The notes beneath the pieces are model-generated. The model had not been told where the DNA came from and made no database searches. It saw nothing but the letters and a program-made list of their open reading frames with translations. This document shows positions 1 through 64,000 of a DNA stretch of 64,000 nucleotides, piece by piece (within the stretch, counting starts at the first letter, position 1; each line of letters begins with the position of its first letter). The translations under genes were made by a program, and so were the position numbers. The DNA is from Planctomycetota bacterium (GTDB lineage Bacteria; Planctomycetota; UBA8108; UBA1146): positions 11,319-75,318 of the forward strand of contig JAYZBV010000077.1 of NCBI GenBank assembly GCA_036338595.1, in the 5' to 3' direction.

Positions 1-285
1 TGTCCCACCTACCTGGTCCTCAACAGGGGCAAGGTCGTCTACCACGGTGCCATCGACGACGATGTGTGGGGGAGGAACGCAGGACGAATACTGTACCTCG
101 ATGAGGCGATCCGCCTCTCGGTGGAGGGCCTTGAGGTGGAGAACCCACTGACTCGTGCCTATGGCATGGAGATCCGTACTCGCCGACTCGAGGATATTCG
201 CAGAGCGGCCCTCGAGAAGGCGCGCGCAGAGGTGCAGGTTCCGAAGCAGCCGAAGTCTCCTGATTCCGGAGGCGACGGCCGCTGA
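1..285 (+). CDS. Thioredoxin/peroxiredoxin-like (redoxin) protein, C-terminal part; 5' end lies outside the window
   Basis: Frame 1 is open from base 1 and reads CPTYLVLNRGKVVYHGAIDDD...YLDEAIRLSVEGLEVENPLTRAYGMEIR. This resembles the YxGAIDD...YL..A...G..V....T.AYG(C) C-terminus of redoxin-family proteins. Confidence 0.6.
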   Translation, partial: CPTYLVLNRGKVVYHGAIDDDVWGRNAGRILYLDEAIRLSVEGLEVENPLTRAYGMEIRTRRLEDIRRAALEKARAEVQVPKQPKSPDSGGDGR

Positions 286-436
286 TCGGGTCCTGGCGAG
301 AAGACCATCGCAGCCGTGCCGAATCCTGCACCCATCGATGTGGCTCACCTTCTAGATGCTTCCCCACCCGAGTGCCGGCGGCTATCCTGCCCGTGGATCG
401 GCTCTCGCCAGCGTCCGATCCGGGGGGGAAGTTTCG

Positions 437-1537
437 TTGCTCCACTGGCTCGGGTTCCAATTTGAACATCTCTGGGGGCCGATCCGGCTGCTCCAGTCTC
501 ACCTGGTCCTCTGCACCCTGGGTGCGCTGCTGGCTGCAGTGGGGTCATTTCTTGTCATGCGCCGCTGGCTCGGCACGCTGCCGTGCGATCGAGGACGCGA
601 GCACGCAGCCGAGTCGATCGATTCGATCGGCAAGCCGACCGGCGCGGGATCTCTCTTCATCCCTGTCACGGTTCTGGTGGCGTTACTCGTGGCACCGTGG
701 GATCCCTATCGTGCCGTGATCCTGCTCGGTGTGTTGCTGGCGATGGGCGCAGGATTTCTCGATGACTGCAGTCCAGATGCCTGGGGCAGGTTGAGCAAGG
801 GACTCATCGACCTGTTCATCTCGATGGGTGTGGCGTGGGCGATGATCGGCGGAGAGTCCAGCATGGAGATCTGGCTACCCTTCTTTGCACCGAAGATGGG
901 GCAAGAGGCGTTGCTCGATGGAACCGCCGGGATGCTGGCACCGATCCTCTGCGAGCCGTGGTTGTACGGAGTGATGGCCACGATGCTTCTCTGGTTCTCC
1001 ATCAATACCACCAACTGTACCGATGGGGTCGATGGACTCTCAGGTAGTTTGCTGGCGCTCGCTTTTCTCTGCCTCGGTGGGGTCCTGTACGGGGTTGTCG
1101 GGCATGTTGACTCTGCCCACTACTTGTTGGTGCCCTTCTACGAGGATGGAGCCAGTTGGGCTGTCATCGTCGCAACGACACTGGGTACTCTCGCCGCCTA
1201 CCTCTGGTTCAATGCATATCCTTCTCAGTTGTTGATGGGAGATGCGGGTTCGCGCGCCCTCGGACTTCTTCTGGGCGTCTTCGTGCTGGCGACGGGGAAT
1301 CCATTCCTGCTGCTGGTTGTGGCACTGCTGATCCTCGCCAATGGGGGCACAGGGTTGTTCAAGGTCGGATTCATCAAGTTCCTTCGCATCCGCGTCCTCG
1401 AGAGTATTCGCTGCCCGCTTCACGATCATGTCAGGGAGAACTGGGGCTGGTCCAACACCCAGGTGCTGGTGCGATTCGTGATCTTGCAAGCGGTGATGGC
1501 GCCGATGCTGATCGTGATCCTGTTGAAGGTACGCTGA
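437..1537 (+). CDS. mraY: Phospho-N-acetylmuramoyl-pentapeptide transferase (glycosyltransferase family 4)
   Basis: Multi-TM protein with KPTGAG, GFLDD, NTTNCTDGVDGL, LLMGDAGS and PLHDH..WGWSNTQV motifs. Probable start is TTG 437 after a G-rich RBS; the ORF is open from 356. Confidence 0.85.
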   Translation: MLHWLGFQFEHLWGPIRLLQSHLVLCTLGALLAAVGSFLVMRRWLGTLPCDRGREHAAESIDSIGKPTGAGSLFIPVTVLVALLVAPWDPYRAVILLGVLLAMGAGFLDDCSPDAWGRLSKGLIDLFISMGVAWAMIGGESSMEIWLPFFAPKMGQEALLDGTAGMLAPILCEPWLYGVMATMLLWFSINTTNCTDGVDGLSGSLLALAFLCLGGVLYGVVGHVDSAHYLLVPFYEDGASWAVIVATTLGTLAAYLWFNAYPSQLLMGDAGSRALGLLLGVFVLATGNPFLLLVVALLILANGGTGLFKVGFIKFLRIRVLESIRCPLHDHVRENWGWSNTQVLVRFVILQAVMAPMLIVILLKVR

Positions 1538-1656
1538 CGCGCAACTCCTATTTGATGTGCTCGCCAGATCTTGATGGAGCGGGTTGGTCTCGAATCATTA
1601 TTGGCACAGATCCACGATGGTACGGATCCACGCTGGAATCGCGCCGACTTCCGGAC

Positions 1657-1695
1657 AAAAAAAGCCCCCGGACGCTGAGCGTCCGGGGGCTTTTT
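1657..1695. terminator. Bidirectional rho-independent terminator
   Basis: AAAAAAAGCCCCCGGACGC-TGA-GCGTCCGGGGGCTTTTT is a GC-rich inverted repeat with A/T tails on both sides, located between convergent genes. Confidence 0.9.
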
Positions 1696-1715
1696 CAGGT
1701 GACCTGCGGTCGGTT

Positions 1716-2432
1716 CTAGTAATCGACCTGACGGAAGGTTCCACCGTTCATGGCGGCGAGGTTGACGTAAAACTGCTCTTCACCGGTGTAGAAGGAACTG
1801 GTGAAGTAGATGGTGTGAACCGGCAGGTTTTCGAAGTTGGCTGCCGTGATCGACTCCATGCAGATGTCAGCGTAGTTGCCTCCACCCGATCCGTTGCAGT
1901 ACGGCTCACGGGCTCCGCAGATGATGACCTGCTTGTGAGCTCCCGGAGCTTGCTGGGCGAGGCCGAGGCCAGCCAGCGCTGCATCGAGAAGACAATGGTT
2001 CTCTATCGGAGCCAGGGTGCCGAGCCAGGCCTGCGCCGAAGCCTTGTGCGGTGCCGAGGCGTGACAGCATTCCGGACGCCAGATGTAGGTTGTGGAGTTG
2101 TATGCGACGATCGCAAAATCTACAGACGCCGATAACTGGTTCAGGGTCGCAGAAACTTCCTGGCGGATCATGTCGAAGATGACGGTCTCTCCGCAGAAGC
2201 CATACGCAGGAACGATGAAGACGAAGCAGTCTCCCTCGAACTCACTACCGTAGAAGCGGATCGCTTCCGGGGCATCTTCTTCATCATCGTCCTCACCCGC
2301 TCCACCCGCTGGAAGATCCAGAGGCTTACGCGCTGCTCCGATATCGTCTGCAGAGTAGACGGTGCCAATGGCCACCGGAGCAAAGATGAACAGCAAGGCG
2401 ATCAGTAAAATGCCGCGAGTTTGCTTCGACAA
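1716..2432 (-). CDS. Secreted Cys-rich protein with a probable degenerate vWA-like fold
   Basis: Signal peptide and acidic linker, then IRFYGSEFEGDCFVFIV...LNQL...FAIVAYNS...VHTIYF...LAAMNGGTFRQV. This follows the vWA-like pattern but lacks the DxSxS motif. Confidence 0.55.
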   Translation of the reverse strand: MSKQTRGILLIALLFIFAPVAIGTVYSADDIGAARKPLDLPAGGAGEDDDEEDAPEAIRFYGSEFEGDCFVFIVPAYGFCGETVIFDMIRQEVSATLNQLSASVDFAIVAYNSTTYIWRPECCHASAPHKASAQAWLGTLAPIENHCLLDAALAGLGLAQQAPGAHKQVIICGAREPYCNGSGGGNYADICMESITAANFENLPVHTIYFTSSFYTGEEQFYVNLAAMNGGTFRQVDY

Positions 2433-2734
2433 ATCGAGCCTCCTCTCGAGAGGGGTCTTCCCGGATCAACCGACTTGAGTCGTCCGGCATCCTGAAGGAC
2501 GCCAGCAAGCCAGAATTCCCCCATGGAATCTCTGGGACATACCGTGCCCTCTCGGTTACGGCCCCAGTGTACGGGAGGGTGCCAGAATTTGCCACTACTA
2601 GTCAGGAGCCCACCTCTTGTGCCCTGGGAGGGGTGGGTTTACCGTTGGGTGGCTTACCATGAGAGTGCTGGAATCGCTCCAGGTGAGCCCATCCTGGACA
2701 CATTCGGGCTAAATTGCCCTGAGGAGAGCTCTGC

Positions 2735-4096
2735 ATGATTAATGTTCCCATCCCGGTCACTGTTTCCCGTCGGGTGCTGGTCCTGATGCTGATGGTGGGG
2801 GTCCTGCTGATTCCCGGGCTATCGTTTGGCGTCCAGGATGGCGAGGAAGAGGTCGAGAATCCGTCTGCCAAGGCAGTCTGGAAGGTCGACCGTGTGCGTG
2901 GAGCTGAGTCAGTCCAGTACGAGGTAACGATTTTTCAGATCCCGGCTCCCGGTGGAAATCGCTGGGTTTGGCGAGCCATCGCTTCCGACGGGAGTTACCC
3001 GGGTGGATTCCCCATTGGATCGATGCTGATCCAGGGCAGTGGCAATCCTCGCCCGGAACTGTTTGATCCGCTTTCTCCCGGAGTGATGGAGATGTTGCTC
3101 TCTGTTCACGGCGCAGGATCCCAGGGGGAGGGGCTCGGCTGGGCCGATGGAACCTCGATTGGCCTGAGGCGTCAGATTCCCGTCGAGCGCACCGAAACGA
3201 TGGATGCCGAGGGCAGAGTGACTCAGGTCGGAGTTCTTGCCGGGGGTACGACGCAGATCCGAGGCGGTTCCCGGGCTCTGAAGTTGAGCGAGTTCCAGGA
3301 GACGCTGCTGCTCGGGACAGGCGGTTCCCTGAAACAGGCCGAATGGACCGCGACCCTGCTACGGGGAAGCGAGGAATCTGTCACCACCGAGAAGCGGGTT
3401 CTGCGAGTCGAACGCCTCGAGGCGGGGCTGATCGAGGAAGAGGAATCGAAGCAAGTTCAGGAAGGTTACGAGTTCCTGGCTCCTGTGGTGCGCGTGCTTC
3501 GAAAGGGGATGTCACTGGCAGCGGTGGAACTTGCCGAGACGATGTTCGAGAAGGGACGTAAGGACCACAAGCGAGGACCTCTTGGCGAGGTCGTGGAAGA
3601 AGTGGCCAGTCTTCTCAAAACGAGCAAGAAGGTCGCTTCGCAGCCCCTCGATCCAGATGTTCGAGCCAGGAAGATGTTTGGAAAGCCAGCCCCCGACTTC
3701 ACCCTCGACGACCTGGAAGGGAAGTCAGTGAGCCTCTCTGACTACAGGGGCAAGACCGTGATGGTTGCCTTCTGGGGTTATTCGTGAGGGATCTGCCGTG
3801 CGGAGTCTCCGCACCTCAGCAAGATCCAGAAGGAGTTTCGCAGCAAGGATGTGGTGGTTCTGGCAATAAATGCCGACAACGATGGTCGCGGAAGAATTCG
3901 AGAGTTCGTGGACGAGAATGACCTCCAGCAGCGGATGTTGTTGAGGGGCGATGGAGTCGGATTTCAGCAGTATCATCTGAAGAGACTTCCCACGGTCTAC
4001 TTCATCGATCGCAAGGGAAATGTAGTTTCGCGAGCACCGGGCTATCAGAGTTATGAGCAACTGGAGAGTTCTCTTCAAAAGGCCCTCAAGAAATGA
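2735..4096 (+). CDS. Secreted TlpA/ResA-like thiol-disulfide oxidoreductase, selenoprotein (UGIC motif, Sec at TGA 3785-3787), 453 aa
   Basis: ORFs 2735-3787 and 3851-4096 are in the same frame, separated only by TGA. Read-through gives APDFTLDDLEGKSVSLSDYRGKTVMVAFWGYS-U-GICRAESPHL...VVVLAIN...LPTVYFIDRKGNV, a complete TlpA domain. Confidence 0.9.
3798..3814 (+). promoter_or_regulatory. Putative bacterial SECIS hairpin
   Basis: GTGCGGA-GTC-TCCGCAC forms a perfect 7-bp stem; 17 nt separate the UGA from the loop, which begins with GU. Confidence 0.7.
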
Positions 4097-4149
4097 ACTG
4101 GTCGGGAATCCTGATTTCTGTCCTGATCGGTTTGCCAGAGGAGCGAGCC

Positions 4150-5283
4150 ATGAATTTGGATACCTTCATGAGGAACAGTGCGTTGGCGCTCTTTTTGGCG
4201 GCCACGATGCTCCTCGCCCCGCCCGTGCTGGAAGCCCAGACGGGGATCTGCTATGTCACCAATTTTCTGACCGTATCGGAATCCGATGATGTCATCAGGA
4301 CGGTGGACCCGGACACACTCGAGGTCATTGCTGAGGTAGCTCTGTCGATTCCAGGTGCGATCGAAATTGATGGTATCCGGGGAATTGCGATTCACCCGAC
4401 CACCGGAAACTGGTTCATTCTTGCGATGACCTCGTTACCGCCCTCACCCGCGCCGGCTCCCTGGTTGATGGAGTACGACCCCATCAACATCACTATCAAT
4501 CCGTTGGGCTTCACCGTTCTCGATTTCAACGACCTCGATTTCAGAGAAGACGGTGATCTGCGTGCCATCACCAACACCCTTTCGACAGGCAGTTCAAATT
4601 ACTGCGAGTTGAGTACCATCACGGGGGGTCCCAGCGATCTCTGTCAGTACCCTGGCAGTGAAGGTGGAGACACCATTGCTCTGGGATCTGGAGATGAGGT
4701 GTTCCACGCTTCCGGTGGCTACAGCGTCGGTGGGCCGGCAGAGTTCGAGCGTCCTTCCGCCAGTGGATCGAATAACTGCGACTCCGCATTGATTTCCATC
4801 GGTTCGAACCTCTCCTCTGAACCCGTTCGATCGCTGACCTACTGGCCTGATGAGGATGTGTTTCTCTGGGTCCAGGGGGATACAGCAAGATCAGCCTACC
4901 TGGTCACCGAAGATGGTGTGGATACCTTCCTCGGCACCTTCGATCACGACGTCAACGGAATCGCATTGATCGAGATCGCAACCCCGTGCCCGCCTGGGGA
5001 CAATTTCATCCGTGGAGATTGCAATCTCGATATGGGAGTCAATGTTGCCGATGCCGTGTACCTGCTCGGAAGCCTCTTCATCCCCGGAAGTCCGCAGGTG
5101 ATGTGCGGCGATGCAGGTGACTGCAATGACGACGGCGGCATGAACGTTGCCGATGCAGTGTATCTGCTCGGAAGTCTGTTCATCCCCGGGTCGCCGAGCA
5201 TCCCGGAGCCGAATATCGTGAACGGTTGCGGCCCCGATCCGACCGATACAGACGCTCTCGACTGCAGCCAAACGGGCTGCTGA
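4150..5283 (+). CDS. Secreted beta-propeller-like protein with a C-terminal dockerin-like Ca-binding module
   Basis: Signal peptide; C-terminus FIRGDCNLDMGVNVADAVYLLGSLF...DAGDCNDDGGMNVADAVYLLGSLF...CGPDPTDTDALDC contains duplicated EF-hand-like units. ATG 4150 follows a GAGGAG RBS. Confidence 0.7.
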   Translation: MNLDTFMRNSALALFLAATMLLAPPVLEAQTGICYVTNFLTVSESDDVIRTVDPDTLEVIAEVALSIPGAIEIDGIRGIAIHPTTGNWFILAMTSLPPSPAPAPWLMEYDPINITINPLGFTVLDFNDLDFREDGDLRAITNTLSTGSSNYCELSTITGGPSDLCQYPGSEGGDTIALGSGDEVFHASGGYSVGGPAEFERPSASGSNNCDSALISIGSNLSSEPVRSLTYWPDEDVFLWVQGDTARSAYLVTEDGVDTFLGTFDHDVNGIALIEIATPCPPGDNFIRGDCNLDMGVNVADAVYLLGSLFIPGSPQVMCGDAGDCNDDGGMNVADAVYLLGSLFIPGSPSIPEPNIVNGCGPDPTDTDALDCSQTGC

Positions 5284-5382
5284 GCACCACTTCCTCGAAG
5301 CAGGTGTAGCGATGCTCAGGATCGGCTATCCTTCCTCGTCCCCGGTCAGTTCTCATCAGCCGGGGCCCTGGAGGAAACCCGA

Positions 5383-8300
5383 ATGAGTGAAACCGGCAGT
5401 CCTTTTCAGTTCCCCGAGCCGATCTCATCCCCCGACTTCCCTGCGCTCGAAGCGCAGATCAGGGATTTCTGGCAAACGAACTCGATTCACCAGAAGGCTC
5501 TCGATGCACGTGCAGGTGCCGAGCGATATGTCTTTTTCGAGGGCCCACCCACTGCCAATGGAATGCCGCACCCCGGACACGCTCTGACGCGGGCGATGAA
5601 GGATCTGTTCCCTCGCTACCAGACGATGCGTGGACGGCTATGCGAACGGAAGGCGGGCTGGGATACCCACGGGTTGCCAGTAGAGACCGAGGTGTGCAAG
5701 GAGATCGGGATCCACTCCAAGGCAGAGATCGAAGAGTATGGCATCGAGCCGTTTGTTCGTCGTTGCCAGCAATCTGTATTTCGATACGTCAAGGAGTGGG
5801 AATCGCTGACTCGTAACATCGGATTCTGGGTCGATCTGGATGAGGCCTATGCCACCTACCATCAGGAATATGTCGAGAGCGTCTGGTGGGCCTTGAAACG
5901 ACTGTTTGATCGGGGCCTCCTCTACCAGGGTGAAAAGATCGTGTGGTGGTGGGCACAGGGTGGCACCGGGCTATCGGCGGGTGAGGTGGGTGAGGGATAT
6001 CGCGAGGTCGATGATCCGAGCGTGTTCGTTCGGATGCCTCGGTTGAAGGATGACGGCGAACCCGACGGCACCAGTTTCGTGGCCTGGACTACGACCCCCT
6101 GGACCCTGCTGTCGAATCAGTTCATCGCAGTGCATCCCGAGGTGACCTACTGTGTCGCTGTCGATGGCGAGACGGGGGAGCGGCTGATTCTGGCCGAGGC
6201 TCTCGTGGAGACCCTGGCTGGGAAATTGAAGCGCGAACTGACCATCGAAAAGACGATGCCAGGGGCAGATCTGGTGGGAGCTCGTTACCAGCCTCCCTTC
6301 GACAACTACTGGAAAGATCTGGCATCACTGCACGTCTCGAAGCGATCAGGCGCAGAGATGGTGGCGATGTGGCGGGTGGTCGCTGCCGATTTCGTCACGA
6401 CCGAGAGTGGTACAGGTGTCGTTCACCAGGCTCCCGCCTTCGGCGAGGTGGACCACGACCTTCTCGTCTCTCAGAGGAAAGAACTTGACGATCCAGAACA
6501 GCTGCCGCTGCTGTGTGCCGTCGAACCCGATGGATCCTTCTCGAAGATCGCCGGCCCCGACTTCGAAGGACGGTGGGTCAAGGACTGTGACCGTGATCTG
6601 ATTCGTGCGATGAAGGAAGACGGCACGCTCCTGCACCAGGAGGTGTACCGCCACGACTACCCCTTCTGTCCCCGTGCACGAGAAGATGCACTGATCCAGT
6701 TCCCGCGACGCTCCTGGTTCATCCGGACGACAAACTTTGTCGACCAGATGCTCGCCAATAATCAGCAGATTCAATGGCTTCCAGAGCACATCCGAGATGG
6801 CCGTTTCGGTAAATATCTCGAATCAAATGTAGACTGGACCCTCTCCCGTGAGCGCTTCTGGGGGACTCCGCTTCCGATCTGGGTCTGCGAGCAGACCGGT
6901 CAGATGGAAGCGATCGAAAGCTACGATGAGTTGCTCTCCAAACCCGATGCCACGGGGCAGGAGGTATTCGCTGCTGCAAAGGCAGAAGATCCGCAGCTTG
7001 ACGATAATTTGAGAGTACATCGCCCCTACATCGATGCCGTGACCTACTCCTCTCCGTTTGCAGAAGGTGCGCGGATGAGGAGGGTCCCCGATGTCATCGA
7101 CTGCTGGTTCGATGCCGGTTGCATGCCATTTGCTCAGTGGGGATTCCCTCATGGCAATGTTGAACGCTTCACGAGCCAGTTCCCGGCAGACTTCATCAGC
7201 GAGGCGATCGACCAGACACGCGGTTGGTTCTATGCGCTGCTGTCCATCTCGACGATTTTGTTTGGACCGGAGGGAGCGGCTCACGGGGACGATCGCATTC
7301 CAGAGGAGGTCTTTACAGACTGGCCTCAGCCATTTCGTTCATGCATCGTCCTGGGTCATCTGCTCGGCGAAGACGGCCTCAAGATGTCGAAATCGCTCAA
7401 AAACTATCGATCGCCCGACTACATCTTCGAGAAGGAGGGTGCCGATGCGATGCGCTGGTTCTTCTATGCCGGACAGGCGCCGTGGACCAGCCTTCGCTTC
7501 CAGGAGCAGCCGATCACGGAGGGGCAGCGTGAGTTCCTTCTGCGGCTGTGGAATGTCTATTCCTTCTTCAGCATCTACGCGCGAATAGATGGCTGGAAGC
7601 CGAGCGGAGATCTACTCGCGTCACCTGGAGACGAAGTCGAACTGTCAGAACTGGATCGCTGGGTGATGGCAGAGTTGCACGCCACGGTGGACAAGATGCG
7701 AACTTCCCTCGACGGTCTCGACAACCTGGGTGCTGCCACTGCACTCAACGACTTCGTCGATGGCCTGTCTAACTGGTATGTTCGTCGAGGTCGAAATCGC
7801 TACTGGAGTGAGGGGATGAACCCCGATAAGGATGCGGCCTACTCGACTCTCTATCACTGCCTGGTCACGACGACGCTCCTGGCAGCACCATTTGTTCCCT
7901 TCATCACGGAACACCTCTACGGTGTTCTGGTGGGTCCGAGAGGGGATGCGTTTCCAGAATCGGTTCACCTCTGTGATTACCCCGAGTCAGACAGCAACAG
8001 GCAAGACGATGCTCTTTGCCACCGGATGGCGATGATCCGTGAAATCGCTTCGCTTGGGCGCTCCTGTAGATCGCGCGAGAAGTTACGCGTCAGGCAGCCG
8101 CTTCCAGCGGTACGAATCGTTCTGGCCGATTCGTCGTTGGTCTCGGCATTGGCCTCCGATACCGAGTTGATCTCCGAGGAACTGAATGTGAAGGGTGTCG
8201 AATTTGTCGAGGACGCTTCCGAGTATGTCTCCTATGAAGTGAAGCCTAACTTCAAGACGATTGGTCCTCGCTTCGGTTCCGATGCTCGTTCGATTGCTGC

Positions 8301-8763
8301 GGCGCTGGCACAGCATCCGGATCCGGCATCCATTGTTCAGGCAGCGACCACAGGGGATCAGATTCCGTTACGCCTCGATAATGATCGTGAGGTCCAACTG
8401 GAGGCTGCAGATCTCGATGTCAGGGTGAAGCAGAAGGACGGCTGGAGTGCTGCGGAATCACGAGGTGTCGTGGTTGTTCTCTCGACCGAGGTGACCCCTG
8501 AACTTCATCGTGAAGGTCTGGTGCGTGAGGTGATCAGTCTTGTGCAGGGGATCCGAAGAGATCTCGACCTCGGATATGATCAGCGGATACGACTCTCCGT
8601 GACAACGGAGGGAGACCTCGCCCAGGCGGTCGATGAACATGGCGAACATTTGAAAAAAGAGACGCTGACGGTGGAGATCCTGGCGGAAACTCCAGACAGC
8701 GGCGAGTTCCGGGACTTCGAGATCGATGGAACCGCAGTGCGGATCGGTGTCTTTCCCGTCTAG
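5383..8763 (+). CDS. ileS: Isoleucine--tRNA ligase (long, IleRS2-type)
   Basis: EGPPTANGMPHPGH, GWDTHGLP, WTTTPWTL, SGTGVVHQAPAFG, SRERFWGTPLPIW, DQTRGWFY, KMSKS and LSNWYVRR motifs, plus a long C-terminal extension. Confidence 0.97.
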   Translation: MSETGSPFQFPEPISSPDFPALEAQIRDFWQTNSIHQKALDARAGAERYVFFEGPPTANGMPHPGHALTRAMKDLFPRYQTMRGRLCERKAGWDTHGLPVETEVCKEIGIHSKAEIEEYGIEPFVRRCQQSVFRYVKEWESLTRNIGFWVDLDEAYATYHQEYVESVWWALKRLFDRGLLYQGEKIVWWWAQGGTGLSAGEVGEGYREVDDPSVFVRMPRLKDDGEPDGTSFVAWTTTPWTLLSNQFIAVHPEVTYCVAVDGETGERLILAEALVETLAGKLKRELTIEKTMPGADLVGARYQPPFDNYWKDLASLHVSKRSGAEMVAMWRVVAADFVTTESGTGVVHQAPAFGEVDHDLLVSQRKELDDPEQLPLLCAVEPDGSFSKIAGPDFEGRWVKDCDRDLIRAMKEDGTLLHQEVYRHDYPFCPRAREDALIQFPRRSWFIRTTNFVDQMLANNQQIQWLPEHIRDGRFGKYLESNVDWTLSRERFWGTPLPIWVCEQTGQMEAIESYDELLSKPDATGQEVFAAAKAEDPQLDDNLRVHRPYIDAVTYSSPFAEGARMRRVPDVIDCWFDAGCMPFAQWGFPHGNVERFTSQFPADFISEAIDQTRGWFYALLSISTILFGPEGAAHGDDRIPEEVFTDWPQPFRSCIVLGHLLGEDGLKMSKSLKNYRSPDYIFEKEGADAMRWFFYAGQAPWTSLRFQEQPITEGQREFLLRLWNVYSFFSIYARIDGWKPSGDLLASPGDEVELSELDRWVMAELHATVDKMRTSLDGLDNLGAATALNDFVDGLSNWYVRRGRNRYWSEGMNPDKDAAYSTLYHCLVTTTLLAAPFVPFITEHLYGVLVGPRGDAFPESVHLCDYPESDSNRQDDALCHRMAMIREIASLGRSCRSREKLRVRQPLPAVRIVLADSSLVSALASDTELISEELNVKGVEFVEDASEYVSYEVKPNFKTIGPRFGSDARSIAAALAQHPDPASIVQAATTGDQIPLRLDNDREVQLEAADLDVRVKQKDGWSAAESRGVVVVLSTEVTPELHREGLVREVISLVQGIRRDLDLGYDQRIRLSVTTEGDLAQAVDEHGEHLKKETLTVEILAETPDSGEFRDFEIDGTAVRIGVFPV

Positions 8764-8827
8764 CATCCAGGATGCAGGGTATTGATCCCAATGGGGATGA
8801 CTGGCGGCGAATTGGATGGGGGCTGCG

Positions 8828-9412
8828 ATGGAGTACTGGCACGACACGATCGAGCAGGCGAGGCAGCACGCAGAAGCGGACCAGCGTCCAGTTCTCATCA
8901 TCCTGGAGGCCCCCGGCTGACTCGGTTGCAAGCGCCTGGATGCCGTGACGTATCCAGATCCTGATTTCAACAGTGCCATCGGTGAACTGGTCTCAGCACT
9001 TCGCATCAATGTCACCGATCGGCATGATGATTTCAGAGATGCGTCGGTGATGACCAGGATCCCCTTCTCGCCTCGGTTTCGATTCTTCAGCAGCGATCAG
9101 AAACGATTGTTACGGGACTGGACCGGCTGGTTGCCAACAGCGGAGTTGATCGCCGAGATGCATCTGGCTCGAGCCATCGATCTTCATGACAGGAAAGAGC
9201 CACTGCGGGCTGTGGGGGAATACGACCGAGCTCTGCAGGCGGCTCCCGAGGGCCCTGCCGTGGCTGAAATCCTGTACCGCAGGGGTATGGCGGCGTTTCT
9301 CGGCAACTCGTTCGACATCGAACTCCTCAAGAAGGACTGGCAGGCCGTCGTCGAGAATCATGCCGGCACCCGCTGGGCACTTCACGCCTCGGTGATCGCA
9401 GACGTTCAGTGA
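8828..9412 (+). CDS. Thioredoxin-like selenoprotein (ULGC motif, Sec at TGA 8918-8920) with a TPR-like C-terminus, 194 aa
   Basis: Extending ORF 8945-9412 upstream through one TGA gives MEYWHDTIEQARQHAEADQRPVLIILEAPG-U-LGCKRLDAVTYPDP from ATG 8828, a typical thioredoxin-like N-terminus. Confidence 0.88.
8936..8957 (+). promoter_or_regulatory. Putative bacterial SECIS hairpin
   Basis: CTGGATGC-CGTGAC-GTATCCAG forms an 8-bp stem with one G-U pair; 23 nt separate the UGA from the loop, which has GU at positions 2-3. Confidence 0.6.
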
Positions 9413-9529
9413 TCTTAGACGTTCAGTGAACTTCGGATTCCGAGCGCAATGACCCAGCGAATACGCGTCAACAGGTCCACGCTGAGGGTACAGTATTCCA
9501 CTCTCTGCCCCGTCATGAGTTCATCATCT

Positions 9530-9883
9530 TCATCGAATGAAACGGATGGTCATCGGGTAATGCCAGACCTCGCCGTTGTTCGCCTTCAGCCCGCCGATGA
9601 TGGGGTATGCGATGTTCAGGATTCCGAGCACGATCAGACAGGGGATGCCGATGATCAAAAATACCAGGAATAAGCTGACGACCGTATAGATGAAACTCGA
9701 GATGATCCAGTTGGTGACGAGTTTGCCGTGAACATCGACTTCTGGCAGTTCGTCCTTCTTGACCTGCCAGATGATGATGGGAGCGATGAAACCAGCCAAC
9801 GGAATGGCAAATCCTGACAGCAGAGAAAGATGCAGGTACATCGACCACTCGCGGGTCGCCTTGTCCTCTTGTCGGTGTTCCAC
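9530..9883 (-). CDS. DUF4870-like small membrane protein
   Basis: WSMYLHLSLL...PIIIW.VKKD...VDVHGK...NWIIS...IIGGLKANNGEVWHYP pattern. Probable start is GTG 9883 with GAGGAG upstream. Confidence 0.8.
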   Translation of the reverse strand: MEHRQEDKATREWSMYLHLSLLSGFAIPLAGFIAPIIIWQVKKDELPEVDVHGKLVTNWIISSFIYTVVSLFLVFLIIGIPCLIVLGILNIAYPIIGGLKANNGEVWHYPMTIRFIR

Positions 9884-9991
9884 CGAGATGCCCTCCTCTG
9901 CGTTTGACGATGACTCTGATTCAGTTTGCAAATCTCCTCCAACTCCGCTCAGCCCGACAGTCAGTATACCGAGCCACCGTGGCAAGGCAAT

Positions 9992-12900
9992 TCAGGGGCA
10001 ACCGGGGGAAGGGTTGCTGCAATCGAGAGCATCCGCTGTCGGATCGACTCCGCAATCCGTTGGTCCCGGTGCTGCCGGTGGAGCATCGCCATTGAACAGG
10101 CTTCCCAGCATCGAGATGCCATCGGCAATGTTGAGATCGCCATCGTCGTTGGTGTCACAGGAGTCGTGGCAACCAGGCGCCTGGGCATTGGAGAAGAGGT
10201 ATCCGAGCAGGAAGATCACATCTCCGATGTCGAAACTGCCATCGAAATTACACAGTCCCCTGCGAAAAGTTGGCGCAGGTGGGGCAGTCGGAGGTGTCGC
10301 CACCTCGGCCTCGATGTAGGGGATGGCAGAAGGGGAATGAACTCCGAGAATTGCGATGCCGGTTTCCGGTGCCGCATCCGCATCGAAGCCAAAATTGTAG
10401 AGGAATCCCCATCGGATCGGATTCGCAGAGGCGCCGCTGGCATGGTCGGTGGTGGACCAGGTGATCCCATCTGCATCGCGAATTGCTGACCAACTGTCGT
10501 TGGAGAAGGAATAACTGTGAAGGGTCGGAGCGAAGAAATCGATGTTGCTGACCTCGACATCGGATGCCACCGGCACCATGAAGGAACCTGCATTGCGTCC
10601 CATGTCGTGGTTGTAAACCGAGTACTCGTAGTGCCAGGTGCCATCGCCGTTGTCGGTAACCTTGTGTGCCAGGTAGCAGCGGCCATCGATCTGCGGGAAC
10701 GGTTGCAGCGTCTCGATGGAGGCTCCGGGCCAGGCCGCCTGCACCGTTCCCAGCTGGCTCGGGGCGGACATGTTCATCGACCAGTTGCCGCCGGGAGATC
10801 CGGTGACACCGATCGGTTCCCAGGCATGGTTGGTGGTGTGGTCGATATCCCCCGGATGAACCACGCTCACCTCGGAGATCCAGGTCGATCCGGGGTGCAA
10901 GGCGGGATCGAGATCGTCATCCTCGACCGAGAGGCGTTCCTCGACCTGATCCCACGGCCCCGCATCGGACTGCAGGTAGGACCCCTCGTAGACGAAGCCG
11001 CCACTCCAGGGATCGATCTCACTGCGCGGCCCCATCGTGTTCTGGTTGGCATTGCCGCTGGCGCCGTAGGTGTCGGAGCAACCGACTCCGGTATAGGTAC
11101 TGGTGGGGCTGGGGTTGCAGCCGAATCCGCAGGCGTTGGCCTGGGCCGATGACCAGCCGTGCTTGATCCAGGAGCCACCGATCTGGATCAGCCGATCGGA
11201 ATCGAGGCGAAACATGTTGAAGGCCATCATCGGGTGTCGGGGATCGGGGTTGGCGAACCAGTCGAGCGGTTCGGTACCCCCGTTACACATCACCGACTCG
11301 GAACCAAAGCTGGCCTGCGAGCCTTCACGGCCGACCATCACCAGGTTGTTGGAATCTCCGATGATCAGATCCTGGCCCGAGTTGGGCATCGGTGCCGTGT
11401 CGTAGATGCGAAGACACCACTCCTCGAGCATCCCCGTTTCACCCGTCATCTCATCGGAGACGGTGAGGGTCCAGTTACCGATCGTGTTGGCACCCTTGAA
11501 GGAGGATAGACTTCCCAGCGGTTGCATCCAGCCACCGGAATCGTACGGAGGTTGGTTGGGAGATCCACTTTGCCACCAGGTCAGATCGATCCCTCCGGAA
11601 GCACCGGTAGGTTGATCATGAAGCGTCACCGTGATGCCATCGGGAGAAGTGAGTTCGACCACCAGTTGACTGGCATCGGGATGATTGATGTGAGCCTCGA
11701 CTTGAAGATCCCACAGAATGGTCGCGGGATCGCCACTGATGACGATGATGGATTCGATCGGCTCGCCGCCATCGGGAATATCGATGAGCGGTGCACTACA
11801 ATTTTCCAGAGTGACCGGCCCGGTGACAGCGACTTCGTCGCAGAACGATGTACCGGGAGCACTTCCGATGTGCGGCGTGGCGCAGACCTCGATCATCGTC
11901 TGGATCGACGACACCGGGAGTGTTGCAGTGATGACATCTCCAGCGACAAAGGGACCGTTCATGGTCACCTGGCTGCTGCCCAACAACCCTGCTTCGAACA
12001 GCACTGAATCACACGGTCCTGAGACCAGTGCCTCGCAATCGATCTCTGCACTGCCGGGCACCGAACTGAGGGCCAGGGATTCGATGAGCGCCTGGATAAA
12101 TTGAACATTGACGTTACCGGTACCGTTTTGACCATCTCCCCAGCCACCAATGCGGATTAAATACTCCTCGCCGGCGGAGACTTGCAGACCTTCGACGACG
12201 GATGCGTAGGAAGCGCCGTTACCCTGCATCTGGCATTCTGACTCGTCGCCACTACAGGCGACTTCGATCTTGGATGTGCAATCGCCGAGATAGATCACCA
12301 GGTCGGTATCGAAGTTGACGATGTCGCACATGCTGACAGTGAGAGAACCCTCACCCGGTGCGGTCCAGCGGTACCAGACATCCTGGTTCATCACTCCGAG
12401 AGCATTGCAATTGGTGCCGCTACTGTAGGGATCGATACTGTCGCTGGCTGAAGTGGTATCGATGGGGTTGTCGCCGAGTACCGCTTCGATGGCACCGCTG
12501 CACTCGTCATTAACAGGGGCTCCGGGTGGTGGCGGTGGAGAACTGGTCATCGAGATGTCGAATGTACCTCCTCCGATGTCGGAATCGCCCCAGCCACCGA
12601 TGCGAATCCGAACGGTCTCGCCGGCATTCAGCGGCACGTTCTCGATGAGGCTGGCATAGTTGAGGGTGGTTCCCTGGACCAGGCAAGTGTCCCCGTTGCA
12701 GGCGATGGGGATCAGTGATCCGCAATCACCGCTATAGACGATGACGTCGGTATCAAAATCGACGGTGTCACAGGTGGTGATGGTCATCAGACCATCTTCT
12801 GCAGGAGTGAACTGGAACCAGACATCCGAATGGACACCGCCGAGTGCGGTTCCAGGACAGGTATCCACCGGGATCGGCTCGACGCTGGTGGTCGCATCTC

Positions 12901-13024
12901 TGGTGTCGAGGGCGTTGGATCCGAGCACCGCGATGGTTGCTGTATCGCATTCATCATTTGGCGCCTGGGCACACAAGACTGCAGGCAACAACAACATGGC
13001 TGCCAGTAGAATGATTTTCCTCAT
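9992..13024 (-). CDS. Large secreted multidomain protein: two Cys-containing NDEC repeats, a proprotein-convertase P-like domain, an uncharacterised domain and a C-terminal dockerin-like module
   Basis: Signal peptide MRKIILLAAMLLLPAVLCA from ATG 13024. Two repeats NDEC..A....G.N..DT...DVW(F/Y)...C...FDTD..IY.GDC. P-domain pattern IPDG...I.H....L...L.SPDG...GNWTLTVSD...G.L.EWCL. C-terminus FRRGLCNFDG...DTNDDGDLNIAD. Confidence 0.75.
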   Translation of the reverse strand: MRKIILLAAMLLLPAVLCAQAPNDECDTATIAVLGSNALDTRDATTSVEPIPVDTCPGTALGGVHSDVWFQFTPAEDGLMTITTCDTVDFDTDVIVYSGDCGSLIPIACNGDTCLVQGTTLNYASLIENVPLNAGETVRIRIGGWGDSDIGGGTFDISMTSSPPPPPGAPVNDECSGAIEAVLGDNPIDTTSASDSIDPYSSGTNCNALGVMNQDVWYRWTAPGEGSLTVSMCDIVNFDTDLVIYLGDCTSKIEVACSGDESECQMQGNGASYASVVEGLQVSAGEEYLIRIGGWGDGQNGTGNVNVQFIQALIESLALSSVPGSAEIDCEALVSGPCDSVLFEAGLLGSSQVTMNGPFVAGDVITATLPVSSIQTMIEVCATPHIGSAPGTSFCDEVAVTGPVTLENCSAPLIDIPDGGEPIESIIVISGDPATILWDLQVEAHINHPDASQLVVELTSPDGITVTLHDQPTGASGGIDLTWWQSGSPNQPPYDSGGWMQPLGSLSSFKGANTIGNWTLTVSDEMTGETGMLEEWCLRIYDTAPMPNSGQDLIIGDSNNLVMVGREGSQASFGSESVMCNGGTEPLDWFANPDPRHPMMAFNMFRLDSDRLIQIGGSWIKHGWSSAQANACGFGCNPSPTSTYTGVGCSDTYGASGNANQNTMGPRSEIDPWSGGFVYEGSYLQSDAGPWDQVEERLSVEDDDLDPALHPGSTWISEVSVVHPGDIDHTTNHAWEPIGVTGSPGGNWSMNMSAPSQLGTVQAAWPGASIETLQPFPQIDGRCYLAHKVTDNGDGTWHYEYSVYNHDMGRNAGSFMVPVASDVEVSNIDFFAPTLHSYSFSNDSWSAIRDADGITWSTTDHASGASANPIRWGFLYNFGFDADAAPETGIAILGVHSPSAIPYIEAEVATPPTAPPAPTFRRGLCNFDGSFDIGDVIFLLGYLFSNAQAPGCHDSCDTNDDGDLNIADGISMLGSLFNGDAPPAAPGPTDCGVDPTADALDCSNPSPGCP

Positions 13025-13115
13025 GGTGGACCGCCTCCCTGTTATCGTCGATTGTACATCGCTGCGGCAGGGGTGACAGTTGCAGATTTTGCACCAGAAA
13101 TGGCGGGAGAGATCG

Positions 13116-14282
13116 ATGAGGTCGGTGGTCGTGCTCGGGGCAGGGATCGTGGGACTTGCGCTGGCGAGGGAACTGAGTGGTCGTGGGATCGCTGTAGATC
13201 TGCTGGACTCCAGACGCATAGGCACTGGAGCGACCGCTGCATCGACTGGAATCCTGACCCCCCCGCAACACACCCGCACGCCCTTCTATCAGCTGCGTAC
13301 CCTGGCCTGGCAAAGGTGGCCACGCTTCGCCGATGACCTGGCCAACGAGACAGGGATCGATGTGGGGTACCGTCGCTGCGGAGGCATCGATATTCGCGAG
13401 CGGACGATGCGGAATCCGCAGCGTGAAGTGAAGAAGCTTCGTGACTCTGGTGGCAAGGTCGAGATTCTCCCTGGTGCCAGGATCAGCCAGCTCTTGCCCG
13501 AGATGGTCCGCACACCCGAGGCAGGACTGCTCGTCGAGATGGAAGCGAGGATCGATCCACGCGCCACCATCGAGGCATTGCGCCAGTCGTGTCTGGCATC
13601 TGGGGTGCGGATTCGCGAGGATCTCGGTCCAATTCGCATCGAACCGCAGGGGGATGCAGGGATCCATCTCACTGGCCCACAGGCACTGGAACTGGAACAG
13701 CCATCGGAGCACCGGATGGTGGTTCTCGCAGCGGGCTGGGAGAGCGCCACCGCAGCACTTGCGGTACCGCCATCGCCACTACCAGTGGAGCCGGTGCCCG
13801 GCGAGGCGATCGCTCTCGACATCGAGGCACCTCCACACCTGGTGCATTTCAATGTCGCTCTTTCGGGCTTCAGAGATGCGGCAGGTAATCGTTCGATCTA
13901 CTCGTGGATCCCTGCACCGGATGGCAGTTCCTGGCTTGGCAACAGCGTCGCCGGTGGACATCGAAACGGTGCCGATGACGTGCCGCCGCAGGAAGCCGTC
14001 GAGCCGACGCTCGAGGGGCGCGCGGAACTGGTCGAGGTGGCGATATCGATGTTCGGTCCCGGTGTCGAAAACAGGATCTCCGATCATCGGGCAGGGATCC
14101 GACCGAAGGCGACACGCCATGGCGGCCCGTTGCTGGGAATGTGGCCCGGGCGGCCACAACTGTGGGTGGCGACCGGCCACTATCGAGCCGGCTTGCTCAT
14201 CGGACCCGCCACCGCAACGATGATGGCGGATGCGATGCTGGATGGCGCCGTGATCCCCGAGGAGTTCTGTTTGCCCGGCTAG
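13116..14282 (+). CDS. FAD-dependent oxidoreductase, glycine oxidase/D-amino-acid oxidase (ThiO/DadA) family
   Basis: VVVLGAGIVG dinucleotide-binding motif, GATAASTG, AGIRP and ATGHYRAGLLIGP. Confidence 0.8.
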   Translation: MRSVVVLGAGIVGLALARELSGRGIAVDLLDSRRIGTGATAASTGILTPPQHTRTPFYQLRTLAWQRWPRFADDLANETGIDVGYRRCGGIDIRERTMRNPQREVKKLRDSGGKVEILPGARISQLLPEMVRTPEAGLLVEMEARIDPRATIEALRQSCLASGVRIREDLGPIRIEPQGDAGIHLTGPQALELEQPSEHRMVVLAAGWESATAALAVPPSPLPVEPVPGEAIALDIEAPPHLVHFNVALSGFRDAAGNRSIYSWIPAPDGSSWLGNSVAGGHRNGADDVPPQEAVEPTLEGRAELVEVAISMFGPGVENRISDHRAGIRPKATRHGGPLLGMWPGRPQLWVATGHYRAGLLIGPATATMMADAMLDGAVIPEEFCLPG

Positions 14283-15445
14283 ATTCCACCGGAGCCAGGA
14301 CCGGAGCGAAGGATCCATGCGACCTGTTTCTTGCCGTGTCTCAGCAGTGCCAGGATCAAATCACCCCCCGATCCGCGCAGTCTCCTGCGCAATCTTGCAG
14401 GATCCTCCGAGACGCCACGGGTCTTGACGATCGCGATACCCTCACCGTGGGATCGCAGCCAACGCCGGACCTTTTCCTCCCGCCAGGGCATCCGCTCCAC
14501 CACTTCAAAACTGTGCAACCACGGCGACTCGATCGGATCATCACCGGCCAGCCAGCCCAGTCCCGGATGCAACTCTCCCAGTGTGTGGCGAGACAGCAGT
14601 TGCGCGACCAATCCAGATCTCTCGAGTACAGCCACCGGCTCGTGAAGCCATCTCGGTTCGGTTCCGGAATAGGATACGAGTAGGGAAGAATCACCACTGA
14701 TGGTTTCCTCTTCAGGAAGCAATGTCGCACGGCGTCGCTGGCCGCCGTCAAATGCACCTCGCCACAGAGTCGCCTCGACCAGGTCCCCCCGATCCTGGAT
14801 GAACTCGACCTCACCCGCAGGCAGATCATCGATGTCGACACCGGGACCGCACTTCAGTGCAAGATCTGGAACTCGCTCCATCAGTGGTTCCAGCACATCG
14901 GGACCGGGCAACATCTGTGGGTATGAATGTCGGCGACGCCCGTCGAGGCGACGATCGGGGTCGATGTGGGTCGGTAAGGGGGAGAGTGGCAGCGAACGGA
15001 CATCCGCTTCCACTGCCCATCCCCGTCCACCACTGGCGGTGACATTGGCCTGCGCCAGAGCCAGCCGCAGTGGGTCTCGATCGACCATCACCACGGGGCC
15101 GCCCCGAGACAGAGCCGTCGCATCGCTGCCGATGCCGCAGCAGAGGTCGATCACTGGCGATTCGCCACAGGCGCGCCGGATCCGGTCAGCCTTGTGTCGA
15201 GCGACACTCGAGCGAGTCGCTTGCTGGAGTGCCTCGGCGGTGAGCCACCATCGATGCGCATCTTCGAGGCGACCCTCGGCGCGGCGGCGCGCATCCCAGA
15301 TGGAGAGGACAGCCGATACCTCTTCACGGCTGCCGTGTTCGCGTAGTTTTTCCAGCGAACCGAGATCGCCCGGCTTCACCGTGCGTGCGGCTTCCAGCAG
15401 GGGTGCCAGTTCACCCGCCAGTATTCGTGTCCAGATCGGTTCCAT
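14279..15445 (-). CDS. Class I SAM-dependent methyltransferase with a THUMP-like C-terminus
   Basis: EALQQAT, IDLCCGIGSD SAM-binding motif, DPDRR and LKCGPG. Confidence 0.75.
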   Translation of the reverse strand: MEPIWTRILAGELAPLLEAARTVKPGDLGSLEKLREHGSREEVSAVLSIWDARRRAEGRLEDAHRWWLTAEALQQATRSSVARHKADRIRRACGESPVIDLCCGIGSDATALSRGGPVVMVDRDPLRLALAQANVTASGGRGWAVEADVRSLPLSPLPTHIDPDRRLDGRRRHSYPQMLPGPDVLEPLMERVPDLALKCGPGVDIDDLPAGEVEFIQDRGDLVEATLWRGAFDGGQRRRATLLPEEETISGDSSLLVSYSGTEPRWLHEPVAVLERSGLVAQLLSRHTLGELHPGLGWLAGDDPIESPWLHSFEVVERMPWREEKVRRWLRSHGEGIAIVKTRGVSEDPARLRRRLRGSGGDLILALLRHGKKQVAWILRSGPGSGGI

Positions 15446-15498
15446 GGCCAGATCGTATGGATTTCAGCCATCAGGTGGTGGAATTGGCGGACTATTTT

Positions 15499-15520
15499 TT
15501 TGTTTGGGTTGCCAAACAAA
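15499..15520. promoter_or_regulatory. Palindromic operator, candidate DtxR/MntR-family binding site upstream of feoB
   Basis: TTTGTTTGG-GTTG-CCAAACAAA inverted repeat; the core TGTTTGGGTTGCCAAAC recurs identically at 19532-19548. Confidence 0.65.
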
Positions 15521-15672
15521 CTTCCTCGTGGTCCCTTGCCCGCCCCGAATGAGATCGAGTCCTGGGGCCGGATGAGTTCGATTCAGTGGGCTGCAGAGCC
15601 CGGAGATGAGGGCAGGGTGAAGTGCCAGGCAGCGACTCGATCGGAGTGGATGAATGGCGGCGAGGCCCCCTG

Positions 15673-17616
15673 ATGGTGGAAGACTCCACGGCTACCACGC
15701 TTCATGTGACGCTGGCAGGCAATCCGAATGTCGGCAAGAGCACCCTTTTCAATTCGATGGTGAGTGGAAACTCCCGGGTCTCGAATCATCCCGGGATCAC
15801 CGCTGAGTCGGTCGCTGGATTCCGCGAAAGGGACAAGGACCGGCTGCTCATCACCGATCTGCCCGGAACCTACAGCCTGCACCTCGACCTCCCGGAGGCA
15901 AAACTATGCCGTCGGCATCTGGAACAGGATGCAGAACTGGCCGTGTTGATCATCGTCATCGACGCCATGGGACTCCGACGCAATTTTCAGTTGTTCTCTG
16001 AATTGACGCAACTCAGGATCCCGATGGCTGCGGTGGTGACCAAATCTCGCGAGGCCGAGTTACGCGGATATCAGATCGATCTGCAGTTGCTCGAAGATCA
16101 GCTGGGGATTCCCGTGATCGGCGCAGCTGAGAGATCTGATGTCAGGTCACTGGATATCGATGAGCTGATCGATGCCGCACGCATCCCAGCGCAGATTCCC
16201 GCACAGGGACGGACGATCGAGCAGTGGGGAACAGACCTGCTGGCGAAGGTGAGCAAACCTGTCCATCCGGAGCAGGCCAGGAGAAGGCGGTTGCGAGACG
16301 ATCGGCTCGATCGTCTGCTGATTCATCCGATTGTTGGTCTGGCCTTGTTCCTGGTCGCGATGACGCTTCTGTTCGGTTCGGTGTTCTGGATTGCCCAGTA
16401 CCCGATGGAATGGATCGATGCGCTGTTCGGAAAATTGGGGGCGTGGATCTCGTCACGGATGGACGATGGAGCACTCAGAGGCTTGCTGGTCGATGGGGTC
16501 ATCGGAGGTGTCTCCGGGACCCTGGTGTTCCTGCCGCAGATCGTGACCTTGTTCTTCCTCGTCTCGTTACTGGAGGAAACCGGGTACATGGCGCGTGCCG
16601 CATTCGTTGCGGACCGCTGGCTAAGGCCCTTCGGGTTACCCGGGCAGGCGTTCGTGCCACTGCTCTCGAGCCATGCCTGTGCGATTCCAGGGATTCTCTG
16701 TAGCCGCCTGATCCCCGACCGAAGGGATCGGCTCGCCACCATTCTGGTGGCACCCTTTCTCTCCTGCTCTGCCAGACTGCCGGTGTACATCCTGATGGTC
16801 GGTATCTTGTTCCCGGATCGCCCCCTCGCTGCGGCAGCTGCCTTCATCGGCTGTTACTTGCTCGGTGCTGTGGCGGCGGTGGGAACTGCCGGGTTGGTGA
16901 GAAGGACGCTGTTGCCAGGTCGAAGTCTTCCGATGGTGCTGGAACTGCCGCCATACCGTGTCCCTTCAGTGATGGAAGCACTGCGCGTCGCACTCGATCG
17001 AGGCATGTCGTTCCTGACCAACGCCGGGACCGTGATCCTGCTGATCTGTATCGCCCTGTGGTGGTTGAGCAACTACCCGGGTATTCCCGCAGGAGCGGAG
17101 GTCACCGCACTCCGCGAATCTGCGGCCGAGCAATCCGATCCGATCGAATCCAACTCGCTGCTGGAGAGAGCCCAATCGTTGCAACTGCGGGAGTCTGCGC
17201 AGGCATCCTACGCCGGGAGATTGGGTCGCTGGGTCGAGCCTGCGTTGGCCCCGGTCGGAGCGGATTGGCAACTCTCGGTTGCCATACTGGCCAGTTTTGC
17301 GGCCAGGGAGGTGTTCGTCTCCTCGCTCAATGTGATGGTGGGTGTTGGGCAAGATTCGGAGGCTCCCACCTCGCTCGCAAGGATCCGTGGCTCGAAGCGA
17401 GATGACGGCTCTCCTCTGCTGCCACCCGCATCCGCAGCCGGGTTGCTGGTCTTCTATGTACTGGCGATGCAGTGCTTGCCTACTCTTGCTGTCACCCGCA
17501 AGGAAACTGGCGGCCTTCGATGGGCGCTGCTGCAGTTGACCTGGATGACAGCTGTGGCCTGGACCCTGGGCGCCGCAACTCGCTCGGTGATGCTGGCGAT
17601 GGGCTTTTCAGGATGA
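15673..17616 (+). CDS. feoB: Ferrous iron transporter B
   Basis: GTPase motifs GNPNVGKS, NHPGIT and DLPGTYSL; membrane domain with LEETGYMARAAF, PFLSCSARLP, ELPPYR, FAAREV and QCLPTLA. Confidence 0.95.
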   Translation: MVEDSTATTLHVTLAGNPNVGKSTLFNSMVSGNSRVSNHPGITAESVAGFRERDKDRLLITDLPGTYSLHLDLPEAKLCRRHLEQDAELAVLIIVIDAMGLRRNFQLFSELTQLRIPMAAVVTKSREAELRGYQIDLQLLEDQLGIPVIGAAERSDVRSLDIDELIDAARIPAQIPAQGRTIEQWGTDLLAKVSKPVHPEQARRRRLRDDRLDRLLIHPIVGLALFLVAMTLLFGSVFWIAQYPMEWIDALFGKLGAWISSRMDDGALRGLLVDGVIGGVSGTLVFLPQIVTLFFLVSLLEETGYMARAAFVADRWLRPFGLPGQAFVPLLSSHACAIPGILCSRLIPDRRDRLATILVAPFLSCSARLPVYILMVGILFPDRPLAAAAAFIGCYLLGAVAAVGTAGLVRRTLLPGRSLPMVLELPPYRVPSVMEALRVALDRGMSFLTNAGTVILLICIALWWLSNYPGIPAGAEVTALRESAAEQSDPIESNSLLERAQSLQLRESAQASYAGRLGRWVEPALAPVGADWQLSVAILASFAAREVFVSSLNVMVGVGQDSEAPTSLARIRGSKRDDGSPLLPPASAAGLLVFYVLAMQCLPTLAVTRKETGGLRWALLQLTWMTAVAWTLGAATRSVMLAMGFSG

Positions 17617-17756
17617 GCGATTTCCCGATCGAGGATCCCCAGTTCTGGATCGTATCTGTGCTGGCGATCGGTGCCGTTATTCTGCTCCTGTGGTCGAGAA
17701 ATAGCCGCAAGAAGCGTGATCAGGGTGGTCCCTGCGGGGGTTGCAAGCCCGAGTGA
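17613..17756 (+). CDS. FeoB-associated small Cys-containing membrane protein (47 aa)
   Basis: ATGA overlap with the feoB stop; one TM helix followed by RKKRDQGGPCGGCKPE. Confidence 0.75.
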   Translation: MSDFPIEDPQFWIVSVLAIGAVILLLWSRNSRKKRDQGGPCGGCKPE

Positions 17757-17875
17757 TTTCAGCGGTTGTCTGCTGGTATTCCTGGATCTCGGATGATCTG
17801 ATGATCCTCAAGCCTCGGGCCGGATGCGCCCGGGTTCAATATCGCGCTTCTGAAACAGCAAAGGAGATCAGAAGG

Positions 17876-19030
17876 ATGCCCATTTCATGGATCTTGACCC
17901 TGTCCGTCACCTTGTCGTTGACAGCACCCCTTCCTCCGTCCTTGCATGCGATCGGTGCAGACGATACTCCTCGGGGTGAAGTGACCGAGGCACAGCAGAC
18001 TGCTGCATCCGCTGCGCTGACAGAACTGCAGGCGCGAATCAATGCGGCGTGGGAAGAATACATGCTTCCTTTTCGGGAAGCCAAGACGGACGAAGAGCGA
18101 GACGCGATCCAGCTCGATCCAAAGAAGAGCCCCACGGTGGTCTTCTTGCCAGAGATGCTGGAATTCACCAGAACTCATGCGGGTACCGATGCGTGTCTCG
18201 AGGCACTTCAAGAAGTGATGATGATGGCGTCCAGGGATGAAGAGAGCGGCTGGGTTCTCGAAAAGGTGGTCGATACGGTTCTGGTCGATTACATCGAAGC
18301 TGAGGGCGTCAAGGATCTGGTTCGCTTTGCCCACTACCAGCCGCCGTCAGCTGCCAATCTGAGGCTCCTGCGGGCGGTGGCCGATCGCTCCCCCCATCGC
18401 GAAGCGAGAGCTTCTGCCTTCTACGCTCTGTCGAAGATCCTGGCAGTCGAGAAGGGGACCAGAGCAGAGTCGAGGATACTCCTGGGCCGGCTGCTCAAGG
18501 AATATGCAGATGTGACCTTCGTCCGTCAGACCACTTACGGCGACCTGGTGAAGGGAGACATCTTCGAACTGGAGCATCTCCAGATCGGTCATGTAGCTCC
18601 CGAGATCATCGGCAAGGAGATCGACGGAAATCTGATGCAACTCTCTGCATTCAGGGGAAAGGTGGTGCTGCTCGATTTCTGGGGTGACTGGTGAGGGCCC
18701 TGTCGGGCGATGTACCCACACGAGCGGTCGCTCGTGGAGAAGCACCCTGCAGATCAGTTTGCCATCGTCGGAGTCAACTCGGAGAGTTCCGTCGAGGCCG
18801 CACGAGATGCAGTGAAGAAGAACAATCTGACCTGGAAGAACTTCTACGATGGTGGAACCAGCGGCGCCATCTCGACACGATGGAATGTCAGCGGCTGGCC
18901 CACCACATACGTGATCGATTCCTCTGGAGTCATCCGATACAAAGATGTTCGTGGTGATGATCTTGACGAAGCGATCGAGGCTTTACTGGCCGAGATGAAT
19001 GCTCGCAAAGATGAAGAGGGAACTCGCTAG
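17876..19030 (+). CDS. Secreted TlpA-like thiol-disulfide oxidoreductase, selenoprotein (WUGPC motif, Sec at TGA 18692-18694), 384 aa
   Basis: ORFs 17741-18694 and 18710-19030 are in frame and read APEIIGKEIDGNLMQLSAFRGKVVLLDFWGDW-U-GPCRAMYPHERSLV...IVGVNS...WNVSGWPTTYVID. Signal peptide begins at ATG 17876. Confidence 0.93.
18719..18736 (+). promoter_or_regulatory. Putative bacterial SECIS hairpin
   Basis: CACGAGC-GGTC-GCTCGTG forms a perfect 7-bp stem with a GGUC loop, separated from the UGA by 31 nt. Confidence 0.7.
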
Positions 19031-19365
19031 GGACCGACCGGGATGGCCATGATCGACCGGGCCACCTGTCTGCTGATTCCGAGACGGCTGCCATCGATTT
19101 CGATGATGCAGGTACCGCTCGCCTGGCAGATGTGGAGATCGCAGTCGTTGCAGAGTCCCATCGCCTCGAGCAGAGGGCGGTGAGTCGAAGGCAGTGAATC
19201 GGTGACCAGTCGGACGCGCTGGCCACGCTCCATCGACATCAAGCACCGCACTTCGGCGCCGGCTTCGGAGCCACGGGGGGACATGTCGGGGGACTTGTCC
19301 GAGTCGGATGGACCGGAATCGAGCGGCGATATCGGGCTCGTCTCTGCCAGGACACCTCGAAACAT
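19027..19365 (-). CDS. feoA: FeoA-domain protein
   Basis: L..MERGQRVRL...RPLLEAMGL...IIEIDGSRLGISRQVARSI matches the FeoA SH3-like pattern; AGGGAG RBS upstream; iron-uptake gene context. Confidence 0.75.
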   Translation of the reverse strand: MFRGVLAETSPISPLDSGPSDSDKSPDMSPRGSEAGAEVRCLMSMERGQRVRLVTDSLPSTHRPLLEAMGLCNDCDLHICQASGTCIIEIDGSRLGISRQVARSIMAIPVGP

Positions 19366-19531
19366 CAGTTTCTCCCTGTGAGGGGCTCGTCAGCGATAAA
19401 TCGCCACCGGACACCTGTAGCATGTTGATTGTCTTGCAGCGCTGGTGCCGCTACCCTGCTCCGATACCGGACCGGAACCGATGTGGCGACCTCGGCGGCA
19501 GTGTAGCGATCTGTTTGCACCCCCGTCAACA

Positions 19532-19548
19532 TGTTTGGGTTGCCAAAC
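19532..19548. promoter_or_regulatory. Candidate DtxR/MntR-family operator between divergent feoA and the regulator gene
   Basis: TGTTTGGGTTGCCAAAC, identical to 15501-15517. Confidence 0.65.
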
Positions 19549-19645
19549 TCATCGAGTTCGATGGGCCGATTTGAGCCCAGGAAGAGCCCAGGAAGAGCTC
19601 GGGAGAAGCATCTGGCGACGGAAACAGGGGAAGTATGGAGGTGTG

Positions 19646-20191
19646 GTGAGCGACTGGCGAGAATTTGACCAGAACCCGGTGAGCCACTCTGCTGCGCATC
19701 ATCTGACCACCATCGGTGATCTTCACGACGAGGTGGGATACGCACGCGTTTCCGATGTAGCGAGGCATCTCGGGATCACCCGCGGCAGCGTCTCCGTGAC
19801 CCTCAAGGGACTGCGTCATCGCGGGCTGGTGGTGGAGGATGAGCACAAGCATCTGAGCCTCTCGGCAGAGGGCCAGCGCATCGCTCGCGGGATTCGCACG
19901 AAAAGGATCCTGATCCAGGCGCTCTTTCGCGATGTGCTGGGGGTTCCCGACGAGATCGCTGAACAGGACGCGTGCAAGATTGAACACCTCATCAGCGACC
20001 TGACTGCGGAGGCGGCCGCTTCACTACTGGAAGGTCTGGAGGAGACGAGCGAGACCGGACGGATTCAATCGTTGCTGAAATCGGCGCGAAGTTCCACCGA
20101 CGCTTCCTCTCCCTTCCCTGGTACTGCAACTCAGCAGATTGCGGACCGCCTCCTGAAAAAAGCAGTTGAAATCGAGAGTGAGGACTCATGA
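19646..20191 (+). CDS. DtxR/MntR-family metal-dependent transcriptional regulator
   Basis: HTH ARVSDVARHLGITRGSVSVTLKGL, LSAEG..IA and AEQDACKIEHLIS; GTG start after GGAGG. Confidence 0.9.
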   Translation: MSDWREFDQNPVSHSAAHHLTTIGDLHDEVGYARVSDVARHLGITRGSVSVTLKGLRHRGLVVEDEHKHLSLSAEGQRIARGIRTKRILIQALFRDVLGVPDEIAEQDACKIEHLISDLTAEAAASLLEGLEETSETGRIQSLLKSARSSTDASSPFPGTATQQIADRLLKKAVEIESEDS

Positions 20192-20640
20192 GTTCGAAGA
20201 TAACCCGTGAAGAAACCATCGCCAGGCTCAACGCACTGCTCGCTGAAGAGCTGGAAGCGTCGATTCGTTACCTTCATCTCGGCTCGATGGTTCAGGGGAT
20301 CGATCGCCTGATCGTTCAAAAAATACTTCAAGAAAACCACGAGGAGACGGTAGAGCATGCTCAGCAGATCAGCGAAAAGATCTTGCAACTCGGAGGCAAT
20401 CCTACGCCCAGGATCCAGTTGAATCTCGACGGCAAGAGGTATTCTGGACAGCAGGCGATTGCAGAGGCGCTGCTCTTTGAACAGGCAGCCCTCGATGGCT
20501 ATCGCGATCTGCTGGAGCAGGTGGATGCCAGCGGAGATGTGGTGCTCGAGGAGTTCGCGAGACAACAGGTTGCTGTCGAATCCGAGCATGTCTCTCAACT
20601 GCAGATGCTGCTGGTGGAGTCGCCTGTTGGCGATCAGTGA
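20188..20640 (+). CDS. Ferritin-like/bacterioferritin-type protein
   Basis: LNALLAEELEASIRY, EETVEHA...EKILQLGG.P, FEQAA..Y and ESEH di-iron helix-bundle motifs; ATGA overlap with the regulator. Confidence 0.85.
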   Translation: MSSKITREETIARLNALLAEELEASIRYLHLGSMVQGIDRLIVQKILQENHEETVEHAQQISEKILQLGGNPTPRIQLNLDGKRYSGQQAIAEALLFEQAALDGYRDLLEQVDASGDVVLEEFARQQVAVESEHVSQLQMLLVESPVGDQ

Positions 20641-20653
20641 CCGCCCCGGGGGG

Positions 20654-21103
20654 ATGACCTCTCTCGCTTTCCTGAATGGATTTTTTGCACTTGCCAGCGT
20701 CGGCCCGGCGCTGGGGCGAATCATCAATTCATACAACCTGCAGTCATACATCCAGGATCCCGAGCAAACCCGTGGACGCTGGCTCCGAGTGGAGATGCAA
20801 TCCCTACTCGATGCGCAGGTTGCCCCATTTCATCTGCAGTGGCTTGGCGTGCTCGGTGTTGTGGTGACCTTGTTGCTCGTCATCTCGGTGGTGGGATTGT
20901 TGAAGCGATCCCGTTGGGCAGGAAAGTGGTGTTCGACACTGGCTGCGCTGGGGATGATATCGGTTTCACTGCTGGCGCTGAAGATTCTGCCAGATGACGA
21001 GTTGCGGGCGGTGGGAATGGATCTGGTGAGGCAGTTGTTCTACCCGCTGTTTCTGTTGTTCATGGTGCAGGTGATCTTTCGTAAGGATCTGGGGAAGCGA
21101 TGA
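20654..21103 (+). CDS. Hypothetical membrane protein
   Basis: About four hydrophobic segments; its stop overlaps the start of the ABC permease. Confidence 0.6.
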   Translation: MTSLAFLNGFFALASVGPALGRIINSYNLQSYIQDPEQTRGRWLRVEMQSLLDAQVAPFHLQWLGVLGVVVTLLLVISVVGLLKRSRWAGKWCSTLAALGMISVSLLALKILPDDELRAVGMDLVRQLFYPLFLLFMVQVIFRKDLGKR

Positions 21104-22023
21104 GTCGTATTTCTCAAATACTCCTTCATGCTCGAAACTCGATGTCCCATTCGCTTCGATCAGGGTCGGGGATTGCCTTCATCGTATTGACGATGATGAC
21201 GGGGTTGGGAGTCGCCAGCCTGGTATTCATGCCCATCGAGTTGGAGATGATCACCCCAGAAGAGTTCAGAAATAGTGCTGCCCAGGCAGTGGGCTTCTTT
21301 CTCGCCATGGCGACGCTGCAGGGGGGAACCTTCAATACCATCTCGCAGCGGATGGAGGCGGGAGACCTGGTCGAACTGGCGACCTGGGGGAGATACCTGG
21401 TGCTGGACCATCCGGTGCTGCTGTCATTGACGGTGTTGCTACTGGGTCTGCTGCTTCCGATCCTGCTTCCACTCGGTTCTTTTGCTTCCATATCGGGTGA
21501 TGTCCAGCATCGCTCGATCCGATACCTGTTACCGAGAACAACCCGAACATCGCTGCTGCTGGGTCGGCTGCTGGGAGCATTGGTGCTTTCCTGGACCCTG
21601 ATCACCCTGCTTCAGGGAGCCATCGTCTTGTACCTGGGTATCGTGTTGCCCCTCGATGGCTGGAGTGAGCTGGTGCCGTGGGGGATTCGAACGCTGGGCG
21701 TGTTGATGGTGCTGTGCGTTCCATATGTTGCTCTGGGAGTGCTGTTCAGCACGCTCTTCAGGGTACCGATGGTGGCTTTGCTGGGATCCGTTGGGTTCAC
21801 CGTCGCTGTTCCAGTGATCTCCTTGAGTCTCAGACGAGCCGCAGAAGAGTGGGAAGGTCTGGGTTTTCTGGGCTATCTGATGTACCTGCTACCCTGGGGG
21901 TACTCCCACAACTTGCTGTCGCCGGATGGGCAGACGGTTGCCTGGGCGGTGTTGTTTTGCCTCGGTCATGGCTTCTTCTTCACCGTCGTGGCATTGCTTC
22001 GATTTCGAAGGATGGACCTGTGA
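21100..22023 (+). CDS. ABC-2 type transporter permease
   Basis: Multi-TM protein with SISGDVQHRSIRYLLPRTTRTSLLLGR; coupled to the ATPase gene. Confidence 0.8.
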   Translation: MSRISQILLHARNSMSHSLRSGSGIAFIVLTMMTGLGVASLVFMPIELEMITPEEFRNSAAQAVGFFLAMATLQGGTFNTISQRMEAGDLVELATWGRYLVLDHPVLLSLTVLLLGLLLPILLPLGSFASISGDVQHRSIRYLLPRTTRTSLLLGRLLGALVLSWTLITLLQGAIVLYLGIVLPLDGWSELVPWGIRTLGVLMVLCVPYVALGVLFSTLFRVPMVALLGSVGFTVAVPVISLSLRRAAEEWEGLGFLGYLMYLLPWGYSHNLLSPDGQTVAWAVLFCLGHGFFFTVVALLRFRRMDL

Positions 22024-22985
22024 ACCGATCGCATCACCAACTTCGGATTCAGGGGCTGAGCCACAGTTTTGGCGACAAGGTCGCCATCGACAACATCGAC
22101 TGGAGTCTCCCCGATCGAGGTGTTGTGGGTCTGGTGGGACCCAATGGCGCCGGAAAGACGACACTCTTCTCATTGATCGCAGGATTTTTGAAAGTGCAGC
22201 AGGGCTCGATCGAGGTGCTGGGAACTGCGTCTCCTGGACATCCAAGTCTGGTGAGCCGGGTTGCCGTGATGCCTCAAGACGCGATCTTTGCTCGAGATGT
22301 CTCGATCGGCGATCAACTGATGTTTCTGCGAGCTCTAGATGGAGTTCGAGGGGTCAGAGCACATCAAGATGTGGTCTCCACGATGGAGAGTGTAGGACTG
22401 GCTGACGAACTCGATCGAGGTGCTGCAGTCCTCTCCCACGGAATGGGTAAGCGCCTCGGAGTGGCGCAGGCTCTGCTCGGATCACCGGAGTTGATCCTGT
22501 TCGATGAACCCACATCTGGACTTGATCCTGCCAATGCGAAGCAGGTGCGGGAACTGATTCGAGAACTGGGCAAGTCGGCGCTGGTCATCGTGTCATCTCA
22601 TAATTTGCTGGAACTGCAGGACCTCATCGATGAGATCGCTGTGATCGCCGACGGCAAGATGATCGAAACTGGCACCATCGAGGAAGTGACCCGAAGAGAC
22701 CGTCGCTTCGAGATTCGAGTGGGGCGACAGGTCTCCGAAGATGAGAGTCAGCAACTGGAGCAAACAGAGCACGTCCGCAAGGTGAGCCCGGACGGGAATC
22801 GGATCACGGTCGACCTGGATGGCGGTGGCGAGGGGGGAATCGATGCGGCTCTCTGCGCACTGCTCGGAGGATTGCTGCAACTGGACCTGCCACCTCACGA
22901 GATGCGCGAGGGTGCGAGTCTCGAGGAGGCGTACCTGAGGATCACAGGGGATGAGGGGCCAGAGGAAGAGGAGCAGGAGGAGTAG
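22020..22985 (+). CDS. ABC transporter ATP-binding protein
   Basis: Walker A GPNGAGKT, signature LSHGM, Walker B ILFDEPTSGLD and SSH switch; GTGA overlap. Confidence 0.92.
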   Translation: MNRSHHQLRIQGLSHSFGDKVAIDNIDWSLPDRGVVGLVGPNGAGKTTLFSLIAGFLKVQQGSIEVLGTASPGHPSLVSRVAVMPQDAIFARDVSIGDQLMFLRALDGVRGVRAHQDVVSTMESVGLADELDRGAAVLSHGMGKRLGVAQALLGSPELILFDEPTSGLDPANAKQVRELIRELGKSALVIVSSHNLLELQDLIDEIAVIADGKMIETGTIEEVTRRDRRFEIRVGRQVSEDESQQLEQTEHVRKVSPDGNRITVDLDGGGEGGIDAALCALLGGLLQLDLPPHEMREGASLEEAYLRITGDEGPEEEEQEE

Positions 22986-23002
22986 TGCCACCGCCTGTGT
23001 AG

Positions 23003-24940
23003 TTACTGTCGCTGCAGTTGCGCTCTTTCCCTGAAACTCCGTGCCTCGGCGTTGATACCCGCCTCTTCGAGAAGTTTTGCGATGTCCAGCAGTAGCTGCG
23101 GTTCCTCGCCGACCCAGTCGATGAGGGCCTGTAGATGCCGAGCCGCGGCTTCCGGATTTCCCTGACCGACGGCATTGAGGGCCTGTCTTCTGGCGAGGTC
23201 CCCACGAAGATTGAGCAGAACGATGCGGTTTCCGAGCAGGATTCGCTGTTCATCGAGCCAGTCTGCCAGCGCCTTCGGCCCCGAAGCCCCTTCACCCGTG
23301 ATCTCGATCAGTTGGCCGAAACGCATCAGCAGGTCATCGGTCGGGTTTTCTTCCAGCGCTCGGGTCCACCAGGATCTGGCCGCCTCCAGATCACCGGAGA
23401 CGGCACTCATGTATCCGAGCTTCTCCTCCAGGACGGTCCCGGCCGGTTCGAACAGGGCCAGGCCCCCTCGGCCGATCCTGATCGTCTGCTGCAGGTGCCA
23501 GATGGCGCGGCGAGCGGAAGCCTTCACCTCGGTGGCAACAGGCTCCTGCTGAGGAAGCAGCACCCGATCAAGATTGACCCCTGCCAGGGCAAAGTGACCA
23601 TCCGCAAGGTGCTGGTTCCAGCGGGTATGACCCGCTGACACGGTCAAGAGTGCGCAGAGAATCGCGCTCGCCAGCAGCAGATGGGCGCGAGTCGTCGATG
23701 TCCCATCGCGACGTAGTGGCTGTCGATGTAGAGAGACATCGGGCTTCGTGAGTATCTGGTAACTCTTCCAGCACAAGAAGGTGATGGTGAGTGCCATGCC
23801 GGTGGCCATCAACATCGGGATCTGCTGTGCGACTCCTCGCCAGCATAGCCATGTCACCGCAAAGATGACCGCCAAGATCCCCTCACCAGCGAGAGACAGA
23901 TCAGATGTGCGTGTGGATGCCTTTCCTTTCGAAGTGCCCGAGATCAGACTTCCCATGCCGGGTCCGTAGGAAAGAACTCCGTTCGGGCACACATCGACAC
24001 AGTCGAGGCATTTCATGCAACCCGGATCGACGACCTGAGAATGGATGCGGATCTCGCGCGAGATCTGCACGTTCGAGGTGCAGTTGGCAGTGCAGAGCCC
24101 GCATGTATTGCACGCATCCAGGTTGGCGATTATTCGCATCGGAGCGATGCGATCTGCAACCGAGAAGAAGGCTCCATAGGGGCAACCGTAACTGCAGAAG
24201 CCCTTGGCCCCCAGCAGATAGACGCAGGCGAATCCACAGATGAGAAAGAAGGGGATCGCCACCAGCAGCGACGGAAAGGTGGCCCAGAAATCGGTCACCA
24301 TCAGATGGTCTGAAAACCCTGGCCAGGGAGTGACCGGACCCAACCAGCTGGCCACGGAAACGAAGTGCTGCTCGAGCCAGGGAGATGTCCATCGCTTCAG
24401 CGATGGCCACAGGAACATGTAGAAGGCGAGAATGTAGGGAACGAAACCGAGCAGGCGGGAGCGAAAGGGGCGTGGGCGGACGCCGACCCTTCGCATCATC
24501 CAGCCGCATAGATCTTGCAGCGCGACCATGTGGCAGGCCCAGCCGCAGAACCATCGTCCCAGGACGGCGGTCGAGAGGATCGCAACGATGAAGAAGATGA
24601 AGCCTGCATTGACCTGACCATTCTCCAGCGTGTACATGCTCTCCGATGGTTCGACAGGGGAGAGGGTGTTGCCGGTGATGATCCAGTGGAGCAGGTGGCC
24701 AGCGATGATCAGATGGACCAGACCGAGAAAGACGGCCCGGCGACGTCCGGATCGCCCCGGATAACGTTGGGAGGAGCGGCGATAGCCTTCGCAACCCTCG
24801 CGTGGTTTCCCGGAACTCGCCAATCGGCCCCCCGTCGCCGGGATGATAGCCGCAGGACCTCGTCGGGAGAATGGCAACGCCATGATCGCCGTGTCGATAT
24901 TGAGGAGGGGGGCAAGGTGTCGCAAGGGAAACAGAGCCAT
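23003..24940 (-). CDS. Membrane 4Fe-4S-binding (NapH/MauN-like polyferredoxin) protein with a TPR-like C-terminus
   Basis: GRWFCGWACH, FCSYGCPYG, CNTCGLCTANC and CMKCLDCVDVCP motifs with TM helices. Start is uncertain. Confidence 0.8.
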   Translation of the reverse strand: MALFPLRHLAPLLNIDTAIMALPFSRRGPAAIIPATGGRLASSGKPREGCEGYRRSSQRYPGRSGRRRAVFLGLVHLIIAGHLLHWIITGNTLSPVEPSESMYTLENGQVNAGFIFFIVAILSTAVLGRWFCGWACHMVALQDLCGWMMRRVGVRPRPFRSRLLGFVPYILAFYMFLWPSLKRWTSPWLEQHFVSVASWLGPVTPWPGFSDHLMVTDFWATFPSLLVAIPFFLICGFACVYLLGAKGFCSYGCPYGAFFSVADRIAPMRIIANLDACNTCGLCTANCTSNVQISREIRIHSQVVDPGCMKCLDCVDVCPNGVLSYGPGMGSLISGTSKGKASTRTSDLSLAGEGILAVIFAVTWLCWRGVAQQIPMLMATGMALTITFLCWKSYQILTKPDVSLHRQPLRRDGTSTTRAHLLLASAILCALLTVSAGHTRWNQHLADGHFALAGVNLDRVLLPQQEPVATEVKASARRAIWHLQQTIRIGRGGLALFEPAGTVLEEKLGYMSAVSGDLEAARSWWTRALEENPTDDLLMRFGQLIEITGEGASGPKALADWLDEQRILLGNRIVLLNLRGDLARRQALNAVGQGNPEAAARHLQALIDWVGEEPQLLLDIAKLLEEAGINAEARSFRERAQLQRQ

Positions 24941-25054
24941 GCAGGATCATGGCTACAAGTCAGAAAAGTGGCCGGATCCGTCAGGACCCGGCCACAGGTT
25001 ATTGATCGCGATGCATCCGCCGACGATCACGCCGATGCGTTGCCGGACCGCGTT

Positions 25055-26014
25055 CTAGTGGTCCGGTACGCCGTCCCCATCGTGATCATGACCAGCTCCT
25101 GCTTCGGGGTCTTCGTCGAGGCGCTTGAGCGCGTCCCCGATCATCTTCTGTCCCTGCTCGTTCCCCTCTAGCAATGGGTCTGCCAGCATCCGGCTGAGGA
25201 ACTGCATGGCGACCTCCTTCTCTCCCGACTCCTGCAAGTAGCCCTGGCTGTACCAGAGCGCATTGAGAACTTCCGAACCCTGGAGATCCGGGTGGTCCTT
25301 GAGAAATTTTACCAGCGCAGGGAAATCTGGTTCTTCAGAGTTCATCAGTGCCATCAGGTCGCTGCGAGCCCGGTGCTTGGCAACCATCTTGACCAGTTCC
25401 TGATCGCTCGACTTCGCCGCCATGTCGAGGAACTTCTTGAAGTCCGGGTAGCCGAGCAGTTCGTGTTCGGCGAGCACGGCAAACGCATCAGCGAGAAGAC
25501 CTTGCTGCTCATCTTCCTTGGCCGAGAGCAGTGCCTTGATCTTATCTCCGGAGCCGCGCAACTCGGAGAGATGCTCGAGGTACTTCTCGGGACCACCCTG
25601 CTGATAGCCGGTTCTTGCGTAGGGCCGCATCTGGCTGTCTGCCAGGATGATGGTCGGGAAGCCATTGACTCCCATCTCCTCGCGGCTCTTCGAGTTGAGG
25701 GCTTCATCGATGACCTTGGCCTTTGCCTCATCGGATCTCGGGAAGTCCAGATACAGGTAGATGTATTGCTTGCCTGCACTTTCATGAAAACTCGGGGTGG
25801 AAAACACCTCGCCATCGAGACGTTTACACCATCCGCACCAGTCGCTGCCGGTGAAGTTGATGAGGATGTCTTTCCCCTCCTTTTGGGCCAACTCCCTGGC
25901 GACACCGATGTCCATCACCCACGGAAGTGGTTGTGCGGCTGCGGGGGCGGTGGGTTCGTCTCCGGTGGTCAACGGTGACCAGGCCATCAGGACCGTCAGG
26001 ATGATCATCGACAT
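25055..26014 (-). CDS. Secreted thioredoxin-family protein (WCGWC)
   Basis: Signal peptide; NFTGSDWCGWCKRL, LDFPR and GVNGFPTI motifs; C-terminal GHDHDGDGVPDH. Confidence 0.85.
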   Translation of the reverse strand: MSMIILTVLMAWSPLTTGDEPTAPAAAQPLPWVMDIGVARELAQKEGKDILINFTGSDWCGWCKRLDGEVFSTPSFHESAGKQYIYLYLDFPRSDEAKAKVIDEALNSKSREEMGVNGFPTIILADSQMRPYARTGYQQGGPEKYLEHLSELRGSGDKIKALLSAKEDEQQGLLADAFAVLAEHELLGYPDFKKFLDMAAKSSDQELVKMVAKHRARSDLMALMNSEEPDFPALVKFLKDHPDLQGSEVLNALWYSQGYLQESGEKEVAMQFLSRMLADPLLEGNEQGQKMIGDALKRLDEDPEAGAGHDHDGDGVPDH

Positions 26015-26304
26015 GAAACTTCTCCTTGCACTGGAGATGGATTTCTCCAGGTAATCTGCATCTTGAAACCGGCGGTATCATCGGTCGCTTCCCTCGAGAG
26101 GGTTGCACCACGAAGGGTCCAGGATACTCCACTCCAGCCGGATCGGAAACCCAAAGGAGAGGGGTCCAGAGCGGTTCTGGAGGCGAAACGAGCGTCTCGG
26201 AGCCGCAAAAATTGCTCCGGAATCTCGACATCGGCAGCGCCACGAGCGACAACATATCGGAGCAGTCACCTCTCCCTGGTGTTCGAGGTGGGCAGGAGAA
26301 TCCG

Positions 26305-26631
26305 GTGGCGCTGGAAGTGGTGTGGAGTTCGGCCTCGGCAGAATAGTGCGAGGGTTGCAAGCAAGGAGCAGGAGAATGCCAGTGTCGGAAGCGAGTTCCC
26401 GTGGGAGTAGCTAAGATTCGCATCGAAAAGAGACGTGGTAAGACCGTCACCGTCATCGCTGATCTTGCGCTCGAAAAATCAGATGTAAAATTGCTGCTGA
26501 GGGATCTGAAGAAGCGCTGTGCCACAGGAGGAACCAGCAAGGGGACATCGATCGAACTTCAGGGAGATCAAGTCGATGTTGTGAGGCAGTGGCTCGACGC
26601 GTGCTCCATCGCCCACAGGGGATGGAACTGA
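26305..26631 (+). CDS. yciH: Translation initiation factor SUI1/YciH family, interrupted by an in-frame TAG at 26344-26346
   Basis: AGGAG RBS and GTG 26305 give MALEVVWSSASAE*CEGCKQGAGECQC...IRIEKRRGKTVTVI...LKKRCATGGTSK...IELQGD. The core domain is intact from 26401. Confidence 0.8.
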
Positions 26632-26635
26632 TCGC

Positions 26636-28273
26636 TCAGTCTCGCTCGGCTGCAGAGGATTTGCTGTCTGCAAGATCCGTGTCACTCCAGGGTCTGGAGA
26701 TGACACAGGCGTTGATGCCGCCGACTCCCATCGAGAGTTTCCCTGCATATCCCTCGGGTAAGGGTGAAGCAGTGTCGCCAACAAAGTTGCCATGCACCCG
26801 GGCGATCTCTGGATTCAACTCCTGGTCACCGAGATCGGTAGGAGGGACCATCCTCTCCTCGCCAGAGAACATCTGAGCCGTCAGTTCCCAGCCGCCACAA
26901 CTGCCCATGCCGTGTCCGAATGTGCCCTTGCGGGCGGTCATCAGCACATCTTCATCGAGGATTCGGCGCGTGTTTTCCACTTCCAGATAGTCGCCAGGAG
27001 TCGCGGTACAGTGCAGATCCCAGGTGGCGATTTCGCTCGGATGGGCTCCTGCGCTGGCCATCGCCTTCGTGATGGCTTCCTGCGGTCCCTCGGCGCTGGG
27101 TGTGATGATGTGGTCTGCATCGGCTGTCAAGCCCACTGCGATCGGCTCCATTCCGATCGGCTGAAAACCACGAGCACGCATCTTTTCAAGGTCTCCGATG
27201 ATCCAGACGCAGGATCCGCCACTGACATGAGTTCCTCGCAGGCCCGTCAGAGGTTTCGAGACGCTTCCATCACTGGAGAGAACCTTGGCCGCGCTGAAGG
27301 CGCCGACCGTCAGAGAGCATGGGGCAGGATCAGTGGCTCCGATCACGACCGCCTCTGCTTCCTCCCTCTCGATGGCATCGATCCCCAGTTTGAGAGAGAC
27401 ACCGAAGGTGGAGCATGCGGCGACAGGAGCGAAGCAAGGTCCGGTGATTTTTCCCATCATGGAAATCTGGGTCGGAGGGCTGCTGTGGATGTTCCACAAC
27501 ACATTGGAACTGATGGATGCCCACGGTTCTGGCGGTGCTCCCCATTCCTTACGCAGCGAGGCCGCGCGCTTCATCTTTTCACGAAGTACCGACGATTTCC
27601 CTGCCTCCACCTCACCCTCGACACTCAGGTTCTCGATCTCTCGCAGGGAAGCCAGGTACTCCTGCAGGTTGGATGAGTGAGCGGCCCAGAACGAATTCCA
27701 GATCCGCCTCGCTTCCTCACTCGCAGCAGCTTCCATTGAATCGGGATCGGCGGGTGCCTGGTCGCGCAACTCGGGTGGAGAATCTCCTGCATCGTGCGCT
27801 GCTCGTGCCGGGCAGCGTTCAGGATCTGCCCAGAAAGCATCCCATTGCCTCTGTGCCCGATCTGCCTCGAGAGTGATCTGGGCGATGGTGGGGATATCGC
27901 CGAGCCCGGTGCCGACATAGACATGTGCGTCGCTGCCCATCTCCTGCAGAGCTGCTTCAATCCCGGGATTCTGATCGAGAGCCTGGATGAATGAGCCCAC
28001 GGCATAGAGCGTGGGTTGCCCCATCTTCGATTGCAACTGCGAGAAACGGCTTGGAGGGAAGCGCTCTTCGATCCAGCCGTGGTACTTCTCGAAATCGAAG
28101 GAAGGGTTTCCTACCAGGAAGTTGCTCGGCCCGAAGTCGCTGAAGGGCTCCAGCCAGGAGCCGCCATCCGCGAGCCGCCTCCGGAAACTGTCGACATCCG
28201 GACAGCCAGGAGCGACCACTCCCCAGCCGAAGATGCCGATACGACGGTTTGCTGTTCTGGCCGGGAGATTCAA
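26636..28273 (-). CDS. Beta-ketoacyl-[ACP] synthase (FabF-like) with a large insertion
   Basis: IFGWGVVAP, catalytic Cys in AACSTF, His in DLHCTATP and KGTFGHGMG, and C-terminal SMGVGGINAC. Confidence 0.8.
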   Translation of the reverse strand: MNLPARTANRRIGIFGWGVVAPGCPDVDSFRRRLADGGSWLEPFSDFGPSNFLVGNPSFDFEKYHGWIEERFPPSRFSQLQSKMGQPTLYAVGSFIQALDQNPGIEAALQEMGSDAHVYVGTGLGDIPTIAQITLEADRAQRQWDAFWADPERCPARAAHDAGDSPPELRDQAPADPDSMEAAASEEARRIWNSFWAAHSSNLQEYLASLREIENLSVEGEVEAGKSSVLREKMKRAASLRKEWGAPPEPWASISSNVLWNIHSSPPTQISMMGKITGPCFAPVAACSTFGVSLKLGIDAIEREEAEAVVIGATDPAPCSLTVGAFSAAKVLSSDGSVSKPLTGLRGTHVSGGSCVWIIGDLEKMRARGFQPIGMEPIAVGLTADADHIITPSAEGPQEAITKAMASAGAHPSEIATWDLHCTATPGDYLEVENTRRILDEDVLMTARKGTFGHGMGSCGGWELTAQMFSGEERMVPPTDLGDQELNPEIARVHGNFVGDTASPLPEGYAGKLSMGVGGINACVISRPWSDTDLADSKSSAAERD

Positions 28274-28383
28274 CAGGGGCCCCTTTTCAACGACTCCATC
28301 CTGCAGATTCCGGGGGCGGAAGGAAGCGATCCTGCGGATGTTTTGCCCCGCTGGCGCACTAAATACGGCTCACAAGCGCCAGA

Positions 28384-28956
28384 TCAGAGTTCCAGGAACC
28401 AGCGGTGGACCTGCGAATCAGTCGTCAATTCGGGGTGGAAGGTGCAGGCGACGCAGCGTCCTTGCCTCACGGCGACCGGTTCCTGTGCTCGTGTCGCCAG
28501 GATCTCCACATCGGCGGCGGGTCGATCGAGACGCGGTGCCCGGATGAAGACGCCCTCGCCCACTCCGGATCGAGGGCCCGAGATCCACTCGACGTCACCG
28601 ATGAAGGAATGGACCTGGCGACCATATCCATTTCGCTGCACCCCGATGTCGATCAGATTCCAGCGCCGTGGCGCTTCGCCATCGTCGCGCCCCAGCAGGA
28701 TCGCTCCGGCACAGGTGCCGAGCACTGCGAGGTCTTCAGCCACAACACGGTCGATGATCATCCTCGACAGGGAGTGGAGATGGAGCAAGTGGCTCAACGT
28801 GGTGCTCTCGCCACCCGGAATCACGAGGTGAGTGATGTCATCGAGTTGGTCGGGGCGACGCAGTTCGAACGGCTCCGCACCCGCTGCCGACAACGCACGA
28901 AGATGCGGCTCGACAGAACCCTGTAACGCCAGAACTGCTGGGCGGACCGATGGCAC
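28384..28956 (-). CDS. pdxT: Pyridoxal 5'-phosphate synthase glutaminase subunit
   Basis: VLALQG, IPGGESTT, GTCAG, RNGYGRQ..SF, FIRAP and FHPELT. Confidence 0.95.
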   Translation of the reverse strand: MPSVRPAVLALQGSVEPHLRALSAAGAEPFELRRPDQLDDITHLVIPGGESTTLSHLLHLHSLSRMIIDRVVAEDLAVLGTCAGAILLGRDDGEAPRRWNLIDIGVQRNGYGRQVHSFIGDVEWISGPRSGVGEGVFIRAPRLDRPAADVEILATRAQEPVAVRQGRCVACTFHPELTTDSQVHRWFLEL

Positions 28957-28958
28957 GG

Positions 28959-29885
28959 TTACCAGCCTCGGACCTGGAGTCGTTCATCCTCGGGAAGTTT
29001 GGTGGCATCCATTCCCTGCATCGCTTTTGGAAGTCCGCTCGAAGCCTCTGCCAGTTCGACCGCGTCATCGAAATGTGCAGTGGCATGGACGATGGCTGTA
29101 GCAGTCCGTATTGGTTCCTCGGATTTGAATATTCCAGAACCGACAAAGACTGCCTCGGCACCGAGTCGCATCACGAGGGCTGCGTCTGCGGGCGTGGCGA
29201 TCCCTCCTGCGGCGAAGTTGGGGACAGGCAGTCTGCCCTCCTTGGCGACCTGGCACACCAGCGAGTAGGGGGCGGCCAGATCCTTTGCAATGCTCATCAA
29301 TTCCTCGGGACTGGCCTGGGTGATGGCCCGAATCTGGCTGCGGATCAATCTCAGATGCCTGACCGCTTCGGTCACATCACCGGTGCCCGCCTCGCCCTTG
29401 GTACGAAGCATGGCAGCTCCTTCTGCGATGCGGCGTAGCGCCTCACCGAGATTAGTGGCTCCGCAGACAAAAGGCACCTGGAAGCGGCTCTTGTCGATGT
29501 GGTGGGCATGGTCTGCAGGGGTCAGAACTTCCGATTCGTCGATGAAATCGACTTCCAGTGCCTGCAAGATCTCGCCCTCGACGAAGTGGCCGATTCTCGC
29601 CTTGGCCATGACGGGGATCGAAACCGTTTCCTGGATCTCTCGAACCTTGTCCACAGGTGACATCCGAGCGACGCCTCCGTCTCTGCGAATGTCAGAGGGA
29701 ACCCGTTCGAGTGCCATGACGGCAACGGCTCCTGCCTCCTGTGCTGTCCTTGCCTGATCCGCAGTGGTGACATCCATGATGACGCCGCCTCGCAGCATCT
29801 CGGCGAGGCCGACCTTTGTGCGAAACTCATCATCGGACCCGTTGGCTCTCAACGGAGTGGTGGACTGATCGTTCAAGGCTTCCAT
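28959..29885 (-). CDS. pdxS: Pyridoxal 5'-phosphate synthase lyase subunit
   Basis: [50 protein letters not shown] and RGW C-terminus. Start is probably ATG 29885. Confidence 0.97.
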
Positions 29886-30350
29886 CCTCTCTCTCGATGC
29901 AAAGGGTGCGGTGCACCCCCGCAGGCGGAACCCGATATTGCCTCTTCTGCGGTGCAGATGCGAGTGGATCGAGGCCCAGAGAGGCCCTTTCCGAGCCACC
30001 GGGTAGCCGTTATTCTGATGCCAGAACTGCCGGGAATATGGCGAAGATCAGAGGTGCCTGGGAAAGACTCCGGAAATCCCGGAGAAGGGGACCGATATGA
30101 GGCAGACTCCCGGATCCAGTGGCATGTGCTGCTGGATCATCGTCGACAACTCAATTTGTTCGGGGATTCCTTGGTTGAGGTTCGACTGGCCAGGTCCTGA
30201 TGGCTGTCGATTTGCCTCGCTGGGTTCTGTACACCGAGCCAGAAGACCGAAGGAAAAACCCCGACGATGATGCCGAGTTGCTGTTATTCCGCACATGAAG
30301 TCCAGCGCGCCAGGACAGAGACGGTTCGCCTCGCCGGGCCCTCTCCCAGG

Positions 30351-31706
30351 ATGAGGACTCTGACCCTGGCTTCCCTTTCATCACTGGTATTGCTGATCGG
30401 TGGATGGGGACAGGACAATTTGCAAGCGCAGATCTTCGAGCGCGCTCTCGTGCTCGAGGGAGTCCATCTACCCGCACCGGACGGAACGGTGCAGGAAAAT
30501 GCCAACATCATCCTGAGGGGCGGTCGGATCGCCGAGATGGGGCCCGATGCGGATGCTCCAATGATGTCCCGCAAGATGAAGGTCAAGGGGCTCTTTGCCA
30601 CCGCAGGGATGACGGATCTCTTCTCTACCCTGACCCTGGATGCGGTGAGCTCGGCAAGCGCTGTTCATAGTGCATGGGATGGATTCGACCGATACGACTC
30701 GGAACGGATCATGCAGGTGCTCTCAAATGGCGTGACGAGGGTTCACCTGGTTCCGATGGGTGCCGGTGGAATCGTTGGACGTGCCTGTTCTGTTTCTCTC
30801 GGTGAAAGAGAAGGCGGCGGCCATGGGAATCTCGATGCTGAGGATGTTGCGCTCTGTATCGATCTGGATACCGGAACTCCACTGCAAAAGATCCGAACCT
30901 TTGAAAAGGTGAGATCAGCATTCCTTGCTGCGGAGCGTCGCCGCGACGCCTTCGATGATTACTCCAGTGATCTGGAGGAGTACATCAAGGAACTCTCCGA
31001 AGCCGCCAAGAAGAAGGCAGAATCAGAGGGCAAGGAAGAGAAGGGCGACGACAAGAAATCCGACGATGAGGAAGAGAAGGATAAGGAAAAGGACAAGGAT
31101 AAGGACAAGGAAGAGGAGAAGGGGCCCGAGAAACCCGGTAGACCTGAGCGCAATCCCGCCTCCGATATCCTGCTTCAGGCTCTGGACCATGAGTTGCCGG
31201 TGATGATCACTGCCCGAAGGAGCCAGGATTTGCAAAATGCCCTCGACCTGATCGAGGAGTTCGGTTTTATCGCCACGATTCAGGGAGCGGACGAGGCTCA
31301 CCTGATGCTGGAGGCACTGCAAGAGATGGATCATCTGTCGATCCTGCTCGATGTGCCGCGAACTCCGCTCGAGCGGGGCTCTGCTCCTCGTCAGGATGCT
31401 GCACTGATCTCGAGGCTCGAGGATTCGGGGATCGAATGGTCAGTGGCCAGTGGCGGCGAAAGTACATCTCTCTGGAGGTCGATCCAGATGATCGCCGGGC
31501 AAGCCGACGGAACCTCTCCACTTCAACTCGCTCTCGCTCAGGGGGCTCGAGGCCGGGGGGCTGGATGGCTTCGTCGGGGTAGTTCGGAAGTGGTTCTCTG
31601 GGACAAGAATCCGGTGCTGGATCCGCTCGCAAGACCTCAGCGTGTGATCATCGATGGTACCGTCGTCTGGCAGCGGCCGGCCGGCACCCGGGAAGGTAGT
31701 TTTTGA
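30351..31706 (+). CDS. Secreted amidohydrolase-fold protein 1 (metal ligands absent)
   Basis: Signal peptide; IILRGGRIAEMG, AGMTDLFSTL (no HxH), NGVT, acidic/Lys-rich insert, RVIIDG. ORF is open from 30267. Confidence 0.75.
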   Translation: MRTLTLASLSSLVLLIGGWGQDNLQAQIFERALVLEGVHLPAPDGTVQENANIILRGGRIAEMGPDADAPMMSRKMKVKGLFATAGMTDLFSTLTLDAVSSASAVHSAWDGFDRYDSERIMQVLSNGVTRVHLVPMGAGGIVGRACSVSLGEREGGGHGNLDAEDVALCIDLDTGTPLQKIRTFEKVRSAFLAAERRRDAFDDYSSDLEEYIKELSEAAKKKAESEGKEEKGDDKKSDDEEEKDKEKDKDKDKEEEKGPEKPGRPERNPASDILLQALDHELPVMITARRSQDLQNALDLIEEFGFIATIQGADEAHLMLEALQEMDHLSILLDVPRTPLERGSAPRQDAALISRLEDSGIEWSVASGGESTSLWRSIQMIAGQADGTSPLQLALAQGARGRGAGWLRRGSSEVVLWDKNPVLDPLARPQRVIIDGTVVWQRPAGTREGSF

Positions 31707-32860
31707 TGAGAACTCGCCTTCAACGCGGAACCCTGCTGATCAGTAGGCTTGCCATGGTCGGATTTTTACTGCTCGGCCCATTGCTGCTGGCAGCGTCGAT
31801 GGCTGATGACGGTACTTTCGTGATCTCTCCCGTCGGAGTCGTGGGCCCCGATGGAAGTATCTGTCAGCAGATGGCGGTGGTCATCGAGCCTGACGGCACC
31901 ATCGCCGCAGTCATTCCAGCGGATCAGGCAGATCCGAAACTCTCCACCTTCGCCGCCGCATCAGGGGCGGTACTCACGCCGGGCTTACACGATCTGCTCG
32001 GATCTCTGGGTGCCAGGGGTTCCCTGACAGCAGGAACGGTTCTCATCGATAATGAACTGGCTGCTGCGGATGCGTTCGACCCGACAGATCCGGAACTGGA
32101 TCGAGCAGCGAAACATGGTGTGCTCTACAGCACCATCGCTGCACTTCCCGCCGGCGTGCTCAACGGCACCACCGCCACTTTCATCTGCCGAAGCTCCATC
32201 GAAGCCACATCTGTGGCCGCCGGAAAACCATGCTTCGCACTGTCGGGAACCGTTCTCAATTCGTCACGTGAGCCGACCAGCCGCTCGGCGATGGTCTCGA
32301 TCTGGAAGGACTGGCTCAAAAGCGGCGACTCCGCACTTCAGAGCCCCGGAATTCTCTTCTGCCCCGATGCCATCGATCTGCGCCAGACGCTGTCGCTCGG
32401 GTGGAAGTCATTGCCAGTGCTGGTCCACTCCGGAGATGCGAGATCTCCCGTCGGGAGGCTCGCAGGCCGGGATGCGATGATGGTGGTGGGCCCCTTCCTC
32501 GAAGGGGGAGATCCGGCAGTGGTGTCGACCGCGATCCGGGCAGCTCGCACCGGAACGGAGCTCGCCTTCAAGGGTGCCTTCGGTGGAGGTCCTGCAGATC
32601 AACTACGAGGTAGTGCCGCGATAGCCGTGTCCGCAGGACTCGACGGCGATGCAGCCAGACGAGCACTTTTCTCCAACCCTGCCCGGGTCGCCGGTTGCAG
32701 CGGTGTGGGAGTCATCGAGCCCGGGGCTCGCGCAGATCTGGTGCTGTTCTCCACCGACCCACTCGATCCAGGAGCGAAAGTGCTTCAGGTGTGGATCGGA
32801 GGAGTCCAGATGCGCTCGGAGCCCACCGGACACATCCGGCCACTGAAAGGAATCCGATGA
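31706..32860 (+). CDS. Secreted amidohydrolase-fold protein 2 (metal ligands mostly absent)
   Basis: LTPGLHDLLGSL, NPARVAG, GVIEPGARADLVLF..DP and VWIGG; TGATG overlap with gene 1. Confidence 0.78.
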   Translation: MRTRLQRGTLLISRLAMVGFLLLGPLLLAASMADDGTFVISPVGVVGPDGSICQQMAVVIEPDGTIAAVIPADQADPKLSTFAAASGAVLTPGLHDLLGSLGARGSLTAGTVLIDNELAAADAFDPTDPELDRAAKHGVLYSTIAALPAGVLNGTTATFICRSSIEATSVAAGKPCFALSGTVLNSSREPTSRSAMVSIWKDWLKSGDSALQSPGILFCPDAIDLRQTLSLGWKSLPVLVHSGDARSPVGRLAGRDAMMVVGPFLEGGDPAVVSTAIRAARTGTELAFKGAFGGGPADQLRGSAAIAVSAGLDGDAARRALFSNPARVAGCSGVGVIEPGARADLVLFSTDPLDPGAKVLQVWIGGVQMRSEPTGHIRPLKGIR

Positions 32861-34437
32861 AGAAGCAAACCCCGACGAGACAGCCCTCTGGATTCTTCAT
32901 TCCAACTTCGATGGCATGGCTGCTGGCTGTGGTGCTGACCGTGTCGCTGGCTCCTGCAACGAGCGCCGCGGTTGTGGCGGGAGATGCCGAGAAATCGGAA
33001 GTGGAACTGGTCAAGGATGTGACCATCCGTGCAGAGCGTGCGCATATCGGAGATGGACAGATCGTCGAGGACGCTCTGATCGTCATCAAGGATGGCATCA
33101 TCCAGAGTATCGTCAGCGGTGGTGAGGCCGAGTCGGAGGAAAATGTACTGGTCGTCTCTGACATCACACCTGGACTGATCGACGCCAACGCCAGGATCGA
33201 TGTCGCCGATGCGCTTTATTTCCCGGGAGAGGACCCCAGGCTGCAGATTCTCCGGGTGATGGGTCTGGAAGAACATTTCCACGGCGGGGATGTCTGTCCC
33301 TGTGGCACGGTTTGCCCCGCCATGACTTCCCATATCGCCGACGAGATGTGCCTTTACTGCGGTTGGCCCGATCACGACCCTCACCCTCATGATCCAGGCG
33401 ATGAAATCGCTGCGGATGCAATTGCGGGTGATCGAGCGGCTGGAGTGCCCGCTCCCAGTGGAGTCGTCAATGAACAATCGAGTGAGGTCGTGCCTCACTT
33501 CGAGGTGCTCGATGCGATCGATCAGGGGTCGGATGATTTCGACCGATTACTCGAAGAGGGAGTGACGACCATCTATGTCAGCCCCGACTCCTCGGCGGTG
33601 ATTGGAGGCAGGGGGTCCCTGATGAAGACAGGTGGACCCATTGGAGCCAGATACCTGGGAGCCGGTGCGGTCAAGGGTGTCCTTGGAAGCGATGCCTATC
33701 GATACGGTTCGCGTAACCGCAGCCCATTTCGCACGCTGGTCTCCGTCTACACCAGACGCCCCGATTCCCGGATGGGAGTGACATGGGTGTTTCGCAAGGC
33801 GTTCCACGATGCGTTCCTGCGCGCCAGTGGTGTGCAACCCAGCGGCGCGGATACATCCAGTCCCAGTGCCTCGAGAGTGCTCTCGCAGGTTCTCGCGGGC
33901 GAGGTGCCACTGCGGATCCAGGCTCGTACAGCGCCTGATATAGAAACTGCTTTCAGACTGTGCGACGAATTCGGCCTGGATTTTGTACTCGAGGATCCTG
34001 TCGAGGCGTGGAAGCGAGTCGACCTGCTCTCGGAGAGTGGCGTCGATGTCGTGTTCGGGCCGGTTTTTGATGTTCCGAGCGGAATTCTGGCAGGCACCAG
34101 TGAGAGCAGGGGTGCACGTCTGCACACGCTACGTGATCTGGTTTCATCCGGAGTTTCCGTGTCGCTGAGCGCTCAGGACCTCAGAGGTGAGGAGGGGCTC
34201 TCCCGTCAGGTGATGCTGGCGATCCGACATGGAGTCGATCCTGCGATGGCCTTGAAACTGGTGACGCAAAATCCAGCCCGGTTGCTCGGGATCGATGCCC
34301 AGGTGGGAACCATCGAAGCTGGAAAAAGAGCTGACCTGGTCATCTGGAGTGGCACACCCTTCTCCTCTCTGTCACAGATAGAAAAGGTCTACCACGAAGG
34401 TGTGATCTCTTTCATCCGAGGCGGAGCCAATAAATGA
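32857..34437 (+). CDS. Secreted amidohydrolase-fold protein 3 with a Cys/His-rich insert (metal ligands absent)
   Basis: ITPGLIDANARI, EGVTT, NPARLLG and GTIEAGKRADLVIW; ATGA overlap. Confidence 0.8.
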   Translation: MKKQTPTRQPSGFFIPTSMAWLLAVVLTVSLAPATSAAVVAGDAEKSEVELVKDVTIRAERAHIGDGQIVEDALIVIKDGIIQSIVSGGEAESEENVLVVSDITPGLIDANARIDVADALYFPGEDPRLQILRVMGLEEHFHGGDVCPCGTVCPAMTSHIADEMCLYCGWPDHDPHPHDPGDEIAADAIAGDRAAGVPAPSGVVNEQSSEVVPHFEVLDAIDQGSDDFDRLLEEGVTTIYVSPDSSAVIGGRGSLMKTGGPIGARYLGAGAVKGVLGSDAYRYGSRNRSPFRTLVSVYTRRPDSRMGVTWVFRKAFHDAFLRASGVQPSGADTSSPSASRVLSQVLAGEVPLRIQARTAPDIETAFRLCDEFGLDFVLEDPVEAWKRVDLLSESGVDVVFGPVFDVPSGILAGTSESRGARLHTLRDLVSSGVSVSLSAQDLRGEEGLSRQVMLAIRHGVDPAMALKLVTQNPARLLGIDAQVGTIEAGKRADLVIWSGTPFSSLSQIEKVYHEGVISFIRGGANK

Positions 34438-36065
34438 AATCGAGAGTCCCCGGAGGCGAGGAGCCGATGTTTTCGATGAACTTCAATAATTTACGCCCAC
34501 TACCATGGGTCATCGTCACGGTGTTGTTCCTGATGACAACACCGATGGCGCAGGCGAATGGAAACAAGGTTGCTTTCACAGGAGGGACGGTGTTGACCGT
34601 CTCCGGACCTGTCATCGAGGGGGGAGTGATCCTCGTTGAAGACGGCATCATCACTGCAGTCGGCGAAGGGGACACGGAGATTCCCTACGATGCGATGGAA
34701 GTCGACTGCACCGGCATGATCCTGGCTCCTGGATTTGTCGACCCTCACAGTGCGGATGGCCTCGACATTCCCAATGAGAACCTTCCGAAGGCGCCATTTG
34801 TCGACGTCTTCGATGCCATCGATCCATCCAGGTTCTTCTTCGAGGATTCGCTTCGAAATGGTGTCACGACGATTCACGTCATGCAGGGCAACAACTGCGT
34901 TGTCGGTGGTGTCAGTCGCATCGTGCATCCGATCGGACTCTCTCCACATGAGATGTCACGCCAGGCTGGTGTGGCCATGAAACTCTCGACATCTCCTCGA
35001 CAGGGTTACGATCGATTGAGGCAACTCGCAGAGTTGCGCGAGGTGTTCTCGGAATACGACCGCTGGAGAGAGAATCTTGCAGAGAAGCGATTCGAGCAGG
35101 AGGCGAAAAAAGACGACGATCTGGAGCCCTTGCCCCCCGAGGAGGCGCGCCAGAAGGGGGAGGAGTTGATCCGTGATGAAGATCTGGATGATCAGCACCG
35201 CAATCTCGCCCACCTCGTCGATGGACGTCTGGGAGCGTGGATATATTGTGGATCGGCCTCGGATGTGGCTCCTGCGCTGGCCCTCATCTCCGATAGAGGG
35301 TGGCAGAAGAACTCGGTGCTGGTGCTGGGAGGAGATGCCCACCTGGCGGTGAGCGAGATCGATGACTCCAACCTTGCCGTGATCCTCGATGCGGATCTGG
35401 TGTACAGAAAAAGGGACCCCATCCACGGCGAACTGATCGAGACCTTCATCCCGGATATCTACCGCGGTGCAGGGGTGAAATTTGCCATCCAGCCTTCCAG
35501 GACCGGATCGATGCCGGAGAGATTCCTCGGCTACCAGGCAGCTCGCCTGGTCCGCTCGGGAGTGTCTCCAGAAGATGCGTTGCGCATCGTCACTCTCGGT
35601 GCTGCGGAGATCTGTGGCGTCGCGGATCGCTATGGATCGATCGAGGTCGGCAAGGTCGGCAATCTTGTGATGTGGACCGGTGACCCCCTCGATCTGACAT
35701 CCTGGGTCCAGAAGGTCTGGGTCGAGGGCATCCTCGCCTATGATCGTGAAAAGGATGCCAGGCTGGAGAGGCTCTTCCCGGAAGCTGCCGAGGAACCGGA
35801 ACCTCCCGCTCCCCTCGATGATGCCGAAACCTCTGAAGAGGATGGAGATGGCGACTCCGCTGCAGAAGACGGGGATCAGCCGAAGGGTGACGAGGCCGCT
35901 GATCCTCAGCCCTTGAAGGAAAAGTCGACCGAGAAGGACAAGAAAGAGGCTCCCGACAAGAAGCCCGTCCCTCCGGACGACAAGCCGGATGACAAGCCGG
36001 ACGACAAGCCGGACGACAAGCCGGACGACAAGCCGGACGACAAGCCGACGGTCGGAGAGGTCTAG
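34434..36065 (+). CDS. Secreted amidohydrolase-fold protein 4 with an acidic repetitive tail
   Basis: LAPGFVDPHSAD (one His), NGVTT and GSIEVGKVGNLVMWTGDP; ATGA overlap; alternative start at 34467. Confidence 0.8.
   Translation: MKSRVPGGEEPMFSMNFNNLRPLPWVIVTVLFLMTTPMAQANGNKVAFTGGTVLTVSGPVIEGGVILVEDGIITAVGEGDTEIPYDAMEVDCTGMILAPGFVDPHSADGLDIPNENLPKAPFVDVFDAIDPSRFFFEDSLRNGVTTIHVMQGNNCVVGGVSRIVHPIGLSPHEMSRQAGVAMKLSTSPRQGYDRLRQLAELREVFSEYDRWRENLAEKRFEQEAKKDDDLEPLPPEEARQKGEELIRDEDLDDQHRNLAHLVDGRLGAWIYCGSASDVAPALALISDRGWQKNSVLVLGGDAHLAVSEIDDSNLAVILDADLVYRKRDPIHGELIETFIPDIYRGAGVKFAIQPSRTGSMPERFLGYQAARLVRSGVSPEDALRIVTLGAAEICGVADRYGSIEVGKVGNLVMWTGDPLDLTSWVQKVWVEGILAYDREKDARLERLFPEAAEEPEPPAPLDDAETSEEDGDGDSAAEDGDQPKGDEAADPQPLKEKSTEKDKKEAPDKKPVPPDDKPDDKPDDKPDDKPDDKPDDKPTVGEV
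35973..36044 (+). repeat. 12-bp coding tandem repeat (CCGGA[C/T]GACAAG) x6 encoding (PDDK)6
   Basis: Six consecutive units read directly from the sequence. Confidence 0.95.
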
Positions 36066-36066
36066 A

Positions 36067-38799
36067 ATGCGATTTCCGCTGATCCTGATCGGGATCCTGA
36101 CACTGTCATGCGCCCAGCCGGCGGGTGCGCAGAGCGCAGGGGATGACTTCGTGCTCCGTGCAGGTACCGTCCACACGGGGATTCGAGAGATTCCCGATGG
36201 AGCGATCGTGGTCCGCGATGGCAAGGTGGTCGCATCCGCCGCATGGTCGGAACTGCAGGACGATGCCAGTCTCGATCAACTTCCGCTGGTCCACTGGCCC
36301 GATGCCTATGTCACTCCCGGTCTCGTTGCCGCAGCGAGTGGATTGGTCCCTGCGCACTCATCGCCTGAGAGCATCTCCGCTGCTTTCAGAGCCTCGGATG
36401 GGTTCGATCGTTACGGCGACTACCGCCCGCTGTTGAAGACCGGGGTCACCACCGTCCACCTGAGTCCGGGAGAACATCGCCTCGTCAGCGGCCAGGGTGC
36501 TGTGGTCAAACTGGTCGGGGACGCCGACGACCGGATCATCAAATCGAGCTCTGATCTCTCCCTTTCGCTCACCGACGATGTGGATGGTCCGGGTGCTCTT
36601 CTCAAGATTCCATTTCCAGCCTCCAGCGATGTGGCGATCACTGCGCCGGTTCCACAGCGGCCTCGAAGTCGCATCGGCCGTCTGTTGGCTCTCGGTGAGG
36701 CGATCGAGAAATCGACCGAGGATGCTGCAGCCCACGGCGAACTGGCCCAGGCCTGGCAATCGGGATTGCCCCTGAGAGTGGCCGCTCGCAGAGCACCGGA
36801 GATCCTCGCAGCGATCTCCTTCATCCGCGGCAAGGGACGAGAAGGATACATCGTGGGGGGAACAGAGATCGCCGAAGTCTCTCCAGCGCTGGCTGCTGCG
36901 GGAATCCCTCTGGTCCTTCGCATCCAGCTGGTCGGTGGAGATGTGGGATTTTCAGCGAGGGAGCCGATCGAGGGCCTGACCCACTGGCCCGATCTGGGAA
37001 GCGAAGGACTGCTGGCTCTTGCTCCTCCCGATAACGATCTGGCGCTGCTGCGATGGGCGCTGGTGGAAGCAGCCTCACACATGAAGAACCCCGGGGATTC
37101 CATCGCACTGGTGACACACAATGCCGCTCGCATCCTCGGAGTCGAGGATCGTGTGGGAAGTCTGCAAGCGGGTGCAGATGCGGACATCGTGGTCTGGAAC
37201 GAAGCACCGTGGAACATCAGTGCGCACCCACTTGAAGTGGTTGCCGGGGGCAGGAGCGCCTGGCAGCCGCAGGACAGTTCCGCAACGGTGATTCGCGCCG
37301 AAACGATCTGGCTCTCCCCCGAGGTTGCGATCGCTGATGGCGAGATCCTCCTCGAGGATGGAAAGATCGCATCGGTGGGTCGAAGAGTTCCGCACCCTCC
37401 CCATTCAAAGGTGGTCGATGCGGGGCCGGGCAGTTTTGTCGTTCCTGGTTTCATCGACAGTTTCGGTCATCTCGGATTGCGAGGTGATTCTGGAGCTGCG
37501 GGTACAGGGGATCGCCTTTACAGACTGATCGGATCCGCGGATGAACCGGAACACCGGGTAGCGCGTGCGGGTGTAACTTCACAGTTGCTGACTCCGAAGC
37601 GGTTGCAGCGTGGTGCTGCCACTGCAGTGATGGTCAAAACTGCGGGCCGGAGCAGAGCAGATCGTGTTGCCCGGCCAGTGTCTGCGTTGCTGCTGGAAGC
37701 GAGTGGCCATCCGGATGAAGCTCTCGGTGGAATCACGCGATTGCTCGGGCAGGGCCAGAAATACCTCGATTCCTGGAAGAAGTACGAAAAGGAACTTGCA
37801 GAGTGGGAAGAAAAGAAGGCCGCGGGTGAAACGATCGAAGCCAAGGAAGAGGTAGAGGAAGAGGTGGTGGAAGAAGGGGGGCCGGACCCACTCACCGGGA
37901 TCTGGGAATTGACCATCTCTGGCGGCCCACTTCCTGATGCCGAGACGGTTTCGATTTCGATTCAACTCGAAGGAGACAAGTTCGAGGGTCGAATCGTGGA
38001 GCCTATTCCTCCCATTCCGGTGCGGGTGGTGGGAACCCTCTCCGGGACCACCATCGAAGCGACCATCGAGATCGAAGATGGAGTGATTCCAGATACTCCC
38101 AAGATCGAAGCAGAACTGACCGGAGAAGACGCCCTGTCGGGAACCATCTCGGTGATGCAATTCTCTGCGGATGTAATGGGTACTCGCACCAGCAAGGAAG
38201 CCAAGACTTTCAAGGTGGAGCGGCGCAAGAAACGAGACGATGACGGTCGTCCCAATCCGCCAAAGGTCAATCTGGCGATGGAGCCGGTCCGAGATGTACT
38301 CGAGAAGAAAATTCCAGTGGTGGTGACTCCCAGCGGTCTGGAAGTCGCAGCAAAGGTCATCGAGTTCTTCTCGAAAAAGAAGATCCCCTTGACCCTCAGG
38401 CTCGGTCCCGAGATGCGACACTACGGTGATCTTCTGTCGAAAGAATCGGTTTCGGTGATTCTTCCGAAGCAGGTGTCCTATACCGTCAATAGAGAAGAAT
38501 TCGTCCCCGCTACCTTTCTCAGTCGCGCAGGAATCAATGTGGCCTTCCAGAGTCAGGCTTCCGATGGAGCGCGTGCCCTACCCCAGCAGGCTTTGCAGGC
38601 GGTAGAGAGGGGCATGGGAGCCGACGATGCTTTGTATGCACTGACCCGAGGAGCCGCTGAAGCGCTGGGAGCTCAAGATCGAGTCGGATCGATCGAGAAG
38701 GGCCTCGACGCAGACCTGTTGATCTGGAATGGACATCCCCTCGAGGCGGGTAGCACTCTGCAGAGGGTATTCATCGATGGAGAGGAGGTCCCGAGATGA
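36067..38799 (+). CDS. Secreted protein 5 with two tandem amidohydrolase-fold domains (both degenerate)
   Basis: Domain 1: VTPGLVAAASGL...TGVTT...GSLQAGADADIVVW. Domain 2: VVPGFIDSFGHL...AGVTS...GSIEKGLDADLLIW. Signal peptide from ATG 36067. Confidence 0.8.
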   Translation: MRFPLILIGILTLSCAQPAGAQSAGDDFVLRAGTVHTGIREIPDGAIVVRDGKVVASAAWSELQDDASLDQLPLVHWPDAYVTPGLVAAASGLVPAHSSPESISAAFRASDGFDRYGDYRPLLKTGVTTVHLSPGEHRLVSGQGAVVKLVGDADDRIIKSSSDLSLSLTDDVDGPGALLKIPFPASSDVAITAPVPQRPRSRIGRLLALGEAIEKSTEDAAAHGELAQAWQSGLPLRVAARRAPEILAAISFIRGKGREGYIVGGTEIAEVSPALAAAGIPLVLRIQLVGGDVGFSAREPIEGLTHWPDLGSEGLLALAPPDNDLALLRWALVEAASHMKNPGDSIALVTHNAARILGVEDRVGSLQAGADADIVVWNEAPWNISAHPLEVVAGGRSAWQPQDSSATVIRAETIWLSPEVAIADGEILLEDGKIASVGRRVPHPPHSKVVDAGPGSFVVPGFIDSFGHLGLRGDSGAAGTGDRLYRLIGSADEPEHRVARAGVTSQLLTPKRLQRGAATAVMVKTAGRSRADRVARPVSALLLEASGHPDEALGGITRLLGQGQKYLDSWKKYEKELAEWEEKKAAGETIEAKEEVEEEVVEEGGPDPLTGIWELTISGGPLPDAETVSISIQLEGDKFEGRIVEPIPPIPVRVVGTLSGTTIEATIEIEDGVIPDTPKIEAELTGEDALSGTISVMQFSADVMGTRTSKEAKTFKVERRKKRDDDGRPNPPKVNLAMEPVRDVLEKKIPVVVTPSGLEVAAKVIEFFSKKKIPLTLRLGPEMRHYGDLLSKESVSVILPKQVSYTVNREEFVPATFLSRAGINVAFQSQASDGARALPQQALQAVERGMGADDALYALTRGAAEALGAQDRVGSIEKGLDADLLIWNGHPLEAGSTLQRVFIDGEEVPR

Positions 38800-40034
38800 G
38801 GAAACTGACGCTGTTTCTCGTCGCTTTTCTGACGCTGGTCAGTTTCGCCGATGATGTTGCTGCCGCCGATGTCACGGTCTTTCGAGTCGGCAAGATCATC
38901 ACCATGGATGATGATGACCGGGTCATCAACAACGCTGTCGTGGTGGTTGTCGATGGGAAGATCACATCGTTAGGTCGATCACGAGATATCGAGATCCCCG
39001 ACGGAGCAGAGGTCATCGACCGGCCACAACTATGGTTGGTCCCGGGAATGGTCGAGTGCCACAACCACACCGGAGGGTCCAGCCCTGACCTTCACGATTA
39101 CATCTACCTGACCAATCCTGGCCTGCGAACCCTCGAGTCCGTGGTCCCTGACGGTAAGGAGATGGAACGTGCCAGGGCCGGAGGAGTCACCACCGTGCTG
39201 ACGATTCCGGGCAGCGGCAATAACATGTCTGGCTTCGGCACCATCTTGAAGACAGCAGGCACCGGCACGGTCAAGGAAGCTGTACTGAAGGCTCCTGGAT
39301 CGTTGAAGATCGCCCAGGCAGGGAACCCTGAGCGATACTTTTACGGTGTGGGTCGATCCTTCATGAACTTCAATACACGCCAGACCCTGCGCAAGGCGAG
39401 AGACTACCACCTCGCTCGAACGGCGTGGGAAGAGGGGAAACTGGCTGCTGAACCTCCGAAGGATCTTCACTGGGAGGAGTTCCGACCGCTCTTTCGCAGA
39501 GAGACGGTCGCATCGGTGCACACCCAGATTTTCCAGGTGCTGATGACCACCGTGAAGATGGTCGCAGGAGAGTTCGGAATTCGTACCGTGCTCGACCACT
39601 CCACCTTTGACGCCTGGAAGGTGGCGAGGCTGGTCAATGAAGACGAGAGCATCTACACCATCAACGGGCCGCGTCAGATTCACTATGACCGTACTCAACG
39701 TCGGATCATGGGGAATGCTGGGCGCTGGTGGCAGGGAGGCGTGCGACGACTGGGGATCAATACCGACTCTCCGGTGATCCCCCAGGAGGAGTTGTTCTAT
39801 CAGGCAGCGATGGCTTGCTACTACGGCTGGACTCCCTACGAGGCTCTCAAGGGGGTGACACGGATTCCTGCAGAAGCACTGATGATGGACCACCGACTCG
39901 GCAGTATCACGGTAGGCCTGGACGCGGATTTCTGCCTCTGGACAGGCGACCCGATCGATCCTCGTTCATCGTGCGAACTGACCATCATCGATGGCAAGGT
40001 GACCTACGACGCCAGCGGAAAGCGGGTCTTCTGA
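38796..40034 (+). CDS. Secreted amidohydrolase 6 with an intact metal-binding site
   Basis: LVPGMVECHNH (HxH), LKIAQAGNP (Lys), ASVHTQ, VLDHST, GINTDSP (Asp) and GSITVGLDADF; signal peptide. Confidence 0.88.
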   Translation: MRKLTLFLVAFLTLVSFADDVAAADVTVFRVGKIITMDDDDRVINNAVVVVVDGKITSLGRSRDIEIPDGAEVIDRPQLWLVPGMVECHNHTGGSSPDLHDYIYLTNPGLRTLESVVPDGKEMERARAGGVTTVLTIPGSGNNMSGFGTILKTAGTGTVKEAVLKAPGSLKIAQAGNPERYFYGVGRSFMNFNTRQTLRKARDYHLARTAWEEGKLAAEPPKDLHWEEFRPLFRRETVASVHTQIFQVLMTTVKMVAGEFGIRTVLDHSTFDAWKVARLVNEDESIYTINGPRQIHYDRTQRRIMGNAGRWWQGGVRRLGINTDSPVIPQEELFYQAAMACYYGWTPYEALKGVTRIPAEALMMDHRLGSITVGLDADFCLWTGDPIDPRSSCELTIIDGKVTYDASGKRVF

Positions 40035-41374
40035 TGGGTGGTCGAACTCAACTCCTCCCGAGGTGGGCAAGCTGTTTGATGGTGTTGCTGGTTGCACTGC
40101 CAACTCTACCAGCGCAGGCGACTGACGATGCGGATCGTGTCACGGTGATTCGAGCCTCGCGTGTCATCACAGGCACCGGAGAGATCCTTGAACCAGGCGA
40201 AGTTGTTTTCGAGGACGGCAAGATCTCATTGGTTGGAAATCAACTGGAGTATCCCAAGAATGCCAGGATCATCGATGCCCGGGGGCAGACGCTGATGGCA
40301 GGGATGATCCTCGCGCGCTCCAGGCATGGTCTCAGCAATCTTTCGCGAAATGGGATCCATTGTGATTGGTCGCCGTTGCGACAGCTGAATGATCAGGAGA
40401 TGCCCTGGGCTGAATTTCTGGAAGCCGGCATTGTTGCCGCTTCGCTGGTTCCTGCTGGCTCAGGATTTCCAGGACATGCAGTGGTGGTCAACACAGCGCC
40501 CGAGAGTACTGACCGAATCCTCAATGAATCCGCCTTCTTGCCCCTCAATGGAAGAACATCATCTGGACTATACGCCTCGATCGACAAGGCGTTTGGTGGT
40601 GCGAGAGGTGAGATAGAGAAGGTCGAGAAGGCAAGAGAGCAGTGGGACAAGGAACAAGAAGAGGCGAAGAAGAAGGCTGAAGAAGAATCCGGGAAGAAGG
40701 ATGGGGAAGCGGCCGAGGAGAAAAAGAAGGATGGGGAAGCCAAGGATGACAAACCCAAGGAGTTCACCCCACCCGAGATGAATCCTTCGGTCGTCGAACT
40801 GGTCAAGATTCTTCAGGAAAAAGATGACGCTCTTCCGATCGTATTTGATGCGAGCACGCCTGGATTGATCCTTCACTTCGATGCTGCCATGGCAGATGTG
40901 AAGGAATTGAAGGACCGCGACCCGTTGGGGATCTTCATCCTGCCCGGCACTCGAAATGGTGCCTTCCATCAGGTGGTGGAGATGCTCGCCGAACGAAAGG
41001 CCACGGTGTTGATTCCGCCTGGTCTCAGTGCTCTTCCCGATACCTACACGAGGATTTCGATTCCCGTGGCGCTGTCTCGTGCCGGTTGCACTCTGGTGAC
41101 GATACCGCGCACAGACAATCCTGAGGGGATGAGGAACATCCCTGGCATGCTGGCAGAGCTGGTTCGATATGGTCTCAGCCGCGAGGCCGCACTGGCCTCG
41201 GTCACTACCGAGCCCGCCCGGTTGCTTGGACTTGGAGATCGTATGGGAACCGTCGAGGCAGGTAAGGAGCCGCACTTCGTACTCTTCGATGCCGACCCCC
41301 TGGAGCCGGGGGCAAGGGTGATGAAGACCATCATCGCAGGCGAGGTGGTCTGGGATCGAGAGGACAACCGATGA
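40034..41374 (+). CDS. Secreted amidohydrolase-fold protein 7 (metal ligands absent)
   Basis: VVFEDGKI, LMAGMILARSRH, EPARLLG and GTVEAGKEPHFVLF; charged insert; TGATG overlap. Confidence 0.78.
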   Translation: MGGRTQLLPRWASCLMVLLVALPTLPAQATDDADRVTVIRASRVITGTGEILEPGEVVFEDGKISLVGNQLEYPKNARIIDARGQTLMAGMILARSRHGLSNLSRNGIHCDWSPLRQLNDQEMPWAEFLEAGIVAASLVPAGSGFPGHAVVVNTAPESTDRILNESAFLPLNGRTSSGLYASIDKAFGGARGEIEKVEKAREQWDKEQEEAKKKAEEESGKKDGEAAEEKKKDGEAKDDKPKEFTPPEMNPSVVELVKILQEKDDALPIVFDASTPGLILHFDAAMADVKELKDRDPLGIFILPGTRNGAFHQVVEMLAERKATVLIPPGLSALPDTYTRISIPVALSRAGCTLVTIPRTDNPEGMRNIPGMLAELVRYGLSREAALASVTTEPARLLGLGDRMGTVEAGKEPHFVLFDADPLEPGARVMKTIIAGEVVWDREDNR

Positions 41375-42765
41375 GCACGAAAATGAGAGCCTCTCTGGTG
41401 ATGCTGGCGGTCTTCTTCATGGTGACCGACATTCCGATCAACTTCGGACATCGAGTCCAGATGGCCGGAATCTCGGAGGCACAGGACCCGCCACGCCGTC
41501 GCCGGCGTGGGCGCCGACCACCGCCCCCTGCGCCAGCACCTGAACCGGAGAAAGAGGAGACGGAGCCAGAGGATCCCGGTGGCGAGTACCTTGCCATCGT
41601 GGGTGCCACCATCCACACCATCACGGGGCCAGTGATTCGCGGCGGAACCGTGTTGTGCAAGGATGGGAAGATCATCTCCATCGGGGAAGACATCGTGGCG
41701 CCCTCGGATGCTGAAAAGATCGACGCTACCGGACACCATCTCTATCCGGGCCTTGTCGCCTTTCGGTCCAGTGGCCTTGTCGGCTCAGGGGAGCCGGAAA
41801 AGACCCAGGATCCGTTTGCGCTCGGCACGGTGATGGGGCTGGCAGCAGGAATCACCTCGACGTGGAACGGCAGCCGTGTCTGTAAGTTGATTCGAGGCGA
41901 AGTCAGCGACCTGACGCTTCGAAACAAGGCCTTCACCTCGATCAGCTATAACAGCAGGAACCCATCCGGGAAACGCGAACTTCGCGAAGCGCTCGAGAAA
42001 GTCCAGGAACACCTCAGGGAACTGGAACGGCACGAGAGTGACAAGAAGGAAAACCCGGATGCGAAAGCTCCCGACGAGAAGTGGATTCGTGGCCTTTTCT
42101 CTACAGCACGCAATTTGCTGACCGGCAAGAGTATTGCACTGACCCGGGCCTCGACCATCTACGATCTACGTGAGGTTTGTGAGCTGGCCAGGCGGTTTGA
42201 ATTCGAGATGGTCATCGAGGGAGCTGAAGAGGCATGGATCGAACCCGGAGTGCTGGCGCGCTGCAGGGCATCCGTGGTGTTGACTCCTCGTAGTCGCCGA
42301 GACCGGGATGAGAGCCGTGGGGCTGCAGGGGGATCCAGCATCGAGAATGCCAGGATCCTGTACGAGCATGGAGTGCCCGTGACCATCATGCCGGGCAGTC
42401 GAGGAATCGCCTTGTGGGGTCTCGCAGGCCGGGATCTGTCGCACCTACCCCTGGAAGCGGCATTTGCCGTCAGAGGTGGATTGTCTGAGGATGTGGCGGT
42501 GCAGTCGATCACCATCGAACCCGCACGTCTGCTCGGAGTGGCGGATCGAATCGGGTCGATCGAGGTGGGAAAGGATGCCGACTTCATCATCATGGATGGC
42601 GACCTCCTCTCGTACATGTCTCATGTACGGTGGGCTGTCATCGACGGCAAGATCCAGTACGACAAGGCTGAAGAAGGCCTTCTGGATCACATACGCCCCG
42701 CCGGTGAAGATGAACCCAAGCCTCCCGAAGACCACTGGCCGCGTCGACTCGGAGATCCTCTCTAG
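41371..42765 (+). CDS. Amidohydrolase-fold protein 8, probably exported (metal ligands absent)
   Basis: VLCKDGKI, LYPGLVAFRSSG, AGITS, EPARLLG and GSIEVGKDADF; Arg/Pro-rich N-terminal linker; ATGA overlap. Confidence 0.8.
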   Translation: MSTKMRASLVMLAVFFMVTDIPINFGHRVQMAGISEAQDPPRRRRRGRRPPPPAPAPEPEKEETEPEDPGGEYLAIVGATIHTITGPVIRGGTVLCKDGKIISIGEDIVAPSDAEKIDATGHHLYPGLVAFRSSGLVGSGEPEKTQDPFALGTVMGLAAGITSTWNGSRVCKLIRGEVSDLTLRNKAFTSISYNSRNPSGKRELREALEKVQEHLRELERHESDKKENPDAKAPDEKWIRGLFSTARNLLTGKSIALTRASTIYDLREVCELARRFEFEMVIEGAEEAWIEPGVLARCRASVVLTPRSRRDRDESRGAAGGSSIENARILYEHGVPVTIMPGSRGIALWGLAGRDLSHLPLEAAFAVRGGLSEDVAVQSITIEPARLLGVADRIGSIEVGKDADFIIMDGDLLSYMSHVRWAVIDGKIQYDKAEEGLLDHIRPAGEDEPKPPEDHWPRRLGDPL

Positions 42766-42823
42766 AGCTTCTCCGATTCATCTCCCTTTCCTGTCCCACG
42801 CTAGCCTCGAACGGTTGCGTGGA

Positions 42824-42854
42824 TTGACAGTATTCGCTGTGCCGAGACTATAGA
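42824..42854 (+). promoter_or_regulatory. Possible sigma70-type promoter
   Basis: Perfect TTGACA at 42824; the -10 candidates are imperfect (GACTAT at 16 nt or TATAGA at 19 nt spacing), upstream of the 42916 gene. Confidence 0.35.
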
Positions 42855-42915
42855 GGTAGAACCTTTTCTCCTGCTGTCACGGGAGGAATTTTCCCTCGTC
42901 TCGAAGGACAGTTCG

Positions 42916-44973
42916 ATGCCATCCATCCCCAGCCGATTGCCACTGGTGAACCTCCGCATGGGGGCCCTGGTGGCACTGCTATTACTGGCTGGTTTTGCCC
43001 CGGTTCAGGGCCAATGTGCCACCGGAGAGATCGAGTTGTTTGGCGTCAGTGCAGGGGATGGTCTTGGCCGATCAGTGGCCATTTCGGGTGGGCGAACCTT
43101 CATCGGAGCCGTAGGTGATGATGATGGTGGGCTGCTCAGCGGCAGCGTGCGAATTTTCCAGCGAAATTTGAGTGGCTATCAACTCGAAGAAGTATTGGTC
43201 GGACAGGCGGGTAGCCAGCTCGGCTCCTGCCTCGCGGCAGACGGCAAACTTCTGGCGGCAGGTGCCTCGGGTGCCGGGGCGGTAGAGATGTGGCGTAGAG
43301 ATCGCCTCCAGTGGACCCAGATTCAGGTACTCAGTGACCCGCAGGGTCAACCAGGAGACGGTTTCGGCACCTCACTGTCACTGCACGGCGACCTGCTGGC
43401 TGCAGGAAGCCCCTATTTCGAGACCGCCCAGGGTCAGGTCGGCTGTGTCACTCTCTGGAGATTCGACTCCGCGGTGGGGTGGGAGTTGCAGGAGAGATTG
43501 CTCGCTACCGATCGTGTTTCTGGGGATCAGTTCGGTACGGCGGTTTCGCTCGCGGATGGATCCCGCTTGCTGATCGGTGCGCCAGGTAGAGATTTTCTCG
43601 GATCCGATACCGGTTCAGCGTACCTGTTCACCGGTGGAACTGACGGTTGGGTCGAGGAGTTTGACATCGGCACCGGGGCTTCTGCACCTGGTGATCGGCT
43701 GGGAACCTCGGTCGCCATCTCGGGACAGCATCTGCTGCTGGGGTCGCCATATTCGGACATCGCGGGTCCTGATGCGGGAGCGGTCGTCAACTATCAACGG
43801 GTCGGAGACATCTGGGTTCTCGGATCTCATCTGGTCCCACCTTCTGGTGCCAGTGGGTGTGCATTCGGAGCGGTTCTCGATCTCGATGGGAACCTGTTGA
43901 CGGTGGGGGCTCCCACCGATACCGGTGGCGAAGCGTTTCCAGCCGGCTCCGTCTCCGTCTATCGCTGGCAGGGAAACTGGCAACTGGTGGAATCGCTGAC
44001 AGGAAACTCCAGTTCCTTCCTCGGTAGTTCGATAGCCGTGCATCGTGGCGTTGTGATCTCGGGTGCTCCCTTCGATTCTACTCTGGCACCTGTTGGCGGA
44101 AACGCCGTACTGGTGGTTCATGGAGATGAGGATTGCGATCTCGACGGGGAGCCGGATTCATGCTCGATAGCCTCAGGGCTGGTCGAGGATTGCGATCTGG
44201 ACGGTGTCATAGATAGTTGCGGGATCTCGCAGGGACTGTCGATCGACTGTGATGGAGATGGCATCCCGGATTCCTGCGCAACGCTGGAGGGCACCGTTGC
44301 CGATTGCGATGGGGATGGAGTTCCCGATATTTGCGCCATCGATTCAGGCCTTGTCACCGATTGCGATGGCGACGAGATCCCCGATGTCTGCCAGGTGGAT
44401 TGCAATCAGAACCTGATCCCGGACGCGTGCGAGATCAGCCAGGATGGATTCCTCGATTGCGACAGTGATGGCTTGCTCGATATCTGCGAACTTGAGACGG
44501 GAAGTGAACCCGATTGCGATGCCAACGGAATCATCGACAGTTGCGACCCCGATTGCAACGGCGACGGAACACCCGATGAGTGCGAGTTCCTCGAAGGAAT
44601 GGCGGAAGATTGCAACAGCAATCACATTCCAGACGAGTGTGACCTTGCAGAAGCGAACAATGACACCAACTCGAACGGTCTGCTGGACTCCTGTGAAGCT
44701 GGTTTCATTCGTGGTGAGGCAGATGGGGTTGAAGGAGTTGGAATCTCCGATGCGATGCTACTGATCGCAAGGGTATTCGGCGATGTTGCGATTCCCGATT
44801 GCCCGGAGGCCGCAGATGCAAATGCGGATGGTTTGCTGGACATCTCTGATGGACTGTATCTGCTCTACTATCTTTTCATGGGCCAGCCCGCACCCGTCTC
44901 TCCCTTTCCGGAATGCGGGATCCTACCTGTTGATGCGGTATTCAACTGTGAGATGCATCCGTCTTGTCCCTAG
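42916..44973 (+). CDS. Secreted FG-GAP repeat beta-propeller protein with Cys/Asp-rich repeats and a C-terminal dockerin-like module
   Basis: Repeats of (F/L)G.SVAIS...GAP...G; about ten DC(D/N)xDGxPDxC units; C-terminus FIRGEADG...DANADGLLDISD...CG. Confidence 0.8.
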   Translation: MPSIPSRLPLVNLRMGALVALLLLAGFAPVQGQCATGEIELFGVSAGDGLGRSVAISGGRTFIGAVGDDDGGLLSGSVRIFQRNLSGYQLEEVLVGQAGSQLGSCLAADGKLLAAGASGAGAVEMWRRDRLQWTQIQVLSDPQGQPGDGFGTSLSLHGDLLAAGSPYFETAQGQVGCVTLWRFDSAVGWELQERLLATDRVSGDQFGTAVSLADGSRLLIGAPGRDFLGSDTGSAYLFTGGTDGWVEEFDIGTGASAPGDRLGTSVAISGQHLLLGSPYSDIAGPDAGAVVNYQRVGDIWVLGSHLVPPSGASGCAFGAVLDLDGNLLTVGAPTDTGGEAFPAGSVSVYRWQGNWQLVESLTGNSSSFLGSSIAVHRGVVISGAPFDSTLAPVGGNAVLVVHGDEDCDLDGEPDSCSIASGLVEDCDLDGVIDSCGISQGLSIDCDGDGIPDSCATLEGTVADCDGDGVPDICAIDSGLVTDCDGDEIPDVCQVDCNQNLIPDACEISQDGFLDCDSDGLLDICELETGSEPDCDANGIIDSCDPDCNGDGTPDECEFLEGMAEDCNSNHIPDECDLAEANNDTNSNGLLDSCEAGFIRGEADGVEGVGISDAMLLIARVFGDVAIPDCPEAADANADGLLDISDGLYLLYYLFMGQPAPVSPFPECGILPVDAVFNCEMHPSCP

Positions 44974-47900
44974 AGGGTCACCAGTTCGCCGCTCTTGACC
45001 AGCAACACACGGCAGTCGATCCTGTCCATTTCAATTCCCCAGGTTCTCGAGACTGCCAGCTTGTAACTCTCCATTTGATCGGCGTGTTTCTCCGCGGTCT
45101 GCTGCGATGATCCATTGATCTGATCCGTCTTGAAATCGATCACCTCGGCTGCCACCGATCGCCCATCTCGTTCCAGAATCACCAATCGGTCGATGATGCC
45201 ATTCAGCAGGTCGTCTCCCGTGTTGCAGCAGAAAGGTACCTCTCGTTCCAGCACCAATTGATCGCCATCACGCTTGCCGAGTCTCTGCTCCGTTTCCGCT
45301 CGGTCAAGTGTTGCCCGCAGCCCTGGCTCCTGCACCGCTTCGGTGAGTAATTTGACTGTCTCCTCGATGAAGGGAGACAGCCGAGGGTACTCCCTGGAGA
45401 GAAGTTCCTCGATGTCCGGAGGCAAGTCTGCTGTCCACTCGAGTTGTTCGAATGCAAGGTGAACCAGGGTGCCGATCGAGCGGGCACGAAACGACGCTTC
45501 GCTGGAAAAGATCGCAGAGTGTTGAGAAGGAGTTTGAACAACACCGACCGAGGGGGTCGACAGTTGTGGAACCTTCGCCTCCTGCGAAAGCGTCTCTGGC
45601 TCTCCGGGGATCAGTGCCGGACAGCCGGCATCTCCTCGCTCGTAAAGAGTGGCGCCCGGCGTGAGGGGCTGCCCCTCTCCGAGGGTATGCAGAAGTAGAT
45701 GCGCAGCGGATGCTTCGGGAGGTTTTTTCGCGGGGAGAATCATGATCAAGGATCGTCTCGCCCTGGTCATCGCTACATACATGACACTGAGGGCTTCCTG
45801 TAGCTGAGTCTGGCGAGCCTGGCGATTCATCTCGAGATACGGTTCGCCAAGGATCTGCCGATCCCGTTTGGAGATGTAACGGCTGATCCACCGTTCCCCT
45901 TGAGGATCAGTGGTCGCCCTGCGCTCGAGCAACTTGGGAAGCACCTTGAACCAATCGGGAGCCAGCTCGGGAAGGATCACCACATCCCTTCCAAGGCCTT
46001 TCGCCTGATGCACCGTCATCACCTCGACCCGGGATCCACTCGGGGATGAGAGGTGATGAGTGCGCAGGTGAGAGATCAACTCCTCCAGGCGGCAGCCGCT
46101 AAATCGCCGGATGTGGATCTGCTCCATCATCTGACGAATTCTGACCCTGTCCTCTGGCGAACAGATCTGCGCCAATCCCTCGGCAAGGGGAGCGATCGCC
46201 TCGGTGATGCCCAGCTGGTGGATGCGGCTGCGCAGGGTATCCGAGATTTCTCGGGCGATCTGAGGATCGTTCCAGTCGCCGTCAGGATACCCGCCGATGC
46301 TCCGTGCGACCTCTGGCAGTGGCGAACGTGCCACGGCAAAGCGCATCGTCGAGTCTCCTGGATGCTCGACCAGTTCCAGCAGCGCGACCAATCTGCCCAC
46401 TGCTGGAGAATCGACCAGGGGGTTGCCGCCCTCCTCACTGGCATCGATACCTCGTTCCCTGAGCGCTGCCACCATCCGGGCGATGTTCTGGTTCTTGCGC
46501 ACCAGTATCGCGATGGAGCACTCGGTCGAGATCCCGATGATTCGCTCCACTTCATCGATGGCATCGATGTAGGGGCAGACTGCGATCTCGCGGTCGGGGT
46601 GTTGCTGGGCGACCTTGAGGACGATGTGTCCTGGAGCATCTCCAGGACCACCGGCGGCACTGACATGATCATGAAAATTATCGCCCCAGTTACTGATGGC
46701 CTGGCGGTCGGTGCCGAGCCAGCCCGCAGGTGGAAGGCTGCCAAATACCGTGTTGACGCCGTCGAGGATCTCCGGCGAGGAGCGGTACGACTCGTCGAGG
46801 GTCTGGTCCGATCCTGGTTTCAAGAAATCCTGAAGCAGGTCGAGCACTTCTGCTCTGCCTCCCCGCCAGCCGTAGATCGCCTGTTTTGGATCCCCGACAC
46901 AGAAGATCGATCGACCGCCATCGGAATCGCTGGCGACTTCCTCGATGAGTGGGCGAAGTGCAGCGAACTGCAACAGGGAGGTGTCCTGGAACTCATCGAG
47001 CAGCAGGTGACGCGTCGAAGCGTCGAGCCGATACAGGATGGTGTCTGCGGAGGCGAGAACGCTGGCGACCGCCAGAGCCTGAGGAATATCCTGAAACGCT
47101 ACGCCGCCTCTGGTGTGCATCCCGATGCGTCGGAATTGATCGTAACTCGCCAGCAGATCACGGGTGGCGATGTTCTGGGCGCGGATCGTGCCCGAGATGT
47201 GGGCTCGCGCCATCTCGATGATGAGTTGTACCGAGATGTGGATTCTCTCGGGGATCTCGACGCGGTCGAACTTCGGCTCGCCATTGAGGACCGCCAGAGC
47301 CAGCCCGGATTTGAACAGGCCCAGCGCATCGGCTCCGTTCGGGTCATCAAACCACGTGCCCAATCGGGCCAGCGCCCCCTCCCAGTTCTTCTTCGGAGTT
47401 CCCGCCTTTGTCAGCGGACACGCCACTGAATTGAAGAGGTCCTGCACCTTTTGAACTCGTGCATCATCCGGCCTGGTACACATCTGGGGGTTTTGCCACG
47501 CCGAGTAGGGAAACTCGATGAACTTGTCATGGGCGTGGGAGACGATCTGCTGCAGTTGATCCGCCACCTGACTCGTTGCCTTGCCACGGCTCAAGCGGTG
47601 CATCAAGATTCGCGCATCGACCTGGCTGCCGACCGACAGGATCTGCTGGATGGCTGCCGCCTGCACCGCTTCTAGCTGGTCCTTCTCCAGGATGGTCCAG
47701 CCGGGGGGTAGCCCGCACTCGAAGGTATGGGCGACCGCAAGCCGTGCAAAAAATGCATCCAGCGTCGAGACGCCACAACGATGCAACTGGTCGACGAGTC
47801 CTCTGAGGGCGACCTCGATCTGCGGGGAACTGGCAGGCTCGAAGCCCGCCTCGACGAGCGAGTCTTGCAGTTGTTTCAGTGCCTCTGGATCGACCGTTGC

Positions 47901-48083
47901 GGTCAGCATCCGAAGTAGCACCCGTTCCATGATTTCCCCTGCAGCGCGACGTGTAAAAGTCACTGCGAGGATCCCAGCGGGGTCCTCACCACTGGTCAGC
48001 AATCCGATGAAGCGGCTGGTCAACTGGTGCGTCTTGCCGGAACCGGCGCTGGCTCGAATCAGCAGGTGAGGTGAAAAGGTCAT
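44970..48083 (-). CDS. addA: ATP-dependent helicase/nuclease, AddA/RecB/UvrD-like
   Basis: ASAGSGKT, VTFTRRAAGE, LLDEFQDTS, VGDPKQAIYGWRG, SYRS, MTVHQAKGL and YVAMTRAR, plus a C-terminal nuclease GIIDRL...IDFKT. Confidence 0.88.
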   Translation of the reverse strand: MTFSPHLLIRASAGSGKTHQLTSRFIGLLTSGEDPAGILAVTFTRRAAGEIMERVLLRMLTATVDPEALKQLQDSLVEAGFEPASSPQIEVALRGLVDQLHRCGVSTLDAFFARLAVAHTFECGLPPGWTILEKDQLEAVQAAAIQQILSVGSQVDARILMHRLSRGKATSQVADQLQQIVSHAHDKFIEFPYSAWQNPQMCTRPDDARVQKVQDLFNSVACPLTKAGTPKKNWEGALARLGTWFDDPNGADALGLFKSGLALAVLNGEPKFDRVEIPERIHISVQLIIEMARAHISGTIRAQNIATRDLLASYDQFRRIGMHTRGGVAFQDIPQALAVASVLASADTILYRLDASTRHLLLDEFQDTSLLQFAALRPLIEEVASDSDGGRSIFCVGDPKQAIYGWRGGRAEVLDLLQDFLKPGSDQTLDESYRSSPEILDGVNTVFGSLPPAGWLGTDRQAISNWGDNFHDHVSAAGGPGDAPGHIVLKVAQQHPDREIAVCPYIDAIDEVERIIGISTECSIAILVRKNQNIARMVAALRERGIDASEEGGNPLVDSPAVGRLVALLELVEHPGDSTMRFAVARSPLPEVARSIGGYPDGDWNDPQIAREISDTLRSRIHQLGITEAIAPLAEGLAQICSPEDRVRIRQMMEQIHIRRFSGCRLEELISHLRTHHLSSPSGSRVEVMTVHQAKGLGRDVVILPELAPDWFKVLPKLLERRATTDPQGERWISRYISKRDRQILGEPYLEMNRQARQTQLQEALSVMYVAMTRARRSLIMILPAKKPPEASAAHLLLHTLGEGQPLTPGATLYERGDAGCPALIPGEPETLSQEAKVPQLSTPSVGVVQTPSQHSAIFSSEASFRARSIGTLVHLAFEQLEWTADLPPDIEELLSREYPRLSPFIEETVKLLTEAVQEPGLRATLDRAETEQRLGKRDGDQLVLEREVPFCCNTGDDLLNGIIDRLVILERDGRSVAAEVIDFKTDQINGSSQQTAEKHADQMESYKLAVSRTWGIEMDRIDCRVLLVKSGELVTL

Positions 48084-50869
48084 GGGGAGCCCTCTTCTTC
48101 ATCCTTGTCGGCGATTCCATCGAGGCGAGATGCCGCTTCGACGGTGGTTCCGGCGAAGGCCCGCTGCCACGGGGACTTCAGCACCGAGAGGGGCTGTTCT
48201 GTGCCCTTGAAGAGCTCGGAAACGATCGCTTCCGACAGTTCTCGTGCGAGGTCCAGGTCATCCGGACTCCACCGAGCGATCTCGATGCGGGTCTCCGCTG
48301 GAGTGGCCGGGAGCAAGCAGAAGCCACTCTCCATCTCGGAGTCGCGGGTCAAGCCATCGATCTCCAGTTGATGGGCAAATTGAAGATAGAGGGGTAACTG
48401 CAGCCTCACCCAGGACTTCATGTTCCTGGTTCCCCTGCGATGGTCCTGATCGGGGGTCTTGCCCGAGTCTCCGGTCTTGTAGTCGAGGAGTCGCCAGCGC
48501 TGAGTCTGTTCGTTGTAGTCGATGCGATCGATACGGCCCGACAGCCCCATTTCTCCGCCGGGTACCACGATGCGACATTTCTTGTGATCCAGTTTGACCT
48601 CTGCGTCGACCAGTCGCCAACCCAGAGCTCGTTGGGTCGCCTGAACGGATGCCCAGGCATCGAGGCGTGCTCTGGCCTGTTCCAGCTGGACCAGCACGGC
48701 GGCTCTGGCGGGGTCTGCGATCCGCTGCGTCCTGTATCGATCGAGCAACTGGTGCAGCGCGTCACGAATCTGGTCCTCGTCGGTCAGTTCTCGAAGGTCG
48801 ACATCCTTGCCATAGTATTCGAGCACCTTGTGGATCAAGGATCCAAAATCTGCATGGTTCAGCTGGCGATCACGGTCGTGGCAATCCTGGAGTCGCAGGA
48901 CCCTGTTCATCTGGAACAGTACGGGATCTTCGATGTAGTCGGAAAATGATGTGACGGCGATGGTATCTGGCGGTGGCAGCAGCACACTGCTCGGCGGGCC
49001 GAGGGAATCAGGACTGTTCGTGACCTGTTCCGGTTCGCGGAGGTGGTAGCGGTGCCTTTTCTTTCGATCCAGAAAGTTGGACAGCCGATCGAGGCCATCC
49101 GTTCCTTGCAGCAACAATCGACTGGGAAGCAGCGGATCGCCTTCACCGCTGCGGGCGCACAGGGCGACGACGGTTTTCCTGCGGCCATCGAGTAACGAGT
49201 GGAGCAGGTGGTTATCCCTGGCACCCACCTCGCGAGGCCCAGGCAGTCCCAGTTCCTGGCGGACACCGTGAGGAAGCAGCGGATCGCCCGATGGCGCCGG
49301 TGAAAGTTGTCCTTCGGTTGCACCGGTGAGCAATAACACATCGGAAGAATCGAAGGAGAGTTCCAGCCAACCGAGCAAGCCGATGGATGAGTTTTGCTGT
49401 CGATCCGGTATCGGAGACTCTTCGAGCAAGTCGATGATCAAGGCGATGGCATCGCTACCAGAGAGCGGATCCTGGTCACGATCCCCGATTCGACTCAACC
49501 TTTCCACGGCAGAGATCAACCCGTCGAGACCCGATGCTGGAAGGGCGGGTTGGGCGGCGTCGCCAGATCCCACCAGATCGAAGAAACACTGTAGAAGTTG
49601 CTGCACCCGGTCGGAACAACTCCCCGTGTCAGCACGCAAAGGCTCGATGGCCTTACCAATGAACTCGACAGCCGGTGGTGCGAGAGGATCACTGGCCAGG
49701 ATCGGTTGCCTCTTCGATGACCAGCGATCGATGGATTCTATGGGAGCGAGTTCCGTGCCGTTCCTGAGTGTCAGTCCGGGCAATCGGATATGGATGGCAG
49801 GGTGTCTGGCCAGCGCCGCCACCGAGCGTCGAGAGAAGGACTCGACAGCGCAGTGGAGGTCTGCCAGCAGTCGCCCGCAGGAGGATTCGGCATGGGGAGT
49901 TCCGGAGGCGATGTGTAGCGGGATCCCCGAGCGGCGAAATCCTTCCAGCAGCCAGGGCGAGAGTTCCTGGTCGAGCAGTCCGATGGTGATCTCATTCTCG
50001 GCAGACTCTGAAGAGTGCTGGTGAATCTGTTGCAGTAACGCCGCAGCGAGTGACCGAGGATCGTCGGTCACGACCAATTCAGCGGGTGCAGGGCCTTCGA
50101 TGGATTCCCACTCGTCGGGGATGGGGCAACCGAACTCGTCATAGCGATGTTGCAGTGCCTCATCTGCATCGATCCACGCCTGGGCCTGGCAATTCTGTTG
50201 CAACCATTGTCGCATCCGCGCCGGAATCTCGAGGATTCCTATCAGCACGATGCGCTGCTCCTGCCTCGCTGGATTCGAGTTGAACTCACCGGTGTCGGTG
50301 AGACCCAGTTCGCGCAGCCTCGCCGAACGGATCGCCTCGATCCGCTCGACGGTACGCAAACGAAGTGCGGCGTTGGGGTCGTTTCGAGCGGTCGTCTCGG
50401 CGGCTTGACCGAGCGTGATCCCTTCTCTGCGCAGGTCGGAGCAGAGGCGCGAGAGCAGCCGTGCCAGGGCCAGCAGCGCAGACGCACCGAGAGCCGCCGA
50501 TTCGAGTCCGATGGTGGCGAGCAGGTCGGGGGGGCAAGATCTGAGCGCCTGGATCCAGGCGATGCGGTCCTCGAGCGCCGTCGCAAACGGCTGGTCGGGA
50601 GCACAGAGCAGTTGTTCCAGATGACCCGGGGTCGTGATGCGAGGGGGCAGCAGCCCGCGCCCGAGGGCGTCGGCGTGTTGCACCAGGACTCGCCTCAATC
50701 GCCTTCCCGCCTGGCGTCCAGGAACCACCACGATCAGTTCTCTGAGGTCGAAGGGGCAGCCGCTGGCGGATGGTGGTGCAGATTCGAGAATCTTGGCGGC
50801 GGCGCACTCCAGTGCGTCATCTTCGGTTCCCAGGAAAATACGATTCAAACTGACAATCTCCTCGCCCAC
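48080..50869 (-). CDS. addB: AddB-like subunit: inactivated helicase with a PD-(D/E)XK nuclease domain
   Basis: C-terminal FGSLIHKVLE, GRIDRID, LLDYKTG and LQLPLY; stop overlaps the addA start. Confidence 0.8.
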   Translation of the reverse strand: MGEEIVSLNRIFLGTEDDALECAAAKILESAPPSASGCPFDLRELIVVVPGRQAGRRLRRVLVQHADALGRGLLPPRITTPGHLEQLLCAPDQPFATALEDRIAWIQALRSCPPDLLATIGLESAALGASALLALARLLSRLCSDLRREGITLGQAAETTARNDPNAALRLRTVERIEAIRSARLRELGLTDTGEFNSNPARQEQRIVLIGILEIPARMRQWLQQNCQAQAWIDADEALQHRYDEFGCPIPDEWESIEGPAPAELVVTDDPRSLAAALLQQIHQHSSESAENEITIGLLDQELSPWLLEGFRRSGIPLHIASGTPHAESSCGRLLADLHCAVESFSRRSVAALARHPAIHIRLPGLTLRNGTELAPIESIDRWSSKRQPILASDPLAPPAVEFIGKAIEPLRADTGSCSDRVQQLLQCFFDLVGSGDAAQPALPASGLDGLISAVERLSRIGDRDQDPLSGSDAIALIIDLLEESPIPDRQQNSSIGLLGWLELSFDSSDVLLLTGATEGQLSPAPSGDPLLPHGVRQELGLPGPREVGARDNHLLHSLLDGRRKTVVALCARSGEGDPLLPSRLLLQGTDGLDRLSNFLDRKKRHRYHLREPEQVTNSPDSLGPPSSVLLPPPDTIAVTSFSDYIEDPVLFQMNRVLRLQDCHDRDRQLNHADFGSLIHKVLEYYGKDVDLRELTDEDQIRDALHQLLDRYRTQRIADPARAAVLVQLEQARARLDAWASVQATQRALGWRLVDAEVKLDHKKCRIVVPGGEMGLSGRIDRIDYNEQTQRWRLLDYKTGDSGKTPDQDHRRGTRNMKSWVRLQLPLYLQFAHQLEIDGLTRDSEMESGFCLLPATPAETRIEIARWSPDDLDLARELSEAIVSELFKGTEQPLSVLKSPWQRAFAGTTVEAASRLDGIADKDEEEGSP

Positions 50870-50970
50870 CGTCGATTTGGTGTCTCTGGGCCACCCTGAG
50901 GCCTGAAGAAGTCCAGGTCAACCCGGGGTGAGTCGTGGCCCGGGACGGTCCCGGCAGTTAGATTCACAAC

Positions 50971-52497
50971 ATGGATTCCCGCAATGACCGCTCCTATGGA
51001 TTCGTCATCGACAATCGGCGCTGCATCGGTTGCCACGCATGCACGGTCGCCTGCAAGACGGAGCATTCGGATCCGGTCGGGGTCAACAAGACCTGGGTGC
51101 AGTATCTGGAGCAGGGAGTGCATCCTCGTGCCGAGCGCTCCTTCCATGTCCTGCGATGTAACCACTGTGAGAATGCCCCCTGTGTCGAGATCTGTCCCAC
51201 TGCGAGCCTGACGGTGCGCAAGGACGCGATCGTCGATTTTGACTCGAGCCGCTGTATCGGCTGCAAGGCCTGCATGCAGGCGTGCCCCTACGATGCCATC
51301 GACATCCATCCGGAAACGGGTACGGCGACCAAGTGCAACTACTGTTCTCACCGGGTCGATGCAGGTCGGGAGCCCGCCTGCGCAGTGGTCTGTCCGACCA
51401 ACGCCATCATCACCGGTGATCTGGCTGATTCAGGTAGCCGGATCGCACGTCTCGTGGCCGGGCAACCGACGATGGTCCGGAAACCAGAGAAGGGGACCGG
51501 TCCCAAGGTGCATTACATCGAGGGGCATCGAGAGGCCCTCGATCCACTGGCGAGCCAGCGCAGCGTCCGCACCCTCTGGGGCGAGCGGCCACGCGATGCC
51601 ACCGATCCTCCCGAAGGAATGGAGCCGGCACTTCAACGCGGGGCTCCCCATCGAACCTACGATATCCATCAACGGCACGCCGCCAGCTGGGGCTGGAAGG
51701 TGAGTGCCTACCTGTGGACCAAGTCGATCGCTGCGGGTGCGGTGATGGTACCGGCGATGTTGGTGCCGTTTCGAGCGCCGTCACTCATCGATGAATCGAT
51801 CGATCTCGGGTGGATCGTTGCGCTGCTCTTCCTTGCCGTCACCGGAGTGCTACTGGTCTCCGATCTCAAACGTCCGGAGCGATTTCTCTGGGTGTTACTG
51901 CGGCCGCAGTGGTCCTCATGGCTGGTGAGAGGTGCCTACGGGATCACCTTCTTCGGGGGTGTGGTGACACTCGGTTGGTGGCACGGAGATCCCACCGATT
52001 CGTGGCTGGGGTTGCTGCTGCTATCGCTGGGCGGTCTCGGTGGAACCTTCGTGGCGATCTATACCGGCTGGCTCTTTGGTCAGGCAAAGGGACGTGATCT
52101 GTGGCAGTCGGCATGGTCGCCGATTCACCTGGGATTCCAGGCACTGGTCGCCGGTGCTGCTGTGCTCTTGCTGATCCGTCCCGTGGCACTGAGCGACTTG
52201 CATGGTGTACTTGCCATCGCGCTTCTGATCGAACTGCCTTTCATCTTGCTCGAGGTATTCGGTAAGCACTCGACCGAGGCCGCACGTGTTGCCGCGCGCT
52301 CGATGACGCGGGGAGCGAGAGGATGGTGGCTCCTGGGTGGGGCGATCGGTGTCGGGAGAATCGTGCCACTGATTCTGCTGTGGGCAATACCGGCAGGAGA
52401 GCTGGCACATATCGTGTCTGGAGCGCTGGCACTCGTGGGCATCGCCATCTGGGAACATCTATGGGTAGAGGCGCCTCAGCGTCTCCCGTTGGCCTGA
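50971..52497 (+). CDS. Fusion of a 4x[4Fe-4S] electron-transfer subunit and an NrfD/PsrC-type membrane anchor
   Basis: CIGCHACTVAC, CNHCENAPC..ICP, CIGCKACMQACP and KCNYC...PAC..VCP, followed by multiple TM helices including DLKRPERF. Confidence 0.9.
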   Translation: MDSRNDRSYGFVIDNRRCIGCHACTVACKTEHSDPVGVNKTWVQYLEQGVHPRAERSFHVLRCNHCENAPCVEICPTASLTVRKDAIVDFDSSRCIGCKACMQACPYDAIDIHPETGTATKCNYCSHRVDAGREPACAVVCPTNAIITGDLADSGSRIARLVAGQPTMVRKPEKGTGPKVHYIEGHREALDPLASQRSVRTLWGERPRDATDPPEGMEPALQRGAPHRTYDIHQRHAASWGWKVSAYLWTKSIAAGAVMVPAMLVPFRAPSLIDESIDLGWIVALLFLAVTGVLLVSDLKRPERFLWVLLRPQWSSWLVRGAYGITFFGGVVTLGWWHGDPTDSWLGLLLLSLGGLGGTFVAIYTGWLFGQAKGRDLWQSAWSPIHLGFQALVAGAAVLLLIRPVALSDLHGVLAIALLIELPFILLEVFGKHSTEAARVAARSMTRGARGWWLLGGAIGVGRIVPLILLWAIPAGELAHIVSGALALVGIAIWEHLWVEAPQRLPLA

Positions 52498-52505
52498 GGA
52501 GCGAT

Positions 52506-55349
52506 ATGAGTTCAAAGCGGAACTGGATCGAGAAGGTTGCCGTCGAGATGGGGCTGGTGCCGAGGCAAAAGAAGTCGGTTCCGCCATCTCGCTACGGCGA
52601 GGATCTCCAGGACTACCCGCCCTTCGATCGCTGGCTCGAGGTGGAGGAACTGGATGCCTCACGGCGTTCACGTCGCATGGCGATGATTCCGACCACCTGT
52701 TTCAACTGCGAGGCGGGCTGTGGGCTGCTCGCCACCATCGATGTCAACGAGGAGAAGGTCGTCCGAATCGAGGGCAATCCGCTGCATCCGGGAAGTCGCG
52801 GCCGAAACTGTGCCAAGGGGCCGGCGACTCTCAATCAGATCAACGATCCGGAGCGAATCCTGCAACCGATGGTTCGAAAGGGGGGGCGTGGAGAGGGTGA
52901 ATTTGAACCAATCTCCTGGGATGAGGCTCTCGACACCATCGCCGGGAAGATACGAGGCTTGCTTCAGGAGCAGCGACATGACGAGGTGATGTATCACGTC
53001 GGACGCCCCGGACATGAAGGGTCGATGGAGCGGGTGCTGCAAGCGTGGGGAGTCGACGGGCACAACAGTCATACCACGGTTTGCTCCGCGTCGGCTCGTT
53101 GTGGCTACCAGTTGACGTGGGGCTACGATCGACCGGCTCCCGACCATGAGAACGCCCAGTTGATCCTGCTGATCAGTGCTCATCTCGAGTCGGGGCACTA
53201 CTTCAATCCACACGCTCAGAGAATCATCGAGGCGAAGCAGAGAGGTGCCCGGATCATCGTGCTCGATCCACGCCTCTCGAACACCGCAGCCAAGGCCGAT
53301 CTATGGCTTGCCACGCGTCCCGGAACCGAAGGGGCTGTACTGCTTGCAGTACTGAGACTGCTGGTCGTGGAGGGTAAGATCGATCTCGAATTTGTCGAGA
53401 ACTGGATCGACTGGCGCGGATACATGCAGGAGTTGCATCCGTCCGACTCCCCGACGCTGGATCGATTTCTGGAGCGATTTGCCGAGCACCTCGACGAGTG
53501 GACACCAGCGATGGCCGAAGAACTTTCCGGTGTCGAGGCAGGTAGCATTCGAGCACTCGCAGACGAGATCGAACGAGCGGGACCGAGGATGGCTTGCCAC
53601 ATCTGGAGAAGTGCGGCCAGCGGCAACCTCGGGGGGTGGCAGATCGCGCGCTCGCTGGCGCTGCTGACCGCATTCACGGGCGCTCTGGGACAGGAGGGTG
53701 GCACATCGCCAGCCGGCTGGAACAAGATGAAACCCGCCTTCTTCTCCAACCCGGAGCACGGTAAGCGATGGAACGAGTTGATCTGGCCGAGACAGTATCC
53801 GACATCGTTCTACGAGATGAGTCATCTGCTTCCGCACCTGATAGAGGATGGAATCGGCAAGATCGGAGTGTACTTCACACGTGTTTTCAATCCTGTCTGG
53901 ACCTTCCCGGATGGGATGTCATGGATGCGGATGCTCAGAGATGAGGAAAAGGTCGGGCTTCACATCGCCATGACTCCGACCTGGAACGAGACCGCCCTGT
54001 TTGCAGATCTTGTCCTGCCGATGGGCCACTCCACCGAACGACACGATATCCAGAGTCAGGAGACGCACGCAGGGCGCTGGATCTCCTTCCGGCAGCCTGT
54101 TCTCAGGACCCTCGCCAGGTTGCAAGGAAAACCGACCGAGGACACTCGAGAATCCAACCCGGGAGAGGTCTGGGAAGAGGATGAGTTCTGGATCGAGTTG
54201 TCGTGGCGAATCGACCCGGATGGAGATCTGGGGATTCGCAAGCACTTCGAGTCTCCCTACAGGAGTGGCGAAAAGATCACGGTAGAGGAGCAGTACAGGT
54301 ACATGTTCGAGAACGACATCCCTGGACTACCCGAGAAGGCCGCCGAGATGGGGATGGAGCCCTTCGAATACATGTCCCGGGTGGGTGCCTTTGAACTGCC
54401 ACAAGGAACCCTGCGTCTCCACGAGAAACGGGTCGAGGTTGCCGAGGGCTCCAGCGTGGTCGTGGATCCAACCACCTCCGTCGCCACCATCGATGGCAAG
54501 GTCGTCGGGGTGGCCGTGGATGGTGCGATCCGCGAGGGCTTTCCGACCCGAAGCCGAAGGATCGAGGTTTTCTCGAGTCTATTGAAGGAGTGGGGCTTCG
54601 CAGACATGGCTCTGCCTGCAGCACCGATGAGTCATGTTGGACCCGATCAGCTCGATCCTGATGGTGGCACTTTCGTGCTGGTACCGACCTTTCGGCTGCC
54701 GACGATGATTCACTCAAGATCTGCCAACTCGAAGCACCTGATGGAGATTTCACACGCAAATCCCGTCTGGATTCACCCGGATGATGCGGATCATCACGGC
54801 ATCGAAGATGGATCGCTGGTGAGGATCGAGACCGAGATCGGTCATTTTGTCAATCGGGCTCGGGTCACCGACGGACTCCGGCCGGGAGTGTTGGCCTGCT
54901 CTCATCACATGGGGCGCTGGAAGCCAGAAAGTGCGTCGGAGATGCGGTGGAACTGTGCAACGGTCCGCTTCGAGGACCTTCCCGATGGTCGTATCCGGAT
55001 GCGCCAGGTGCTCGACGCGGCACCCTTCGTCAGCAAAGACCCGGATAACGAGCGGACCTGGTGGCAAGAATCCGGGGTCCATCAGAACATGGCATTCGGG
55101 GTTCAGACCGATCCGGTCTCGGGGATGCACTGCTGGCATCAGAAGGTGCGACTCGCCCGTGCAGATGCCACCGATCAGTATGCCGATGTGGTGGTAGATA
55201 CAGCCAAGTCGAGAGAAGTGCATCGTCGGTGGCTCGCCCTGGCGCGTCCGGCAAGCCCCCAGCAGCATGGCGGATTGCGGAGGCCACCCGAATTGCCGAG
55301 ACCGCTGGCTCGTGATCCAGAGGCCTATTACTTCGAGGAAGAACAGTAG
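52506..55349 (+). CDS. Mo/W-bisPGD oxidoreductase catalytic subunit (DMSO reductase superfamily)
   Basis: TTCFNCEAGC...NCAKG Fe-S motif, ISWDEAL, HNSHTTVCSAS, DPRLSNTAAKAD, ETALFADLVLP and IHSRS..NPVWIHPDDA. Confidence 0.9.
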   Translation: MSSKRNWIEKVAVEMGLVPRQKKSVPPSRYGEDLQDYPPFDRWLEVEELDASRRSRRMAMIPTTCFNCEAGCGLLATIDVNEEKVVRIEGNPLHPGSRGRNCAKGPATLNQINDPERILQPMVRKGGRGEGEFEPISWDEALDTIAGKIRGLLQEQRHDEVMYHVGRPGHEGSMERVLQAWGVDGHNSHTTVCSASARCGYQLTWGYDRPAPDHENAQLILLISAHLESGHYFNPHAQRIIEAKQRGARIIVLDPRLSNTAAKADLWLATRPGTEGAVLLAVLRLLVVEGKIDLEFVENWIDWRGYMQELHPSDSPTLDRFLERFAEHLDEWTPAMAEELSGVEAGSIRALADEIERAGPRMACHIWRSAASGNLGGWQIARSLALLTAFTGALGQEGGTSPAGWNKMKPAFFSNPEHGKRWNELIWPRQYPTSFYEMSHLLPHLIEDGIGKIGVYFTRVFNPVWTFPDGMSWMRMLRDEEKVGLHIAMTPTWNETALFADLVLPMGHSTERHDIQSQETHAGRWISFRQPVLRTLARLQGKPTEDTRESNPGEVWEEDEFWIELSWRIDPDGDLGIRKHFESPYRSGEKITVEEQYRYMFENDIPGLPEKAAEMGMEPFEYMSRVGAFELPQGTLRLHEKRVEVAEGSSVVVDPTTSVATIDGKVVGVAVDGAIREGFPTRSRRIEVFSSLLKEWGFADMALPAAPMSHVGPDQLDPDGGTFVLVPTFRLPTMIHSRSANSKHLMEISHANPVWIHPDDADHHGIEDGSLVRIETEIGHFVNRARVTDGLRPGVLACSHHMGRWKPESASEMRWNCATVRFEDLPDGRIRMRQVLDAAPFVSKDPDNERTWWQESGVHQNMAFGVQTDPVSGMHCWHQKVRLARADATDQYADVVVDTAKSREVHRRWLALARPASPQQHGGLRRPPELPRPLARDPEAYYFEEEQ

Positions 55350-55418
55350 GATCGGCAGGATGCCATCCGGCCCGGAAACGACCGAGACCGAATACAGGGG
55401 ATGAAGGGGAGCGAGTCG

Positions 55419-56027
55419 ATGTCATTTCTCAACGGCCTACCGCTGGTTCGTGAAACCCCCCGGGAGTGGGCGTCCTTGGCGTGTGAGCAACTCGACGAGG
55501 TATTGAGGGATCATGCATGGTGCGAGTTCAAGGCGGCCAGTGCCGGACTCGGCATGATCTCCCGCTTCCCGGAGCAGGACTTTCTGTGTCGCCCGATGAT
55601 CGCTCTCGCACAGGAAGAGATACTGCATTTCAGGCAGGTTACAGACCTGCTGCGCGAGCGAGGAGTGGCGCTCGGCGCTCCGGAGCCCGACAAATATGTG
55701 CGACGTCTCAGAAGTGTGGTGTGCGCCAAGGGGCAAGGGCTGGGAGATCTGGGTGATCATCTGATTCTGAACGCATTTGTCGAGGCGCGCAGTTGTGAGC
55801 GCTTCCGAGTGCTGGCGGCAGCGCTCGATGGCGACGACAGCGAGGAACAAGAACTGGCACGCTTCTATCAAAGGCTCGCCGATGCAGAGGGTCGCCACTG
55901 GGAGACCTTTCGCGATCTTGCCATGGAGGTGTGTGCTCCCGATCAGGTCGAGCGCAGAATCGTCGAGGTCGCCCACCTGGAAGCGGATCTGATGGTACAG
56001 CATCCGATCGAAGCCAGGATGCACTAG
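55419..56027 (+). CDS. miaE: tRNA-(ms2io6A37) hydroxylase
   Basis: DHAWCEFKAA, LAQEEILHF, EARSCERF, EGRH and RMH C-terminus. ORF is open from 55401. Confidence 0.9.
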   Translation: MSFLNGLPLVRETPREWASLACEQLDEVLRDHAWCEFKAASAGLGMISRFPEQDFLCRPMIALAQEEILHFRQVTDLLRERGVALGAPEPDKYVRRLRSVVCAKGQGLGDLGDHLILNAFVEARSCERFRVLAAALDGDDSEEQELARFYQRLADAEGRHWETFRDLAMEVCAPDQVERRIVEVAHLEADLMVQHPIEARMH

Positions 56028-56035
56028 GAGAGACG

Positions 56036-56710
56036 ATGTCCCGAAGCATCATCGTGACCGGATGTAGCCGCGGTATAGGAGCGGCCCTCATCTCCGAGTT
56101 CAGTCATCGCGGATTTGATGTCGCTGGCTGTTCCCGTAGCGAGGAATCGATGAGCCAACTCGGTTCAGATCCACGATTTCGATGCGTCGATGTCACCGAT
56201 GACGGTCAGGTCGCTCGCTGGTCGAAGGACCTGCTGGGTGCCGGAATGTCACCTGATCTGATCATTGCAAACGCTGGAGTGATCAACGAGCCCGGTCCGT
56301 TCTGGGATGTCGATGCAGCACAGTTTGACGCTGTCATCGATGTGAATGTGAAAGGGGTGGCGAATACAGCGAGGGCCTTTCTGCCGCAGATGATGGAACA
56401 GGGGCGAGGCACCTTCGTGGCGCTCTCTTCCGGTTGGGGACGATCCACATCTGCAGGAGTCGCTCCTTACTGTGCATCGAAGTTCGCGGTCGAGGGATTG
56501 ATCGGTGCTCTCTCGCAGGATCTCCCTTCGGGGCTCTGCGCGGTGACACTGTCTCCGGGTGTGGTCGATACCCGGATGCTGGCGACGGCGTTCGGAGCAC
56601 GGGAGGCGAACCAGGCGATCGATCCTGACCTCTGGGCGAAACCAGCCGTCGATTACCTGCTGTCGCTGTCGCCTGCAGAGAATGGTCAGAGCCTCACCTT
56701 CTCGAGGTGA
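56036..56710 (+). CDS. SDR family oxidoreductase
   Basis: VTGCSRGIG, ANAGV, SSG and YCASK. Confidence 0.9.
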   Translation: MSRSIIVTGCSRGIGAALISEFSHRGFDVAGCSRSEESMSQLGSDPRFRCVDVTDDGQVARWSKDLLGAGMSPDLIIANAGVINEPGPFWDVDAAQFDAVIDVNVKGVANTARAFLPQMMEQGRGTFVALSSGWGRSTSAGVAPYCASKFAVEGLIGALSQDLPSGLCAVTLSPGVVDTRMLATAFGAREANQAIDPDLWAKPAVDYLLSLSPAENGQSLTFSR

Positions 56711-56725
56711 TCTGCACCGGGGTGT

Positions 56726-58567
56726 TCATTCCTCCGATACAGCAGCATCCGTTCGTTCCAGGATCTCCAGTTGAGCGGCGATCCAGCTCTCCATACGATC
56801 CCGGAGGATATCGAGCGGCATCGATCCTTCCGCCAGCAGATGATCGTGAAAGTGACGAATATTGAACTGGCTGCCCAGTTGGGTGCGCGCACTTCGAACC
56901 AGCCCCTGGATCTCCAGCTCTCCGATCTTGTAGGCGAGAGCCTGTCCCGGCCAGGAGATGTATCGATCCACCTCGGCCTCGATGTTCTTACGAGTCAACG
57001 CAGAGTTTTCCAGCATCACATCGATCGCCTGTTTGCGAGACCAACCCAGTTCATGGATTCCGGTATCGACGACCAGCCGCAGCGCTCGCCACATCTCGTA
57101 GGAGAGCTGGCCGAATCGTGAATAGGGATCCTGGTAGAAGCCCATCGCCTCGCCGAGAGATTCGGAGTAGAGCCCCCAGCCTTCGATGTATGCCGTGAAA
57201 TGAGTCGTGGTTCTCCAGCGGGGTAGATCTTCCAGTTCGTTCTGCAGTGCCAGTTGAAGGTGATGGCCAGGAACAGCCTCATGCAACGCCAGTGCTTCCA
57301 TCTCGTAGATGGGACGACTTCGCAGGTCGAAGGTGTTGGCATAGAACCAACCGGGCTGGCTTCCATCGGGTGGAGGAGACCTGTAATAGGCGGTGGTGGA
57401 TCGTGGGGCCTCAAAGTCAGGGATCGGACGCACTCCATAGGGAGCCCTGGGCAATTTTCCAAAAAGTCGCGGCAGCATCGCATCCGCACGCTTGCAGATA
57501 TCCCGATATCCACGCAGCAGATCGGCGGGATCATCGTGATAAAAACTCGGGTCGGTGCGTAGATGGTGAACGAAGGCAGCGAAGTCACCCTCGAAACCGA
57601 CTTCGGTGATGATCCGTTCCATCGCGGCCCGGATCCTGGCGACCTCGAGTTGGCCCTTCTTGTGGATCTGCTGAGCACCGAGATGGGTAGTGGTATGGCG
57701 ACGGATGCAGTGTCCGTAATAGTCATTGCCGGTCGGGTAGTAAAGGCACGCGAAAGTACTCCTGGCCAGGGGGATGTACTCCGTTTCGAGATATTCCTTC
57801 AACTTCTTGAGGGCGGGCTGAACCTGATCGCGGATGATCTCGGTGGCTTGCTTTCGCAAGGTGATGCGGTCTTCTTCGGCGATGCCGGGTGGTATCGAGC
57901 GAAACGGATCGAAGAAGAGGGTCGCTTCCACATCTGGTTCGATCTGAGAAGAGAGCTGCTCGGTCACTCCCTGAAGGGTCACCTGTGGCGGTACAAATCC
58001 AAGTTCGGTTCCCTTGCGCAACATCTGCTCTGTTTCTGCGAGCACACGGGGAGCCTGTTGCAGCCGTGAGAGGTACGCCTGGTAGTCTCTGGCATCGTCA
58101 AAGGTCATCTGACTCGCCAGCATCGGAAGCCAGACCTGGGGACCTCTTCGTTGATTGATGGGGGTGTATTGCAATCCGATCCGGATCCCCTCGATGTGGG
58201 TTTCCAGCATCCGGATCAACATCTGAGCCTGCTGCCTCGCACCCGAGGAGATGGTCGTCAGGTCGAGGGCGCGGATGTTCTGCAGGATCATGTAAGTGAA
58301 ATCCAGGTCATGCTGGATCTGCCCTGGACCTCCTCGAGGTAACAGGAAATCCGCCTCCGCGACACCATGGCGAGAAGCCAACAGCGGGTTATCGGCGAGC
58401 AATCCTTCCCAGTAACGCTGGTAGATCTGATCGAGTGCCGTGAGCGTGACCTTCCCTGCGTCGGCGGGAGTTGCATCTTGCCCGGCCGGAGCACCTTGAA
58501 CCGTGGCATGAGAGAGGGGCAGCCAGCAGCACAGAATCAGAAGGACTCGTGAGAATTGCATCATCAT
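56726..58567 (-). CDS. DUF885 family secreted protein
   Basis: Signal peptide; HEAVPGHHLQ, EGWGLYSE, RALRLVVDTGIH and PGQALAYKIG. Confidence 0.92.
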   Translation of the reverse strand: MMMQFSRVLLILCCWLPLSHATVQGAPAGQDATPADAGKVTLTALDQIYQRYWEGLLADNPLLASRHGVAEADFLLPRGGPGQIQHDLDFTYMILQNIRALDLTTISSGARQQAQMLIRMLETHIEGIRIGLQYTPINQRRGPQVWLPMLASQMTFDDARDYQAYLSRLQQAPRVLAETEQMLRKGTELGFVPPQVTLQGVTEQLSSQIEPDVEATLFFDPFRSIPPGIAEEDRITLRKQATEIIRDQVQPALKKLKEYLETEYIPLARSTFACLYYPTGNDYYGHCIRRHTTTHLGAQQIHKKGQLEVARIRAAMERIITEVGFEGDFAAFVHHLRTDPSFYHDDPADLLRGYRDICKRADAMLPRLFGKLPRAPYGVRPIPDFEAPRSTTAYYRSPPPDGSQPGWFYANTFDLRSRPIYEMEALALHEAVPGHHLQLALQNELEDLPRWRTTTHFTAYIEGWGLYSESLGEAMGFYQDPYSRFGQLSYEMWRALRLVVDTGIHELGWSRKQAIDVMLENSALTRKNIEAEVDRYISWPGQALAYKIGELEIQGLVRSARTQLGSQFNIRHFHDHLLAEGSMPLDILRDRMESWIAAQLEILERTDAAVSEE

Positions 58568-58648
58568 CTGTACCTTCCTTGCGGGGCTCTTCGAATCGGT
58601 TGCTACCCAGGGTACACGCTGCGGTCCCAGGTGGAATCATGGCAACGG

Positions 58649-59338
58649 TCAGTCGCGCGGGTCAGATCGAGGAGGATCGCCCGATATCGCCAGCACTCCA
58701 CTTCCCTGTGCTGGCCGATGCAGTGCCATGTCGAATCGTTCCCTGAACTGAACGGGGAAGAAGCGTCCCAGTTGTCGTGTACATTCGGTGATGGAGGGGC
58801 CACTGAGGGAACTCAGGATCGGCTGATGGAGGCGGCTATCGGGCCACTGGAAGACGCCGAGGAAAACGACCCCTAACAGGATGCCAGCGAGTGAGATGCC
58901 CATCAGCCCGCCCAGTACATTGTCGCAGATGCGAAGTGTCTGGTCGAAGAAGGAGCGCAGCACCATGGTGGTCAAGAAGGCGACTCCGGCACAACTGCTG
59001 AAGATGGCGAGCCCTGCCAGCACCTGACTCGCCAGCGGACCCATGTCTGCCCGGATCGACGAGAAAAGGGGGGTCATCGAAAGGGGAACCGAGAACTGAC
59101 CCGCCAGCAGCAGTCCGACGGTGGATCCGAGCAGGAGCGCTGTGGATCGGTAAAAACCGACTCCGACACCGGTGAACACGCCCGATAACAGACCGAGCAC
59201 CACCACCATGTCGATCCAGTTCGATTGTGCCCACGCATCCTGGAAAGAGGAGGCGTTGGCAAGTTCAGCCAGTAATGGTCCAGGCAGGGCCGTGAACATT
59301 GCGATCACGGGCTCCCATGGGATCATGATGGAAATCAA
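58649..59338 (-). CDS. CvpA (colicin V production) family membrane protein
   Basis: NWIDMVV...G...GF..., DNVLGGLMG and S.SGP pattern with four TM helices. Start is uncertain and may lie downstream. Confidence 0.7.
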   Translation of the reverse strand: MISIMIPWEPVIAMFTALPGPLLAELANASSFQDAWAQSNWIDMVVVLGLLSGVFTGVGVGFYRSTALLLGSTVGLLLAGQFSVPLSMTPLFSSIRADMGPLASQVLAGLAIFSSCAGVAFLTTMVLRSFFDQTLRICDNVLGGLMGISLAGILLGVVFLGVFQWPDSRLHQPILSSLSGPSITECTRQLGRFFPVQFRERFDMALHRPAQGSGVLAISGDPPRSDPRD

Positions 59339-59498
59339 GTGGCCTGCGCATCTCTCTCATCGGCGTACACTCAGAATCTCGCAGGGGCGCTTTTTTGTCA
59401 AGACTGCCTCGATGACAGGGGTTCCGCAGGATCAACTCACATCGCCCCGGAAGTGCTTGTCGAGGCAACCACTGCCTCGCAGGAAGGGAATTGAAACC

Positions 59499-60290
59499 GT
59501 GACCTACTTCTCGGGAAAGACGATTCTCGTGACAGGTGCCAGCGATGGCATCGGGCGAGATCTGGTCGAGCAACTCGATTCCCACGGCGCGCAGCAGATG
59601 ATCCTGATCGGACGCGATCTCCAGCGATTGGGTGAAGTTGCCGATGGTTGTGGCACCGAGACGCGTATCGAATCGGTCGATCTAGCATGCCAGGATCAAC
59701 TCGATGCTCTGCTGAAGCGACTCGAAGGTGTGCAAATCGATGTGCTGATCAACAATGCCGGGGTGGGGCTCGGCGGCGCTTTTGAGGGCCATGAGGATGA
59801 GCAGCGGATCACCTCGATGATCCGGCTCAACTGCGATGCGGTGGTATTACTGACCCGAGCCATCCTGCCCGGGATGCTGAGGCGTCAGCAAGGAGCCATT
59901 CTGATGGTCGGGTCTCTCGCAGGATGGGCCGGCGGACCCGGGATGTGTGTTTATTCAGCGACCAAGGGATTCGTCAATCGTTTTGCTGAAGGGCTGCGCT
60001 GGGAACTCGCAGGCACGGGAGTCAGGGTCTCATTGCTTGCTCCTGGAGTGACCCGCACGGCTTTCTTTCGATCGGCAGGAATCGATGAGAGAGACATCCG
60101 CTCGGGAAGCATGACCTCGAAACAGGTGGCAAGACAAGCGTTGAACGGACTGGCCCGGGGCCGCGCTCTCATCGTCCCGGGGATTCGTAACCGGATATTG
60201 CTGTTCATCCAGGGGTTGGTGCCAAGAGGACTCGTGGGCTGGGTATCTAGAAGGGTATTCGCACCGATCATGAAGCGGCAGCAGACCTGA
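59499..60290 (+). CDS. SDR family oxidoreductase
   Basis: LVTGASDGIG, INNAGVG, GS.AG and YSATK; probable GTG start at 59499. Confidence 0.9.
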   Translation: MTYFSGKTILVTGASDGIGRDLVEQLDSHGAQQMILIGRDLQRLGEVADGCGTETRIESVDLACQDQLDALLKRLEGVQIDVLINNAGVGLGGAFEGHEDEQRITSMIRLNCDAVVLLTRAILPGMLRRQQGAILMVGSLAGWAGGPGMCVYSATKGFVNRFAEGLRWELAGTGVRVSLLAPGVTRTAFFRSAGIDERDIRSGSMTSKQVARQALNGLARGRALIVPGIRNRILLFIQGLVPRGLVGWVSRRVFAPIMKRQQT

Positions 60291-60337
60291 AGCCGGGCCG
60301 TCTCGTTGGCTCAATAGGATCAGGTTTGTCGGTAGCG

Positions 60338-60736
60338 CTAGCGACGAGTGGTCGGCAGTCCCCGGGAAGACCAGCCCGGGAATGTGACATTTCCAAGCAC
60401 ATCGGTCTCACCGATGAATCCACCCCGCATGTCATGTAGGTTCGTGAAACCCTCTGCAGTGAGAAGGTCTGCAGCTTTCTGCGATCTGCCGCCCTTCTGA
60501 CAACCCAGGATAATTCGGCAGTCGGAAGAGACCTCCGCACAGACGGAGTCGACGAATTCTGGATTCATCCGGATGCCCACTCCGCCGTCACCACGGATCA
60601 TCACGGGGATATTGCGAGCATTGGGGACATGTCCCTGGGAGTACTCTTCGGGCATCCTGACATCGATATAGACATAATCCTGGCCCGAGTTCAGCAGTTC
60701 ATTGGCACGATCCGGATCAATTCGTTTCACGCCCAT
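60338..60736 (-). CDS. Rhodanese-like domain protein
   Basis: IDVRMPEEY..GHVPNA.NIP, active loop CQKGGRS and MRGGF; GGAGAGG RBS upstream of ATG 60736. Confidence 0.88.
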   Translation of the reverse strand: MGVKRIDPDRANELLNSGQDYVYIDVRMPEEYSQGHVPNARNIPVMIRGDGGVGIRMNPEFVDSVCAEVSSDCRIILGCQKGGRSQKAADLLTAEGFTNLHDMRGGFIGETDVLGNVTFPGWSSRGLPTTRR

Positions 60737-60979
60737 CGGCATTCCTCTCCGCTCGCCAGCGAAACCACCTCTGAAGCAGCAAATGACCAGTTGGAGTCGT
60801 TCAGGATCTGGCGACTCAGCAATGAAACGGACCGGGGATCGCTTCCCTGGTCGTGGATCCATCCGAATTGTCGATCGGGTTTCGCCCGCCCCATGACGTC
60901 CACGATGGTTGACGCCCACGTTGGTGCAATCGAGGTCTCCTCAAGGTCATCGTCATCGTCGGTTGGGGAGGGGTGACTG

Positions 60980-61555
60980 TCAACCGGCGGCATCGACATG
61001 TGGAGCCGATGCTGGGCGACTGAGGCGGGTCAATCCGATCCAGTTCAATGCCAGGTGGGCTCCGATGGCCCCGGCAAGCCCAGCAGTTGGCCAGTTGGCC
61101 ACCGATCCGAGTGCGAGTCCCGCCAGCATGGCGAACAATGGCCATGCAGAGAGGCGGCGATCTCCGGTCCAGTGAGCCAGTCCAAACAGCGCGCTGGTCA
61201 GCGTCAATCCCAGCAGTGGTTGCAACAAGGCTCGAAACAGGAGTTCCTCTGCGACCGAGGAGATCAGGGCCAGAAGCAGCACTTCCATCGCCGTGCAACC
61301 CTCGAAGATCTGGGAGAGTCGGTCTTCGAGCTCTTTCGCTTCCGACCAGACCTTGCCCAGCAGCACCGAGATGGCTGCCGCCAGTGATCCGATGCCGATG
61401 CCGATGGCGAGTCCTTGCAGAAGTTTCCCAGGAGATTCCCCGAACGGGTGGGGCTGATCGGACAGCTGGATGCCGATCCAGGCGATGATTCCCATGGCGC
61501 CGTGGAAGGCGAGAGAAGCGCGAACGATCTGTCGAGGGCCCTGCCGGCTGGTCAT
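60980..61555 (-). CDS. CPBP (Abi/CAAX protease-like) intramembrane metalloprotease
   Basis: AEELLFR, FGLAH and AHLALN motifs in a hydrophobic protein. Confidence 0.85.
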   Translation of the reverse strand: MTSRQGPRQIVRASLAFHGAMGIIAWIGIQLSDQPHPFGESPGKLLQGLAIGIGIGSLAAAISVLLGKVWSEAKELEDRLSQIFEGCTAMEVLLLALISSVAEELLFRALLQPLLGLTLTSALFGLAHWTGDRRLSAWPLFAMLAGLALGSVANWPTAGLAGAIGAHLALNWIGLTRLSRPASAPHVDAAG

Positions 61556-62505
61556 CGAGGAATCTCGGTTCTTTCCTCGAGTACCTTCCTGGCATTTCGT
61601 TTCAGGCCTTCATGTCCGGTCCTGGTCACGGCGGTACCCGAATAGTGATCGAGCCACTCCTGATGACTCATGATGGCGACCTGCTCGGGATCGACAGGGA
61701 GCTCACGAGGCTCCAGCTGAGGGTGGAGTTCGGGACGGATCCTGCCAGCTCTGGAGTTCCACGGGCAGACTTCCTGGCAGATATCGCAACCAAAGAGCCA
61801 GTCGTGCAACCGCGCCTCTTGCGGCAAGGAGCCACGGTGCTCGATGGTCCAGTAGGAGATGCACTGATTGGCGTCGAGGGTGTAGGGCGCTATGAGGGCG
61901 TCTGTCGGGCAAGCATCGATGCAGGCGGTGCAACTGCCACAGTGGTTCATCGCCGAGGGTGTAGGTTGGTAGGGGCGGTCGGTGACGATGGTACCGAGAA
62001 AGAAATAGCTGCCAATTTGTCGGTCGATGACGACTCCGTTCTTGCCGATCCAACCGAGCCCGGATAGTTCTGCCCAGTCTCGTTCAAGCAGGGGTGAAGT
62101 ATCTACTGTCCACCAGGTCCGCCACTTCTGTTGCTCGGAGACGTACTGGCACAGTTGTTCCAGCAGCGGTTGCATCACCTTGTGATAATCTCTGCCCGTC
62201 GCATACCGAGCGATCTTACCTCCGCCTGGGCCGACGGCCGGTTCACTGGAATAAGGCAAGTTGACTGCGAGGATGCTGCGGGCATCTTCCAGGGATTTTC
62301 GGGGGTCGATTCGACGCTCAACATCTTTCGTGATCCAGTTCATCGAGGCGTATCTACGCTGCTTGACCCATTCCAGGAAGTGTCGAGCGTGAGGAGACTG
62401 CCCTGCCTGGGCAACTCCGAGCGAATGGAATCCAAGCCCGAGCGCGTGGTCGATCAGCTGCGCAGGGGACTGCAAGTCCGCTTCTTCTTCATCTGTAAGG
62501 GTCAT
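61552..62505 (-). CDS. queG: Epoxyqueuosine reductase
   Basis: ARYATGRDYH, VDTSPLLER, GWIGKN, CGSCTACIDACPT, CISYWTIE and GCDICQEVCPWN. Confidence 0.95.
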   Translation of the reverse strand: MTLTDEEEADLQSPAQLIDHALGLGFHSLGVAQAGQSPHARHFLEWVKQRRYASMNWITKDVERRIDPRKSLEDARSILAVNLPYSSEPAVGPGGGKIARYATGRDYHKVMQPLLEQLCQYVSEQQKWRTWWTVDTSPLLERDWAELSGLGWIGKNGVVIDRQIGSYFFLGTIVTDRPYQPTPSAMNHCGSCTACIDACPTDALIAPYTLDANQCISYWTIEHRGSLPQEARLHDWLFGCDICQEVCPWNSRAGRIRPELHPQLEPRELPVDPEQVAIMSHQEWLDHYSGTAVTRTGHEGLKRNARKVLEERTEIPR

Positions 62506-62617
62506 CTGGGCTCCCCTGATTTGGCCAGGAATTCAGTCTCTACATGGTAGTGTCTATCGGTGGCCGTGGGACCCCTCGTCGGTGTGGGAGGTGGGTTTCT
62601 CAGGGGCAGAGGAGGGG

Positions 62618-63481
62618 ATGGCGATGCCGTATCTGAGATTGCTGCGGCCGCAACACTGGATCAAGAACCTGTTCATCCTGCTACCGGTTCCCTACGCCAT
62701 GGCAGCAGGGATCACTCCGGTTGCCTATGACTTCCTGCTGGGGCTGGTGGCGTTTTCGCTGATCAGCTCCGCAGTCTATGCCTTCAATGATGTCGTCGAT
62801 CAGGATCGCGATAGAGTTCACCCCGAAAAGCAAATGAGGCCGATCGCTGCGAGGGAAATCAACCCCCGTGTGGCCCTGCTGATCAGCTTATCTCTCGTCA
62901 TCGTCTCGTTCCTGTTGCTGTCACTGGTGACAGGGTGGGGCCCTGTCGTGGCCATCGCCGGGGCCTATCTGGGCCTGAATCTGGTCTATTCGCTGTGGGG
63001 TAGAGAACTTCCGATCATCGATTTACTGCTGATCGGTTCTTTCTTTTTCCTGAGGATTCTCTACGGGTGTGCGTTGCTGGAAGCGACTCCGAGTGCAAGC
63101 CTCCTGGCAGGGGGGACGGGGATTGCCCTGTTGCTAGCACTGGGAAAGCGAATGGCTGAGTTGAGATTGGATCTCTCTACCGAGCATCGTCGGAGTTTGC
63201 AGTGGTATTCAGTTAACGGTATGACCAGGGCAATCCGGATTCAGGTGTTACTGGTGGCTATCATGTACTTCGATTACTGCTTCAGGATCGCACCGTTTTA
63301 CCCCGAGCGCTGGTGGTGGAGCCTGCCGCCAGTGCTCGTAGGGCTCTGGCAATACCAGTACAAGATTCTGGTGCAGGGAGAAACGCGGTCTCCTGTCGAG
63401 ATGTTACAGACTCATGGATCGCTACAGTTGTTGATAATATTGTGGATCACGACAACGTTATTCAGTATTCAGTTTCCCTGA
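62618..63481 (+). CDS. UbiA prenyltransferase family protein (decaprenyl-phosphate phosphoribosyltransferase-like)
   Basis: LLRPQHWIKN, SSAVYAFNDVVD...DRVHPEK..RPIA and ALGKR. Confidence 0.85.
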   Translation: MAMPYLRLLRPQHWIKNLFILLPVPYAMAAGITPVAYDFLLGLVAFSLISSAVYAFNDVVDQDRDRVHPEKQMRPIAAREINPRVALLISLSLVIVSFLLLSLVTGWGPVVAIAGAYLGLNLVYSLWGRELPIIDLLLIGSFFFLRILYGCALLEATPSASLLAGGTGIALLLALGKRMAELRLDLSTEHRRSLQWYSVNGMTRAIRIQVLLVAIMYFDYCFRIAPFYPERWWWSLPPVLVGLWQYQYKILVQGETRSPVEMLQTHGSLQLLIILWITTTLFSIQFP

Positions 63482-63832
63482 GGGACTTGCCCATGACAGG
63501 AATGTCAGGAGAGTCAGGTGGTTGCGAAATAGTCACTAACCACAGTTGATACCTAGAATTAGTGCCAATAGAGCGTCTGTAAGCATGCTAAAACATCATC
63601 CCAGTCCTTGTGCTCTCTTGCCCAGTGGCAGTGTGTAGGTACTATCCATGTGAGGACTTATTATGTACACGAGTGAGTTGTAGACATGTTTTATTCGAGT
63701 AGAGGTGTTGGCTTTATTGTGGGGATCTAATTCCAGTGATCGTCCGAGATGCTCAGTCAGTAGTGTGTCCGTCGAACTTGGAAATTTCCATATGATAGTT
63801 GATATGAATATTTAATTATTGAGTTGGAAGTT

Positions 63833-64000
63833 ATGTCAAATTCAGATTTCCACGGGGGCACAGCTAGTCAATCAGTACGCATCGACCAACTTGGGCTGAA
63901 GAGCCCATGGTTTGTTGTTGGATGGCCTGGAATAGGCGGTGTTGCTTCTCATGTGATCCAGCAGTTGGACCATCTATTTGAGTCAGATCATGCCGAAGTT
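63833..64000 (+). CDS. PAC2 (proteasome assembly chaperone-like) family protein, N-terminal part; runs off the window
   Basis: ATG 63833 is open to the window end and reads MSNSDFHGG...LKSPWFVVGWPGIGGVASHV, resembling the L..P....G.PG.G.V PAC2 N-terminal motif. Confidence 0.55.
   Translation, partial: MSNSDFHGGTASQSVRIDQLGLKSPWFVVGWPGIGGVASHVIQQLDHLFESDHAEV

Follow-up and report, generated by a model that had tools for sequence, protein, structure and literature searches.

Why would a planctomycete keep eight neighbouring genes of a single enzyme superfamily, apparently all for export, in one tightly packed operon? The original prediction for this locus, which lies in a 64,000-nucleotide window (the whole stretch of DNA analysed), was that eight translationally coupled same-strand genes with nine domains of amidohydrolase pattern encode the parts of one heteromeric particle. 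An ORF check found eight intact plus-strand ORFs at 30351-42765, a 12.4-kb operon with a protein set of ~4,000 residues. The junctions are those predicted: at six of them start and stop codons overlap (ATGA or TGATG), and at the other a 1-nt gap separates the genes. Within the window the array is free of other gene types. ORF start codons are inferred, with Met12 as an alternative start in gene 4. The features are as follows.

Gene 1, 30351..31706, + strand: predicted exported amidohydrolase-fold domain without H-x-H; fast-evolving; joined to gene 2 (and gene 3) in some lineages.
Gene 2, 31706..32860, + strand: predicted exported domain; metal ligands absent here.
Gene 3, 32857..34437, + strand: predicted exported domain without H-x-H; Cys/His-rich insertion in this lineage.
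Gene 4, 34434..36065, + strand: predicted exported domain; partial metal site; acidic low-complexity tail.
Gene 5, 36067..38799, + strand: natural two-domain fusion, 5N and 5C; full site in neither domain.
Domain 5C, within 36067..38799, + strand: bears a long helix and an eight-strand beta insertion.
Gene 6, 38796..40034, + strand: full binuclear site, H89, H91, K171, H242, H268 and D324.
Gene 7, 40034..41374, + strand: predicted exported domain without H-x-H; joined to gene 8 in one locus (L142).
Gene 8, 41371..42765, + strand: predicted exported domain without H-x-H; strongly conserved; co-occurs with gene 6 across the phylum sample.
Terminator-like hairpin, 42865..42888, + strand: 100 nt past gene 8; possible operon end.

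The region holds 11 terminator-like sites against 7.6 ± 2.4 in shuffled sequence, which lends the hairpin little weight; a promoter scan of the region stayed at chance level, and Rfam gave no match within the window. Across 105 loci no neighbouring gene is conserved, the largest neighbour family occurring in 9, and the array thus behaves as a self-contained cassette. Four sequencing runs searched at 80% likeness gave little: the RNA runs matched only over short low-complexity stretches, and one further run, of unspecified kind, yielded partial contigs.

All nine domains belong to the amidohydrolase superfamily, combining a (beta/alpha)8 barrel with a beta-sandwich composite domain. Pfam Amidohydro_1/3 models matched seven of the eight genes, gene 2 among them below the Pfam cut-off, and gave no match for gene 1, whose C-terminal motifs are degenerate. 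Profile-profile alignment to gene 6 (hhalign) nonetheless returned a probability of 100 for all eight other domains, gene 1 included. Local pairwise identities among the paralogs are roughly 22-45%, which together with the orthology by position described below rules out recent tandem amplification, again as predicted.

The six ligands of the binuclear metal site (H-x-H, Lys, His, His, Asp), as defined in the available text of PMC11511702, are retained in the window by gene 6 only, and H-x-H is absent from all eight other domains. The idea that every gene encodes an enzyme sits poorly with the lack of the canonical metal site in eight of the nine domains of this genome; the singular status of gene 6 had gone unremarked. 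All six ligands are invariant in 270 of 270 gene 6 sequences. Gene 6 also has a C-terminal aromatic residue, usually as R-x-F. From its sequence, gene 6 fits an IadA-type binuclear amidohydrolase site with a predicted carbamylated lysine. Across loci, H-x-H is found at position 1 in 1/122, 3 in 1/133, 4 in 0/140, 5N in 0/150, 7 in 0/174 and 8 in 0/156 sequences. Of 128 unique loci, domain 2 has it in 18 and carries all six ligands in 5, in deep lineages, the only full set outside gene 6 in the loci compared; 5C keeps H-x-H in 33 of 163. A single active subunit is therefore not universal. Gene 4 has mostly lost the second, third and fourth histidines but often keeps the first His (83%) and the Lys (88%). 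Purifying selection acts on all nine domains, the eight site-less ones included, as judged from dN/dS values of 0.01-0.28 in five genome pairs, and these values rule out pseudogene decay.

Gene order is conserved. Complete arrays in the same order were found in 111 of 197 unique loci. Among the best 80 of 416 matches in the genome collection no locus changed the order of its visible domains (0/80), and phylum and metagenome loci likewise kept it. In an all-against-all BLAST of domains from 36 loci, 331 of 333 domains found their best match in another locus at their own array position; the count was 321 of the 333 once matches were restricted to loci with gene 6 less than 50% identical. In a 220-domain tree, positions 3, 4, 5N, 6 and 8 are fully monophyletic, with gene 4 as the sister of gene 6; positions 1 and 2 are not cleanly separated there (19/23 and 13/24), while best matches assign them correctly in 34/34 and 36/36 cases. 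The expectation of one clade per position is thus upheld in the tree for those five positions. Overall, the array positions behave as orthologue groups kept in a constant order.

Free variation in copy number, which would have spoken against the predicted complex, is likewise not seen: gene 6 is the sole amidohydrolase position at which it varies, from one to four. Exactly two copies are present in 27 of 153 loci, the product of an old duplication and of several independent ones. Four copies are present in two loci, and two genomes with the array carry an orphan gene 6 as well. A gene of the gene 6 clade was found in 78 of 301 sampled Planctomycetota genomes, about a quarter; gene 8 accompanies it in 72 of the 78 and occurs in 1 of the 223 lacking gene 6. 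One array (L182) lacks gene 8, which is located elsewhere in the same genome, and in one locus (L224) a WD40 gene sits between 5C and gene 6. Taxonomy among the best 80-120 matches listed was Planctomycetota throughout, except for one same-genus genome labelled 'Bacillota'.

Each separately encoded chain is a predicted Sec-exported protein with an n/h/c signal peptide. Using an in-house hydrophobicity heuristic rather than SignalP, we detected signal-peptide-like segments in 75/79, 76/83, 78/84 and 80/90 orthologues of genes 1-4 and in 87/91, 118/120, 99/100 and 98/100 of 5N and genes 6, 7 and 8, or 89-99% per gene, in line with the predicted leader on every gene. The internal domain 5C, taken as a control, scored in 5/100. 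Tat and lipobox motifs are nearly absent among array orthologues.

Natural fusions and the AlphaFold model of gene 5 support contacts between paralogues. Positions 1-2-3 are fused in L045-47 and 15 database proteins, 1-2 in L048, L147, L153, L154 and L242, 5N-5C in essentially all loci, and 7-8 in L142; no fusion of gene 6 to another domain was seen in the loci examined. Apparent 4-5 (L034) and 3-4 (L050) fusions were dismissed as N-gap or frameshift assembly artefacts, and a 5N/5C split in L207, where the break falls inside 5C, looks like an error. The AlphaFold model of gene 5 reached a pTM of 0.83 against a rough ceiling of 0.59 for unpacked domains, with 5N packed against 5C, and its best Foldseek match was 3OOQ (E 8e-21, TM 0.70 by target). 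The natural 1-2-3 fusion, modelled from an alignment of 30 natural fusions of which 10 came from an unrelated triplet system, gave a pTM of 0.68, close to our rough estimate for a packed pair of domains (0.63) and well short of that for three (0.82), and this model therefore does not support assembly beyond dimers. Complex prediction for genes 6 and 7, with scores of 0.00 in two runs whose controls were not folded, counts neither for nor against contact. Inter-domain covariation (MI-APC, 92 loci, Neff 66) raised no domain pair above noise.

The closest sequence match of gene 6 is 3OOQ, a PDB entry for an uncharacterised amidohydrolase from Thermotoga maritima MSB8 (E 3e-41 in single-sequence and 3e-73 in profile search) with the same H-x-H/K/H/H/D arrangement. 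Scores of 144 bits against 57 for the next entries (single) and 250 against 81 (profile) place gene 6 in a 3OOQ-like subfamily. 3OOQ is one sequence deposited as ten chains, in contrast to the nine or ten different, mostly site-less and predicted exported paralogues of the array. The fold and six-ligand site are also shared with IadA, Cc2672, the Sgx9260b/c prolidases, PmAcy and ochratoxinase (M38/COG1228), which the available text of PMC11511702 describes as octamers or dodecamers. These relatives are homo-oligomers in which every subunit is active. The analogy between eight chains and an octamer is accordingly weak: ochratoxinase and IadA comprise eight identical active subunits, the array nine and often ten different domains with one active type here, and 3OOQ was deposited with ten chains. 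Gene 6 alone yields weak local matches to the M38/COG1228 relatives (E 1e-14 or worse), and every listed match to NCBIfam enzyme families (HutI, Xaa-Pro dipeptidase, NagA, PhnM and others) fell under its cut-off, the best at 72 bits against 500. Matches so weak and so far below cut-off do not allow a substrate to be transferred to gene 6.

Inactive relatives of amidohydrolases can serve as structural parts: in P. aeruginosa ATCase an inactive amidohydrolase-fold chain, a pseudo-dihydroorotase, is a required subunit of the dodecamer, according to the available text of PMC7053772. That cytoplasmic complex pairs one pseudoenzyme type with an enzyme of another fold, whereas the array would set eight different pseudoenzymes beside an enzyme of their own fold. 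The 20S proteasome, CCT chaperonin, RNA exosome and CRMP hetero-tetramers are homo-oligomers turned into fixed-position heteromers with inactive subunits. They offer an analogy and not membership, being eukaryotic, cytosolic, not operon-encoded and, except for CRMP, unrelated in fold; CRMP chains appeared as weak matches in the gene 6 profile search. Nearer kin are two- and three-domain 3OOQ-like sets of the same family (C109 and C86 in this genome, and fused triplets under Gemmataceae/Isosphaeraceae names), also exported, which mix intact and site-less domains but have only two or three, and whose active members lie outside the gene 6 clade. The literature searched contained no study of these sets. 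Nor did it, with sparse coverage of subscription journals and main texts rather than supplements, contain a description of the present system; in the accessible portions of two 2026 preprints on metallo-bile-salt hydrolases (PMC13081902, PMC13081988), the enzymes are 3ICJ-like and do not correspond to this array.

We consider it probable (roughly 0.65) that the products of the operon form a single exported heteromeric hydrolase, built from eight non-catalytic domains together with the catalytic product of gene 6. We infer the complex and its substrate, rather than having observed either, from evidence that is genomic or predicted throughout. This reading is favoured by the fixed order and orthology of the positions, by the export signals and purifying selection, by the presence here of one complete site, by the near all-or-none pairing of genes 6 and 8 and by the fusions. 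Such a heteromer would derive from a 3OOQ-like homo-oligomer through serial duplication; its chains would be co-translated and exported by Sec, to the periplasm or outside the cell. The eight site-less domains would occupy fixed, non-interchangeable positions, paired for example as 1:2, 5N:5C and 7:8, and contribute to assembly, stability and substrate gating or capture. The gene 6 product would take the remaining position or positions and use two metals, bridged by the carbamylated lysine, to hydrolyse an amide or peptide bond. A small peptide or N-acyl amino acid is the most likely substrate, at about even odds, going by weak homology only. Of the predicted co-assembly, then, fixed order, orthologue groups, fusions and gene 5 packing bear out a part, and a single particle with all chains would go beyond them. 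Counting against such a particle are the variable copy number and orphans of gene 6, which would also fit an independent enzyme, the lack of an observed gene 6 fusion, the 1-2-3 pTM, the ligands kept by domains 2 and 5C in some loci, the WD40 insertion and the unseparated positions 1 and 2.

The same operon might instead co-regulate several small heteromers, dimers or triplets of 1:2(:3), 5N:5C and 7:8, alongside a gene 6 homo-oligomer. The family is common as active-inactive pairs and inactive-active-inactive triplets, elsewhere in this genome and as fusions, and confident packing is confined to the two-domain level; yet the majority of these sub-complexes would lack a catalytic site, and it would go unexplained why all eight site-less domains stay side by side in a constant order throughout the phylum sample, so we regard this arrangement as unlikely. 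We give somewhat less credence to the site-less domains being binding or structural proteins, such as periplasmic ligand binders or a surface or filament scaffold, with gene 6 a separate homo-oligomeric enzyme. Their own conserved polar residues would suit such a role, as would a gene 6 that is unfused in the loci seen, copy-variable and sometimes orphaned. However, the neighbourhood offers no conserved gene for a transporter, receptor or anchor, lipoboxes are nearly absent, and gene 6 lies inside the array at junctions that are coupled in most loci (5C-6 overlapping in 90/109 loci, 6-7 in 44/111). Least credible is an exported battery of enzymes that differ in substrate and each rely on a non-canonical site. 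Gene 4 (His1 in 29/30, Lys in 30/30 and Asp in 20/30 of one subset) and the occasional full site of domain 2 speak for it, but ligand positions in domains 1, 3, 5N, 7 and 8 are variable with no invariant substitute set, and the member gain and loss that a battery would lead one to expect is not seen.

Within the single-heteromer reading, a more specific and distinctly tentative model is a decamer with pseudo-D5 symmetry made up of five dimers, (1:2)(3:4)(5N:5C)(6:6')(7:8), as an exported bacterial counterpart to the proteasome/CCT pattern. The eight non-catalytic domains would build a cage or gate that is fixed and asymmetric, leaving two slots for exchangeable catalytic subunits. This would explain the 1-2, 5N-5C and 7-8 fusions and the apparent lack of gene 6 fusions, the loci with exactly two gene 6 copies, and the ten chains of 3OOQ, if chains as deposited reflect the biological assembly. 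An 8+4 dodecamer is an alternative, because two loci have four gene 6 copies.

Textbook eukaryotic machines include homo-oligomers whose subunits have diverged into many paralogues, each fixed in place and most of them inactive. If the heteromer proposed here is real, the array would be a clean natural model for the origin of such complexity that is bacterial, exported and operon-encoded, with eight non-catalytic domains, and its lineages would preserve intermediate states in the extra live sites of domain 2, the one to four catalytic genes and the fusions. For the uncultured planctomycetes that carry it, the operon points to an extracytoplasmic hydrolytic function.

The eight genes read from the window lie where the note placed them and are all intact, and the coupling described for them is exact, six junctions being start/stop overlaps and the seventh a 1-nt gap. 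They encode nine amidohydrolase-fold domains, as originally counted, two of which (5N and 5C) lie within g5. The array and its neighbours are as follows.

26636-28273 (-): divergent gene resembling ketoacyl synthases, stand-alone and carrying a long insertion; lies downstream of the pdxS/pdxT-like genes
28384-29999: pdxS/pdxT-like genes, diverging from the array
30351-42765 (+): array of eight exported amidohydrolase-fold genes, g1-g8
42916-44973: exported protein with FG-GAP repeats, then repeats rich in Cys and Asp and, at the C terminus, a domain that is dockerin-like by eye; downstream of the array in 6/105 loci, if it equals a 736-aa downstream family

Pfam amidohydrolase models match seven of the eight genes, the exception being g1, and hhalign against g6 returned a probability of 100 for every other domain; none of the listed NCBIfam families matched the array proteins at its own cut-off. 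The nearest solved structure is that of an uncharacterised amidohydrolase from Thermotoga maritima MSB8, 3OOQ, with ten chains in the deposit. Signal-peptide-like starts, also noted originally, were recovered with a hydrophobicity heuristic (not SignalP) as Sec-type segments in 89-99% of orthologues of each separately encoded chain, and in 5/100 sequences of internal domain 5C as a control. A lineage-specific Cys/His-rich insertion in g3 (residues about 125-190; gene at 32857-34437) could bind metal. In domain 5C, a long helix and a beta insertion of eight strands (g5 residues about 550-710; gene at 36067-38799) are modelled with good confidence; this segment is apparently missing from deep lineages, whose g5 measures about 810-870 aa.

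Four sources supplied the loci: 20 relatives' regions, the best 80 of 416 matches in a genome collection, a phylum sample of 301 genomes that gave 60 regions (six of which served as outgroup or orphan controls), and metagenomes, with 78 loci of which all but the 24 shortest were displayed. De-duplication left 197, of which 111 are complete; contig ends cut most others. Slots were assigned by position relative to g6, with HMM labels as an independent check. Label and slot agreed in all 111 complete arrays for g3, 5N, g6 and g8, and in 110 for g2, 109 for g7, 105 for g4, 103 for g1 and 92 for 5C. Across 36 loci, the best match occupied the same position for 331/333 domains, or 321/333 when restricted to distant loci. 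In a phylogeny of 220 domains from 24 loci, per-position clades were whole for positions 3, 4, 5N, 6 and 8 and held 22/24 and 23/24 members for 5C and 7, but were not resolved for positions 1 and 2. Junction overlaps recur in 36-90 of 97-111 loci, depending on the junction, and the most widespread flanking gene family is present in 9/105 loci. The only interrupted array seen has a WD40 beta-propeller gene between g5 and g6 (locus L224, 8961-9926); in another locus, L182, g8 lies outside the array, elsewhere in the same genome. Named hosts among the best 80 of 416 matches include Phycisphaerae, Pirellulaceae, Planctomycetales and unclassified Planctomycetota. One record titled 'Bacillota bacterium' (L051) is identical to a same-genus genome, G004, and is probably mislabelled. 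Within the phylum sample, 78/301 genomes hold a g6-clade gene, and g8 occurs in 72 of these 78 versus 1/223 of the remainder; those mismatches checked were contig ends or partial genes.

Among the nine array domains, only g6 aligns with H-x-H, the first two of six binuclear metal ligands. Its ligands (H89, H91, K171, H242, H268 and D324) agree with the site given for isoaspartyl dipeptidase (PMC11511702), and are invariant in 270/270 g6 sequences, metagenome rows not de-duplicated. Elsewhere, H-x-H occurs per unique locus in 1/122 g1, 18/128 g2, 1/133 g3, 0/140 g4, 0/150 5N, 33/163 5C, 0/174 g7 and 0/156 g8 sequences; g4 retains a half site. All six ligands outside g6 were found only in domain 2, at 5/128 unique loci with a one-column tolerance. 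Six deep loci (L142, L179, L242, L243, L253 and L255) have five or six ligands in domain 2 and a single g6 each. These counts limit the description 'one active subunit' to the window genome and most relatives; additional live sites were probably present in the ancestral array. The site-less domains show no decay, with dN/dS values of 0.01-0.28 across domains in five genome pairs; g6 has the lowest value in four pairs.

Where both neighbours are visible (153 loci), g6 is present once in 122, twice in 27, three times in 2 and four times in 2, counts biased by a metagenome query favouring deep lineages, which commonly have two. Phylogeny groups 15 last-in-array copies as an old second g6 clade, moderately supported (SH-aLRT 80), and indicates independent duplication in at least three further lineages. 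An aromatic C-terminal residue marks 141/163 g6 sequences and is a feature of no other position. Two orphan g6-clade genes (L185, G284:C6; L186, G133:C64) reside in genomes that also hold a full array, in each case with g6 present twice; they are possibly exchangeable catalytic subunits. Beyond the window, the same genome has further 3OOQ-like genes on contigs C109 (about 9,960-12,560), C86 (1-3,817) and C89; these include an active gene paired with an inactive one, and an inactive-active fusion that precedes an inactive gene. The protein collection also contains fused inactive-active-inactive triplets, and a mixture of live and dead members seems to be general across the subfamily.

Genuine fusions join 1-2-3, 1-2 (at least two lineages), 5N-5C and 7-8; two further apparent fusions were artefacts. 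AlphaFold with a naturally paired alignment modelled g5 at pLDDT 93 and pTM 0.83, exceeding a rough ceiling of 0.59 estimated for unpacked domains. For the 1-2-3 fusion, cut to 1,200 residues and folded from 30 alignment rows, pTM was 0.68, which fits two packed domains, the third not being established.

We place the probability that the array products form one particle at roughly 0.65. Fixed order, position-specific orthologues, fusions and the g5 packing model favour the co-assembly originally proposed, and the 1-2-3 model does not support assembly beyond dimers; that the products instead form several small heteromers is unlikely. Coupled translation in conserved order is as expected for complex subunits (PMC4742563), although export may weaken this argument. 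It is improbable that the site-less domains act as separate binding or structural proteins, and very improbable that the paralogues are non-canonical enzymes. The eight site-less domains, being selected, ligand-free and rarely lost, are best explained as structural subunits. An inactive amidohydrolase-fold scaffold, pseudo-dihydroorotase, offers a precedent (PMC7053772). The fusions, together with the pattern of g6 copies and the ten-chain deposit of 3OOQ, tentatively suggest a bolder form of the one-particle reading, five dimers arranged as (1:2)(3:4)(5N:5C)(6:6')(7:8), which we consider doubtful.

Heteromers of paralogues that include dead subunits are already known, as in the proteasome, CCT, the exosome and CRMP. 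A literature search, with subscription journals mostly outside its coverage, found no description of the array, and we assign it to no described system. The most economical reading is that a 3OOQ-like homo-oligomer diversified into a fixed-position heteromer, in which the eight ligand-free domains would be structural subunits and g6 may hydrolyse an amide or peptide bond.

Follow-up and report, generated by a model that had tools for sequence, protein, structure and literature searches.

The analyzed window comprises 64,000 nucleotides of a contig from a Planctomycetota bacterium. On its forward strand, eight abutting genes with nine amidohydrolase domains are located at positions 30267-42765 (~12.5 kb). 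Consecutive genes overlap by 4 nt, except for genes 6 and 7 (1 nt) and genes 4 and 5 (no overlap). The preliminary description of this DNA had called all reading frames intact, and no internal stop codon was found in any of the eight. The nine paralogous domains are about 22-27% identical to each other in long pairwise alignments, and all eight ligand-poor domains align full-length to gene 6 (hhalign probability 100 over 355-394 columns, 8/8). A terminator-like hairpin (42865..42888, + strand), a consensus match alone, lies 100 nt 3′ of gene 8; 11 such sites were detected in comparison to 7.9 expected. The promoter scan resulted in 1 site with 3.0 expected. The pdxS/pdxT genes upstream and the helicase-nuclease genes downstream recur in near relatives only. 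Since no neighboring gene is common across the phylum, we reject the idea that the cluster is linked to the synthesis of vitamin B6 or to DNA repair.

All genes are encoded on the + strand, and the numbers below refer to the six metal ligands of binuclear amidohydrolases. Gene 1 (30267..31706, likely start at 30351) encodes a putative amidohydrolase-fold pseudoenzyme with 0/6 ligands and a long Lys/Glu/Asp-rich insert, and gene 2 (31703..32860) one with 1/6 ligands, the strand-6 His (H242 of gene 2), whose register was assigned by eye as hhalign had mis-registered that stretch. The gene 3 product (32857..34437) retains 1/6 ligands (Lys273) and contains invariant Glu and Arg residues. In its loop after strand 1 it carries a lineage-specific Cys/His-rich insert (33205..33450; 5 Cys and 7 His in the counted segment), which has no Pfam match and is possibly a metal-binding add-on. 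Gene 4 (34434..36065), the ligand-poor domain with the highest conservation, retains 2/6 ligands, the first His (His105) and the Lys (Lys183), and ends in a charged low-complexity tail. Gene 5 (36067..38799, open frame from 35989) encodes the fused putative pseudoenzyme domains 5N (0/6) and 5C (1/6, second His). An insert of ~110 residues in 5C (37876..38208), β-rich by eye and without a Pfam match, is absent from several distant relatives. Gene 6 (38796..40034) encodes the sole intact binuclear-type amidohydrolase of the cluster. It is followed by gene 7 (40034..41374; 1/6 ligands, the strand-8 Asp361; charged insert) and gene 8 (41371..42765; 0/6 ligands), the C-terminal third of which is highly conserved. 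Long charged inserts are found in positions 1, 5C, 7, and 8.

Gene 6 carries all six ligands, namely H89 (codon at 39060), H91 (39066), K171 (39306), H242 (39519), H268 (39597), and D324 (39765). The motifs reported earlier are located in this gene, with ECHNH exactly at 39054-39068, LKIAQ at 39303, SVHTQ at 39513, LDHST at 39591, and NTDSP at 39759, and all 13 motifs, including the eight substitute segments in the genes named for them, were recovered at their positions. The scheme H-x-H, Lys, His, His, Asp matches strands 1, 4, 5, 6, and 8 of the binuclear M38 type, for which H-x-H, a carboxylated Lys, His, His, and Asp are given in the available part of PMC11511702. The AlphaFold2 model of gene 6 (pLDDT 88.5) has a TIM barrel plus β-sandwich fold, which was confirmed by structure matches. 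The closest solved relative is 3OOQ (E 3e-41; next solved amidohydrolase 1.4e-14), an uncharacterised amidohydrolase of Thermotoga maritima MSB8, the entry title of which names no substrate. In the phmmer alignment, the six residues of gene 6 fall on the identical H/H/K/H/H/D of 3OOQ, which bears out the full ligand set claimed for gene 6. The model matched 3OOQ with a Foldseek TM of 0.83 and, by VIA, with Z 43.0 and an rmsd of 2.7 over 366 residues, the next entry having Z 25.2. Gene 6 belongs to a 3OOQ-like subfamily and is clearly nearer to 3OOQ than to any other amidohydrolase of solved structure; gene 5, too, has 3OOQ as its nearest solved relative (E 5.5e-75). The fold is shared with the binuclear amidohydrolases of M38/COG1228 (isoaspartyl dipeptidase, Cc2672, Sgx9260c, PmAcy; Z 23-25), although the scores of gene 6 fall far short of the cut-offs set for the named families. 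Assignments as Xaa-Pro dipeptidase (NF051886, 72.4 bits, curated cut-off 500) and as imidazolonepropionase HutI (TIGR01224, 34.1 bits, curated cut-off 298) were rejected. Read by eye, a HutI-like gene distinct from gene 6 adjoins a urocanate-hydratase-like gene in this genome.

The other eight domains of the window retain zero to two of the six ligands each. Profile-profile alignments confirmed that their substitute segments map to the strand-1 ligand columns. The later His and Asp positions, which had been described as mostly replaced, are so for the most part, but individual ligands survive in domains 2 and 7, and also in 3, 4, and 5C. Because, of the eight genes, gene 1 alone lacks a Pfam match, its C-terminal motif was judged degenerate, in agreement with the preliminary description. 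The seven pseudoenzyme subunits counted there are seven genes but eight domains, gene 5 being double. Judged by their residues, domains 1, 2, 3, 4, 5N, 5C, 7, and 8 would not qualify as active binuclear amidohydrolases with six ligands.

The pattern recurs in related loci, for which a distant match (L031, 41% over 64 residues) was excluded before all counts and a fragment broken by an N run (L053) was excluded from one ligand comparison. The full ligand set is found at position 6 in 192/192 scored copies versus 1/1006 at other positions, and because of these numbers the contrast is not due to chance. The exception is position 2 of locus L077, which has all six ligands (complete in 1/110 scored relatives); another relative has five there. 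The earlier claim of a single active domain therefore holds for this window but not throughout, given the complete position 2 and one to four intact copies of position 6 elsewhere. The mean identity is highest for position 6 (0.47 versus 0.27-0.40 for the other domains).

The order of the domains is identical in 161/161 loci containing at least two domains, and 75 of these loci were not used for building the position profiles; these and the other counts come from related genomes and are not independent observations. The same gene order is kept between lineages whose position-6 proteins are only 35% identical. Position 6 is the only duplicated position, with two to four copies in 22/139 loci, and the copies are 36-70% identical to each other in the six loci compared. 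L047 and L048 are loci with four copies. Neither a duplication of a non-catalytic position nor a permutation of a ligand-poor one was found in the 161 loci. Natural fusions unite neighbors: domains 5N and 5C are nearly always joined, three loci fuse 1-2-3, four fuse 1-2, and a single locus fuses 7-8. In one genome (G182) the cluster is divided into 1-5 and 6-8, and in another (G076) position 8 is located elsewhere. Among 301 sampled Planctomycetota genomes, 78 contain positions 6 and 8, six position 6 alone, one position 8 alone, and 216 neither. In the Atlas, Planctomycetota are the commonest among the relatives, and one 828-aa cluster is listed as Verrucomicrobiota. The plasmid collection contained 9 weak single-gene matches and no cluster.

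The ligand-poor domains are under purifying selection. All 80 computable dN/dS values, obtained from ten pairs and three values of an eleventh (one value saturated, two genes missing from a truncated locus), are between 0.02 and 0.34, and position 6 has the lowest dN/dS in 6/10 pairs. Relaxed selection and frameshifts in relatives had been named as observations that would speak against pseudoenzymes; the former was not seen in the degenerate genes and no general frameshifting was detected in the relatives, so that the pseudoenzyme status is supported at the level of sequence. In the phylogeny, positions 3, 4, 6, 7, and 8 form pure clades and positions 2, 5N, and 5C are pure for 17/18, whereas position 1 does not resolve as a clade. 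The domains constitute a fixed set of ancient paralogues held together under selection. A hydrophobic, signal-peptide-like leader precedes 332/354 domains that are first in their ORF versus 4/78 internal ones.

No description of this eight-gene, nine-domain cluster was found in the literature searched. The 3OOQ entry holds one sequence in ten chains, while the cluster encodes nine divergent paralogous domains, eight of them without the metal site, with signal-peptide-like leaders. M38/COG1228 enzymes are described as homomers with every subunit active, in contrast to the mostly ligand-poor paralogues of the cluster; M38 relatives occur as homo-octamers or as a dodecamer (PMC11511702, available part). 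3OOQ is not mentioned in the available parts of two papers on metal-dependent bile salt hydrolases (PMC13081902, PMC13081988). Simpler, uncharacterised relatives of the same subfamily fuse one H-x-H domain with one or two ligand-less domains in a single chain (dead-live-dead in 49/120 matches), some of the matches being named Acidobacteriota, Ca. Aminicenantes, and Ca. Saccharicenans. They differ from the cluster in having two or three domains instead of nine fixed positions. One such live/dead pair and one such trio are also present in this genome. CRMP/DPYSL proteins, matched in the search, share the amidohydrolase fold and are not known to have hydrolase activity; unlike the cluster, they are animal, cytosolic, of the dihydropyrimidinase branch, and are not accompanied by a catalytic partner at a set position. 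In the 20S proteasome, the RNA exosome core, and plastid ClpP/ClpR, paralogous subunits, the majority inactive, have taken the place of a homo-oligomer, and in the immunoproteasome the catalytic subunits are exchangeable. Their folds are unrelated to that of the cluster and their complexes are demonstrated, whereas the complex proposed here is inferred, bacterial, and likely exported; the analogy is a likeness in logic, not homology.

As only position 6 keeps the metal-binding residues, the other eight domains likely provide the frame, not the catalysis, of an exported enzyme with several subunits. We regard as reasonably probable, from the sequences, an exported hetero-oligomer in which eight pseudoenzyme positions are fixed and the one catalytic position is replaceable. 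The eight gene products would be produced in near-equal amounts by co-translation of genes overlapping by 1-4 nt, exported by Sec to the periplasm, and assembled into one mixed-subunit enzyme. The ligand-poor domains would take fixed, non-interchangeable places around the catalytic position, which alternative position-6 paralogues could probably occupy. Gene 6 is predicted to hydrolyze an amide bond, most plausibly that of an N-acyl amino acid or a small peptide, at a site in which carboxylated Lys171 bridges two metals. The system may have originated from a 3OOQ-type homo-oligomer by duplication, after which positions would have lost catalysis one by one while staying indispensable for assembly. 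Domain order, fusions, purifying selection, co-occurrence, ligand pattern, and the duplication of position 6 only count for one mixed-subunit enzyme, as do the clades of the positions, the leaders, the gene overlaps, the live/dead fusions of simpler relatives, and the oligomers and ten chains of related enzymes. Several observations count against it. Nine domains match neither the octameric, dodecameric, nor ten-chain relatives, and extra position-6 copies raise the number to 9-12 domains, compatible with a single particle only if the copies alternate. The split loci, the complete position 2 in L077, the near-invariant polar residues of positions 3 and 4, the failure of position 1 to form a clade, and the absence of a conserved neighbor, which leaves no pointer to the substrate, also count against it.

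The conserved polar residues bear on two other explanations. Polar residues conserved at ≥85% number 3, 3, and 4 in positions 1, 2, and 7 versus 38 in position 6, and near-invariant polar residues number 13 in position 3 and 16 in position 4, where they could serve ligand binding or other chemistry. With many invariant polar residues in position 8 as well, the ligand-poor domains might be separate exported ligand-binding proteins, or small pairs or trios, feeding related substrates to gene 6 without a single particle; two- and three-domain units of the family also work, and the operon can divide in two. This appears unlikely, since repertoires of binding proteins normally differ in number and order, whereas here the order is fixed and unduplicated, and no transporter gene conserved beside the cluster was found. 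Alternatively, some ligand-poor domains might catalyze other chemistry with one metal or none, the cluster being a multi-step hydrolytic pathway. In scored copies, position 4 keeps its His in 107/126 and its Lys in 111/126 beside an invariant Asn-Glu pair, position 7 its Asp in 109/143, and 5C one His in 101/142. However, the surviving ligands are scattered and missing in many lineages, as in slow decay, and the few conserved polar residues of positions 1, 2, and 7 make this pathway quite unlikely.

Eight ninths of the 12.5-kb cluster are non-catalytic, yet it is kept in marine genomes of ~3 Mb, which would suit a structural role in the cell envelope, as a polymer or cage whose hydrolase site is secondary. 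The long charged inserts and the use of the fold by CRMP proteins as non-metabolic homo- and hetero-tetramers (PMC10153444, available part) point in the same direction. We consider such a structure very unlikely, given that position 6 is the most conserved, often has the lowest dN/dS, and diversifies through duplication, as expected of a specificity module. The loss of catalytic residues and a split position 1 in one locus (L010) might suggest that the seven genes lacking the ligand set have no function and are duplicates in decay; this is refuted by dN/dS far below 1 in all 80 values and by the order retained across distant lineages, and has practically no probability.

A more far-reaching form of the preferred mixed-subunit enzyme is proposed tentatively, as a possibility we would sooner doubt than expect. 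The sequences might describe a nine-position amidohydrolase particle of Planctomycetota, ancient and exported, with a proteasome-like design in a different fold, in which eight dead subunits would form a chamber or gate and a plug-in catalytic position with one to four alternative subunits would set the substrate range. Of nine domains that carry the label "imidazolonepropionase-like amidohydrolase" in these loci, eight probably owe their annotation as enzymes to error. Should the complex exist, it would stand as an unusually elaborate example, in bacteria, of a homo-oligomeric enzyme becoming a heteromer of mostly dead paralogues. Intermediate stages persist in the databases, both as systems of one, two, three, or nine domains and as positions that still have four to six ligands, and therefore the origin and persistence of such complexity are directly testable. 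As the cluster occurs in about a quarter of the sampled Planctomycetota, including small marine genomes, it is likely the sign of a so far unrecognised function in the envelope or in nutrient scavenging.

The eight-gene amidohydrolase cluster, read from the ORFs of the window, extends from 30267 to 42765 on the forward strand and encodes nine amidohydrolase-fold domains, named positions 1, 2, 3, 4, 5N, 5C, 6, 7 and 8 after their genes. The gene junctions show in turn overlaps of 4, 4 and 4 nt, a gap of 1 nt and overlaps of 4, 1 and 4 nt. A Pfam search of the eight genes returned amidohydrolase matches for seven, two of them in gene 5, and no match for gene 1. By profile-profile alignment, the eight domains outside gene 6 align with gene 6 across 355–394 columns (probability 100).

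The best solved relative of gene 6 is an amidohydrolase of Thermotoga maritima (PDB 3OOQ, E 3e-41), with whose H, H, K, H, H and D the residues H89, H91, K171, H242, H268 and D324 align. Modelled with AlphaFold2 (pLDDT 88.5), gene 6 matches this structure with TM 0.83 and Z 43.0, the next-best entry reaching Z 25.2. The preliminary description had proposed one catalytic subunit and seven pseudoenzyme subunits encoded by intact ORFs. The motifs on which it was based were all found in place, and no internal stop occurs across the eight ORFs. Within the window a single live domain, i.e., one with all six metal ligands, was confirmed at position 6; the dead domains retain two (position 4), one (positions 2, 3, 5C and 7) or none (positions 1, 5N and 8). 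As a universal rule the single live position does not hold, since position 2 of one related locus is complete.

This was seen when the ligand columns were read in all fetched domains, allowing the last four ligands to shift by one column. Position 6 carried six of six ligands in all 192 scored copies (193 found), and a full set occurred in 1 of 1006 scored copies of the other positions (1034 found). The maximum numbers of ligands were 2, 6, 2, 3, 2, 4, 4 and 1 for positions 1, 2, 3, 4, 5N, 5C, 7 and 8, where the strand-5/6 columns of position 2 and the strand-8 columns of positions 3, 5N and 8 were placed manually, with less certainty. The sole full set outside position 6 belongs to position 2 of locus L077 (5442–6686, +), and position 2 of L064 (14227–15399, −) retains five of six ligands. 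Either protein could form a second active site and may preserve the ancestral state; on their account position 2, perhaps also 5C, was probably once active and has since decayed in most lineages. Near-invariant polar residues number 38 at position 6, 13 at position 3, 16 at position 4 and 3–4 at positions 1, 2 and 7, so that binding or gating roles appear most plausible at positions 3 and 4.

Relaxed selection on the degenerate genes, which the preliminary description had named as an argument against pseudoenzyme subunits, was absent. Nei-Gojobori dN/dS was calculated for ten close locus pairs, with three further values from an eleventh. The 80 values of the dead domains spanned 0.02–0.34 and those of gene 6 spanned 0.012–0.125; between the window and its nearest relative they were 0.115–0.198 and 0.074, respectively. 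Low-coverage domains were few and almost all located at contig ends or gaps; in L010, position 1 is split. A FastTree phylogeny was built from 172 domains of 18 selected loci; in it, positions 3, 4, 6, 7 and 8 formed pure clades, positions 2, 5N and 5C were pure for 17 of the 18 loci, and position 1 was not separated. This position-wise clustering suggests that the nine-domain set predates the divergence of the sampled lineages.

Related loci were fetched from the gene 6 search (30), from relatives (15), phylum-wide among the best gene 6 matches (40) and from metagenomes (80). All nine positions were present in 95 loci, or 69 once dereplicated, all loci having been found via gene 6 and many being near-duplicates. 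Records with gene 6 80–95% identical mostly bear Planctomycetota titles, and those at 57–59% include Phycisphaerae. One 95% identical locus (L001) is titled Bacillota, yet agrees with Planctomycetota loci in cluster and flanks; the title probably reflects a mislabelled bin. With position-specific profiles, the order 1-2-3-4-5N-5C-6-7-8 was found in all 161 loci showing at least two domains, of which the 75 metagenome loci form the independent part of the test, as the profiles were built from L001–L086, partly by position.

Among 301 sampled genomes of the phylum, 84 contained position 6 (E 1e-119 or better) and 79 contained position 8 (E 1e-80 or better); the two occurred together in 78 genomes, and 216 had neither; the thresholds were placed at gaps in the score lists, kin are not independent in these counts, and the queries contained rows from some of the same genomes. 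Six genomes scored position 6 without 8; one of these has position 8 in its fetched locus, and in two the contig stops after position 7. Two genomes are exceptions to strict linkage. In G182, positions 6-8 share a contig on which 10 kb of other DNA lies upstream of them, and a different contig holds a position 5 match; in G076, position 8 is located elsewhere.

In 139 loci with both neighbours seen, position 6 was present once in 117, twice in 18, three times in 2 and four times in 2, and no other position was duplicated in the 161 loci. Tandem copies are 36–70% identical (six loci compared); L047 (4453–9713) and L048 (8841–13975) each carry four intact paralogues, 37–62% identical. The copies always keep the six ligands and vary in the loops next to K171 and H242, as would be expected of specificity variants. 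All fusions unite neighbouring positions: 5N-5C nearly always, 1-2-3 in L039–L041, 1-2 in L042, L067, L083 and L157, 7-8 in L064, and 4-5N-5C in a single frame in L010. No fusion of position 6 was found among the loci scored with position profiles.

The products are predicted to be Sec-exported. With a leader heuristic (Kyte-Doolittle at least 2.0 over ten residues ahead of the domain; not SignalP), a hydrophobic stretch was found ahead of 332 of 354 first-in-ORF domains in which the anchor motif was found versus 4 of 78 internal fused domains, and all eight window genes passed. Three cytoplasmic-type amidohydrolases of the same genome scored 0.6–1.5. No Tat or lipobox pattern was found in the eight window genes.

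Two insertions and a repeat tract were observed. In gene 3, the loop that follows strand 1 contains a Cys/His-rich insert (33205–33450, +) bearing two Cys-x-(x)-Cys groups, a possible added metal-binding module without Pfam match; it is retained in near relatives, variable in other loci of the order and in those of Phycisphaerae, and missing from the majority of distant loci. Domain 5C carries a beta-rich insert of about 110 residues (37876–38208, +), likewise without Pfam match. The gene 4 tail carries tandem Lys-Pro-Asp-Asp repeats (35970–36047, +) with a 12-nt unit, of which the nearest relative has a shorter run.

No conserved neighbour of the cluster hints at a substrate. Directly after its terminator-like hairpin, a secreted-looking protein with FG-GAP (Pfam) and Asp/Cys-rich repeats is encoded (42916–44973, +), whose C-terminal segment we take to be dockerin-like, followed by an AddAB/RecBC-like pair of a PD-(D/E)XK nuclease gene and a UvrD-helicase-nuclease gene (44970–50869, −) and by a fused 4Fe-4S/NrfD membrane subunit and a molybdopterin oxidoreductase (50971–55349, +). 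Divergent from the cluster lie pdxS and pdxT for vitamin B6 synthase (28384–29999, −), linked in near relatives only, and beyond them a stand-alone ketoacyl-synthase-like gene (26636–28273, −), which has a long insertion and scores weakly in Pfam. The window also contains an iron cluster of FeoB, a DtxR-type repressor and a ferritin-like gene (15622–20640, +) and three ORFs of 259–396 aa without Pfam match (4093–5283, +; 17741–18694, +; 60816–61595, −).

Further members of the subfamily occur in the same genome: a live-dead gene pair (contig C109, 9980–12564), and a dead-live fusion with a dead gene after it (C86, 1–3754, and C89, 98–985). The last two contigs join at this point, as the same peptide is encoded where C86 ends and where C89 begins. 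A segment resembling the 5C insert by eye joins the two domains of the C86 protein. Among 120 long homologues, called live or dead by the H-x-H pattern alone, 49 dead-live-dead, 18 live-dead and 10 dead-live fusions were counted; Acidobacteriota and Ca. Aminicenantes are among the few names given for them. Together with the two smaller systems in the same genome, these fusions indicate that the subfamily, judged from sequence, habitually combines a live domain with dead copies, the nine-position cluster being the extreme form of this habit.

Proteasome, exosome and ClpP/ClpR serve as comparison systems for the cluster. We somewhat favour a model in which the products are exported and co-assembled, the dead domains would hold fixed positions within the assembly, and position 6 would be the replaceable catalytic subunit of one particle, hydrolysing an amide bond at a two-metal site like that of isoaspartyl dipeptidase. 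Such a particle would lead one to expect dead positions constant in number and order, fusions, coupled occurrence and a live position free to duplicate, and these are the features observed. The ligand scheme and the homo-octameric or dodecameric states of related enzymes have been described (PMC11511702). From the structural relatives, the substrate may be a peptide or an N-acyl amino acid; gene 6 scores below the family cut-offs of these relatives. No description of a nine-position cluster was found in the literature searched, which comprised titles and abstract openings and few subscription papers. The cluster is real and conserved and, within that literature, an undescribed and novel variation on the theme of pseudoenzyme heteromers.
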